Assembly: GCF_964194025.1 (NCBI RefSeq)
Contig: NC_134472.1
Coordinates: 36,766,001 to 36,830,000, forward strand
Reading direction: 5' to 3'
Length of the DNA stretch: 64,000 nt
Source: Convolutriloba macropyga
Lineage: Eukaryota
In this document: positions 1 through 64,000 of the stretch, in pieces
Position numbering within the stretch: the first letter of the stretch is position 1
How the letters are laid out: every line of letters begins with the position of its first letter
Position numbers and translations under genes: made by a program
Notes under the pieces: generated by a model
The model's database searches: none
Told to the model about the DNA's origin: nothing
What the model saw: only the letters and a program-made list of their open reading frames with translations

Positions 1-530
1 TGGAAGGAAAAACGATGGTTTCGCCGGTCTTGGGGGCACTGGAGGGGAGACATCGCTGGCAGGGTTCTTTACTGTCATGTTGTTTTGCTCTGAGTTTTGG
101 GAAACCGGTGTCAATCGACGCAACTTGAGTTGTCTTCTTGAGGACTGTGAGATGCAGCTGATGTCATCGCGCACTCGAGTTGATGATTGACTCAATTGAC
201 CATCATCGTCGAGACTGTTGACTTCTAGTTCCAACTTTTCTAGACGAGAGATCAAGTTCGATTGACGTTTCATGACTGAGTTTATGCTACTGGAGCTTAA
301 TTTTTCCATCATGATTGATGCTGTCAAGGTTTGTCTTCAGCTCTTCAACGCTCTCCTTGATTTTGTTGATCAACAAAGAAAGAGTGCGGAAGCTTTTTCT
401 CTGCTCAACGGATGTCTGTAAGAGATCAAGCTGATTTTTCATGTTGAGCTCAGTCATTTTGAATTTGTTCAATGCGTATTGTAACTTCTAGCTGTTTTCT
501 TTTGTCATCTTGATGAACCGGCTGTAGTCA
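1..530 (-). pseudogene. Disrupted coding remnant (coiled-coil-like N-terminus then Ser/Pro-rich stretch) running off the window edge; probably TE-derived (gag/ORF1-like)
   Basis: ORF 287-472 plus an adjacent frame reading SNLISRLEKLELEVNSLDDDG...PPVPPRPAKP; interrupted by stops and a frameshift; no diagnostic motif. Confidence 0.3.
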
Positions 531-1809
531 ACTCGTAATGGTTCTGTTGTATTTAAAGTAAAAGTAAAGAACGGCTTGAAATTTACTGAGCGACGACTTT
601 TTTTGGTAAATTAAAAACCTCTTAAGTTTTTGTAGGCTAATCAGCCTAGCTCTTTTCGTTCAAAAGTAGCAACGCAAATTTTCACAAAAATAGGAATCTT
701 AAAGGTGTTTTTTTGGTGCTAAATCTAGCTAAAAATTTGCTTAAAAAAGGAAAAACTAAGCGTTCGCGCGTGTGTACCGTTGATTTGTTGAACAGGACCA
801 AATAATTGCTTTCAATATTTTTACATATATGACTTCGCAACGATTCGCCTGTAAATTTTAGTTCTCCCTTAAATAACAATCAAAGTACCAGAAAAAATTT
901 TACTGAAGTGTTTTCTTTTTTTTGTGTGTGGAGTTTTAGGGACAAATAAAACCTAAAACCAAACAAACTAAATCTATATTGATACTTCTTCAAAGTAAGT
1001 TAACTTTTTTAGAATTTAAAATGCGGTGCGACCAGGCAACGTGAGCTACAGACAAGCAGAGAAAACTGGTTGCTTAAAAGCTGGGTCTACTTTGAAGCTC
1101 TTTTCCAAGAAATTCTGTTTTGCGATTCTTATGAAGTTAAGGACAACTGCTACCATTAAACTGCTTGTATTTGTTTCTGGATATTATCTGCCACCTATGA
1201 ATTGCTCATCTTTACTTTGGTGATTACTGCGACCCAACGGAAACACACTCCTCTTCAGTTGGTGACTACTGAGACCAAAGGGGGAAAAGGGACTTCTTTC
1301 GGCAACTTCTGAGACCGCGGACAAAAAAGAAGAGACGTTTGAATTTTCCAACTTCAAGGGACTATATGCGTGAATGAATTTGAGTGGGGAATTATTCGAG
1401 AGCTTTTGATTTACTTCTTTTTGAGATCTTATCTTCTCTTTTATTTCTCTTGAGAAGGTATTTTCAGTGTATACTACTCAATTAACTAGATGCGCGGCTA
1501 GTAGTATGCAAAATGAAAACAAAATAAGTGTAAATGTCGGGTTTTCTTAGGAAAGCATACTACCCCATTAACTAAGCTCGCGGCTAGTAGTATGCAATTA
1601 AGATCAAAGAAAACACAAACCTCTTTGCAGGTTTTTTTTGTCAGAAATTTTTCAGTAATTTTCTGTCTGTTGTTTTCGGTTTTGCAGAATGGTTATATAG
1701 TTTTTTCAGCTTGTTTTTTAATGAACTGCGGAGGTATATAAAATAGCTCTTTTTTCAATTCTCTCTTTTCTGTTGCTTCTTTGCAGTTTTGAAATAAATG
1801 AAATAAATT

Positions 1810-2460
1810 TTCCGATTATTTTCAAACAAACGGAAGGAGCTATTTCGAACGTTTTCTTGTTATCTACTGAAAATTTCCAATAAACATTAGAAAAATGTTT
1901 TTTTTTTGAGTTTTTTAAGTAAAAGAAGCAAATTTGCAAATTTCAAGTTGCCTCTTTATAAGTTTGTATTTTCAATCAACTAATTTTGAGACTTGTTTTC
2001 CAACAAAACCAGGGGAGCTAATCAATGGGTTTCAGTGGAACTAATAAATGTTTTATTCAAAACGTTAGGAAAACGTTTTTTGAATTTTTTGATTCAAAGA
2101 AGCAATTTTTGTGAAAATTGAGTTGCTTCTTTACAAAATTGCGAAATCGATAAACTGATTTTGAAGCTTATTTTCCAACAAACCCAGGGGGCTAATCAAT
2201 GGGTTTCAGTGGAACTAATAAATGTTTTATTCAAAACGTTAGGAAAACGTTTTTTGAATTTTTTGATTCAAAGAAGCAATTTTTGTGAAAATTGAGTTGC
2301 TTCTTTACAAAATTGCGAAATCGATAAACTGATTTTGAAGCTTATTTTCCAACAAACCCAGGGGGGCTAATCAATGGGTTTTTTGGATTTAATAAAAAGT
2401 TTTCATTAAGACGTTAGAAAAAAGTTTTTTTGATTTTTGACGCTCAAAAAAGCAATTTTG
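1810..2460. repeat. Tandem repeat, ~175-bp unit, about 3.5 copies
   Basis: ttttccaacaaa(a/c)ccagggg..ctaatcaatgggttt recurs at ~1996, ~2171 and ~2345; a more diverged copy starts near 1810. Confidence 0.85.
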
Positions 2461-5400
2461 CGACTTTCTCATTTTTGAGCAAAAATTTTACATAAGGTGT
2501 TCAACCAAAATAAAGTTGATTTTAAGTCCAACTGAAGTGTTCCATTCAAATAAAAATTTTACTTTCATGTAGATTTTTTGCGACAAATTGAGAAAATTGT
2601 TTTTGAGTTTTTCCGATGCAAAAAACGCTATATCGTTTTTTCGGGCAATTTGTGTTTTTTTTTTCGTTAATTGCTGACCTGTAGTTGCTCACGGCTATTT
2701 CTTTCATAAACCATCTACCAAAAGGTCGTTGGGGGACAATTTTTGTGTGTTTGAGATTTTTGTCGCAAAAAAATTCACGTTTTTTTTTGGATACGTCTAA
2801 CCGGGGAAAGGACTTCTAAGGTGACGTCTGGAACCTCGGGCGATCATCTCTTGGTGACGTCTGTAACCAAAAAAATGTCAGGCCTTCTTGGTCGGGTGAC
2901 GTCTGAAAACCCTTGAAAAAAAACTCTTCGTCTTTGGTTGGCTCGTCTGCAATAAGAAACTCTGTCGTAGTCTTGGATATTAGTCTTGGGGTGTGCTCAT
3001 GCCCCCTCTTTGTTTCAAAAAAAAATTAAATTTAATTCAGAAGGTTTTATGTCCTTATTATCAAGGCGGATGGTCGCCAAAATTATGTTTTAAAACATAT
3101 CTCTAGTCTAATCATTTGTTAATTTGTTAAAAGAGCACGTCTAAGTTTCACGTTGTTGGACAAAAGAGTCAAGTTTTTGTTGCAATTTTGGCGGTTTTTG
3201 AATCATCTTGAAAGTTGCAATAACATTGGCAACAACAACAAACAGTGAGATACTCATTTCGTAGGAAAAAGCTGATCAAAATTTTTTTCTATTTTTACGT
3301 CATAAACTGAAGCGTGTGAGATATCATTTTAGAAAAACACGGCGTTGGAATCTGGTTGTCAGACTCGAGTGGTTATTGCAAAAAAAACATAATTTGTCAA
3401 ATCGTAAATAAGAGATGACCAAAGAATAGGTGCAATTTCATCAAGTTGTTAGTTTGTAAAAACAGGCTGATTAGATACTTTGGTACAGATTGATGATGAT
3501 TGGCAAATGTAATGACTGCATATAAACATAGGAGCTGTTGAAATGTCAGGTTCTTTTGTCAAATATGAGTCATTGTCATTTTGTATCATAACATTATTTG
3601 TTTTCTGTTTTACAAACCAGCATAAATACAAACCAACAATGAATAGTTTGAGGTGTTACATGGGCCACTTACAATTTGCAGCTGACTACAAACTTGCTTA
3701 GTTTAATTACTGTACCCAAATTCACAATTCAGCATCAGCAATCTACGCCATCGCAGCCAGGATAAATTTCGAGGATTATGCCTAACTTCCAGGGGCCTCT
3801 GCTCCGGCATGCTCTGCTGTTTTGGAATTAATCACCAAAGAGTCAGTTCCAAAACTAACCAGCAAACTACTGTGCCTGTTTCCCAGATCTTCAAAGTGTG
3901 ATTTTTTTCTGTCGAATGCTTGGAGAGTATTTTACTCACGCTCTTTCCAACAGGACATAATAAGACACGGAAGACTCAGCAGTGTATGTTTAACATCATT
4001 GGGAACACAATTGTTGGTGATTTTCAGTTTATTTTGGACTTCAGCCCACATCGGTTCAGCATAATTTTGCCTGGTAGTTTCCTTGATCCTATGAATTTGT
4101 TTGAAAACAAAAGGAAGATTTGAGCACATCTCTCCCAGATTCCACCAACGTTCATTTAATTGGGGTGGTTCAATGTCTATTTGATATTCATCTGCATGAG
4201 ATGAAGTTACGACGTAAACTAATTGAATTTTCTAATGCTCGCATTACTGGATTTTAAGGTGTCATTTAAGCCAATAAAGGATTATCGTCACTCGGAATTT
4301 AAAAAATTACATATAAATTTTATTGGGTTCCCCAAGATTTGAATGCTTCAGTCGACCTTTCACTTGAATTATTTCATCTTTATCGACGAAGAATGACAAT
4401 TTGATGATGTTAAATGTTTTCAAGATTTCTTTACTGCTTGCTATCGACTTTGAAACATTCGGGAAGCGTTCGGTTTGAACAAATCGAAACAGTATTTGCT
4501 CTGCTTGATGGATTTCGTCCTATCCTGGGGGGGGGGGGGTTCCGGCTGCTTCTTCATGAACTTCATGCAGTAGGCGATAAGGTTTTTTATTCTAATGAAG
4601 CTGGTGTAGCGGTTCCAGTCAAATGGCTGCTTAACTTGTATTTCTGTCGCTACAGCACTGAGAGCTTGCTCGGATTCGAGTTCGTTCTCTTCACACCACG
4701 TCTTTGGCTATTCATTTTTACCCTTTTGGAGCCATGCTGGCCCGTTTAAACACACAGACTCCCGGAGTCCTTCAATAGAGATTCCTCGGGTTCCAATAAT
4801 GTCAGTGTTATTGACACCTTTGATGTTTCTCCATTGATCCATTGATGAATTTTCCATTATTTCTGAGTTCTGTTTGCAACGAATTCATTTTGTTTCTTGT
4901 GCGCTTGTTGTAACCAATGTATTACCGTTGATGAATGGGTCCAATGATAGATTTTGTCAATTCTGACATCATGTTCCCTGGGTATCTTCTTTTTGAGACA
5001 AACTCCGTAAACTGCGGCCTGGAGAACTGACTCCGATATTGATATGTGTCTGATGGGCGCTACACAACATTTCCCTTTTACATAGGCTAGTCGTCCTAGG
5101 GTTGCTTCATTTCACAGGCATGCCGCAAAACACATTGCTTCTTCTGATACATCTCAAAAGATGTGAAGTCTCAGGTTTGAACAATAAATTACGAAAAAAA
5201 TTCGATTAATTGATATCGTCCCTATTTTTCTCAACTCAGAGCACCAATCAAGGGACAGTTTTGAGTGTTCTGCTGGAAACTCTTTGTCCCATGCTTGCCC
5301 CATTGCTGCCCAAATGTTTTCAATTAGAAACCGCGTTCGTATGGTGAAGGGTGAACTTATCGCAAGCGGGTCGAACACTGCTGAGACAAACGATAGGGCA

Positions 5401-8400
5401 ATTTTCTGAATTTGTTTTCGCTGAAACTTCCTGCTCAGTTCCACGAAAGTCAACAAAATTATTTGTGTCCACAGTTTAGTCCAAGGATTGAAGATGATTG
5501 TGGTTAAGCTTCGAAATATTTCACAATTTTCGTTGAACTGTCTGTCTCTGGGATCCGTGACTTGACTTCATCGTCACTCGTTGTCCATTTCGACAATCTG
5601 AATCCACCTTTCCTAAAAATATCTCTCACTTTCGGGTATAATTCAATCGCTTCTTGAGGAGTTCTGACTGATTTGAGAAGCCTTCCGTGTAGAATTTTTG
5701 CTGAACCTTTCTCACAAGACTTTTGTCGTTGACTGCATTATCATTCTTCACAAAACGTAACATGCACAAGTCGGCAAGCTTTTCACCCAAAACGTGTCGT
5801 GTGGACTCGTAGACTTCCATCTTTTGCTCTGGGTGTTTCAGCAGAGAAATTGTAGACATCGATTGTCGTCGCTTTAGAGGGCGATTTGAAGAAACATCGG
5901 TTCTATGTCGGCTGAAAGCGCTATCTGTTGTTTTCGGAAGCGAAAAATAAGTCCGATTAGACTCTGTAAGAGGTCTGGTCCAGACAACAGTTTGTCATTT
6001 ATAGCCACACACTTTGATACGTTGCTGCTGCGTAGCACACTCTTCTGACCTTTTCAGGTTTATGCGGGTTAATGGCGGGATGATGTGGCAAATACCATTG
6101 TAGTTTGAATCGGGTTTCATTCATTTCAGTTTGATTAACTTTCCGAACGCATCCAGCCTTGACGTCCGTGTCAATGGTTTCCTAGTAGCGCCTCTTCAGC
6201 GTTTTGTCCTCCTGTAGTTGTCGTTCTAGGGACTTGAGTTGCTCCATTGCAGAGTAGAATTTGTTTGCTAACTTCACTTTGTCCTCTCGCCAAAGAAGTC
6301 CAATTTTGTATCTTTCACCGTTGAATCGCGTTGTTTGCTCCAACGTCTTGATTGCTTGATGTTCTTGTTTAGTATGACCGGTGAAATCGTAGTTTGAGGC
6401 ATAGCACTCGGAATCCCACCACTTACTCAAATCGTTTGCTAAATTGTCCTCTGATAATGAGGTTGCAGTTGTAGCGGGAGCTGCTACTTGCATCGCTGGT
6501 GGGGGACCACTCAAAGCTCATCCTATTTTCGACCTCACTGCCCATGGTGCAGTTTAATCGTCTGACTTTTTGAGATCTAATGGGTGATGGAGGTCATGAC
6601 AGTCTTGTCCAAGAATAATTTGACCTTCATTTAGATAGTAGCTCTGATTTGGCAGGTTCCTCAGATGTGTGTAGCGGTCTTTCAACCCTCTCAGATCTAC
6701 AATCTGGTCAACCAAGTTCAGTTTCTCCTGAACACATAATTGAACTGTTGTCATTGGTTGAGACTTCTCGTGTGCTGAAACCGCTATCGGCACTATTCCA
6801 ATATTGACATTTTGAGATAGATGAAATCCTGCAGCTGATAAAGACGCATTTTGGCCGTGCAGATGCACCGTAGATACGGTTAACTTAACTGCGAAGGAAA
6901 TTGAGGATCCTGTATCACACATTGCTTCACGCTCAGGCTGTGGTTTTCATTCACTGATTTAATGAGCACTAATGGTACTCTTCTTTGTGTGATGTTTGTT
7001 GCTACTGCTGCCGAAGCATCTTAGGTATCTGTTGTAACCTCTTTCTTTGAAAAATCACTGTGAAATTTTTTTGTGTTGTCTTCAACATTTAGGCACACTG
7101 CACGTTCTACTTTTGCCATCCTTTGACCGACGGCCAGTTCTCAGACAATTGAAACACAGTCTGAAGTTCTGCACTTGTTCTTGTCGTTCATTCAGCTTCA
7201 TCGATTTAAATTTTTCCGCAGATCCAGATTGCACGCTGTCCATCTTTGGATGGTGATATTGAAGTCTCTGGGTTTTTAGAAATCTCAGTGTTTGATGCAA
7301 AAGTACTTGTTTGTGGTATTTCTCGGCTTTAAAACTTGAAGTTTCTCTGCGCTAACAAGTCTTCATGTATGAAAGCTTTTGATGCAAATCAGTCTTTGAA
7401 TACAATCAAGATTGCTGCTAGTACTCGATGGTCCTGTAGGTGTTGTAGTCTCTTCTCTTTAAGTTTTGGAGAAAGATTTCTAAATGCTAAAGTCAGAACT
7501 CTTTCCGATTCCAGATCGTGCTGAAATCCTTGCCAATTAAAAACTGGAGTCGTCGTGCCTAATTGGAGGGTGACTGTATATATTCCTAAGTTGAAATTGG
7601 ACTAGGACTCTCGGTCTGCCAAACCTCTTCCAGAGAATGTCCCAGGTTTGATAATATGTTTGTGAGCTGAAACCCAGTCCAGAAAATTCCATTTTTGCCT
7701 GACCCGCGAGACTAATCTTCAGATACTGCATCTTTTCAGTATAACTTAGGCGTTTTTGATGCACAATGACACAAAAGAGTTCTGCCCACTCGGGCCACTT
7801 CAATGAATCTCTTGTGAGCTCCGTTAGCTTGAGTTTTGGTAACGCTCGTGGATCAACACTCGGTTGGTAATTTACATGTGGCGTAGTTTGGCTCACGTTT
7901 ATTTGGTTTTGGCTCCCCGTCGACCTTTTGCGAGAGTTGTGTTTGGGACTCAGGCTTCTCTGCCTGTTTGGGAGCGCTGACGGTCCATGTTGCTGCAAAT
8001 GCGTCCTGGGCAAATGCGTCAGTGGTTCTGTCAACCTGATGGAATTAGGGACTTCTGGTTTCCTAAGAATACTCGAATCTTACATTTGCCTTAAGAAAAG
8101 TCCTGCAACTGGTTGGAAAAGCTGGGTTCTTTTCGGGTATGCACTGAAGGGTTTGTCACCTCTGTCCTGTGTGACTTTCTTAGGAGGGTCGATTCTAACA
8201 ATAGAAGATAGTGGCCGGCTAAGGCCAGACTGTTGGGCCACTGAATCTGCGCAGCCTGCCGTTCTTTTTAGCTTGCCTCTTGATCCAAATTTTTCTAAGT
8301 CGTCTGCCTGAGACCATATGCGCTTGAGCTTACTTTCGTCAGCTCAAATTCCAGCTGCGTTTGCTCCTCATAAGCCTTTGCGTTCTTCCTTTCGTTTTCG

Positions 8401-9456
8401 AGCTCTCGCTCATGCTGTCGCAAAAGTACTTCATCTTCTAGTTGTTGCGGACGTTGTTGTGTTTCCTCACGCTCATGACCTAACTCCATTTGTCACTCTC
8501 GCAGTCGTTGCTCTGCTTCTTTCTTAGCTCATAGGTTTTGGAGCCCAATTTCGTCGATCCGTCGCCTTCTCGATGATCGGAACGTGGCAATTTTTGGTTG
8601 TGTTTTGCTTCCATGTGTAGCAAAAAGACTTGAAGAGAACTCAACGTTCTCTTCAACACCGTCTTGCACACCATTTTTTGTCTCAACTACAGTTTCATTC
8701 CGATCCCTATCACCAGGCGATGTAGAAGACACTAACGATGTTTGGTTTCCACAATCCTTGCTGTGCCCGTATTGCTTGGTCCGGTCCCGACAGTAACTCC
8801 TACTATTGCTGACCTCCACGAGTTGTTGGCTGCAATATTATCGCTTGATCATTCGGGTAGATTCTGCGTAGATTTCAAATAGTTTTCCTACTAACTGATC
8901 TACCTGATTACACAACGACTGTTTTTCGGTTTCGCTTAAGTTTTCTGTTTCCAATTTCTCCAAAACTGACCGTTCACTCAAAATTTGACCAACAGCTGAA
9001 TTGTATGCTCGAAATGTGTCTTTCAAACAACCGAAGAAATCTGTGCGAAAGCGTTCAATGTCTTGGAAAAATGATATTTTTTCAACTACCATAGCAAAAC
9101 TTCGCTCTATTTTTCTAGCATAAGCTTTGTGTCATTGTCAAACACTTCTAAGTAGATTGGTTTTAACAGTAAACTCTGCTGCTCTCTTTTGTCTTCCAAG
9201 TTGTCGTACGTCTCGAAGAAGCAGCGATGTGAACTTTTGGCTGTCATTGTTTTGTTTTGTGTCAAGCATTCTTCTAGCTAGGTGAGGTGTCTGGAGAACA
9301 AATTCAGTAGGTCAGCTTGCTCTCTCTCCAACGTCTTGCGTTGATAACTTGAGTTCAATCAGCTGTTTTCCGTTGTCTACTGGGACCTTTTCTATTGTAG
9401 AGATTTCGTTCAAGTCCAACAAATCGAATTAATGACTCTTTGCTGTTCGTGTTGTT

Positions 9457-9474
9457 ATCCGGGTCGGCGGACCA
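9457..9474 (-). promoter_or_regulatory. Primer-binding site of the BEL/Pao element (tRNA-Tyr-like)
   Basis: Minus strand reads TGGTCCGCCGACCCGGAT, 2 nt after the LTR-terminal CA; resembles the TGGTCCTTCGAGCCGGAT PBS common in BEL/Pao elements. Confidence 0.7.
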
Positions 9475-9476
9475 AA

Positions 9477-10219
9477 TGACAAGGCTGCTCAAGATAATCA
9501 GGGAACCGGAAAATCACAGTCTTGTTCTCGAGTTGTACGCCGGCCAAGGTTCAATTGACTAATGATCTCGTCGAAAAGATGAGTCGCTCGGACGTATTAA
9601 AGGACTCAAACATTAATTCTGATTGAAGTTAGGAAAATTCTTATTGAAAATCTATGTTCGATCTCGTGCTGAAATTTGTAAGGCTTCAATCAGGTTTAAC
9701 CTTGTTGGCTATTTTTTGTCAAGAAAACTTAACTCACTTAAAACTCACAAGATCTTAACATCTAGCAAAACTTATGAAAATGATTAAAGATGTTGAAGAG
9801 TCAAATTTTAGTCCAATCTGAGAGCCAACTGCTCTATAAAACGGTTTCTAATGGCTGTAAACAGAATTTGGTTTCACCATTCAAACAATTGAGTCAAAAT
9901 TAAAAAATCAAATAAATACCATTTAAAACATTATTGCTACTAGTCTCTGATTGGTTAATCAAGTAAAGTGATGTAAGTCATTGTTTACATTGTAAATGTC
10001 AAATTACTGCAGTTTTTACATTTGCTGACACAAGCACGGACGGTTATTACAAAGCTCTAAATGCCTCACACGTAGGGCATGTATCCGTTAATGACCACCC
10101 AAGCTATCATTAAATAAACGATCCAAGAGAGTTAACAATAAATGACAAAATATCAAAAAATGTCAAATTTGAACCATCTAAGTGCTAATAGCCAGACTTG
10201 TGGGTTTGAGGCCATAACG
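9477..10219 (-). repeat. Probable 5' LTR of the BEL/Pao element
   Basis: Ends in CA next to the PBS; non-coding; the far end reads (C/T)GTTATGGCC, a likely decayed TG start; no matching 3' LTR found. Confidence 0.55.
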
Positions 10220-10228
10220 TTCATTAGG

Positions 10229-10828
10229 ATAGTGGCTGGCTAAGGCCAGACTGTTGGGCCACTGAATCTGCGCAGCCTGCCGTTCTTTTTAGCTTGCCTC
10301 TTGATCAAATTTTTCTAAGTCGTCTGCCTGAGACCATATGCTCTTCTCTTGAGTTTACTTTCGTCAGCTCAAATTCCAGCTGCATTTGCTCCTCATAAGC
10401 CTTTGCGTTCTTCCTTTCGTTTTCGAGCTCTCGCTCATGCTGTCGCAAAAGTACTTCATCTTCTATTTGTTGCGGACGTTGTTGTGTTTCCTCACGCTCA
10501 TGACCTAACTCCATTTGTCACTCTCGCAGTCGTTGCTCTGCTTCTTTCTTAGCTCATAGGTTTTGGAGCCCAATTTCGTCGATCCGTCGCCTTCTCGATG
10601 ATCGGAACGTGGCAATTTTTGGTTGATTTTTGCTTCCATGTGTAGCAAAAAGACTTGAAGAGACCTCGACGTTCTCTTCGACACCGGTTAATGGCCACCT
10701 AAGGTATCATAAAATAAACAATCCAAGAGAGTTAACAATAAATGACAGAATATCAAAAAATGTCATATTTTAACCATCTAAGTGCTAATAGCCAGACTTG
10801 TGGGTTTGAGGCCATTTCGTTCATTAGG
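10229..10828 (-). repeat. Local rearranged duplicate: copy of BEL gag segment ~8209-8660 joined to a copy of the LTR end ~10087-10228
   Basis: ORFs 10305-10514 and 8295-8489 are near-identical; 10686-10828 repeats 10087-10228. Confidence 0.85.
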
Positions 10829-10869
10829 TCCATGAAAAACTTAGAGTTTACCGTGAAGAAATCGGATGT

Positions 10870-12360
10870 GACTTTCCATCGACCCGTAAACCTTCAAATT
10901 TTATATCCAAATTTCTGGAGAAAATTGTTTTTGATGAAATTTATGAACTTGTAAGACAACATTTGTTAAAAAATTAGTTTGTTTTCTGAAAAAGATAACA
11001 ATTGAAAAACATTACCGTTAATTAAGAATTCAAAGACCTAATCATCTTGTTTCTTGTCTTCGCCAAAGCGTTTGACATCGTACCACATAACGCCCTAACG
11101 CCCTAATGCGAAGTTTTTGTAACATCGGCATTGGAGGAAAGTTAATTAAGCTAATTTTGTTGTATCTACTGACCTGAAAATAAAATATGAAATTTAAGGA
11201 TGAATTATTGGGTTTTCGAGAAGTTACCAGTGGCGTCCAGTTCAACTTTGTCTAAATAAAATCAAATTAGAATTAATTATTGCAAAACGTACCTCATAAA
11301 CGTCAAAGGAATTATAACGGTGTTTCTTGATCACCATCTGCTAGACTAAGTGAAAAAACAACGCGACCTTGAGCTCCAAGTTTCAGCAAATCCCAGTTGT
11401 TGTACAGTGGTCTCTAAGTACAATGATCCAATTGGCCGATTTTTTTGGGAAACTCTCAAGCTGTTTCAGCTCAGTTTATGATGCCGTTATGGAAACGAAA
11501 CCATACAACATCACTGGAATCATCAAGGTCCTGTAGAAATCAATTTGATCGTCGTTGGTAAACCCATTGCAGCAATCTGGCCAAGTAAATAGAGCACTTT
11601 GTTTGCATTCATTAAACACTCTTCGACGTGGCGCTTCCAGGTAAGTTTACTTGACACTTGAATCCCTACTTCTTTCACTATCGCAGAATTCCGAAGTTGG
11701 ACATCCTTTAGTTCGGAGGACTTTTTTCCCCATAACTTAACCTTCGTGTATTTTTCCATGGCAACATCCATTTTATTTGTTTCGACCCATTTCTGGATTG
11801 CATTCAGGTCTTCTTGTGGCTCCCATTTTTGTTTTCCAGTTGCTATTCTGTTTAGATCACTAACAAAAATAAAGGGATCTGAGAACAAGAGGGCTACCGG
11901 CAAGTCATTAATAAGGATGCAGTAGAGAAGCGGGACCAATAGAAGTCCTTGAGGTACATCATTTGTCTTTGTTAGTGTTCGTTCGTGATCTTGTGTTGTG
12001 GACGCTTACCAGTTATTTGTTTCCCTTTAGGTTCAAACAGGATCTCCAGCAAACACCCTCCTACTCTTCTGCCTACATTTTTTTTAATGAGCGTGTAGTG
12101 AGATACTTTGTTGAATGCCTTAGAGAAAGGTGAGGAGAACACCACAGTCTCAGAGTCGGGAGCTTCGTCAGGGCTTCATGTATCGTTTTCAAAGAGGAAT
12201 AGAATATTGGTTGTGACCGACAATTTTTTTATGAAATCGTGCTGCCGGTTTATCAGGAGGCAGCAGAAGTGGTTGCAAAGTGCAATGTTTTAGCACTTTT
12301 CAAAAAATTTGCTCACAATATCAAACATTGAAACAGATCTTCATTTTTCAACACATCTAC
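10870..12360. mobile_element. Two opposed, decayed CR1/L2-group LINE RT fragments (+ strand ~10870-11350; - strand ~11370-12360)
   Basis: + strand FAKAFDIVPH; - strand VPQGLLLVPLLYCILINDLP (11523-11960); paralogous to 15540-17480. Confidence 0.75.
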
Positions 12361-12447
12361 CTACAAAGCTAACCCCTCGACATTTTTTGTGAGAGCAGTT
12401 TGCCCATCCTTAGTTGGCTATGTTCAATCATTTTGTCTTTCTTCCAG

Positions 12448-12675
12448 TTGCAATGGCTCACCCTCAGAATAAACGTTTTCGACATAGAGCTCATTTAATT
12501 TTTTACGTGATCACACACACAAGAATGCCTTGTGTCCCTCAGAATATTTGCATTAACGCATTGCATTCAAATGTGGATTTTGTTTACGTGGGATGTGGGT
12601 TTGGAAGTCTTCTCATAAGCTTGGCCAAACTATATCCAAATTATTATTCATTGGGATTTTGAACTGCGCAAGAAT
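12448..12675 (+). pseudogene. METTL1: Decayed duplicate of METTL1 first coding exon
   Basis: MAHPQNKRFRHRAH...VYVGCGFGSLLISLAKLYPNYYSLGF* aligns to 19578-19817; SAM-motif D->Y change, indels and TGA at 12660-12662; flanking sequence is duplicated too. Confidence 0.88.
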
Positions 12676-14399
12676 GTAAACCCGGATCTTTTTGCTCACC
12701 TAATATATTTATTTGAATAGTGCAATGGATCGCTTTCAATCAATATTTCAGCAATTTGTTTCCTCTAGGCCAATTTTTTAGACCTTTTTGTTTATTATGG
12801 GGGGAATTTGCAATAAGGATTTACTCTAACAGCGTTAATAGTTTCTAATAATACGGGTCACCGAAACTGCTGAGGAGTTAAGAAAAAATTCTTGGTGTGA
12901 ACAGCAGTTCTTGAGGGCCGTGGACACAATCTCCCTGACTCCCCATTACGCCCCAAAAACTGTTTTTTTTGGTGTGGAAGGCAATTTGGAAATCCTCCAT
13001 TTGGTAGCTAAGCCCCAGCTTATTACGGAAAACGACAGCAACTACGGAAAAAGAAAGCTTTGAAATCGTCTGAGAGCAACTCGCCGGAAGATAATTAAAC
13101 ATGTTTGACACAATGAACAGATTGGTTGGTCTAAAAGCAGTTGTAAACAGCCGCGAAGCGATAGCTGAGGCTATTATTGGACTTCAATTGGTTTTTTCGA
13201 TTTTGTAAAAATTTTCAACACAAACATTTTTTGTCACAGTGATTGACAATTAACTATTGCATATTCAATGAACTGTAATTAATTAGTTGATGTCAAACAA
13301 AATTTGTGCAATTACATTTGTCTTGTGGTCACTTTTATGCGAGTTTTTGCTTGACTGGTTTTTTGTCTGACCTTTTCGACTTTTGCTCTACAAAAACGGG
13401 ATAAACAGATAAATCCCGGAGGGCATTGAATGATTGAACAGCTCTCAGAGTTTTAAGCCTTCTAGTCTCTAATTATGCGATTCCAAAACTGTTTTGAGGA
13501 GACAAATCTATTTTGTGAAGTACTATGCGGCTCTTTGTTCTTTATCTTAAAAGTTTGACTCACCTTCAGTCCCCCCACTCACCCCTCCTCCCCCCGGACA
13601 ATTCGCCGTCCACGTTCTTCCTCCACCCGCTATTTGGACCCATCTCCTCTCAACCCTCCCAACCCTACCCCACCCCCCATCGCTTCACCCCATTTCGCTG
13701 ACCCCATAATCTTCCTAATCTCCAGCTGGCTACTACGGAAGCCCAGAGCTTGCGGATCATTTGAGAGCAATTTTTTCGATGTTGTTTTGATATGTCTGAA
13801 ACATATAATCGATTGGTCTAAGTTCAGATATAAATAGCCGCAAAGCGATAGCTCAGGCTATCATTGTCCTTCTCTTGGTTTCTTTTTGTTTCGTCAAGAT
13901 TTTTTTACGAACATAAGACGTCACAATTACTTCAAGTCTGCTTTTTGTTCATTGTTTCATGCAATTTCAACTGGATTGCGTGCCTGACATCATTGGTCAC
14001 TCTTAGTGGAAGGTGTTGTTTTTTCTTTCTCCTTATTTTGTATTTTGTCACAATTGACTTACCGTAATCCCAAAAAAGATATCCTTACTCTGATATTTAC
14101 TTTTCCAAATTTTAATGCAAATAGATTGAAACAGGTTGGGCAGACATGTCCGTAAGAAAAAAATATGAGGAGCTATTTGGGTCAACTTGTTGGTTGACCA
14201 CTGAGATCACTCATAGAGCAATGAGTCCTACTTCTAATATCATATTTTAATAACCAAAATTATAGGGAATTCTAATTGCTGTTAAATCATAGCTCAAACA
14301 TAAAAATAAAAACATTGTATTAAGCCGGGACAGATTCATTGTTGTTAAAGAATTTTTGTATTAATTTTTTCATTATTAGACTGCTGCGACTACAATGCG

Positions 14400-17300
14400 G
14401 CCAAACAAATCAATACTGGTGGTCCTTAAATGACCTCACAAATGTTCTCGAAAGTTTAAAAAATCTCTTATTTTGCAAGCTAATTCAATAACCGTGTTGA
14501 CAGGCAACAATAATTTACAGAAACAAAGTGGGCGGACACGCTCTTAGCAAAGGAGTATGAAGGAATAATTCTGGAACAACTCATAAAAACGATATCTCAA
14601 TTGTTGCATCAAGTCAGCTAGACGTCTCCCTATCCAACAATTCCAACATTGTTCTCAGTTGTTACTTTAACTATGCTCAAACTGAAAATTACAGTATTGA
14701 TGGCACGCTTTGCTCTGATCATTTTTTACTGATTTAAAATTCCTGTTTGTGAATCGAACATCCGAAAAAACAAAAAGTTTGCCTTAATTTTCTGTATTGA
14801 TTGAAAAGAGTTTAAAAAGAACATAACGAATAATCTTTTCAACTCTTATTGATATAGCAATGTCGACTTCTTTTCAGGACAATACCACCCATAGCTACTA
14901 AACAAAAATAGAGGAATTGTACCAATTGTCACTAAACATCAGGTCAGTTTGCAGCCATGGATCTGCAGGGTAACATCCCATTCGATTAAAAAATTGGTTA
15001 TTATAGACAAACTAGAGAAATTTGATTTCAATTTCAAACTGATGCTCTGAAAATTAGAGTCTGATATTGAGAAATTTATTGATACTGAGCTCTCAAATTA
15101 CAAAGCAGAAAATTTTGAAAGCAGAAATTTTAGCTAAACGTAAAAATAATTATTTTAAATCCGTAAAAAACCCACAAGTACCACCGATAATGATTTGGAA
15201 GCATCTGAAACTAACACCAATAGACAAGACGCTTTAAGTTTTTTTCACGTATCTTTAATAATAAAACAAAAACTCAAACCACTAGCACGAAAAATGTTTT
15301 AAATTGTATAAATGTTGACTCTAACTAAACAAATAAAAAATGTTTAGCGATATCAATATTCCCAAGTCTACCAAACCAGATGAAATTGGAAAGTTTTTGT
15401 TAAAAAAATTGTAGTAAATCCCTCACAAAGACGGCAACATTCTTATGCCAACCAATAATAAACAATGGAGGCTATCCCACATATTGGGAAGTAAGTTAGA
15501 TAAATCTAATTTTCAAAGACACGAACAAAATTGTGTGACCTGCTATCAACACATAAATCTTCAAAATTTAATATCAAAAGAAGTTCTGCAGGAAATTGTT
15601 TTTGATGAAGTTTACGAATTTGTAAGACACGATTTGTGTAAAAATTAGTATGGTTTTTAACAAAACAGATTGAAAACATTACAGCTCTTCTCTTTCTGGA
15701 TACAGTGTAGAAAAAATTTGATAAAAATGCAGTCAAAGACCTAAGTATCTTGTATCTTGGCTTCCCAAAAGTTTTTGACGTTATACCACATAACGCCCTG
15801 ATATAAAATTATCGTAACATCGGCATTGGAAGAAAAATAATTAAGCTACTTTTGTCTTGTCTAACAAACTGGAAACAAAACATGAAATTCAACGATAAGC
15901 TATTTGGTTTGCTAGAAACTGCCAGTGTTGTCTCACTGGGTAAGATACTAGGACCTTTTTTCATCATTTTTGTCAATGATTTGCCTGGACAATTAACTGA
16001 TGTATATTGTCTTGGTATTGTTGATCAAATAAAATTAGTAATTGAGAAACAACATAATACAGAAAACGCGACCCCAAATGGATCATTTTTGTGTAACGAT
16101 TATTAAATTAGAATTAATTATTGCAAAGCGTGTTTCTCAAATGTCAAAAGAATTATAACGTTGTCTCTCGATCAGCATCTGCTAGACTAAGTGAAAAATG
16201 TGAAAAATCAACGCGACCTTTGGCTCCAGCTTTCAGCAAATCCAAGTTTTCCAGTGGTCTCTAAGTACAATGATCCATTTGGCCGATTTTTTTGGGAAAC
16301 CTTGAAGCTGTTTCAGCTCAGTTTATGATGCCGCTATTGAGAAGAAAACATACAACACCACTGAAAGAATCAAGGACCTGTAGAGTCCAAATTTGAATCT
16401 TCTTTGTAAATCCATTGCAACATTCCTGCGCAGTAATTAGAGCACTTTGTTCGTTTTCATTAAACCTTCTTTGACGTGCGTGTTTCTTAAACGTCAAAAG
16501 AATTAAAACGTTGTCTCTTGATCACCATCTGCAAGGTTAAGTGAAAAATCAATGCAACCTCGGGCTCCAAATTTGAGCAAATCCCAGATGTTGCCCAGTG
16601 GTCTCTGAGCCCAATGATCCACTTGACCGACTTCTTTGGGAAAACCGCAACTTGTTTCAGCTCAGTTTATGATGCTGCTATGGAGAAGAAAACATACAAC
16701 ACCACTGGAAGAATCAAGGACTTGTAGAGTCCAAATTTGAGTCTTCTTTGTAAATCCATTGCAACATTCCTGCGAAGTAATTAGAGCACTTTGTTCGCTT
16801 TCATTAAACCTTCTTTGACGTGCGGTTTCCAAGAAAAACTACTTGACACTTGAATCCCTAGGTCTTCCATTATCTTTGAGTTCTGAATTTGGACATCCGT
16901 TAGTTTGAAGGACTTATCTTTTCCCATGAGCGTAATCTCCGCTCATTTTTCCATGGCAAGATCCTTTTTATTCGTTTTCATCCATTTCTGCATTATTGTA
17001 TTCATGTCTTCTTTTACCTCCCATATTTTTTTCCAATTGCTAATATTTTTAGATAATCAGCAAAATTGAATGATTTTGACAAAATCGAATGATTCTGAGA
17101 AGATATGGGCTTCCAGCAAGTCATTACTAACGATGCAGAGAAGGGGGCCCAAGAGAGATCCTTGAGGTACACCAGTTCTCACTGTTTTTGTTCGTGATTT
17201 TGTGTTTCCAACGCGTACAAATGGTTTCCCTCCCTTTAGGTAATTGAACAGGATATCCATTAAACACTTGGCTACTTCAATAGTGAGGAACTTTGTCGAA

Positions 17301-17480
17301 TGCCATAGAGATATCTGTGTTGAGCCACACAATCTCAGAGTTGAGATCTTCGACAAGGTCTTCATGTAGCTTTTCAAAGAAGGATAGTATATTGGTTGTG
17401 ACCGAACGGTTATTTACAAAACTTCGCTGGTGTTTGGTCAGGAAGCAGCGGAGGTGGTTGTAAAATACTATGTGGAAGCA
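14400..17480. mobile_element. Decayed LINE remnants: + strand EN/RT copy (~14400-16200) and - strand RT copy (~16230-17480), with a local tandem duplication of ~350 bp
   Basis: SDHF (~14715), PDEIG, GPFFIIFVNDLP (15852-16106); GVPQGSLLGPLL on the minus strand (17057-17377); 16130-16470 repeated at 16480-16820. Confidence 0.75.
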
Positions 17481-17879
17481 CTCTTCAAACGATGCCGAGA
17501 AGAAGGAATTGCCAATTAAAACTTAAATTGAATTTAAAAAACAAACGTTTTGGAACATTGCGTTCCTGGTCAGGTTAAAACATTAAATGAGATCAATTTT
17601 AAATTATGTAAACTTGTCTTTGACTCTAATTCTGAGAAATGAATTAATGTAAAAACTAATTTTTGAAATTTTTTACATTTAAAATCAAATTTAGAACATT
17701 TTAATTACACTATACACTCAAGCTAATTTAATCTTTATTCTGGAATTTATGAAAATCCCGGCAAAAATGGTTTCTTTTCCTGAAAACGGAATTTTACTTT
17801 CATTCCTATCTGTTTTTGTGTTTTACTTGTTCGGGTTGACAAAATTTTGAATTAACATGTACCAGAATAATTTCTGAAT

Positions 17880-19490
17880 TTCAAAAGTCAAATTCCAGCC
17901 CTCTGCTACTCATTGCGCGTATTTAATTGCGGTTTTAGCTTTTTCATGTAAATCGCTTCTTTTGTCATTAGACTTTCAGCCCCATGACATGCATATAGAA
18001 TCTCCCATTCAATATTATGCGCTGTACCACAACTTTCAACTAGTTATTGTCCCACAGGAGAAACCTTCTTTTGATTCTCATAAATTCTTGTGGTAACATG
18101 TCGGCTGGTTTGGCCTTTATAGTTGGAACTGCATCCATTAATTTTTGCTTTATATACCACATGGGATTTCAAATTCTTTTCGAAAGATAATTTCTGGTTG
18201 AGCATGCAAGTACTTAGCCTTCTCGTTGTGATAATGATTTGATTTTCACAATTTTTTTGAGTCTACTTGCAAATTTTTGAGTGATTCTTCTTCTGTATTG
18301 AATCCAAAACCTCGGGTTAAGCTCCTTTTTGTTTAGACTTTTAACTTGTTTAAGATGTTCATATTTAAGGGTTTTGCTGTAACTTTTTCCTTCGTGACTG
18401 TTTTATCCAATGTCTGATTAACAATAACGGATGACCACTCAGTTGGATAATGATTTTCCGTCCAGATCTCTTGATTTTTTCTAAGAGGTACATCAAATGA
18501 TTGCCAGCCACTGGTTGCATTAAAATTCTTGAACCACATTTCATTTTCTTATGTTGTAACTGTGCACGGGTCTTTCCCATTAAAGCCCGCCCCCCCATGA
18601 AATTATAGCCCCCCATTATGGTATAAATACCATGATTGGTATGGGGCTATATGTTATCTGAGCACTAAGCGGGGGGGGGGGCTATAATGGGAAAGACCCC
18701 TGTGCACAGCTACGGTAAGTTATTATGACGGTATCGGTCGATTTTTGATACTGATGACTACTAATTTTCCTATCTTCGTTTACGTTTATGTTTAGATCTA
18801 GGAATGCCAGGTCTCCACTACAGTTTGGTGAATTGTAAGTTTTTGTGAAGAAAGTTTGCATACTCAAGGTAATCTAGGGGGTTCCCCTTGACAGTGCACA
18901 CTGTCATCCACATACCTCTTGAATAATTTCAATTTCTGTTTGTCATCTTTCGTACATTTTTCCGCACAATAGGAACAGATCCATACGATTTCCTGCATGT
19001 TCTGATACTCCGTGTCAGTGATACCTTGGCGTTTTGCATGAAGCCAGTTTTTGCATGATTCGCACTCAACCCCTTTCCCTCAGAAAGTAACGCGTCGGTT
19101 ACAATCAATGCATATTACCTTCGTGGCATATTCATTGAACCGTTTCCTTCGCTGGCTGTAATTTGGTTCTCAGGAGTTTTGTTCTCCCTTCCCTCATTTG
19201 TCTCTGCAAGGATTTTTCAAAAGATTTCAACCACAAATTTGCCAAAATTACAGCCAGCGAAGCAACCATTGCTAAACCGTCCGGTTGAGTGTACCACATT
19301 TTATTACACTTAAAGTGAACATTCGTTACGGCTAGTCTCAAAAGGCTCTTCATAGCTGACCTCGGAATCTCAGGAACCTCGTCACCACTGGTATTTGAAC
19401 TCTACTGGGATTTGAACTCTTCAAAAGTTTTGCTATCTCTATCCAATTCTTCACATCTCAGTTCTGTAGTTTTTCACACCTCTACCTACT
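17880..19490 (-). mobile_element. Decayed Penelope-like retroelement (RT + GIY-YIG endonuclease) with a PHD finger inside the RT
   Basis: FKCNKMWYTQPDGLAMVASLAVILANLWL (19132-19353); KRYVDD (18903-18920); AFLDL..YQKSTDT (18682-18867); HVVYK..YKGQTSRHV GIY-YIG-like motif (~18100-18165). Confidence 0.88.
18568..18699. mobile_element. 132-bp MITE with GG-starting TIRs and an 8-bp TSD (Merlin-like signature), inserted in the Penelope remnant
   Basis: TIRs GGGTCTTTCCCATT(A)AAGCCC / GGGCTATAATGGGAAAGACCC; CTGTGCAC duplicated at 18560-18567 and 18700-18707; removing it restores the host frame YRSCAQLQHKK. Confidence 0.85.
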
Positions 19491-19577
19491 AAGTCAACCC
19501 CTCGACAGATATTTGTGAGAGCAAATTGCCCATTGTTAGTTGGTTATGTTCAATCATTTTTAATTCTTTCAGTTGGA

Positions 19578-19817
19578 ATGCCTCACCCTCAGAAAAAATA
19601 TTTTCGACAGAGAGCTCATGCAAATCCTTTAAGTGATCACACATACGAATATCCCTTGTTTCCCTCTGAAGCAGATTGGAATAGAATATTCGCATTAACA
19701 GATTGCACCCCAAAAGTGGACTTTGTTGACGTAGGATGTGGGTATGGAGGTCTTCTCATAAGCTTGGCCAAATTATATCCTGATAATTATTCACTGGGAT
19801 TTGAATTACGCGTGAAG
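19578..19817 (+). CDS. METTL1: tRNA (guanine-N7)-methyltransferase, first identifiable coding exon (80 aa)
   Basis: MPHPQKKYFRQRAHANP and VDVGCGYGGLL...GFELRVK are TRM8/METTL1 signatures; GT donor at 19818, phase 0. Confidence 0.95.
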
Positions 19818-20300
19818 GTAAACTCGGAGCTATTCGCTCCTCACCTAATATATTTATTTGAATAGTACAATGGATTGCTTTCAATCAAAATTTTAGCAAT
19901 AATTTTTATTTCTGTTGGGCAGCTTTTTAGTCCTTTCTATCTTTTTATGGGAGATTTCGCAGTACCAATGTTTCTCTAACAGCGTTAATAGTTTCTAATT
20001 ATACGAGTCAACGAAATTGCTGCGGAGACAAAACATTGGAGACAAATTCTTGGTGTGAATAGCACTTCTTCGCGGACGTGGACATGAACTCCCTGACTCC
20101 CCATTACGCTACCGAACTGTCTTTTGGTGTGAAGGGCAATTTTGTAATTTGGAACCCCCTCCTTTTTTGTACCCCTCGTTTGACTCTTAATGAGTTGATT
20201 TCATTTCCAGACGAAAAACAGTTTGAAAAACCACTTTTAAACAACACCCAATGTGATTGACAATTAACTATTGCATATTCAGTTAACTGTAATTAATTAA

Positions 20301-21732
20301 CAAAGGAGCAGTCCTGCAACTTTTGGATTACCTCGAAAAAGTTTTTAGCTGTAAATCTCAACACTAGTTTGCCATTTATTTTGACTATGAGAAGGCCTTT
20401 GATAAGGTCCCACACACTATCTTGGTTGAAAAACTTCGCCGTTTTAAGCTTAATGGTAATTTTTGCACTTTTGGAGTCGTACCTTTGCAACATGTATCAA
20501 TTTACACAAGTCAATAAGTCGAAGTCGAAACTTCTTCCATGTCTTAGCGGTGTACCACAGGGCTCCGTACTGGGTCCCTTTTTATTTTTCGTTTTCGTGA
20601 ACGATTTACCAAGCATTTTCCTTGATTCCATGGTTTAGTTGTTCGCAGATGACCTTAAAATGCTCTTCACCAACCTGAATTTCCATGACGATCTTTGGCG
20701 CCTTTATTCTTGGAATATCTGCAATGGAATGATTGCAAATTCATGTAAGACTAAATGTTTGCACTTTATTATTATTATTATTATTATTATTATGACTTCG
20801 TGGATATGCCACTGGAATGTTATTTCCGCTGTTAGGTTCTAGGATGTGCACGACAGTTTTCACAGATACAAATGAATGTCCATGTGCAAGGATTCTGCTC
20901 ATTCCAGTTTCTTTCCAAATAGCTCCACATGTATTCAATGAGTTTCCTCTTCAGTTGCTGCTCACAGAAGAAGTCGAAGTCATGGCTCATCTAAATGGAA
21001 AACGTCTCTTCACACAAGGATCTGGGTGTATACATCAGTAATGATCTGAAATGGGGTTTCCACGTTACTTCTAAACTCTGTAAAGCTCGACAATGTTTCT
21101 TCAGTCTGAAAGCGAAAATACCTTTCAATACTCCGTCTCATGTCAAGCTCCACCTTTACCGGAGCCTTGTCCTCTCCGTACTTTTATATGGGTTTCCTGC
21201 GTGGTATCCCGATGTATCCATGCTTAAAAAATTAGAGAATTTCCAGCGCTCCTGCTTCTTATGGATATTTGGACGAAAATCATCTTACCTGAAGCAACTT
21301 AAAGACAACAATTTTGTGCCACTCTGCTATCAACTCGAATATATTACTTTCTCTTTTCTATCGCAACTGATGTTAGATAAGTACAACTATGATCACTCAC
21401 AGTATGTAGTATTTCAGGAGCCTTCCCAGTGTTTGCGCGGATCATCCACAAATGTCCTGCAATTAAAGAACCACCATAAGCACGCTAGCATCTCATTCTT
21501 CGGTCGTTCAGTTTTAATTGCCAACTATTAGTTCAGAAACAAATTCATCGATGACTTTGACAGCTACAACAAGAAAGCTCTGAAGAGCTACCTCATGCGA
21601 AAAACATTCGATCCAGAAATTACATGTACATTCTTTATTTGCTGTGTCTGTAACTCATGCAAACTTATCAAGAGTATATGCTAAAATAATAATGGTTCTC
21701 GAAAGAAAATAAAGTCTTTCTCTCTCTCTCTC
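20301..21732 (+). mobile_element. 5'-truncated CR1/L2-group LINE in METTL1 intron 1, ending in a (TC)n tail
   Basis: DYEKAFDKVPH, GVPQGSVLGP, FADDLK, KDLGV and a C-terminal CTFFICCVCNSC; absent from the paralogous sequence at ~13285. Confidence 0.9.
20767..20993 (-). mobile_element. 3' end of a second LINE nested antisense in the first, with a (TAA)n tail
   Basis: Minus strand reads LIEYMWSYLERNWNEQNPCTWTFICICENCRAHPRT* followed by (AAT)n; it interrupts the host frame between KTKCLHF and MENVSSHKDLGV. Confidence 0.8.
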
Positions 21733-22255
21733 TAATTGATCTCAAACAAATTTTGTGCAATTATATTTGTCCTGTGGTCACTTTTATGCGTCTTTTCGCT
21801 GGACCGCTTTTTGTCTGACCTTTTCGACTTTTCTTCCTCAAAAACGGGATAAACAGGTAAATCCCGGAGGGCATTAAGTGAATGAACAGCTCTCAGAGCT
21901 TTACGCCTTCTAGTCTCTAATTATGCGATTCCAAAACTGTTTTGAGGAGACAATTCTATTTTGTGAAGTACTATGCGGCTGTTTGTTCTTTATCTTAAAA
22001 GTTTGACTCACCTTCAGTCCCCCCACTCACCACTCCTCCCCCCGGACAATTCGCCGTCCCCGTTCCTCCTCTCAACCCTCCCAACCCTACCCAACCCCCC
22101 ATCGCTTCACCCCACTGAGCTGACCCCATAACTTTCCTAAACCCCAGCTGGCTACTACGGAAGCCGAGAGCTTGCGGATCGTTTGAGAGCAATTCGTTCG
22201 ATATTATTTGGATATGTCTGAAACATTTAATTGATTGGTCTAAGTTCTGTTATAA

Positions 22256-22684
22256 ATAGCCGCGAAGCGATAGCTGAGGCTATTATTGTCCTTCTCTTGG
22301 TTTTTTTATTTCGTCAAGATATTTGTTATTTACACTGAATTGCGTGCGTGACGTCATTATTCACTCTTAGTGGAGCGAGTTATTTGTTCATTCTCATTAT
22401 TTTGTATTTTGTCACAATTGACTTACCTCACTCGCAAAATGATACCCTTACTCTGATATTGACTTTTCCATACTTTAATTCAAATAGATAAGGTCAACTG
22501 AGTGTATATTACTCTAATCGAAGGTTATTTAAGATTAGCTAATAGAAGCAGTAATAAGTTATACAGATTCCTAATAAAAATTTAACATAGCAGCCCTTGA
22601 TGAAGACAATAAATGTTTTTTTGGCCTTTTTGAAACTGTACGTAGCTATCGCGGCTTTTTTCTGGCAATCTGCCAGCTATGTTT
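22256..22684 (+). mobile_element. Helentron/DINE-1-like non-autonomous element
   Basis: Left end ATAGCCGCGAAGCGATAGCTGAGGCTAT; right end TCGCGGCT..CTGGCAATCTGCCAG-CTATGTTT (subTIR plus stem-loop). Confidence 0.65.
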
Positions 22685-23584
22685 AATTAATTGATTGAAA
22701 ATTAATTAAATAGCAAAATTTGAAAATAAAAGGGACGAAAACCTCTTCCTTAAAATGACATTTGTTCGGGGACTTCAGCCAGCATTTTTGGTTCAAAAAG
22801 TTAAGCAGCATGGGAACTAGTAATGTAAGGGAAAACAGCAAGCGTTGCCCTGGAGATTTCGGCTACTGAAAATTTTGAGCATTGGGCCAAAAGTAGTGAT
22901 TTTCCTTTGTTTATTAAAAAACATTGCTTTTTTAAACTTGTCAATTTCAATTAATTAATTGTTTGAACTCAATTAGCAGTAGATTCATTGTTTCATTTTC
23001 CCCAAAAAATTAATTGCTACTCTTAATTGCTAATCCCTGTCCACTCAAGAGTCGAACTGTGTAATCTATGTACTGTTTTGTTCATTTTTGGGAGAGGAAA
23101 GAATTCCACGTGGTTGTTTTTAATTGTCTCCCTATTTGAGGATCAAGGTTTCTTAATTGCTGACCCATGCCCACCCAAAATCTAAACTATTTAGTCTCTT
23201 CTCTTTTGCTCACTTGACTTCCACGCGATGTTGAGTTTTGAATTGTCTCCTTATTTGAGGATCGATCGAGGTTTCGGGACTATTTTATTGGTGAAATCGG
23301 AAAATGTGTTTTGATGCAGAGTGACGAAGGCTCGCGACCTAATATTCAGCCAAGGAAGTTGTTTTTAAGTTACTCTTTCATTATGCAATGTTGACACAAG
23401 TTGCGTTTACTCTGATAGATTTTGTCGTCCAATTAGTTTTTGTGCCATTTTTATTCTCATGAGATCATTAATTTTAATGAATTTAATTGAAGCTTTCTTT
23501 GCTGTTTGTGACTGATCGTTTGTGAAATTCTTCAGTGAAATTCTGAAAGTAGTGAAAAAAGGGGGGGTCTACCGCACAGTTTTA

Positions 23585-23668
23585 GGATCCCTCCCATCCA
23601 GTCTCGAACCTAAGTCAAAATTACACTTCAACAACTCTATATTAATGCCTAAACCACTGCACTACCAG
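23585..23668 (-). ncRNA. tRNA-like Pol III element (SINE head or tRNA pseudogene)
   Basis: Minus-strand A box TAGTGCAGTGG (23654-23664) and B box GGTTCGAGAC (23601-23610); no convincing cloverleaf. Confidence 0.55.
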
Positions 23669-23961
23669 AACTAACTGCTGTAAGGTTCAAACGCAATATA
23701 ATTCGTAACTGTTACGGTTGTTAACACATTATAAAGTGAGTATTTCAACTGAAAATATGGTCATAAAATAAAGTCAACTTGGTTCAGTTGGTTAACCTCG
23801 CTCGCAATCCCAACTGAATCAGGTCGACTTTTCGAAGCCCCATAGTTTCCACCAGATTCCAACTAAAACTGAGAAAATTCCACTGAGACGGAGCAGGTCT
23901 TGGAATTTTCCCATTATCTTTCTTTCGATAATTTTTTTATCAAAAGCAAATAAAACCCGCC

Positions 23962-23968
23962 TATAAAA
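23962..23968 (+). promoter_or_regulatory. TATA box of the 279-aa ORF
   Basis: CCCGCC-TATAAAA about 35 nt upstream of an A-rich ACAAAAATG start context. Confidence 0.55.
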
Positions 23969-24002
23969 CAGGCCTTTTTCTTACAATAGCAACACAACAA
24001 AA

Positions 24003-24842
24003 ATGTTGAGCAACCCACCGAGTAGCTTTCGATTCATTATATACAGTGCCCAAATTCTACTTCCTGCTCAGCAAACTGTTGAGTCCCTATCGGTCAAGAG
24101 ACGTAAAACAGAACATGCCCAGTTAACCTTGACCGCTCAGCGACAACCGAAAGGCCTAGCTCATTGGATTGACCAATTCACCGATTGGCAGTTTGCAGTC
24201 GTCAACCATGAGCCTAACAAAATTGAACCAAGTGCATCCTTCAGATGGTGTGATGACATCTCCACGGAGCACCAGCACATCATTGTCCATTCAAACGATA
24301 ATCCTAAACACATGGAGAAAACTATCAAGTCCTTTATTCGACATGAAAGCAAAGTACTCAACGAAATCAGAGCACGAGTGTTTGTGCCCCAAAGCGCCTT
24401 TCAGACATTTAATCAACAGTTCTTGCGATTCAACGTATCGGAGATTTCAAGACGAGGAGACATCTTCGAAGAGTTCATACGAAACACTGATTCTTTAGTT
24501 GAAGACATACCAAAGCGAAGCCAGCAAATGGACTTGGTGTGGGAAATTGAGAGATCTAGTCCAGCTCGCAGAACCGAAATCAATACATTAACCGAGTACC
24601 AGAAGCGACTAATTGCAAAAATTGAAAGTCTCGAGAGCACTGACTCCCCATTCAAGGACACCATTGAGGCATTTGTAGACATTCTGGCAGCCGGTTGGGG
24701 ATCATTATACCGAACTGATCATTCAATGTTTATTGAAGTCCATTGTGGACTCACAAATGCACAATGTTCATGTTGGGAATGCTGGGATGCAGCAACGGAG
24801 GATGAAGAAATTATGGAAAAAACCAATGACTCACCAAAGTAA
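24003..24842 (+). CDS. Intact intronless 279-aa protein of unknown function with an HUH-like motif (FAVVNHE...HQHIIVH) and a C-terminal His/Cys cluster; nested in METTL1 intron 1
   Basis: Long uninterrupted ORF in DNA where chance ORFs are short; visibly more GC-rich than its flanks; TATA box upstream; AATAAA at 24941. Confidence 0.7.
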   Translation: MLSNPPSSFRFIIYSAQILLPAQQTVESLSVKRRKTEHAQLTLTAQRQPKGLAHWIDQFTDWQFAVVNHEPNKIEPSASFRWCDDISTEHQHIIVHSNDNPKHMEKTIKSFIRHESKVLNEIRARVFVPQSAFQTFNQQFLRFNVSEISRRGDIFEEFIRNTDSLVEDIPKRSQQMDLVWEIERSSPARRTEINTLTEYQKRLIAKIESLESTDSPFKDTIEAFVDILAAGWGSLYRTDHSMFIEVHCGLTNAQCSCWECWDAATEDEEIMEKTNDSPK

Positions 24843-25829
24843 ACAAAAAACATAACACGAGATAAGAACTATTAGATAACTTGATCATTATCTATTTCAT
24901 ATCCTTTTAAATCAGTCGCATGTTCCAATCTGCTGACATTAATAAAGTTTTGTGTAATTTCAAGCTTGTCTCTCGAGCGTTTCCACAAAACGAAAAGTCG
25001 AAAAACTAACACCATGCCTGCCCTAATGCTAGCATCCTTAAACCTCAGCAGGCTACAACCGAAGCCAACCACTCGCTGGTCGTGAGAGCAAATTGCTCGA
25101 GGTTAGTCGGTTATGTTTTGACAAGAATCTGGTAAGACGATTTTGAATAATTTTATTTGTGGCATTTTGAGCCATTTTGCATCGGTCTGCTGTCATATTT
25201 TTGTGTAAAGATCAATTTTAACTTGATAATTTTTGGGGTGCTCTTTTTGTTCGATGTCAAATTTTCAGAAACATTGATAGGTTTAGAATTGTGCATTTGA
25301 GCTTAATTTGGAAACTCTTTCTAATAGTCTGCTGTGCCTTAAATATTCATCTTTGACATTAAATTTTTGTATAGAGTTTACAGCAAGTTGAATAAGCGGC
25401 TCTCTGATTTAGAAATTGTCCACTGATGTCCGCATTGGCTGCAATCGCAACTTTTCTTTTGAATTTTCAATGCTTACCACGTATGTTCATGAAATTTTGA
25501 TGCAGGGAAGACCATAAATTGAATCGGGTGAAATGATTTGCAATGCAATGTTAAAATTGTTATTATTTTGAGGTAAATGTTTGCTGTTACTTTTTTTTGC
25601 TTGGGCTGAATCATTTTTTGAGGTAACATTTCATAACAAGAGATAGGCAATGAGATCAAATGAACAATTGATACTTTTACTTTTTCTATGCTTGAATATT
25701 CAGGGGAAAAGTTTCTCCATAGTTCCTGCTTTCTACAAGCAACATGAAAATTAATGAACCCAGGGACTTAGTGCCTGACACAAGTGAGCATGTGCCCGAG
25801 TGTTAGGAACAAGAAGTTGTAGAGCAGTT

Positions 25830-25995
25830 GAATCTTTTCCGTTTGTCCCCCCCCCCCCCCTAATACGTTATGCACCCCCAGTTACAGAGCACGTGTCTTT
25901 ACACAGTAAAACATTATGAAAAAATATAGCACGTGCGTCTGGGGGTTGCAAATAATATGCACCCACTAAGCTGGGGGCACAAATGGAAAAGATCC
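25830..25995. mobile_element. MITE related to the 18568-18699 element
   Basis: TIRs G(A)ATCTTTTCCGTTTGTCCCC / GGGGGCACAAATGGAAAAGATCC; shares subterminal CACTAAGC..GGGGG; flanks GAGCAGTT/GAACATTT match 6 of 8 as a decayed TSD. Confidence 0.7.
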
Positions 25996-26384
25996 GAACA
26001 TTTTTATGCGATCTTCGGGCGTTATAACAGTTATAATCTATTCAACTAACACTGCCGTCCAATCTACTTAATTACGTTGTCCTAATCTATTTCACAATTT
26101 GTGGTAGTCTGCTTATTTCCATCGTGCTGCTTCTTGCTCGATTTTAACCAAAATTAAATTGGTTGAGCTGCCTGCGTCTTTTGCTGTTTTTCTGCACTAT
26201 GGGTCTTGTAAACTCTTAATTTCACAGATTCTAATTACATTCAACATGTGAGTTTGTTTTCGATGGATATATTTTTTGACAAACGTATAGGTTTTATAAA
26301 AAAACCAATCAAAGGCCAATTTTTCTGTTTACCAGTTTCTTGTTATCTGAAGTATATAGACAGTTACTATAACTGCTTTTGTAG

Positions 26385-26681
<297 letters not shown>

Positions 26682-27230
26682 TAGTAGCTGTTTCAAAAAT
26701 ACCCACAATTTTGAAAATCATACGAGCCATAGTTGCACTTAATTTGCAATATGTAAACACTTTGATATGATCATATCGCTTGTGAGCGTGGTGGATGTAA
26801 ATAGACCACCCATCAATAGAAAAGATCGTGCATAAACATCGAGGAATTAGTTTTTGCAGGAGTGAACTTAGAAGCTCAAATGGGTGCCCTAGATGTATTA
26901 CTTAATAGTTGAACCTTAAGAATGGTGGGGAATTCTTTCTTGTAATAGCCGAGCCGTTGGTTTATTTAGATATTAAAATTATTTTAAAAGATCTTATACA
27001 AAAGCTCAACGAGATCTTTCCTTGAAGTGAGAGGCTTCTGTCGTGTTAACTGAAATTTTTTAGAAGCTTCAGTTCAGTGTCGTTCAAGTCCTGTCAATGC
27101 AGAAGACTAAGTTGCTATATTGTAATCAGAATTTGGCATGTTTTATGCGCACTATTTGTTTATGTTTATGAATTTTGTCAGCTGTAATTTTTTGCAGTTT
27201 TGGCAGCGACAGGAAATCGTATACTTTTAG

Positions 27231-27383
27231 TGCCTTGATGAGCATCCCTTGTTTGACCCTATTCCGGAAGAAGACATCGAAAATGACCCTGTGGTGCCTT
27301 TTGTGAGAGAGTCAACGGAAGAAGGAAAGAAGGTGGCGAGAAATAATGGCGTCAAACTACTCTGCGTATACGTGCGAAAGTGA
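27231..27383 (+). CDS. METTL1: METTL1 terminal coding exon (50 aa + stop); total protein ~228 aa
   Basis: cttttag acceptor; CLDEHPLF...STEEGKKVARN; TGA at 27381; AATAAA at 27391. Confidence 0.93.
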   Translation, partial: CLDEHPLFDPIPEEDIENDPVVPFVRESTEEGKKVARNNGVKLLCVYVRK

Positions 27384-29610
27384 TATGAGCAATAAAAGTA
27401 TTTAGTTTTAAAAAGAACGTCTTCTGGAGCTGATTTTTTCGATTGAAATTATGTGTTGTCGAGGAAAAGTGCAATACCAATGTGGTCGATAAGTTTTGAT
27501 GCTGTTTTAAATGGGATCAATATGTACCTATTGGTTCTTGTTCCAATTTACACTAAAAGTAATCATGCATTTCGTGGTGCTATTTGGTATTGGTAATTTT
27601 GATTTCTTGAAAGTATCTGAGAAACTTTTGAATGCCAGAACCTAAATTTGAAAACAAACACACCCAGAACGGGTTTGTAGGTGCCCTGGTTCTGAGAGCT
27701 CTTGGACGAAATTTTGTGAGAGGTTACTTTTTAGGTTTCAACAAAATCGTTATGATATAAACATATCAGAAAAGAACGCAAAAAAAATTGCTTGCTTCTG
27801 AAGTTGCTTGCAGGGGAAATTGGGAGATTTAGTGCAAAAATTTAATTTTTTTGCGCTTCATACAAGGCTCTTTTATGTATAAATTTGATGCAGTGGAACT
27901 AACAACACTGATCAGAGTATAAGTAGGGTCAGGGCGGACTAACTGTTTGATGTTCATTCTTCAAATACCACCATTGTGGGCGAACTGACTGACTGACAGT
28001 TAAGGGGGACAGTAGGTGTCTGCACTTACTTCTCGATCTATTTGTATATATTTCCTAAACGGGAATGCCTATGTCATTAAATCAATTGTTAAATGACAGC
28101 TATTGACCAGAAACCGAAATAATTGATCGATATTTGTGTTCGCATTGGTGCTTCTATTTATATGGTACATACATGTCGCCCCCTTTTCGAGAAACTATTA
28201 CTTGTGAAGCTTCTGCTTATGAAATGACTCAAACTGAAATTGTACAAGTTTGTGTTTGGAATGATTGTGTGAGAAAAGTGAAACTATATAGTTTTGTTCA
28301 ACCGTTTTAAGCAGATTAATAAGACTACTAAGTTGAATGTGGAGAATCACCAAGATGCAGATGAGATGAGTTTAAGCAAAGTCTTGGCCGATCCTTTTGA
28401 TGTTTCAAAAGTAGATTCTAGTTCATGTTCTGCTGCTGTGCTGAGTAAACACGCCATTCTTGTTTAATCAATGGTTTCTGTGATGCGCATTCTGCTCGAA
28501 TTAATCGTTCTGTCCTCTATTTCTGCTTCAGCAGCCTCTGAAGCTTTGCATATCCTTGTAATTAATCAACAGCCATTAATTTCTCGGTTATGAGTATTAG
28601 TTTGATAATTGAACGAGGTAAACTCCCATTTGCCGATTAGGAGTTGATTTCTTTCAGGTTAGTCCATTTTGAGACAATGCTCTCGTTTTAATTGATCTTT
28701 TTTTATACCAGTTAAACACCAAGAGAAATTGGGGGATTCAAGTTCTGACCCATCCGATTCGAACTCCTTGAATTCGTAGAGATTAAGTCGCCTTCAATCT
28801 TGTCGAAATTCTTTAACGCCTATGAAATGCCGCTTGTGAAATCAAGTCCCCTGCACATCTAATTTCTTGTATAAATGCTTTCGCGCAGTCAGGTAGACTA
28901 GAATGTTTTTCATTGCTCTCGAATGGGATGCAATTATTGTAAACATGTGTTTCTTTTTACGACTCGAAGAGGGGTATTGAGATCCTACAGGTTTTTTTAG
29001 CTGACCCAAGTTTGTTGATGACTTGAAGAATCGAACTTTTGACATTTTTTTCGAACATTTACTTCTATTTTAGAACGTTGACTTTGTTTAGGGAACATTA
29101 GATTTTAAAACAGTAGCTTAGGTACTACTAGAAACAAGAAGGCTCGGTAATGTGCGATCGCACATAAGGTTCTGACCCCGCTCATCCACAATTTTGGCAT
29201 AATTGTCTACCAAATAAGGAACAGATAGAGAAACCCAAAAATTCAAGTATTTCTCAAAAAAAATTGTTGTTTGAACAGAAAGGTGGCCTCCAAAGCAAAC
29301 AACACAGTGGCTTAAAAAATGATGCATTCGATTGACGAGATATGCCAATATTAAGAAAGCAAGTGAAAACGAACAGCAAAATCGAACAACAACAACAAAC
29401 ATTAATTAGATCAAAAACTTTCTCCGTTTTAAAAAACAAAACTTATAAACAATAACGAAGTCAAAATAGCGTCAGATAAAACTGAAACTAAACAAAATGA
29501 CTGTAATTCACTAGAAAAGATATTAGGGACCAGTCCATAATAAGGCTTAGTAACAATTAGACAATAAAGAACAAAAACAGTAAAGTGACAAAAATTTGCT
29601 GATTGTTTTT

Positions 29611-30133
29611 ATAGCTGCGAAGCTGTAAGCTGAGCGAAGCTATATTGCGGTGCTCTTGGTGTTTTTTTGATTCGTCGTCTGACGCTCTTTTTTCGTTTTA
29701 CATTGTTCACACAGCAAAGCAGAAAAAGTCAAATTTTCTCACTGACTTCTTCCTCTCACTAACGGCATTTGCACGCGTGACGTCATTTCTCACTCGCTTT
29801 AACAAAATTTTTAAGTTATTAGCGTGATTAGATTTTGATCATATGTGACTTACCTCACTCAATAAAATGACTTTAGCACTTTAAAAATTAAATTTAATTT
29901 GAATTTGTTTAAGGTCAAAGGAACTCATTTGTGTAGTAAAGGTCCCTAATAAGAGGCTTCTGCGAAATGAATTTTAACAAGCTTTATTAATTTATCGCTG
30001 AATGTTTTTTACCTAGTTTTTTGAGCGGCGTCGATTTTTTTTCCTATTTAGATCTGTATCTGTTTCTATCTCTATTATATGGCACGCAGGTCTATTCTTT
30101 CGCAGCTATTCCGGCAATCTGCCGGCTATGTTT
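29611..30133 (+). mobile_element. Helentron/DINE-1-like non-autonomous element
   Basis: Perfect subTIR pair ATAGCTGCGAA / TTCGCAGCTAT followed by hairpin CCGGCAATCTGCCGG; T-runs at both ends; last ~170 bp nearly identical to 59063-59234. Confidence 0.75.
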
Positions 30134-31863
30134 AAAACAATTACTTTCAAAATAATGAGAACCAATAGGAATCAACTAACATATACCATAGGTTTACGAT
30201 TAACAATGCTTCTATTGAAGGGAATGAAGAACTGTCGGTAATCAATTTTTTATGAGGTTACAAAAAGAACAACAGAGACAACCAACAAAAAATCAAATAA
30301 AACTTGCCAGAAAACGCTTTCGAAGCCGTAAAGCATACTTTGGCCCTCAAAATATGTTCGATTGTACCTTCCTTGAACACCGATAATGTTTTATGAGACG
30401 TCTCATTATTGAAACTAGGTAACAAGTAGACAAAAGAAAAAAGGCAAAATTAAGTTACTTATCGAAAAAAAATCCAAAGTCATAAAAGCCATATTAATTA
30501 CAAAAGAAAAAATTAAAGATGTTCGTTTATTCTTCTTTATTCTTCCAAAGAAAGCCCTTGAAACTTGCATTTATCCAGAATAGGTTACAAAAAGGACGTC
30601 AAATATGACAAAAATCAAAAACAACTTGACTTTTTTTGTGAAAAACCCGTGTCGAAGCCAGTTAAGTAATAACGAATCCTTTAAAAACATTAGATTTTAT
30701 GACACCAATCCCTTTTGACAGCTTCCCTTGACACCAATGATGTCATATTTGACCTGTAATTAACGAGGCTATGTAACAAAAAGACAATAAATGGAAAGAA
30801 ATTGCGAATTTGAAAAGTGTTCTTTTTTTGGAAAACAATTGTTTTCCAAGTCATGAAATCCATCAGCTATCTACCAATATCAGAACATTGGCTCATATTT
30901 TCTTCCATTAAAAGCCAATGAAACCCGGTCATTGTACAGAAAATTTCAATTGACCAGAAAGACAAAGTAAAAACGACAGTTAAAGACAAAATTTTAAAAA
31001 TTCAATTAAGTTCTTCGAGAAAGTAGTGTCGAAGCAGTTCAAACCATAATCTTTTTCGTTAAGGATTTTAATTTTATCGTTTTTGCCGTATTATGTAACG
31101 CCAATGATGTGATATATGAACTGTCAATTACGTGATTATGTGACAAAACTAGTAAACGTGAAAATTTGGCAATTATCTAAAAATAAAAAAATGTGAAATC
31201 TAGTGGTATCAAAGCCAGAAAACCATAATTAAGTTGGAAAACCGCTATAGAGATTATTACTTAAATAAGTAGAACGAAGAAGCATTTTTTCTTTGCTGAC
31301 ACTAAGCAACAAGTTGACAAATTTAAGAAAAAATAAGGCAAAATTTAAAAACCATTTTTAAAAGTCAAATATTTTTAAAAGTCAAAAACGACCATAAGCT
31401 TCCAAGTCAAAAAACTAGATGCTTTTCTTTGGAGCTGCTTAGGAAGGCAATTGAACCTATCACTACTGAGCTCTGATTTGAAATGCTCTGTTTTTCATTT
31501 AATATGAAAAAGATTGACTAGTTTAATTTAAAAAAAGCCGACTGATTACAATTCGGAACAATTAGGAACTGCCTGTAATGCTCAACGTGAAAAGGTCATT
31601 TGAAGGTGAAGTTTTCTTCCCATAACAGTTTCCTCTCCCTATTCGAACTACAGACACCATCTATCCACCTACTCCCACGCCCCACCTGCTATTCTACTGG
31701 CTATGTTTTTATGCAGATTTTTCTCTTGACCGTTTTTGAGCTTTTCTTCTCGAATAGTCTTTGACTTCTTCACGCATTTCTGATTTTTGAGTGATTTCAA
31801 TTGCTCTTTCCGAAATAAAGTTTATTGTTCAAACAATAACGATTCTTAGAGATGCGATTACAA

Positions 31864-31945
31864 GGACCTGATAGCCGGGTGGTTAATACCACTATCGAGA
31901 TAAAGTAATCGGACTCTGGAGTTCGGGGTTCGAACCCTACCTTCG
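31864..31945 (+). ncRNA. tRNA-like Pol III element within a dispersed repeat
   Basis: A box TAGCCGGGTGG and B box GGTTCGAACCC; upstream context shared with ~54410-54490. Confidence 0.55.
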
Positions 31946-32979
31946 TCTGATATTTTTGCACCCATAAAGAGAAATTAACACCCCGCATGTTATTCGAAGG
32001 CAATTTTTCCGCCGTTTTTCGGTTTATGTCTCCAACCACCAGAAAAATGTAGACCTATAAAAATGATCTTCTCAAGAAAAAGAGTTTTGAAACAAATATT
32101 TTAGTTGTGGGTTCTTCAATTTTTGGACTTGTTATAGATCATATCATGTATACCTTGTTATTATTAGATCTCTTTGAATAATACGTTTTTCCTGAATTTG
32201 ATTTTGAAGTGACATAGTCTGCGATTCTGATTGAAGCAGTATACTTGGAAGTGACTATCCAATTGTGACAATTTCTTCAAAGTACACTTGAAAACATTAG
32301 TCTTCATTGATGACTTTTACTGATCGATATATTTACCGTAGAAATTTGTACTTTGTGTCTTGAGAAAACCTTTTGAGCGTAAATTAATTTCATTGGAGCG
32401 TTTTTGAAAACTGTATAGAAAATTCTTAAGCAAAAGTAAGGTTAATGGCTTGTATGCAGAACTTGTTGCATGAAAGAAATTTCAACTCGCAGTTGCTGTT
32501 TGGGAAGTTTGTTTTTTCTTTTTGAAATAGTTCCCACGAAATGGTTGCGCAAGCTTTCTTAAAACGTGTTGATTTGTCAAGAGATGGAAAACGTCAATAA
32601 AATATTTTTCTCAGAATTTATTTTTCAGTTCCCAAAATTTAAAATTGGTAGAATATTCGTCCACGAGCGATCATTTTTATTAATATCAGTTCTGTTGGAA
32701 TCATCATTGGAATCACTCTCGCCTCATTTCTGGAAAAATCTTGGTGTTTCTCTTGTTACCGCTCCCAAATTTTTCTTGCCACTGATTTACGATCGATCCA
32801 TTGACACGTGAAATTTTGAGTTCGACCCTCTTTGATTGTCCACCATCTTTGGGTCACCAAGATTTCGACAAAGACTCATCTCTTAACGGTTGAGACAAGG
32901 ATTCAAAGATTGGCCTGCTTTTAATATGCCAATATTCTCCCGTCTCGCAATAATCGTGATTGCGGACCTGCGGATTGCT

Positions 32980-33494
32980 ATAACAGAGACTGATAGCGAT
33001 AACCTGGCTAAAAGCTACAGATAACCCCACAGGGTGCGAACTTGTTGGCCGGAGTGGCGATACGTTTGAGGGTCTTACGAACTGTTTGAAAACCCAACAA
33101 GGGACTCCAAAGCCAAAGGGATGATTTTAATTCCAACTTCGCTACGTTTCTGGGCGTACTGTTCGTACTTTGTCCTCAGCAGCTAACAGTGCAAAACCAC
33201 TCTTGTCCGCCTCCATTGCGATTAGGCTTGGTTGCTAGGGGATGTTACGGTAACATCCAATACTGCTGGCTGACCTGCATTCAATACAGGTAAGAATTTG
33301 TAGCCTGGTCTAGAGTTGTTCCGTATTAAACTCATCTGCTCACAGATGGACAAATGGGCTACCAAGCAAGCTAATATAATTCTTTCTCGTATACGATCAT
33401 GACGTGCGATCATATCACTCCGACATGACCCGGCATGATCTCCCATTACTTCCAGGGTCCCAGATTTAAAGAATGGACATTTTATACTGTTTAA
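32980..33494 (-). mobile_element. 3' part of a CRE-like non-LTR retrotransposon (zinc knuckle + restriction-like endonuclease)
   Basis: MGDHAGSC..RHDRIR..RPG..AVLDVTVTSP, then YEQYAQK..IIPLALESL. Confidence 0.78.
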
Positions 33495-33901
33495 TGTCGG
33501 TTAATGGGAACGCAGAGACAAATCTTGTAATCAAATAGATAAATTAGAAATAATGGTTGACAACTGTGGCGATTAACACGAAATTCAGTTCATATTTTTT
33601 ACCCCAAATTACCGCACTTTTACATTCATGGTGATCACCTTTAATTTATAACTTCCTTGACTTCTTATGACATCCGATCTTAACTAGCTATCTACTCTGA
33701 TAATTTACTTCTCTAAAAGATCAAGGGTCATCATATCACACATAACAATATGAAAAGTTGGGGACAAATCTAGTATAAATAGCACGTGTTAGCTCCTTGT
33801 TGCATTCACTCGTTTCATAAATAACCAAGATGTAAATCAGCACGTGGATGAGGTACGTATATCTTTCCATACTTTAAACAATTAACATTATACTTTCAAC
33901 A
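33495..33901 (-). repeat. 3' LTR of the copia element, preceded on the minus strand by PPT AGGAGGAG (33902-33909)
   Basis: Direct repeat of 38712-39118 with about 8 substitutions. Confidence 0.95.
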
Positions 33902-33915
33902 CTCCTCCTATCATG

Positions 33916-35403
33916 TTAAGTGTTTGTTCCGAGAAGGACATCACGAAAAAGTGATACTTTGGTCCTCCCCAATGCTTTTGTAAGTGTGTCTGCCGGCATG
34001 CGATCGGTAGGTAAGTAGTTTAGCTCTAATAGTCGACTTTGGACTAAATTCCGAACGAAGTGCACTTTTAATGAAAAGTGCTTTGTCTTTCCGTTATTCA
34101 TCGAGTTTTTACTTAGAGCAATACAAGCTTGGTTGTCTACAAAGACGTTTACTGGCTGCTGGATTTCTAAATCTAATTCACGTAATAGGTTAACTAAATG
34201 TACTGCTTCTTTACTGGCCTCTACTACGGCGTTAAGCTCAGCCTCAGCTGTTGAAGTAGATACACACTTTTGTAACTTGCTAGCCCAACTGATTGCACCT
34301 GAACTATTATTAAGTTTAAAACAAAAACCACATGTACTTTTTCTATTGTCTATGTTGCCTGCCCAATCTGAGTCTGAAAATCCTGTTAAATCCAGTTTCT
34401 CACTTTTTCTAAAAACCATCTTCTCTGATTTTGTACCTTTTAGGTAACGTAAACACCCTTTTGCCGCATTCCAATGGCGCCTTCCAGGATTTTCAACAAA
34501 CGAACTCAATAAATTGGCTGCGTGCGCAATATCTGGTCTACTTGTTAATGCCAAATACTTCAAACATCCCACTATACCCCTATAATCACATGATTGCATT
34601 TCTCTATGCTCATTGCTGCCTATTTCTGGTGAATCTAATTTTGATAGTTTCAGGCTAACATCTAATGGTGTTTCCAGTGTCTTTGATTCGCTCATGTTAA
34701 ACTTCTCTTGTAATTTTTCTACATATGCTTCTTGGCTTAGCATAATATCGTTTTGTGTTCGCTCAATTTTTATATTTGAGAACCAGCTAAGATCTCCATA
34801 ACTGCTAATTTGAAATTGCTCACTAACTTTATTTTTAAAGTTTTCACAAAAGTCTTCCTGCAATCCTAATATCACCATATCATCTACCCAAAGACACACT
34901 AATCCCTCTATACCATTTTCTCCTTTCTTTATGAAAAGACACTCATCTTGAATAGCCGGCGTGAAACCTAATTGGTTGAGAAAAGTTTTGATTGTTAAGT
35001 ACCAATTTCTACCGGACTGTTTCAATCCATATAAACTTTTCCTCAGCTTACAAATTAAAGGATTTCCTTGCTTGTCAAACTTTTCAAACCCTTCGGGCTG
35101 TTGCATAAAGATTTCTTCTTCGATGTCAGCGTTCAAGTATGCTGTTTTGATATCCATTTGTTTTAACTCGGTGTTTTTATATACTGCGTAGCTTATCAGT
35201 ACTCGAATTGTTGAGAGGCGTGTTGTTGGTGAGTAGGTTTCGTTGTAATCCCGACCTGGAACTTCGCTAAATCCTTTTGCTACGAATCTTGCCTTATACC
35301 TTGTTATCTCCCCACTAGGACCAAACTTAAGAGCAAAGTGCCAGCGGCTACCAATGGGTTTATTTCCTTTGTTCTCTACCAGCTCCCAAACTTTATTTTC
35401 CAC
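33916..35403 (-). CDS. Copia reverse transcriptase (RVT_2) + RNase H, separated from the upstream pol by a stop codon
   Basis: YKARFVAKGF, QMDIKTAYLN, LRKSLYGLKQSGRNW, WVDD, FSDSDWAG, STAEAE, ADTLTKAL. Confidence 0.93.
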   Translation of the reverse strand: MENKVWELVENKGNKPIGSRWHFALKFGPSGEITRYKARFVAKGFSEVPGRDYNETYSPTTRLSTIRVLISYAVYKNTELKQMDIKTAYLNADIEEEIFMQQPEGFEKFDKQGNPLICKLRKSLYGLKQSGRNWYLTIKTFLNQLGFTPAIQDECLFIKKGENGIEGLVCLWVDDMVILGLQEDFCENFKNKVSEQFQISSYGDLSWFSNIKIERTQNDIMLSQEAYVEKLQEKFNMSESKTLETPLDVSLKLSKLDSPEIGSNEHREMQSCDYRGIVGCLKYLALTSRPDIAHAANLLSSFVENPGRRHWNAAKGCLRYLKGTKSEKMVFRKSEKLDLTGFSDSDWAGNIDNRKSTCGFCFKLNNSSGAISWASKLQKCVSTSTAEAELNAVVEASKEAVHLVNLLRELDLEIQQPVNVFVDNQACIALSKNSMNNGKTKHFSLKVHFVRNLVQSRLLELNYLPTDRMPADTLTKALGRTKVSLFRDVLLGTNT

Positions 35404-35412
35404 TAATGAGTT

Positions 35413-36450
35413 TTATTCCAACTTCATTGCCTCGTACCAGTTTTTATCCCTAATTGCTTCATCAATAGACTTAGGTAGCAATTCGTTGTTAACAATTTCA
35501 CCAAGGAAAGCTACCGGGTTTAAATCTCTATCACCATCTGAATGATGCTTGTTGACTATCTGCTCTTTCTTTTCTTTGACTTCAATAAACATTTCGTTTT
35601 CGTTGAAAGTTACATTGCGGGATTTTCTAACCTTAAAGACCCCTTTGTCATTTGGAATACCTACCAGATAAGTCTTACTATTGTCTGAAGACCCTAAGAA
35701 TATTCCTTTTTGAGAAGTTCTATCAATCTTACCACGAAATTTTTTTTCAACATGAACGAAAGCTGAACAACCAAACACTTTGATTGATTCTAAGTTAGGT
35801 TTCTTCTTGTACATTGCCTCAAAAGGTGTCTTCTGAATACCTGAATGGAAACAAAAATTTTCAATCTCACTTGCCATGTTAAGTGCATATGGCCAATACT
35901 CTTTTTGTAAACCTGACTGCTCAATAAGACATCTAGCCATTGGGGTGATTGTCCCCCAATTCCTCTCAACCTTTCCGTTTTCTTGTGGTGTATACGGTGC
36001 CGAGAACTCAACCCTAATGCTTTTTCGTCAACATAATTGTTTTATGTCATTTGACACATATTCCCCTGCACCGTCACAAACTAAGGTTCCTGGTTGTCCT
36101 ATGTCTGCAAAGAACTGTTCATTTTTTTCAAAGGCCTCGTCCCTTGTCCTCAAAAAATATAGTTTCTGATATCTGCTAAAACTATCCACGAACCCTATTG
36201 CATACCTATGACCATCAACCGCTTCCGGTTGGATGGGCCCTAATATGTCGGTATGAACAATTTCTAAGACTTCACTTGCTCTTGTTCCTGAGTCTCTTGG
36301 TACTGGAAGTTTCTTTGATTTATTTAGCTGACATATTTATCAGTTTGCTAAATCATGCTCGTTTACTTTTAGCCCCACTGCGTGATCTTTTAATTTGTAT
36401 ATGTCCTCAACATTGTTATGACCCAAACGCTTATGCCACAAACTAAGGGG
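35413..36450 (-). pseudogene. Copia integrase region, frameshifted
   Basis: LWHKRLGHNN; APYTPQENGKVERNW; KVFGCSAFVH; SRNVTFNE. Confidence 0.88.
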
Positions 36451-36500
36451 ATCTCCATTTGCTAAGTTGAACTGCTCGCCGTAATCAATGTTGTGCCAGA

Positions 36501-37565
36501 TTAACTATCTCTTTCCTCGAAAGGGAAAACTGTTCCGTTCTTAGTTCGTATTTCTAAAGTCCCACTAAAGACGACCTCATTGCCTGTTGCTCTAAGTTTT
36601 GACACTGATATCAGATTCCTTGTGTTGTTGGGAACAAGCAACGCATTATTTAATCTTATTTTTCGCGCTAAACCATTGGAATCCAAAACCCTAATTTCAA
36701 CTGTTCCTTTCCCACTAATTGAACTTTTACTGCTGTTTGCATTAGTGATGGTACCAGAATACTCCTTGTCTATATCTATGAATAAACTTTCATCTTTAAT
36801 CACATGACTGGTAGCACCTGAGTCTAAAACTAGCTCATTTGCAAGGTTGTTTTCCGACGTTTGAAAGAAGGAAAAGATCTCTTCTTCTTCTTCTTCTTCT
36901 TCTTCTAAATTCTGCTCCTCAACTAAATTTTGCGTGCCCCTCTGGTTGGTTCGCCTGCTTTGACTTACAAATTTTTTCTCATGTTTCTGTTGTTTTCTAC
37001 AAAATTTAGCTATATGTCCGTGCTCACCACACTTAAAACATTTCATTTGAGAAGCTTTGGTTTGTTCAAGAATCGTTTTCTTAAACCTACATTCTTTTGC
37101 GATATGTCCCATTTTCTCGCAGTTGAAACATTTCCGTTCCTTATTAAAGAATACGCTCTCTGTTTTGGTTTTTACATTTTCATTATCGAAGTTTATCAGG
37201 TCTCGTTTTATTTCCTCTAGAGTTTTCTCGTCTTTGCTGTATTTCACGAGTGTTGCGAAATTTTCATATTCCTTCGGGAGCCCTTTGAGAATTATTATTG
37301 AGACAAACATTTTTTTACTAATTCCTTCATTCACTAGTGTTAAGTTGTAATGCATATCATCTGCTCTGGTGAGATAATCTACTATACTCTCACTTGAAGT
37401 CTTCCTAAGGCTAGTTAATTGCGCTATCAATTTGTGTAGCTGGGGTCTCTCAAAACTTTTGAAGCGTTTACACAGTACATCCCAAGCTCTAGTACCATCA
37501 CCCTTATGTGGTCTAAGAAAAAGAACTGATGTTTTGTCTAAAGCCTGAACTAACTCGTACCACAA
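36501..37565 (-). CDS. Copia gag (two CX2CX4HX4C knuckles) + aspartic protease
   Basis: ILKGLPKEYE, CFNCEKMGHIAKEC, CFKCGEHGHIAKFC, LDSGATSH, NLISVSKL; gag N-terminus appears shortened. Confidence 0.9.
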   Translation of the reverse strand: MWYELVQALDKTSVLFLRPHKGDGTRAWDVLCKRFKSFERPQLHKLIAQLTSLRKTSSESIVDYLTRADDMHYNLTLVNEGISKKMFVSIIILKGLPKEYENFATLVKYSKDEKTLEEIKRDLINFDNENVKTKTESVFFNKERKCFNCEKMGHIAKECRFKKTILEQTKASQMKCFKCGEHGHIAKFCRKQQKHEKKFVSQSRRTNQRGTQNLVEEQNLEEEEEEEEEIFSFFQTSENNLANELVLDSGATSHVIKDESLFIDIDKEYSGTITNANSSKSSISGKGTVEIRVLDSNGLARKIRLNNALLVPNNTRNLISVSKLRATGNEVVFSGTLEIRTKNGTVFPFEERDS

Positions 37566-38274
37566 TGTCTTCTTTTTCTCTTCTAATTCTTCCCTCCCCT
37601 TTTGTAATATTCGTTTGTAAAAAGGGTCGGGCTGTGAAAAAAATCTTGTTCGGACTTAGATCAAAACTGCTTTCCTTTCTACGCGTGTTTGAATCTGTTG
37701 CCTGTTGGTGGCTGTGTTATAGGGCGACGAAGCGGTGAGTCGTTATGTTTGTGTATCCAAAAAATGCTTTTTAGCACCAGGTTAGCTTTTGTTGTAATAT
37801 GGTAGCACTTGGTAGAAAAAAAAACACTAAGCAAAAAGAGTTTGGTCGACTAAATTAATCTAGAAGTTGGTGTTCTGTTCGAGTTCTGTAGTATCCTTGA
37901 CAAAATCGAAAGCAGGACATTGACATTGAGCCAGGGTTTTTTCTGCCGCGATTAAGCACGATGAGGATACGAACACCCTCCGAGGATAATGTACTCGAAC
38001 CCTAATCCTAATCCTATTTAAGAAATGTTTTACGACCAACTTTTGTGTCTTTCGACCAAACTTGTATCTTACAGAAGCACAGCACACACAATTGAAAATG
38101 AAACAGTTGTTTAAGCTGAGCTGTTCTTAGCTATACTATGCAATCCTGGTTCCCCCGACAGCTCTGTTATACAATTGAACCTCCGCGCTCCTTTTTGATC
38201 CCCCACAACAGCTCCACTCACTCTTGACTTCACAAGCAGAATCCACTGCTTAGCTACACACACTTAGCACTCCA

Positions 38275-38480
38275 CGATTGAAGTCCCCCGACCAGGTACA
38301 CAAGCTCTCGACTCAACAGATGAAGTCCCCCAACCAGCTTCACAAACTGCTCACTTCACAAGTGAAGTCCCCCAACCACTTACAAAAGCTTCCAACTCCA
38401 CAATTGAAGTCCCCCAACCAGTCACACAAGCTTTCAACTCCACAACTGAAGTCCCCCAACCAGTTACACAAGCTTCTTAC
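38275..38480. repeat. 42-bp tandem repeat (5 copies) in the copia 5' leader
   Basis: AAGTCCCC recurs at 38281, 38323, 38365, 38407 and 38449. Confidence 0.9.
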
Positions 38481-38697
38481 TCTTGCTTCTTCTGGTCTCA
38501 CTTGGCCACTTCTTGACTACAAGGCTTGTCTCTCCTTGTCGTCTCTGTTTTCCTCCCCCAGTGATTTCAGCGATCCTCTTATGTAGCAAAGAGGCGCAGC
38601 AACAACGTTTTTCTATTTACGATGGGGGTTGATTACTTAACTTAGAAAAGTCTGGATAGTCTAAGATAGTTCTACTTATCTTAGAAACTAGAAAGGT

Positions 38698-38711
38698 CTG
38701 GGCCCATAACC
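38698..38711 (-). promoter_or_regulatory. Copia PBS complementary to the anticodon arm of initiator tRNA-Met (half-tRNA priming)
   Basis: Minus strand GGTTATGGGCCCAG directly after the LTR; + strand CTGGGCCCATAACC matches the tRNAiMet anticodon stem-loop. Confidence 0.9.
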
Positions 38712-39118
38712 TGTCGGTTAATGGGAACGCAGAGACAAATCTTGTAATCAAATAGTTAAATTAGAAATAATGGTTGACAACTGTGGCGATCAACACGAAA
38801 TTCAGTCCATATTTATTACCCCAAATTACCACACTTTTACATTCATGGTGATCACTTTTAGTTTATAACTTCCTTGACTTCTTATGACATCCGATCTTAA
38901 CTAGCTATTTACTCTGATAATTTACTTCTCTAAAAGATCAAGGGTCATCATATCACACATAACAATATGAAAAGTTGGGGACAAATCTAGTATAAATAGC
39001 ACGTGTTAGCTCCTTGTTGCATTCACTCGTTTCATAAATAACCAAGATGTAAATCAGCACGTGGATGAGGTACGTATATCTTTCCATACTTTAAACAATT
39101 AACATTATACTTTCAACA
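38712..39118 (-). repeat. 5' LTR of the copia element
   Basis: TG..CA ends, adjacent to the PBS, matches 33495-33901. Confidence 0.95.
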
Positions 39119-39123
39119 TTTAA

Positions 39124-41400
39124 AACCCAGCCTTTTCCCTAGTGGAGTTTTGTTTTCCTAACAAGTTGTCATAATATCAATTTTTTTGAGGAATGCATTT
39201 TCGAAGTTTCGCCTAATTGTTCATTTCTCTTCACGATTGAGTTGTTTTCAATTGGGTTCTGGCTTGTTAGTTTATCTACCAGAACAGAGGATTTGAGAAA
39301 AGACCAACATATGCAGCCTGAACTTGATCAGCTGATCTTATTCCAAGACCGGCTTTGTTTATTGGAGGCATGGTTGATCAGATGAAGCGCCTGATTATAA
39401 AACTCCCCAAATGCCTTCAAAAAATGCGCGCTGAACTGAATTGAATGTTTTCAGGATTTTTTATATGTCTGAGGGAGAATTGCATCGTAAAGAGTAGACC
39501 ATTTTGAGGGCACCAAGGCGATGGATACCCATAGCTTTTTGTGGATAGTTCACATAGGCTAAGTTGTCCAGAAATTCCTCTATTTTTAACGCGTTTTAGT
39601 AAGCACCTAATTCCATTTAAGCCCGTTCCTCCTGATCAAACTATCATGCTCGCACTTATCCCGCATGATAGAACCCGCATGTTAGAAACCGCATACTTGT
39701 CCTGATACTGATAGAATTTCCAACGCTTTACCCAGATCCTCTTCAGGTCCTGCAAGAATTGCGTCATCAAGGTACCAGCAGCGTTGCCATAGGTTTGGTA
39801 GTTTCAGTAATAAGTGGCGTGATTGCAAGAGAAAACAAGTGGACCAATGGATGATGACCTGGTTGCACTCCAGACTGACTGTCAACTTTTAAGGTATTGA
39901 AGAACAAATCGGTATGCTGGCAGTAACAAAAGGAGGCAAATGAGAAAATGAAAATTTTTTGATGAGCTGAGGATATTTTACGCTTCACTGACTTTTTTCT
40001 GAATTGAATTTGGAGTATGCCCCCACTTGTTTTTTTAGTTTTTTTTTCAAAATTTTGCGCACTATGCTTGGGAATCCTCCCTTAATACCAACTCCCAGCT
40101 GCTGTGCTCCAAACAATTCTATGGCCTTGGAAGCTGCTTCTTTTGCGATGCACTTGGCAACAAGACGCCGAATACCTTCGCCCACAGCAGATTTTTAGGT
40201 CTTTAATGGTGTTACTGAGGCACTACAAAAAGTTCGAACCACAAAGCTTGGAGGCTGGCCAGGTTCACTAATTTGGTTAAAGAAGTCGTTGTTCGCTTGG
40301 ATTGACCAGAAATTGATTGCGCGAAGATGCTCTTTGGTTTTTGACGGCCCAGCGGCTGTAAATTGGAAAACGACTGAAGTTGTAAAAGCAGTTTTGCGTA
40401 ATAAAATTGATAAGCTTCGGAGATATAGTCTACTATAGGATCAAAGATTTCTTTGGATACAGTTTATCGAGTTCAATGATGGTTTTCTGTTTTCGGGTGC
40501 TGTTCCCTCCGAAGACAAAATTCTTGCCACACTGCCGAATTTTTCTTGGAGACAGTGTTATAGCTCGGGATGCAAGTGCCTCCATTGCGTTGTTGCTTCT
40601 ACATTTCGCTTGCTTTATCAAGCCGCTTCGTACCAAATTGCAGCATAGTCAACCGCTCTCCGTTGCTAAAATCTATTTATCATAGAATTTTCGTGTTGCT
40701 GCTAATTCTTTTTACCACCTCTATTTGAGGCAAGCAAAAGTAATTTGCTTATTGCAGAAAATTTCTTCCCGTCTTCAACACAGTCAGGGTTTGAGATTAA
40801 TCCTCTATGGTTCGCTTAACTTCAGACCATCGCTAACGAAATTCCACGGGTCTTGTGCGCAGGGTTGGAATATTTCTACTGCAAATAGTTTGTAAATGTA
40901 AATCGTTTGGATTGTTTCTTGAGCCTCCTAGTGAATCAGTTCCCAATGTTGCAGATTGAAAGAGCTCGTTTATTCGGGCAGATAGATCCTTTGGTATTTT
41001 TTTCACTGTAGACAAATTAGAGTGAAATGCGAATATGCCCCAATTGACTTGGAGCACACCCGTTCACCGTAGTTTGAACCCCATTGAAAGTATCTCACTT
41101 TAGACTTGACTGAGTCATGCTATAAGGTTTAGACTTTTTAAGATTCTTTTTATCTGGATAAAAAGTACGGTACTAGCTGGAGTCAGGAAACGAGATATGT
41201 AATCACTAATTGTCATTTCACTCGTTTGCTGTTTTAAACCAGTTGAGTCGGACAAGGTGCTCCTTCTTGAGCTGTTAGTGGTTTGTTCCTGTGAGATACT
41301 ATTTTCGGGGATAAAGAAACTGGCATCTTCTCATTGGTATTCAGAGAACATGAATAGGGGGCTGAATTGTCTATTTAATCGTGGTGTGACTAGACTGAAA
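39124..41400 (-). mobile_element. 5' and RT part of the same CRE-like non-LTR element, split by the copia insertion (upper boundary approximate)
   Basis: AVGEGIRRLVAK..QLGVG (39985-40185), SQSGVQPG..LFSLAI and WYLDDAIL (39682-39988). Confidence 0.8.
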
Positions 41401-44400
41401 CCGTTTATCCGAATGTGTTATAGCTCTTAGGTTGTGTTTCATTGTCAATGGGAGAAAGATGCCTCAAGCAAACCGCTGCGTGAATTGCTTTCTACAAAGA
41501 TCCGGGACGATGGGGCTGTTAGTTGATTGAAAAGTTTGGATACAAACTGTTTTGACAATCTTCTACGGCGTCAACTCTTTGTTCTTCTGCCTTTACACTT
41601 CTAACCCAGAATGTAACTTCGATGAAAATAAAGGAAGTGGTTTTATAACGGGTCCCAAAGATGCAAAATGATTTAAAAGTTAGTTTTCAATGATGGTCGA
41701 TTCAGAAAGATGCCAGCACAATGCGGAGGTGTCCTGATCCATAAAATCTTTTTTTGACAATGATCGTATCAACTCTTAGCTGCCAAATTTCAGTCTTGAC
41801 GAAATTCGTTATCAGTCTGGTCGAAATCCTTTAAAGCCTATGACATGGCGCTAGTAAACTCAAATCATCCGATCATATGAAATCTGTAGATTTTCTTTAC
41901 CATGCCTTCGCACAGTCAGGTAAACTAGATTATTTCTAGTCACCAATCACAAGAATGGCAAAGATGGTAAACAAAATGATCTGATCACTATCACCAGAAT
42001 GGCAAAGATTTAAAGAAAAATGATCTTCGTGTTTTTAAAACAAATTGATGTCTTAGTTTTTGGTATTTTCTTCAATTTTTTTTAAACTGGATATAGAATA
42101 TCATATTTATACGTTGTGAATATAATGCTATATTAAACAGCATGTTTTATCTGACTTTGAATTTGAATAATGATATAGTTTGCAATTCTGAATGAAACAG
42201 TGTATTCTGAGGTGACTACCCAGTTGTTTGACTGACTATTTATTCAAAGTACACTTGAAAACATCAATCTTCATTGCTGTTTCCAACCCACTTGCGCTTA
42301 ATGGTCTATTTTTTTCAATCAATTTTTACCATTCGATATATTTACCGCAGGAAGCTGTAAGTACTATCATGAGTGCAAAGTAATTTAATCGGACGGTTTT
42401 TTAGTTTCGCGTTTTCAGGGACTTCAAAGAAGTTGTGGACAAAAGCAGATTTAAACATTTTCGGTCATAATATTGAAGTCCAAATTTAGTCACTTCATCA
42501 ACTTGTCAGAGTTGTTCAATCTCAAAAGTTGATTTTTTCGCTAAGCTTTGATAAGTTTTGCAACAAAAACGTTGACATTATCTGACATTTCCTCATTTTC
42601 CGGCAGGATTGCCAAAAGTCCTCTTTATTATGACCAAACTTATACTTCATTTGAGCCTGAATTGGCAAAAGTCTTTTGCCAATATTGGCCCAAAAGACAG
42701 TTTTTAGAGATTTGCTATAAATTTAAATTTTCTGAACAAATTCTTGTTTCGAATTTCTGTCAAATTGTTTTTTGAGGAAAGTATGATCTTAGTTTAGCCA
42801 CGTGGAAGACACACGCATTTTTTTATTTACCTATTGTTTTAATGCTTCCAAAGAATGATTGAGAATTCCCCTCAAGGGTTCTAGTTATAAATTGCCTTAA
42901 AGTGCGATCAGAGCTTTCGTTCCTTGAAGTTTAATCAAGACAAATATATTTTAAGTTTTTCGCAAAAATTCATGCGAATTTTTTGATTTTTTAATAGATA
43001 TAGTTGATTAGTTTTTTTGCGAATAATATTAAAAGCTTTGCAAAGGCGCGTTAGTTTTTCTACTTTTATGATAAAAAATTAAGTGCTACTGCTGGCAGTC
43101 TCCCTTGTTTACTGCGAGGATATCAAAAGGTTGGTTTGGGTCGGAAAAGAATGCGAGAATTCACGTTACCGAGCTATTACGATTTTATTTTTAAATCGGG
43201 CAACTAATCTCAGCAATCACAGACAATAAAACCTTGTTTTAGAAACATGCTTTACTTGAATGGTAATTGTGGACAACGTAGTAGGTATGACTTAATTTTG
43301 TTAATCGATAGCTGCGATAGTTGAGCGGAGGTATTATTGATCCTTTGTTTTTAGAATTCAAAGAATTTGAATTGTATTGGCGCGCGCTCTTTTTATGATC
43401 GATCTGTTCACACTTTCTTTCGACTTTTTGTTATCAATGAGAAGTCAAATTTGAGTAGTGATTTTAGTCACACTGGAGTTTCAAAGGAAGAGAAGCAGCA
43501 AGAAGTTAAGTGTGTAAAATTTTTTCAAACTGTTTTTCATGTTGATTCAAACTATTCAAATATTGTTTTGAATAGATTTTCCGTTTTTGAAAGTGATTTT
43601 TTTTTCACGAGCAGGATCTGGATTTTATTTTTGCTATTTGGTCTCCTGATTTTTCTTAGCAAATGGTCTCAAAAGGTCATGCATGGTCTAATAATGGACA
43701 CGTGGGTTATTTGAATCTATTTATGATCAGTTAGTTGTTCTCGTGACTTAGACACCGCTTGTTTTAATAAAATATCCGTGATCTTTGTTCTGCACGTTTT
43801 TGTAGTTCATCTTTGTTTTTTCCCTTATTTGTGGTTACTTTTGTTGTCCGGTTACTTAGTATTTTCAATGATAAGTCCCATTGGCGCTCTAGTTAGGCGT
43901 AATCATTTCTTGTTAAAGTTTTCTATTCTTAACAGTTTAAACGACTTTGACGTTAAATTGAAGAAGCTAGTGGTGATTTGTTTTGGTTTTACTGGCTTGT
44001 TATTCTTGGTGTTGTCTTGCTCATTAACTTCAAGTACCTTTGGTGTTCTGAATAACACAAAATGCACTATGTTTATGATTTTAGTTGGCTGTGTAATAAG
44101 TATACCTCCTTTAAGACCTTTTTCCAGAAAATAGCTCTTCTTTTTTGATTTTTGACCGTGCTTGTTAATCTATTTGCCTTCTAGTTTTCTGGCCTCCTTA
44201 TTGGCAGATCTCATTGTTTTTCTACATGAGACAAAATTGAATCTGTATTATGGTTTCAATTTGCTTTTCTCGGGTTCTATCTATAAAAGTGTCTATGATC
44301 TTTGCAATAAGCAGTCGTTTTATTGTGTAAATGCAGGGAGCTTTACTTACGTATTTTAATTAATTTTATGTCGCCTTTTTCTAATGATTTTTGTTGCATT

Positions 44401-47400
44401 TGTACTGTCTCCAATTATCGTGAATGTCTTTTTGTTTTGTGTCTCACTCCTACAAATGTTACGTCCAAGTTTTTGTAGTACAACTGTTTGCTAAATATCA
44501 GTTGCTTAATAGTTTCATTGACTTACTAGACAATTTAGGAAACTAGAAAGTGCTTCTCAAAAAATGTTACGTGAGTTTATTGGTTTTGTTTAATATAGTG
44601 TTTGCACTGGTCTCTGGTATGTTGATTATTAAAGATGTTCTAAGGAGGCTGAAGTTTGACCGTGTGTATTGATCTTTTTAGTTTTCCTCACTTGGAACCC
44701 TTAGTGGTAGCTTTAACCGTGTTTGCTCTTCAATTTTATGTTCTGCCACTTTTTGATATTGGTTAAAAGTCTATTCGACTTTTTAGTGAAATATGAATAT
44801 TTTTTGATTTTTCATTTTGTTTTAATGCTTTCTAGCAGTGACAATGTTTGCTTTATTACAATATAAATACAATTTTTTTCGTCCTTGTATGTTTTTTAAC
44901 TTAATCACATATCTCTTCTATTGATGACAGATCATCGTTTGAGGCCTCATGATAATGCATAATAGACTGTGTTCAATTGTTTCAGGACGAGCAGTTTTAA
45001 TGAAATTGACGTCACCTGTTTTAACAAATATTAGAGTTGGTTAGCTCTATGTGCGTTATAATGGCATTATGGTTACGGGTTTGAATATTTTCGGTCCGTG
45101 TCTTACCTCTCTCACGCCAGTTTTGAATGTGTCGTATTCGATTTTCTTTTTTTACTACTACTACTACTACTACCTTGTTTTGAAGTTTCTTTTAATGCTG
45201 ATTTCTGTGTCTTCTAAACGAGGATTTAGCCGTTGTTATCGGATTTAACATACCTACTGATTTTCTAAAACAAGAGGAATGAGATGTTTCTATTTGTGCT
45301 TTGATAACCATCGAAAGGTTGTGCTTTGATAACCATCGAGAATGGTCAATATTGATGGTCAATATTGGTTTTATTCGATTCTTTGGATTGTGATTGCTGT
45401 TTTTTTAACAATTCAAAGGGGTTGAGTTGTATTGGGGCGCTGTCTGTTTTAGGATATGTTTACACTTTTTCGTGATTTTTGAAGTCAAAATTGGAGTGGG
45501 GATTTTGATCACCCAAAAACGGGAAATTGAGCAAAAAAAGGATTGGTTTTGGTGGAGTAAATTTTTTCACTCCAATTCTAATGGAGTGAGAAAACGGTAT
45601 TTGAACAAATTTTCTGTTTTTAGAGCTTATTTTTGTTCACATGCGGCAATTTGACTTCTTTTTTACTGGTTTTCTGCAGAAGAGTTTTTAGCAAATTGTT
45701 TTCAAAGTCGTTTTCAAACCAGTGCAAGGTCTAGTTATTTCGTTTTGTCAATGAAAATTCTTTGAATTGTTTCCGGACTGGTACCTATGTTGTTATTTAG
45801 TCAATAGTTCTGTTACGACCATGGGAGTTCGCGCGCAGTTCAAATCTGCTCTTCTTTTGTTAGTTTTTCTCGATTGAATTTCGTGGTCTCATTGTAGCTT
45901 GTTTTTGGTTTCTTTTCACATATGACTTTCACTCAAGATTGATTTTTGCCGACTATAATTGAAAGAAATAAGGTCAAAAGGAATAATATCACTCATATTG
46001 AAGGTTGTTTCGGGTCAGCTAATAAAACAAAAGGTAATATAAACAATTCTGCCGGCTATACTTTTTCGTTTAATAAGAGCTTTGCCTCTTTAATTTGTAT
46101 CTATAAAAAATTGTGAAACGGGGTTACTAAACTTGCTGTCCACTTCTTTCAAATTTTACCTGAACATTTTTTTCTGAACATTGGGTGGCTGAAAAATCTT
46201 GTGTGCATACTCGATTTTTCCGGGCTTTTTCACGAACCATCTTCAGAACTGTAAGTGTATGGAAACGTGTTACACTAGGTAAATTTAATTCAAATTGGCC
46301 TACAATTGCCCCTTTCCCACGGATACAGTATCCAATTGCCGAAATGAAAGAAAGCCTAATTGGTGTCTATTTTCAGAATCTACAATTAGTGGTTTTGAAT
46401 TTAGCCAATAGAATTGCACACAAGAACAATTAAGTCTTTTGGTCTCAAGAATTTGGTCTCAAGAAATTACTAATGAAATTCGGCTAATGAAAATTTTTTT
46501 TTAGCTAATTAAATGTTAGCCTTTTAAAATTCGCCTTTTCGAACATCGGCCACATCGGAATATGAGTTGAGTTAAGCAATTGAAATTGCCTGTTTTTCTC
46601 AAGCTTATTTTAAGTCCGTTTGTTGATGTTGGTGTTGTTTTCTGCAGAGTAAGTATATTGGAATATTGTGAAACGCAAAGACTAGGGGAGCAATCATGCA
46701 ACCCTGATTTAATCCGAATGCGAAATCAATAGTATCTGTGTAGTATTAATTCTTTGGTAATTTCGATTAGTACAACATAATTTGTCTCTAATGTAAAGGA
46801 AAGTATGGTTAAGCTAAAAGGACTATTTTTTGCTTTATTTGCGTTTCTGATATACTTTTTGAAACTTTGTTTTTTGTGGTGATATTGTGCTAATCAGGAA
46901 ATATATTGTTCGGAAAATTGGAAAAATAAAGACCTTTAAAGGGAAATTTTTGATATCCTTGGAAGAGATTTCTCGAAAATAGTTTGAGAATTTCTAATTT
47001 AGGCAAATTCTGATTCAATTTAATTTGATTGAAATAAATTTAATCTGTATATCAGATTTTTGCTCAATTTTGTAAACGTACTACTCAAGAAAATGGTCAC
47101 CGAGGCACGTTCTGTTGACGACCGTTTCAAATAAAGAAACATTAGGTACCAGCATTTTTTTTGATCCTCAAATTTACGCGATCACCGTGTAACTATTGAA
47201 TACCCCACTGACTGTTGAAAAACAAAATTTATGTCTAGATAAGTTCGATAGTCCTGGGCGAGAATAATTTTGGGCTCAGGCGCTGCTTCCCTTTAGCTCT
47301 GATTGTCTTCAGTATCTGAGAGCCATACACGTACATAACGGCCTCAATGTTGCAATTTGATGATTTACAAATGGAGGAAATTTGATGCATTTTCATTACT

Positions 47401-48518
47401 CATTTATTGGGGAGCCTCATTTTTTAGTCCAATTTTAAGTACTTTGCTTTCTGGATTAGGCTTCTTTTTCAAAATTTTAGCTCTGTTTTTGAAGTTTTTT
47501 GTGGGCAATTGACATTTTTGCGTAATATTGTATATATGTCAGTGTTCGCGCTGTTTCATCCGTTTGAGCTCAAAAAGGAAATGCGACCAAAATTTATTGA
47601 AAATTTACAAAAGTTAAATGACAAGAACAAAATGTACTTATCGTTCTTCGTAATAATTTGTCGCTAATTGAGTTTACTGTAATCTTTAACTGGAGAAATC
47701 TCGGCTCGTTTGGACGAGAGAGGCCGGTTAAACCGATCAAGAAGCTCTAGAGTTTTCAGCAACCCTTTTGCGCCTGTTGGTATGATTGGAAGGTGGATAA
47801 ATTAATTTGCTTTTATGTGAAGAAAGATCGAATTATTTCAACATAGTTATCAAACATCAAATTATTTATCAATCGTTTTGGGCGGCTCTTTGGGTAATTG
47901 AAATATCAACGCTGCCTAAAAATGTTAGGATCAAATAGTCTAACTGCTTGTCGATGAGATGAAACAGCATTAATGTCCTCGTGTTATTATGAAGACACTT
48001 TGCATCTCAGACGAAATGTGTGCTGGGCCGGGAGAGGTAAAGGGGGCTTTTAAAGGGAGGAAAACACTTAAGGCCTCTTAACAATCAGCTTTTGTTATCT
48101 CATTTCTCTGTTTGTGTGATGAGAGAATTTATTTGCTTTATCTTATTTGATGCATTCAGATTGAGTGATGGTGTTCCATTGTTGAATTGTACTCTTCCTG
48201 TTACATTGTCGATCTGTTCGCCTCTCTTTCTGTTTTCCTTGGGAGGGAAAGAAAGAAAGAAGTTCAAAACTCGAGGGGGCTTAACTGCCGTAACGAGATT
48301 TTGATCTAAGCCCCTCAGCGATCGATTATTGGCTAATTAGACATGTATATTGGATCACCAGACGCCATTCACTGAAATCAAATTCTCACATGCGCGCACA
48401 CACGCATTCCTTTCACGGAACAAGTATACAAACAAATGGTCCATTTCCTGTCCCTACTCGGTTGTAAACAAATTGTTTATTTTTAATTACGTGGCTGTGA
48501 CGTATCCCATTTGAAGTG

Positions 48519-48683
48519 ATGTCATGCGAGGAGCTGCAAGAGGAAGAGCGAGAGATACTTCAATCAATTTTCGAAGGTGATGAGAACTTTAAAGCAGTTG
48601 ATTCTAATTCATTTCAGTACACAGTTTACAGTGCGACATCCAGTGACAAAACTGTGGCTGTTAGAATACACTGGCCTTCTCAG
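48519..48683 (+). CDS. RWDD4: RWD domain-containing protein 4, exon 1 (copy 1)
   Basis: MSCEELQEEEREILQSIFEGDENF..SFQY matches the RWDD4 N-terminus; ends at a CAG|GC donor. Confidence 0.88.
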
Positions 48684-49040
48684 GCACGCATTTTGTTCCC
48701 ATTACTCATTTTTGATTTGAACTACTTTTGGAAGCAAGATTTATTGCAAAAGATTTAGGTTTTTTACTAATTGAAAAAAGTTGTCTGCTATGTTCAACAG
48801 AAGTGATTTTTGCATTGAGAAGTGGCTCTGAGATTTTTAAAAAATGTTCCGAAAAATTATTTTGAATGTTTTTCAAAGTAATTTTGAAAGTCGCAGGTAT
48901 TCCGACTTAAAGCGCCACAAATTATGCTAGTTAGATTCAAATTTATTTGGATAGAAATTTGTAGATTAAGTACTATTTTTATCGGGTTGAGATTCTCATT
49001 ACATACGAGGAGTAATGGGCGCTTGACGTGATCTTTACAG

Positions 49041-49373
49041 TATCCTGAGATCATTCCCAACTTCAGTCTAGAACTTTCTCACAACAACCAAATTCCACCT
49101 CACGTGAAAGCGAACCTGTTAAACGAGCTCAGAACATACGCAGAAGAGAACGTAGGTGTTGCTATGACATATCTTGTTGTTGATTGGTTGAAAGATAACG
49201 TGGACTCACTTATACCTAGTGGACTGAAAAAGGAAGAGGTCAAAACTGAACAATTGACCAAAAGACAGAAGAATAAGATCACCAACTATGCTAATAGTAA
49301 CACGAGAGGAAGAGATTGGGTAGATATTATTCGACATTTATCACAAACTGGAAACCCGACAACTGCAGAATAA
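49041..49373 (+). CDS. RWDD4: RWDD4 exon 2 (copy 1); total 165 aa
   Basis: ctttacag acceptor; YPEIIP RWD motif; GVAMTY; EQLTKRQK; RGRDWVDIIRHLSQTG C-terminal signature. Confidence 0.92.
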   Translation, partial: YPEIIPNFSLELSHNNQIPPHVKANLLNELRTYAEENVGVAMTYLVVDWLKDNVDSLIPSGLKKEEVKTEQLTKRQKNKITNYANSNTRGRDWVDIIRHLSQTGNPTTAE

Positions 49374-52300
49374 ATAATTCAGTTTTTGTCACTCATTTAC
49401 GTACGCAGCGAGAGAAAGTGTTTATTTTACATACCTACTGGAATGCAAAATACAATAAGATGTTACTGGCGATGAAGTGTAAGGTGTTGAATTTACGGTC
49501 GGCTAAGTAGGTTAACTGACGTTTGCGCGGCAGTTTTAATTGAACAGCATAATCGAATATTTAACCATCTAATTTATCTAAATGTGTTATGAGTTTTGGC
49601 GCTTCAAGCTTTGACTCATATCAGGAATGAACTTTTTGCGCGTTCTTCTGGCAGAATAAAAGATACCTTTGAACTCTAATTTTTTATTTCTTCGTGTTGC
49701 AGAAGCTGGGTGTCCTGATGCCTGGTGTCCTGAGATTGGAACTTAAGCGAGTTTTTGAGTTTTTTTTGGCTCAGATTAGAAGGCTCTACTTTTTATTTCG
49801 CTTTGATTTCGCGTTTTTAAATTGCCCTCAAACGAAGTTTGAAGCTATTATTGTAAACGTGTGTGTCTTTTTTTAATGCAAAATGCTTGCTTGACCGTTT
49901 TTTCTGTTTTTATTCTAGAATATTCTTTGGCTTCGTGAGTGACTTTTTTTTTACGCTTGAGTACTTCACTTTTTTCTGAAATAAAGTTTGGTGCTATATA
50001 GGATAGGCTTTTTATTGGCGAATACTCCTGAAATAAAAATGCATTTATAGATACATGTGTTTATATATAAATGTGTGTATATGTGTGTGTTTGTGTAGGT
50101 GGGTGAAAAAATTTGGAAAACTTCAACAATCATGTTTGTCACAATCGACTAGACTATCGTCTCAATTTAAATTTGTCTGAAATTAAGTCTCAACTTAAAG
50201 TAGCTTTTTATTGCCTCTTCCAAAGTCTATTGCAGGAAGAAGTTGAACTAACCTGGCCTATACATGTCGCTAGTTATCAAAAAACAAGGAGGTTCGGTCA
50301 TGTGCGTTCCCACAATGTTCCGACCGCTTTCAGACACATACTTTACTTAATCATCTGATGAATAGAGCACAAAAGGCAAATTTATCAAAGTTTTTGCGGT
50401 ATTATTTAACTTTGGATTTTATTAATATCAGTTATATAACACTTTGAGACTTTATAACCATCTTAAGTAAAGCAGAAAGCAACAAGAAAAACAATTTAAA
50501 AAATGTTGAACTTAAAATTGCACAACAAAACTTATTCTACTAGAATGTAGATCGGTTCAAATAAAGAAAACATTTTTTTCTGAGACGAATGCATGAGATA
50601 CTCCTGGAAAAACCAAAAATCTGCCGAGTGAAATTAAATTTCCTGAAAGTTGGAAGCAAATCAATCTTTATGAGCAAAAGGGTAACTTTTTAGACTTGCC
50701 CTCCTCAAGTTATTTTTCTGCAAGTGGACATTGATTTTATTAATAGCCGCCCTCATCTTCTCAGCCGGCTATTATAGCGCTCCTATTTTTTTACAATTCA
50801 AAGAATTTGAATTGTATTGGTGCGCTGTCTTTTTTACGACTCGAAGAGGAGTATTGGAGAAGTCTTTTTTAAAATCAATTATCTTGGAAACGCGTGAAAA
50901 AATTTGGAGTGATTTTGGTGCTGAACAAAAGTGAAAAGCGGAGCGAAAAGAGAGTGGTTTTTGTTCATACCGCTGTTTTTGAGAGAGCGAGAAACTGATG
51001 TGTGGAAAAATTTTCTCTAAGCGAGCGAAATTTTTTTGTTCACGTGCGGCTTTTGAAAGCAGTTTTTTTGCAACTTTTGATGGTTATGAGGTTTGATTAT
51101 GATATTGTAAAAGTTTTAGGCTTGTTTTGATAGCAATTGAAGGTTTCAATTAGCTAATTTGAGTTTAATGCTAATTTGGAGGTTTTTGATCAGTTTTGCT
51201 GATTTTTAGATGAAATTTAATGATTTTTTGCCTTTTTGTTTTGCTGCTTTAAGTGGGATTTGAATAGAAGTTTGTTACTTAAGGATCTTTCAGATAACAA
51301 TTGATTAAAGTTTTTTTAGGTAAAAAAAACATTTTTTTCTTAGGAAAAATGACAAAAAAATTGAGAAATTTAAAACTATTTTTCTTATTTTTTTTGCAGT
51401 TTTTTTATTCTTGACAGTTTTCTTAGCATATTATGATATGCCCATTGTTTTGCGACCTTTTCATTGCTCTAATTGTAAAGGAACTTTATGCGGTTTTATG
51501 TTTCCTTGTACTGTTAAAAAAGAGTTTTTAAAGTTTTTCTAGTTCTTTTTTTAGTTAGTTTTTTGTTCAATTTGTTTTTGAATGCCGTTTTTATTCTTGC
51601 TTTATTTTTATGGAATTTGTGGAGGTTTAGGGTTCACAATAGTTGTTTTAGTTTTTTAATCATAAATATGGGCGATTTTCTCCTTCGAGTCGTTTCTGGA
51701 ATTCTTCCGGCTATGTTTTTTTTAGGATCTTCGCACATTTTCATGATTTTTCAAGTCAAATTGGAGTAGGGATTTTGGTCACGCCGAAACAGGAAGTGGA
51801 GCAAAAACGCGAGTGGTTTTGCGGCGTGAATTTTTTCGCTCTAATTTTAAAGTAGAGTGAGAATACGGTGTTTGAACAAAAATTCGTTTTCTCGGTAGTG
51901 GGTTTTCGTTCACTTGCGGCATTTTCACTCTGATTTTTACTGTTGTTTTGATTTTTTGAATCAGATTTTTTTCTAAATGGTTTTTTCACCCCATTCACAG
52001 CTCATTCTAGGCCTAGTTTTTTTGTTTGACTTAAATTTTCATTTCTCGTTAGTGGTTTTTTTGTTCACATGGGGCATTTGGCATTGATTTTCTGTTTTTT
52101 TCTTATTTTCATATGATTTTTTTTAAAAATGGTTTTCTCAATTCACTCATAGTCCAATCTAGGTCTAGTTTTTCTGTTTAGTCAATGAAAATGCTTTGAA
52201 TTGTACGTCAGGACTTGTCCTGCTATGTTTTTTTTTATTTCGTCGTCGCGATTTTTACGACCATATGACGTCACAACCACTTCAAATCTGCTTTTTGTTC

Positions 52301-53842
52301 ATTCGTTCATGCAATTGCAACTGAATTACGTGCGTGACGTCATTTTTCGCTCTTAGTGGAGCGAGTTTTTTTTTGTTCATGCGCGTGATTAAATTTTTGG
52401 TCTCACTTGCCTTACCTCACTCACAAAAATGACTTCCTCACTTTGAATTGACTTTTCTTTGCTTTGTTTCTATGTTTTTTTTCGAACTTTTTCGCTTTAC
52501 CTCATTTTGCCGCTTTTTCGAAATTTTGCGTGAAATCTTTTTGACTTCTCTAGGCTAGTTTCACTCTTTTGTCATTCTGCTCAAAGTCCTTTTAAACAGC
52601 AGCTACTCAGCAAAGCAATTCAAAATGAAGAGAGTCAGTATAAAAAAAATCAATGTCAGAAATAGAAACGGGATAAACCCATAAAGCCCATTTTTAGATG
52701 CCCGGTACGTGAACTTTGTTCTCATAAGTTTTAGTTACGATCTTTAATGCTTATTGGTATTAATACTAGACCCTGTAGTTTCTCACTGAGAGACAGGAGT
52801 ATGTTCAACTACGAAATGACGTCAAAATAAATCGGACTTAATTTAATATAATTGATGTCGGCATTTTATTGGTGTATTCCCCCTTAATGATGGAAATCAA
52901 AAGAAGAGCATCATGAAGCAAGTGAGTGATATTCACAACTGAGAGATATTCTTAAGTTGATCTATCATTGAAAATTGTAGAATGTTGAACCAATTTTTTT
53001 TTGTCAAAAAGGCTTGACATTTAATTGAGTTCTATGAGCACATACAAACTAAAAGTATCAATTGTCAGAAAATTGCCTGAAGTTGTCAGAAAATCTGAGC
53101 GTTTAGCCTATTTATTCGAATCAAGAGATGTTAATTTAGCATTTCGAATTTAAAAGTTTTTATTATGATGGAAAACCATTGCCGTGAAGTACACAACTAA
53201 TAGTTTATTCAGGACCAGTGCTGTATATCTTTAATTCAATCTGAAATAGTGTCTGAAATTTTTCCAAAACATTTTTGTTGTTGAATTTGATGTTTTATGT
53301 GTTGAAATATTCTTCTCAAAATTGTTGAGAAATGTCCAATTTTAAGAATTTAATATACACGAAAATTAATCATGTTTCCTTTTTTTGGGTCATTCAATGA
53401 ATGATGCTGGTACCTGCTGACGTAGATATTTATGCTGATAATAGAAATGATTTTGAAAAACATTTTTTCGCGTTTTTTCAACCGAGGTTTTTAATTTTAT
53501 GCAAAAAAATGGAAAGCTAGAAATAATTGACATTCCGTTCTTTTCGATTAAACACTCCGTAAGACGAGAATTTTATTGAACTCTTTCTCGTTCAACTTTT
53601 CGCTAAAGTTTAGATTTTTCAGATATCTTCTCAGCAAGATCAGAATTCGAACAACTTTTTTCTATGCTATCAAGGAAGGTCTTTTACATGTATTTCTTGG
53701 TCTGAAATTGAGGAATTGTAAAGAAAATGTAAAATGTTCTAATGATATCACTCAATTTTTCTGTGATGGATATTTAGGGAGGGGTCAAAAATCCAGTGCA
53801 ATAAAATCCAGCCTCCTTCCATCATTTCATGAGGTACGAAAA

Positions 53843-53922
53843 ATTTAGAAGAAAACTGAGGGTAATCTGACTCTATGCTGACCCCAGCATAGAGTTAGAT
53901 TACCCTCAGTTTTCTTCTAAAT
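53843..53922. repeat. Near-perfect inverted repeat: 38-bp arms, 4-nt loop
   Basis: ATTTAGAAGAAAACTGAGGGTAATCTGACTCTATGCTG-accc-CAGCATAGAGTTAGATTACCCTCAGTTTTCTTCTAAAT with one G:T mismatch. Confidence 0.95.
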
Positions 53923-54524
53923 CCTCCCGATGCTGTATTTTTTTCAATTATAGTTTTATGGCAGATTTGAAGTTCGGTTTTAATTGAAGATTTCAAATAA
54001 AGATTGGATATAAAGGTTTTCACTACACTTTGCAAAATTTAAATAATTAATGACTTTTCTTTTTTCGCCTTTGTTGCCGTTTTTTCAATTCAAGCTGGTA
54101 TTAAAAAACCATATTCATATTCGTTAGGTGACGAGGATTAGTTTGTTTGCTTCAAATTTTTGTTGAGAAATTTTGATTTTTAAAAAAATTTGGCAATGCT
54201 TATTTTACCGTAATTTACCTCGCCATTTCGTTCATGCTTCTAGTCTTTTATGATTTGTCTTGGAATGCAGAGGTTCATTGGCTTTCCTGTACAGAAGCGT
54301 AGCTATTGATTTTTATGGCTTTGAGAACTCTGGTTTTTATTGTTTTTAATTGCTCTTGAACGAAGTTCATAGCAATAATTGTAAACGTGTTGGTCTTTTT
54401 TTTGCAAATTTTTCGCTTGACCGTTTTGCGCTTTTCTTCTAGAACATTCTTTGACTTCTCAAGCGACTTTTTAACGCTTTCGTTCTTCATTTTTGGGTGA
54501 TCTTTATTGCTCTCACTCCGAAGT

Positions 54525-54586
54525 TTATGGTGGCCCAGTGGGCAGTGCATTTGGTAAGGCAATGGTTCGAATCCCGGCGTGGTCAA
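54525..54586 (+). ncRNA. tRNA-like Pol III element within a dispersed repeat
   Basis: A box TGGCCCAGTGG and B box GGTTCGAATCCC; spacer too short for a normal tRNA. Confidence 0.55.
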
Positions 54587-54723
54587 ATAATTTTATCCGC
54601 CTGTCGTTCGAGAGCAATTCCGACATTAGTCTTTTCATTAGTCGGTTTGTTTTTTTGTAAATTTCTGCATATGTGCTGGAAAGTTACTGAAAGTGTTGAT
54701 CCTCGGATTATCAGATAAAGTGG

Positions 54724-54961
54724 NNNNNNNNNNNNNNNNNNNNNNNNNNNNNNNNNNNNNNNNNNNNNNNNNNNNNNNNNNNNNNNNNNNNNNNNNNNNN
54801 NNNNNNNNNNNNNNNNNNNNNNNNNNNNNNNNNNNNNNNNNNNNNNNNNNNNNNNNNNNNNNNNNNNNNNNNNNNNNNNNNNNNNNNNNNNNNNNNNNNN
54901 NNNNNNNNNNNNNNNNNNNNNNNNNNNNNNNNNNNNNNNNNNNNNNNNNNNNNNNNNNNNN
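54724..54961. other. Assembly gap
   Basis: Run of N. Confidence 1.
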
Positions 54962-55039
54962 GAGAGAGTTATTTTATCCTCGCTTGTAAAGTATAAATAC
55001 AGAACAGCATAGATTTAGTAGAAAAAAAAGAAGAACAAC

Positions 55040-58000
55040 GAAGTTTACAATAAAATAGCAAAGTACAGCAGAACGATCAGCATAGTATTATTTATCTTCA
55101 AGCAAGGAAAGGACACGCAACGAGGTCGTTTGACCTACTTCACAGCGTGCCCAGATGTAAAAAACATAGATGATAAACTTATTAACATTTTCAATTTTTT
55201 TTTTCTTTTTCATTTCTTAACAATGATTCAAAAACATAACACAGAACTTAAATGGTAACTTTGAACAATTCACTACTAGATGCCCTCTTCTTTGGCATAT
55301 TTTTGCATGCTCAAGCGAACATCCAGACTTCGCCAACTTTGAAAAAAAAGAAGAGAAAAATAAGTTCTTTATATAAAAATAAACTCGAATTGAAGAAACA
55401 TTGTTAAAAACTATCTTTAGAATTTAGAAAAATCAAATTTTGACAGCAAAAAATGAATCGCGGTGCCTTCTACGAAGGCACCGCCACAATTTTCGCGTAA
55501 ATTTTCGTTATTTTGTAAAGAAAGCATCTAGAATTACAGGAATCTGGAAATTTAGCAGAAAAACACTTTTCGAATGAGTTCCTCATTTCCAAGAATATAA
55601 GATTCTTTTAAATTATGATAGGTCATTGATATTTGGCTATAAGTTGAGCTCCCGATAGAGTCAGGCAGGAGTCCTTGAATTTTCAAAACATTGAATAGTA
55701 ACATGTGTTTTGCTCGTCTTGTTGTTAAAATATGTCTTTCAAACTGAAACATACTGTTTAGATAGTCTTCGGCATGGAAACTGTTAATCGATTTTAAAAC
55801 AAACTTAAGCAGCTCATATACATGTAATTCAAAAACTCTTAGAATTTTGTTTGCACAGAATAGATCTTCGCTTTGATCGAACCGACTCTTAAAGTAAATT
55901 AATTTAAGAATTTTCTTCTGTAGCAGATGGATTGGAGCTAAAGACGTGAAACTAGAGCATCCATACACCAAAATTCCATATTGTATGATAGGACATATGA
56001 CAATCTTGTAATATTCTATTAACTGGTACCTTGGAGCGAAGTGTCTTAATTTTGATATTATACCACATTGCCTACTAAGTCTTCCTATGACAAGATCTAC
56101 ATGAAAACTAAACAACAACTTTGAATCAACTATTATGCCTAAATATTTACATGATGGTTCCAATTTAATTTCTTCTGATGCGATGTGGAATCGCTCACTG
56201 GAAGCACTTGTTTTTAAATTTAATTGAACCGTTTTTAGCATATTGAGCTTATGTTTATTTGCATTTAACCAATTTCCGGCTACTCTATCTAAGTCATCTT
56301 GGATAGCTATTCTTGAGCAACCTAAACTGCAAAGGTTGGTGTCGTTAGCAAAAAGATGGACACTAAGTTGATTACACACTCTTGGTAAATCGTTTATATA
56401 AATTAAAAACAACAGTGGTCCTAGCATGGAGCCCTGAGGGACACCACAAGTTATATTTAACGAAGTTGATGGCACACCGGCAACGAAAACTCTCTGAGTT
56501 CTATTAGATAAATAGCTTTTACACCATTCTGGGCACTTATGACGAATGCCATAACTTTCTAGCTTACAGAGCAAAATTTGATGATCTAGTGTATCAAATG
56601 CATTCTGTAGATCCAGAAAAAAGTTGACAACTTTGAATTGGCTCACTCTTATTCTTTCAGTTAATTCTGCCAATGCATCTATGGTGGAATGCTTTTTGCG
56701 AAAACCAAATTGCTTGCGATAGAGAAGATTAAAATGTTCCAGGTATTCGTAAATTCTAGAGAACATTGCCCGCTCGTATATTTTACTCCAAACATTTAAC
56801 AGAGAAATTGGCCTATAATTGTTCTCTTCTAGTCTTGATCCCTCTTTATGTAATGGAATGACTTTTGCTTTTTTGAGCTCAGTGGGAAAAACTCCTTCAC
56901 GAAATGATTGATTAATTAACGATGTGAGGTATTTCGTGACAACAAATTTTGCTGTCTTCACTACAATTTTACTGATCTCATCTTCACCGGATGAAGATTT
57001 GTCCGGAAGTGAATCAATAATTGCACTTATTTCAGTACCAGAAACTGGATAAACTCTCAATGACATATTAACATCAGTCAGGGGTGTGACTGCCGCGGAA
57101 GGAATACTACGCTGAATATTTTTGCCAATACTAGCAAGAAACTCATTAAATTTCTCAGCTACTTGAAGATAAGATGAGTTAGGTGCAGCATCCGACATGC
57201 ACGAGGAAAGCTTTGGAACTGCATTATTTACCAAATGTTTTCCTGACATCTCATTTAAAAGTTAAAATGTTTGTCTTGAGTCTCCGATACATCTTTCGAA
57301 CATGTTTCGATAATAAACCTTTTTCGCCGTTTTAATACTTTTTTCTAATTGAAGTCTAATATCTGTAAACTTCTTGCTCAGAGAGCCATTTGACTTGTCT
57401 GCTTTCCATTTCTTGTGAATAAGATTCCGCTGCGTACGTATGTTTTTTATTTTGTTGTCGAACCATTTAGGTGTAGAATTTCGATTGTGCGGGGTGATAC
57501 GTTTTAGTGGAGCGTACTGCTCGGTTACGTGGAGCGTAACGGTTAAAAAATGTGATGAAAGGCACTAAAGCATGAATTTGCACAACCACTGTGTGCTGAA
57601 AAAACATTACAAAGTTCGTGACTCAAGGCAGATAAGTATTTTTCAACAATACTGCAGTTACGAAGAAATGATGTATCCCTTACAATTTTGCTTTCCAGGT
57701 CATTTGCTTTCACTGTCCACTTCAACGTAACAGGAAAATGGTCTGAAAAGCTTTGATTTTCAAGTATGTGAACATCCCCTATCAAATTTTGAAAAATGAA
57801 GTGGTCTAAGCAAGTTGCTGATTTTTCTGTGACCCGGGTGGGTTTATTGGGTGTTATAAAAAAAACCATTTGAATGAATAGCGTTTTTATATTTTTCGTG
57901 AGCGAATTTTGTTTCATCGTATCAACGTTAATATCCCCACATATTACAGTTGGCAAGCATTTGGAATTTAAATTTCCCAAAACTTTTTCTAATAAGTCCA

Positions 58001-58225
58001 CAAAATCAAGTTTATTGGCTCTTGGTTTGTTGTATATTACCACTAGCCGGAACTCGTAACCTTGTTTTTCTATGGTCGCAGATAAAGACTCCTCGATCAC
58101 GCAAGCCAGTTCTTTTTGAATAGAGCAGTTAGCTGCTAGTTGAATCATAATGTCACCGCCTTTTGAGTCACGAACTTTTGAAGCTACATTTTGGTAACCA
58201 GTTACCAGTAGTGATTTTGGGTCGT
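55040..58225 (-). mobile_element. CR1/L2-group LINE ORF2 (APE endonuclease + RT) with 3' UTR, frameshifted; occupies the contig between the two gaps
   Basis: EN motifs YNKP, GDIN, TRVT, LDH, SDH (57543-58148); RT motifs NYRPISLL, QFGFRKKHST, FLDLQNAFDT, GVPQGSMLGP and FAND in place of FADD (55552-57249); stem-loops at 55111-55152 and 55462-55482. Confidence 0.93.
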
Positions 58226-58425
58226 NNNNNNNNNNNNNNNNNNNNNNNNNNNNNNNNNNNNNNNNNNNNNNNNNNNNNNNNNNNNNNNNNNNNNNNNNNN
58301 NNNNNNNNNNNNNNNNNNNNNNNNNNNNNNNNNNNNNNNNNNNNNNNNNNNNNNNNNNNNNNNNNNNNNNNNNNNNNNNNNNNNNNNNNNNNNNNNNNNN
58401 NNNNNNNNNNNNNNNNNNNNNNNNN
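58226..58425. other. Assembly gap
   Basis: Run of 200 N. Confidence 1.
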
Positions 58426-58680
58426 CTTCTAAACGAGGGATTTAGCTGTTGCTATCGGATTTAGCATACCTACTGATATTCTAAAATAAGAGGAATGAAT
58501 TGTTTCTATTTGTGCTTTGATAATCATCGAAAGTTGTTATTTGTGCTTTGATAACCATCGAGAATGGTCAATATTGATGGTCAATATTGATGGTCAATAT
58601 TGGTTTTATTCGATTCTTTGGATTGTAATTGCTGTTTTTTTAACAATTCAAAGGGTTTGAGTTGTAGTGGGGCGCTGTCT

Positions 58681-59234
58681 TTTTTAATAGCCGCGAAGCG
58701 ATAGCGGCTATTATTGGGGACATCGTGGTTTTTACGACTCGAAGAGGAGTATTGATATTCTACACGTTTTTTTAGCAGAAAGCAAGTTTGTTCATGACTT
58801 GAATTTTGACTTCTTTCTATTCGAGCTTTTACCTCCGTTTTTGATTGTTGACTTCTGTTTTCGAACATTGGACTTTAACAATAGCTTAGTTTGAAATGTA
58901 TAGCAATTAGTAACAGTCTGTAATTCAATTTGAGAAAATTTGATCCCATTTAACTACCTACCCCCCCCCCCCCCCCCCCCCCCACCAGCACCTACCCACA
59001 CCCCTGAACTGAAAAAAACGCTTTTTTGTTATTTTGGTCTAGTATTTTTTGTTATTTCTAGTGTTTCTGCGGAATGAATTTTAACAAGCTTTATTAATTT
59101 ATCGCTGAATGTTTTTTTACCTAGTTTTTGAGCGGCGTCGAATTTTTTTCAATTTAGATCTGTATCTGTTTCTATCTCTATTATACGCAAGTCAATTCTT
59201 TCGCAGCTATTCCGGCAATCTGCCGGCTATGTTT
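58681..59234 (+). mobile_element. Helentron/DINE-1-like element present in copy 2 and absent from copy 1
   Basis: Left ATAGCCGCGAAGCGATAGCGGCTAT; right TTCGCAGCTAT-T-CCGGCAATCTGCCGG-CTATGTTT; empty site ctgtctgttttaggata at ~45440-45456. Confidence 0.82.
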
Positions 59235-62200
59235 AAGATATTTTTACTCCTTTTCGTGATTTTTGAAGTCAAAATTAGAGTGGTGATTTTTGATCACCCA
59301 AAATCAGGAAGTTGAGTAAAAAAAGGTGTGGTTTTTGCGGGGTAATTTTCGCTCCAATTCTAATGGAGTGAGAAAACGGTAATTGAACAAATTTTGTTTG
59401 TTTTTGGGAGCTTTTTTTGTTCACATGCGGCAATTTGACTTCTTTTTTTTACTGGTTGTTTCCAGACAAGTTTGTAGCAAATTGTTTTCAATGTCATTTT
59501 TCAAACCAGTTCAAGGTCTAGTTATTTCGTTTTGTCAATGAATATTCTTTGAATCCTTTCAGGACTGGTACTGCTATGTTGGTTATTTAGTCAAGAGTTC
59601 TGTTGCGACCATGGGAGTTCGCGCGCAGTTCAAATCTGCTCTTCTTTTGCTGGTTTTTCTCGATTGAATTTGTGTGTTGGGTCTCATTGTAGCTTGTTTT
59701 TTGTTTCCTTTCACATATGACTTTCACTCAGATTGATTTTTGCAGACTATAATTGAAAGAAATAAGGTCAAAAAGAAATATATTACTCAAATTGAAGGTT
59801 GTTTCAGAGCAGCTAATAAAACAAAGGTAATATAAACAATTTCTAAATCAAAATACAAAATCTCAGCAATAGGAAAAAAAGCTGAAACTGAAGTCTGTTT
59901 TTCTATTTACGTTTTGATACTGCAGGCCACTGAACCTGTCGCAGCTGTTTTATGGCAATCTGCCAGTTATGCGTTTTCGTTTAGTAAGATGTTTGCCTCT
60001 TTAATTTGTATCTATAAGAACTCATGAAACGGGGTTACTTAACTTGCTGTCCACTTCTTTAAATTTTTTACCTGAAGATTTTTTTCTGATCATTGCGTGG
60101 CTGAAAAATCTTGTGTGCATACTCGATTTTGCCCGGCTTTTTCACGACCCATCTTCTGAACTGTAATTATGTGGAAACGTATCACACTAGATAAATTTAA
60201 TTCAAATTGGCCTGAAATTGCCCCTTTCCCACGGATGCAGTATCCAATTGCCGAAATGGAAGAAAGCCTAATTGGTGACTACTTTCAGAATTGATAATTA
60301 GTGGTTTTGAATTTAGCCAATAGAATTGCACACAAGAACAATTAAGTCTTTGAATTTGGTCTCAAGAAATTACTATTAAAATTCGGCTAAGAAAGTTTTT
60401 TAGTTAATTAAATGTTCAATGAGGTTTCATTTTCACAAAGCGCACAATTTTTTTTTTAAAATTCGCCTTTTCGAACATCGGCCACATTCGAATTTGGGTT
60501 GAGTTGCTATACTGAATCAACAAATTGGAAGCAAATGCGTAAGAAAGAAAAAGCTTATGAGAAAACCCAATTTTTATTGATTAGTGTTATCAACATTAAT
60601 GATGAAATTCTATTTTTGGAATAAAATCTTGTATGAATTGCTTCGAAAAAAGTTTTCAAACTTTATTGTGCTAGTAAGTTTTGGTGTTTTTGAAATTGCT
60701 TGTTTTTCTCGAGCTTATTTTAAGTCCGTTTGTTGATGTTGGTGTTGTTTTATGCAGAGTAAGTATATTGGAATATTGTAAAACGCAAAGACTAGGGGAG
60801 CAATCTTTCAACCCTAATTTAATCCGAATGCAAAATCAATCGTATCTGTGTGGTATTAATTCTTTGGTAATTTCGATTAGTACAAGATAAGATGTCTCTA
60901 ATGTAAAGGAAAGTATGTTTAAGCTAAAAGTACTGGTTTTTTGGTTTATTTGCGTTTCTGATATACTTTTTGAAACTTTGTTTTTTCGTGGTGATATTGA
61001 GCAGATCAGGAAACATATTGTTCGGAAAATTGCGAAAATAAAGACTTTTAAAGGGAAATTTTTGATGTCCTTGGAAAAGATTTCTCAAAAACAGTTTGAG
61101 AATTTCTAATTTAGGCAAATTCTGATTCAATTTAATTTGATTGAAATAAATTTAATCTGTATATCAGATTTTTGCTCAATTTTGTCAACGTACTACTCAA
61201 GAAAATGGTCACCTAGGCACATTCTGTTGACGACTGTTTCAAATAAAGAAACATTAGGTACTAGCATTTTTTGTTTTTGTTCTTCAAATTTACGCAATCA
61301 CCGTGTAACTATTGAATACCCCACTGCCTGTTGAAAAAACAACTTTTGTGTCTAGATAAGTTCGATAGTCCTGGGCGAGAATAATTTTGGGCTCAGGCGC
61401 TGCTTCCCTTTAGCTCTAATTGTCTTCAGTATCTGAGAGCTATACACGTACATAACGGTCTCAATGTTGCAATTTAATGATTTACAAATGGAGGAAATTT
61501 GATGCATTTTAATTACTGATTTATTGGGGAGCCTCATTTTTTGAGTTCAATTTTAAGTACTTTGCTTTCTGGATTAGGCTTCTTTTTCAAAATTTTAGCT
61601 CTGTTTTTGAAGTTTTTTTGTGGGCATTTGATATTTTTTGCGTAATATTGTATATATGTCAGTGTTCGCGCTGTTTCATCCGTTTGAGCTCAAAAAGGAA
61701 ATGCGACCAAAATTTATTGAAAATTTACAAAAGTTAAAATAAATAACAGGAACAAAATGTACTTATCGTTCTTCGTAATAAAACTGGTCCGGTTAAACTG
61801 ATCAAGAAGCTCTAGAGTTTCCAGCAACCCTTTTGCGCCTGTTGCTATGATTGGAAGGTGCATGAATTAATTTGCTTTTATGTGAAGAAAGATCGAATTA
61901 TTTCAACATAGTTGTTAAACATCAAATTATTTATCAATCGTTTTGGGCGGCTCTTTGGGTAATTGAAATATCAACGCTGCCTAAAAATGTTAGGATCAAA
62001 TAGTCTAAATGCTTGTCGATGAGATGAAACAGCATTAATGTCCTCGTGTTATTATGAAGACACTTTGCATCTCAGACGAAATGTGTGGTGGGCCGGGAGA
62101 GGTAAAGGGGGCTTTTAAAGGGAGGAAAACACTTAAGGCCTCTTAACAATCAGCTTTTGTTATCTCATTTCTCTGTTTGTGTGATGAGAGAATTTATTTG

Positions 62201-62583
62201 CTTTATCTTATTTGATGCATTCAGATTGAGTGATGGTGTTCCATTGTTGAATTGTACTCTTCCTGTTACATTGTCGGTCTGTTCGCCTCTCTTTCTGTTT
62301 TCCTTGGGAGGGAAAGAAAGAAAGAAGTTCAAAACTCGAGGGGGCTTAACTGCCGTAACGAGATTTTGATCTAAGCCCCTCAGCGATCGATTATTGGCTA
62401 ATTAGACATGTATATTGGATCACCAGACGCCGTTCACTGAAATCAAATTCTCACACGCGCGCGCACACGCTTTCCTTTCACGGAACAAGTATACAAACAA
62501 ATGGTTCATTTCCTGTCCCTACTCGGTTGTAAACAAATTGTTTATTTTTAATTACGTGGCTGTGACGTATCCCAATTGAAGTG

Positions 62584-62748
62584 ATGTCATGCGAGGAGCT
62601 GCAAGAGGAAGAGCGAGAGATACTTCAATCAATTTTCGAAGGTGATGAGAACTTTAAAGCAGTTGATTCTAATTCATTTCAGTACACAGTTTACAGTGCG
62701 ACATCCAGTGACAAAACTGTGGCTGTTAGAATACACTGGCCTTCTCAG
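62584..62748 (+). CDS. RWDD4: RWDD4 exon 1 (copy 2)
   Basis: Same sequence as 48519-48683; CAG|GC donor. Confidence 0.88.
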
Positions 62749-63096
62749 GCACGAATTTTGTTCCCATTACTCCCCTAAAGTTTAAAAACATTTTTGAATT
62801 GCACTACTTTGGAGGCAAGAGTTATTGCAAAAGACTTAGGTTTTTTAATAATTGAAAGTCAGTAGATTAACAAGAAGTGATATTTGCATTTAGAAGTGAG
62901 TCTGGGATTTTAAAAATGTTCCGAAAAATAATTTTGAATAAAATTGGTTGGAGATATTCCGCCTTAAAGCGCTACAAATTATACTAGTTAGATTCAAATT
63001 TATGTGGATAGAAATTTGCAGATTAAGTACTATTTTTATCGGATTGGATTCTCATTACATACAAGGAGTAATGGGCGTTTGACGGGATCTTTACAG

Positions 63097-63429
63097 TATC
63101 CTGAGATCATTCCCAACTTCAGTCTAGAACTTTCTCACAACAACCAAATTCCACCTCACGTGAAAGCGAACCTGTTAAACGAGCTCAGAACATACGCAGA
63201 AGAGAACGTAGGTGTTGCTATGACATATCTTGTTGTTGATTGGTTGAAAGATAACGTGGACTCACTTATACCTAGTGGACTGAAAAAGGAAGAGGTCAAA
63301 ACTGAACAATTGACCAAAAGACAGAAGAATAAGATCACCAACTATGCTAATAGTAACACGAGAGGAAGAGATTGGGTAGATATTATTCGACATTTATCAC
63401 AAACTGGAAACCCGACAACTGCAGAATAA
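63097..63429 (+). CDS. RWDD4: RWDD4 exon 2 (copy 2)
   Basis: Same sequence as 49041-49373. Confidence 0.92.
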   Translation, partial: YPEIIPNFSLELSHNNQIPPHVKANLLNELRTYAEENVGVAMTYLVVDWLKDNVDSLIPSGLKKEEVKTEQLTKRQKNKITNYANSNTRGRDWVDIIRHLSQTGNPTTAE

Positions 63430-64000
63430 ATAATTCAGTTTTTGTCACTCATTTACGTACGCAGCGAGAGAATAGTGTTTATTTTACATACCTGCTGGAA
63501 TGCAAAATACAATAAGATGTTACTGGCGATGAAGTGTAAGGTGTTGAATTTACGGTCGGCTAAGTAGGTTAACTGACGTATGCGCGGCAGTTTTAATTGA
63601 ACAGCATAATCGAATATTTAACCATCTAATTTATCTGAATGTGCTATGAGTTTTGGCGCTTCAAGCTTTGACTCATATCAGGAATGAACTTTTTGCGGGT
63701 TCTTCTGGCAGAATAAAAGATACCTTTTAACTCTAAATTTTTATTACTTCGTGTTGCAGAAGCTGGGTGTCCTGAGATTGGAACTTAAGCAGCGAGTTTT
63801 TTGGCTCAGATTAGAAGGCTCTACTTTTTATTTCGCTTTGATTTCGCATTTTTAAATTGCCCTCAAACGAAGTTTGAAGCTATTATTGTAAACGTGGTGT
63901 GTCTTGTTTTAATGCAAAATGTTTGCTTGACCGTTTTTTCTGCTTTTGTTCTAGAATATTCTTTGACTTCGTGAGTGACTTTTTTTACGCTTGAGTACTT

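Follow-up and report, generated by a model that had tools for sequence, protein, structure and literature searches.

In the HUH motif two histidines on a beta strand flank a single bulky hydrophobic residue, and further hydrophobic residues follow. Polintons are elements of 13–25 kb that have terminal inverted repeats and 5–8 bp duplications and encode pPolB, integrase, protease and ATPase (PMC10748475). Their relatives in the adintovirus literature carry conserved accessory genes, among them "Adintoc" genes and zinc-motif "Oncoid" genes; the latter combine LxCxE and a neighbouring CK2 site with paired CxxC and are found upstream of PolB (PMC8502044). An initial annotation of the window, by which we mean the whole 64-kb stretch of Convolutriloba macropyga DNA analysed, had singled out an open reading frame (ORF) as an intact orphan with an HUH-like motif, nested in intron 1 of METTL1, and read it as a helicase-less mobile or viral gene or a catalytically altered derivative. 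Our analysis places the ORF instead as the first gene of a Polinton, most of which is missing from the window, and suggests that the interest of the locus lies in the gene family rather than in this copy.

A probable Polinton fragment in a METTL1-like intron

The ORF is as it had been described: it lies on the forward strand, starts with ATG and continues for 279 aa without internal stops. Only ~6e-5 ORFs this long are expected by chance in 64 kb and six frames at the window base composition (stop probability 0.065 per codon), which rules out a chance ORF. Its placement within the host gene also stands, since exons matching Pfam Methyltransf_4 flank a GT...AG intron on the same strand. A second GT donor (26679) is found directly 3′ of exon 2. 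Besides the element fragment, which is in sense orientation, intron 1 contains a LINE remnant and interspersed repeats. The features of the locus are as follows.

19578–19817, forward strand: coding part of exon 1 of a METTL1/Trm8-like tRNA (m7G) methyltransferase gene (Pfam Methyltransf_4, E = 4.6e-7, profile positions 3–41)
19818–26384, forward strand: host intron 1, 6,567 bp, GT...AG (donor GT at 19818, acceptor AG ending at 26384)
23548–25005, forward strand: probable left-terminal Polinton/Maverick fragment, 1,458 bp, 99.5–99.8% identical to the left ends of sibling copies
23548–23608, forward strand: left terminal inverted repeat, ~61 nt, starting 5′-AG, 81% identical to the reverse-complemented right ends of five full copies
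23566–23579, forward strand: 14-nt motif GGTCTACCGCACAG within the terminal repeat, exactly conserved, a candidate protein-binding site
23962–23968, forward strand: TATA box TATAAAA, seen in the sequence, 41 nt 5′ of the ATG of gene 1
24003–24842, forward strand: gene 1 ("gene X"), 279 aa, intact
24920–25005, forward strand: gene 2 remnant (135 aa in full copies), first 29 codons only, located by tblastn
26385–26678, forward strand: exon 2 of the METTL1-like gene (Pfam Methyltransf_4, E = 7.4e-30, profile positions 48–128)

Two flanking signals had been reported around the ORF. The TATAAAA at 23962 was found. An AATAAA is likewise present at 24941–24946, but its reading as a 3′-end signal fails because the hexamer sits within the coding remnant of the element's gene 2 and so gives no evidence for a dedicated 3′ end of gene 1.

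The label "orphan" did not survive comparison with other loci. The ORF is contained in a repeat copy that has many near-identical siblings: the interval 23548–25005 aligns over its full length of 1,458 bp, with 3–6 differences (0.2–0.5%), to six other loci (L001, L004, L005, L006, L008 and L009), and the left flanks differ in every one of these copies. At least six other near-identical copies therefore share the left terminus of the window copy. A further match, L007, is the window's own locus (100% identity across 9,001 bp). The common start base and the terminal sequence (5′-AG) hold throughout L001–L009, including the diverged lineages L002 and L003. The 14-mer within the terminal repeat shows no mismatch at the left end in any lineage with a gene 1 of 49% identity or more, nor at either end of the five full copies.

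The right boundary of the repeat is of a different nature. Gene 2 is broken there once, by truncation, and the siblings run on beyond 25005. When the 135-aa products of L001 and L002 were used as tblastn queries, residues 1–29 alone matched in the window; gene 2 has its full 135 aa in 4/6 sibling loci, and the call in L005 is 86 aa. tblastn with every protein of three related elements found no other element gene in the 64-kb window, nor was a right-end repeat or an inverted copy of the terminus found in the same 64 kb. The window keeps the left ~9% of a ~16.3-kb element, comprising the terminal repeat, the promoter region and the whole of gene 1. We also considered an internally deleted non-autonomous element with both ends and rejected it, as the right end is absent. 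Two of the sibling loci, L001 and L006, are likewise truncated, to varying extents, so fragments of this kind are common in the Convolutriloba macropyga genome.

Judged from these sequence comparisons, 23548–25005 is very probably a left-terminal, 1.46-kb dead-end fragment of a very young multi-copy Polinton/Maverick (adintovirus-like), inserted in sense in intron 1 of the METTL1-like gene. Such a recent insertion of a truncated Polinton into the intron of a housekeeping gene would be nothing out of the ordinary for the genome, and the window feature itself is of a known type. The interval 24003–24842 should not go forward as an orphan HUH gene.

Sibling copies have the structure and gene set of Polintons

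Whole elements are present at five loci. They measure 16,280–16,326 bp, have the ends 5′-AG...CT-3′ and are inverted over ~61 nt at 81% identity. Target duplications of 6 bp match in four of the five full copies (L016, L017, L018 and L019), and do not match in L015. Downstream of gene X come, in the sibling copies, 135-aa and 92-aa products, a Pox_A32-type ATPase, a 207-aa product and an rve integrase, then products of ~346, 195 and 445 aa, and then a Peptidase_C5 (adenain-like) protease. The opposite strand in the siblings encodes a small ORF and a polymerase of 1,254–1,375 aa.

Profile matches support these assignments. The integrase matches PF00665 rve in L016 (E = 1.1e-10) and L003 (E = 3.3e-11); L003 also matches Pox_A32 (E = 3.5e-8) and Peptidase_C5 (E = 7.3e-5), and the last two profiles are found as well on L005, L008, L009 and L015–L019. 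Pfam DNA_pol_B_2 is matched by reverse-strand products of 837–883 aa in L005/L015 and L019, and is not listed for the 1,374-aa product of L016 (hmmscan, E <= 0.05). An Endonuclease_7-like stretch was seen within the polymerase of sibling copies. Pfam has no family that matches the 445-aa or the 346-aa product, and it does not recognise the capsid genes.

Size, ends, 6-bp duplications and gene set together identify the sibling copies as Polintons/Mavericks, with which they share inverted repeats, 6-bp duplications, a protein-primed PolB, an rve integrase, an A32/FtsK-type ATPase and an adenain-like protease. They depart from published elements in the terminal repeat, which is ~61 nt at 81% identity here against a published range of 100–1,500 bp. 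We use "adintovirus-like" on the strength of genes other than the OTU domain and the integrase chromodomain that define adintoviruses. Nothing was seen that speaks against identity as a Polinton fragment, the capsid genes alone lacking Pfam recognition.

Rather than being a self-standing, helicase-less HUH-like mobile gene, gene X is thus the first gene of a Polinton that has its own PolB and rve integrase. The initial annotation had named a Polinton or other viral accessory gene as the outcome that would speak against its reading, and such a gene is what we find, although the accessory gene is an unnamed one. A catalytically altered HUH derivative, its other suggestion, is a possible but unproven description of gene X.

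The ORF is intact in a young copy

The exact protein encoded by gene 1 occurs on six contigs of ENA assembly ERZ25071359. Besides the window copy, five others encode this identical protein, and four or five of those are long; the 90%-identity cluster to which it belongs has at least 42 members from the same assembly. Given 3–6 differences per 1,458 nt and an identical protein in five copies, intactness is expected from age alone, and the ORF is open because the copy is young and not through selection at the METTL1-like locus. One could suppose instead that the window copy has been domesticated as a host gene and is held intact by selection at this locus, as an open ORF with a promoter-like TATA box amid decayed repeats might suggest. 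The scarcity of differences from the siblings, the identical protein in five other copies and the place of the window copy as one of at least 42 cluster members in one assembly make domestication extremely improbable.

Gene X is the conserved first gene of a Polinton lineage

Searches for relatives of gene X returned 27 proteins from a single sequence, 43 with HMMER and 121 with a profile, where the HMMER scan was exhaustive over 1.84 billion representatives and had no length limit. Among the ~120 relatives none is named, none has a Pfam domain and none is fused to a helicase, and all are at most 344 aa long; the reported absence of a helicase domain thus holds for the window protein and for its family. 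The gene X search tables contain no NCBI-listed relative; one relative, P0058, traces to NCBI genome assembly GCA_024449665.1. The viral contigs of IMG/VR yielded no relative of gene X.

In every readable context gene X comes first after the left terminus, and the genes behind it keep the same order; the arrangement extends to L010 and L012, which come from other samples and have a gene X just 21–22% identical. TATA-like boxes lie at −41 to −53 from the ATG in the window copy, in L002 and L014 and in the distant L012. Two pairs were informative for dN/dS, which is 0.09 for the window copy against L013 (dS 1.3) and 0.23 for L002 against L014 (dS 0.21); deep-lineage pairs were unusable because their synonymous sites are saturated. 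These values indicate that gene X is a functional element gene under purifying selection. The constraint (0.09–0.23) is a property of the family; no selection is needed at the window locus. We sought expression in short Logan contigs, but L020 and L021 lack poly(A) and one of them ends in sequencing adapter, so these contigs are genomic scraps.

Taken together, position and substitution pattern show gene X to be a syntenically fixed gene of a Polinton lineage under purifying selection. The conserved first gene of a whole Polinton lineage, with ~120 relatives in many assemblies, thus stands unannotated in public databases.

Two conserved sets of putative metal ligands

The FAVVNHE and HQHIIVH segments to which the initial annotation had drawn attention (residues 64–70 and 90–96) are present and turn out to be the signature of the family. 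We counted conservation over 49 diverse members.

Core set: H69 47/49; C83 48/49; H90 48/49; H92 46/49
C-terminal set: H240 46/49; C255 45/48; C257 46/47; C260 45/47
Other conserved columns: K109 46/49; G152 47/49; W180 43/49; F217 48/49; G233 45/49

The homologues keep the three histidines of the proposed HUH arrangement, and the pair formed by the strand histidine and the H-x-H-hydrophobic segment, with three hydrophobic positions after H92, is the best-conserved feature of the family. The Cys-rich C-terminus is likewise confirmed, as HCGLTNAQCSCWEC at residues 247–260, in which C248 is not conserved (8/49). Overall there are two four-ligand His/Cys sets conserved at 92–98%, one in the core (H-x13-C-x6-H-x-H) and one towards the C-terminus (H-x14-C-x-C-x2-C). 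With its near-invariant C83, the core set looks like a structural zinc site and not like an open catalytic one.

Other columns bear on catalysis. The residue between H90 and H92 is His in 18 members, Tyr in 10, Gln in 9 and others in the rest, and is Gln in the window clade. The missing motif III tyrosine noted at the outset is a property of the family, in which no Tyr column is conserved. Column 14 (Y14 in the window protein) is Phe in 30/44. Column 131, ~39 residues past H-x-H, is Tyr in 32/48, all from a large distant clade; in the window clade it is Ser, Asp, Glu or Asn throughout, and Ser in the window copy. Columns 213, 238 and 251 are 88–92% Ser+Thr.

Predicted fold and a faint likeness to Rep domains

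An AlphaFold2 model built from the family alignment has a mean pLDDT of 76.7 for the whole protein, and of 81.7 with pTM 0.78 for residues 1–190, exceeding 90 across most of residues 50–165. The predicted core is five-stranded, and FAVVNHE and HQHIIVH form adjacent strands in it; beyond the core the model is less confident and shows two helices, then a hairpin and a last helix. The pI is 5.6 for the whole protein, 6.4 for the core and 4.5 for the C-terminal region. The model divides the protein as follows.

Residues 9–17: N-terminal strand
Residues 19–48: disordered basic linker, with KRRK at 32–35 (24096–24107)
Residues 49–190 (24147–24572): alpha/beta core, carrying H69, C83, H90 and H92
Residues 191–262 (24573–24788): helical and hairpin region, carrying H240, C255, C257 and C260
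Residues 263–279: acidic tail

Foldseek searches, proposed earlier as a check against HUH structures, returned no match at E <= 0.001, either with the full model against PDB and BFVD or with the core-domain model against PDB. The best values were E 0.1–1 in PDB and E >= 0.01 in BFVD, with a query-normalised TM of at most 0.36. The weak matches are nevertheless dominated by Rep and NS1. Six HUH proteins, all non-significant, are among the top 50 PDB matches to the full model (AAV2 Rep, two parvovirus NS1 nuclease domains, vientovirus Rep, wheat dwarf virus Rep and pMV158 RepB), the nuclease-dead DNA-binding domain of papillomavirus E1 is among the weak PDB matches to the core domain, and the named BFVD matches, also non-significant, are nearly all Rep or parvovirus NS proteins. 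Equal scores came from unrelated ferredoxin-like and RRM-like proteins, including Cas5/Cas7, ACT-type domains and anti-CRISPR. Searches of Pfam, PDB (single sequence and profile) and PHROG with the window protein and 8–23 relatives gave nothing meaningful, the best matches being DUF7430 (E = 0.046) and an immunity protein (E = 0.021). No Rep, relaxase or transposase family in Pfam was matched at E <= 10 by the window protein or at E <= 1 by 23 members.

We read the Rep/origin-binding-like topology of the predicted core as a hint and not as a demonstration. Like the HUH domains of AAV Rep, parvovirus NS1, CRESS-virus Rep and pMV158 RepB, and like papillomavirus E1, gene X has a predicted alpha/beta core with a five-stranded sheet, an H-x-H on a central strand with hydrophobic residues after it, and a further His on a neighbouring strand. 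Unlike HUH Rep proteins it has no conserved Tyr and no helicase but an extra conserved Cys ligand, shows no significant structural match (TM <= 0.36) and no match to a Pfam Rep family, and belongs to an element whose replication relies on a polymerase of its own. The gene X family is widespread, conserved and unannotated and has a metal-binding signature, and a Rep-like ancestry is possible.

These observations also bear on whether gene X could be active as an HUH endonuclease, nicking single-stranded DNA in the manner of a helicase-less Rep or a transposase. The near-invariant H-x-H and its three following hydrophobic residues, the third His on a neighbouring strand, the lean of the weak structure matches to HUH domains and the Tyr ~39 residues after H-x-H in the large distant clade (32/48) are all what such an enzyme would show. 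That Tyr, however, is missing from the whole window clade, even though members of this clade are numerous and constrained by purifying selection. No other column keeps a Tyr (Y14 is replaced by Phe in 30/44), and the middle residue of H-x-H in the window clade is the polar Gln. C83, as a near-invariant fourth ligand, would close the metal site. We consider an active nuclease very unlikely because the nucleophile is not conserved, C83 would close the site, 23 members match no Rep, relaxase or transposase profile at E <= 1, there is no helicase, and a polymerase and an integrase are already encoded by the element. As far as the alignment can tell, the lack of a conserved nucleophile largely refutes this reading.

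Candidate roles for the gene X product

We tentatively propose that gene X encodes a non-catalytic nuclear factor that binds zinc and recognises the DNA of its own element. Its Rep/origin-binding-domain-like core would bind most plausibly the conserved terminal repeat, and the protein might help start replication or transcription from the element ends without nicking DNA. The faint likeness to origin-binding domains, the KRRK in the linker, which resembles a nuclear-localisation signal, the position of the gene next to the terminus and the conserved 14-mer point to a factor acting on the DNA of the element. Several observations run counter to a DNA-recognition role: all structure matches are non-significant, an acidic pI of 5.6 is unusual for a DNA binder, and the 14-mer could equally be the site of the integrase.

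A second tentative reading, almost equally likely, makes the gene X product an early protein with a regulatory or host-interaction function, comparable to adenovirus E1A or to the "Oncoid" and "Adintoc" proteins of adintoviruses. It would act in the nucleus as a zinc-binding adaptor or activator, by contacting other proteins and without binding the element ends. Gene X lies next to the terminus as the first gene of the element, and a conserved TATA box of its own precedes it. Its product combines the nuclear-localisation-like KRRK with two Cys/His sets of four ligands each, is acidic in the C-terminal region and tail as well as overall (pI 5.6), and matches no enzymatic family. There is precedent in the conserved "Adintoc" and zinc-motif "Oncoid" accessory genes of adintoviruses (Starrett et al. 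2021, PMC8502044), which gene X resembles in being conserved, unannotated and accessory and in its Cys/His motifs and acidic tail. Against this, gene X has neither LxCxE nor paired CxxC, its Cys motif being C-x-C-x-x-C, and it lies at the opposite end from PolB, whereas Oncoid genes are upstream of it (PMC8502044). No named adintovirus protein was matched at HMMER sensitivity, and no named or NCBI-listed homologue ties gene X to an Adintoc class. An identity as an LxCxE-type Oncoid was rejected, LxCxE being absent.

A further candidate role lies in priming the element's own protein-primed DNA polymerase, with gene X as the terminal protein or as a cofactor. Gene X products measure 220–340 aa, sizes that are also usual among phage terminal proteins. 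To our knowledge the terminal proteins of protein-primed replicons have no sequence signature as a class, and we know of no Polinton terminal protein or origin-recognition protein. Gene X is a terminal and presumably early gene, and Ser/Thr columns 213, 238 and 251 are well conserved (88–92%), both of which would suit a priming protein. Yet the sequence and fold searches showed no resemblance to a terminal protein, gene X is not adjacent to the polymerase gene, and the polymerase of 1,254–1,375 aa has ample N-terminal sequence for a priming role, making a terminal protein improbable.

Returning to the DNA-recognition factor, a more specific version would derive the core of gene X from the origin-binding domain of an HUH Rep, nuclease-dead and recruited by the Polinton lineage to recognise the terminal-repeat 14-mer. 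We regard this descent as rather unlikely as it stands. If true, it would mean that genes have passed between Rep-encoding small replicons and Polintons, an exchange not recognised before, and it would make gene X a candidate for the origin-recognition factor still missing from protein-primed eukaryotic elements. The gene X family is a reasonable candidate to examine for an origin-recognition or terminal protein role.

The host genome contains a very young Polinton family of dozens of copies that are >99% identical and mostly have open gene arrays. The presence of so young a family may make this genome a good place to describe Polinton biology.

Conserved Terminal Motif and Coding Content of Sibling Polintons

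The terminal repeats of related Polinton copies carry an exact 14-mer, GGTCTACCGCACAG, which lies at window 23566-23579 within the Polinton fragment, at both ends of the five full copies (L015-L019) and at the left ends of L001-L009, L013 and L014. The motif is exact in all terminal repeats examined from lineages whose gene X (the first gene of the element) is 49 to 100% identical, and it is absent from the distant elements L010 and L012. Beyond the termini, the sibling loci show three further features:

L016 11013-15140, - strand: polymerase gene of a full copy, 1,374-aa product
L015-L019 about 16465-17228, + strand: a pair of small ORFs (116 aa and 92 aa) between the polymerase gene start and the right terminal repeat
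L005 2963-5220, + strand: second polymerase fragment in opposite orientation, lying upstream of the L005/L015 copy at a distance of about 4 kb

In Pfam scans, the L016 polymerase product shows a weak match to an N-terminal C2H2 finger, and its residues 528-592 match Endonuclease_7 just above the curated cut-off (E = 4.1e-5). DNA_pol_B_2 was not returned for this full-length product and is present on shorter polymerase calls in L015 and L019. The 116-aa and 92-aa ORFs, neither of which has a Pfam match, occur as a pair in 5/5 full copies. The L005/L015 copy, near which the second polymerase fragment lies, lacks the matching 6-bp duplication that flanks the other four full copies, and this suggests nested or rearranged insertions.

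A Tyrosine Confined to a Distant Clade of the Gene X Family

Across the alignment of diverse gene X family members (A6), the column at residue 131 holds Tyr in 32/48 sequences, all from one large distant clade. There the Tyr sits immediately past the fourth strand, ~39 residues C-terminal to the H-x-H motif (H90/H92). The clade that includes the window's gene does not have this Tyr, which was either lost there or never present.

Repeats and Other Elements in the Window

An interspersed repeat and a short stretch of similarity lie beside the Polinton fragment:

Window 22328-22692, 29769-30135 and 52023-52488; L002 470-844 and 8476-8804: interspersed repeat of roughly 350 bp
Window 25082-25117, just right of the fragment: 36-nt stretch similar to 19515-19550 and 22183-22218

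One copy of the interspersed repeat (73-87% mutual identity) is found just upstream of the fragment; further copies are scattered through the window or sit close to Polintons at other loci. The 36-nt stretch is 86% identical to the one directly upstream of the METTL1 start codon (19515-19550), and a third copy (22183-22218) shows 69% identity; this similarity could represent a small repeat, or it could be due to chance.

The window also contains the following ORFs and elements:

7537-8034, - strand: DUF1759 gag-like ORF (Pfam)
20995-21531, + strand: 178-aa ORF, which shares the METTL1 intron with the Polinton fragment
33916-37565, - strand: Copia-type LTR retrotransposon with long ORFs (Pfam domains)
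55552-58148, - strand: LINE with two ORFs, one of 201 aa (Exo_endo_phos_2 endonuclease) and one of 565 aa (RVT_1)
63004-63429, + strand: RWD-domain ORF (Pfam, E = 1.9e-8)

The gag-like ORF is part of a BEL/Pao-type retroelement remnant. The Copia-type element looks young; it encodes RVT_2 on 495 aa (Pfam, E = 4.7e-65), an integrase tail of the retroviral SH3-like type, and a gag carrying a pair of CCHC knuckles together with a Pol beta-barrel. N runs, either masked sequence or gaps, flank the LINE on both sides (54724-54961 and 58226-58425). No Pfam family matches the 178-aa intronic ORF; its sequence suggests a LINE reverse transcriptase, of which it would be the C-terminal tail. Finally, the RWD-domain ORF is probably a host exon.
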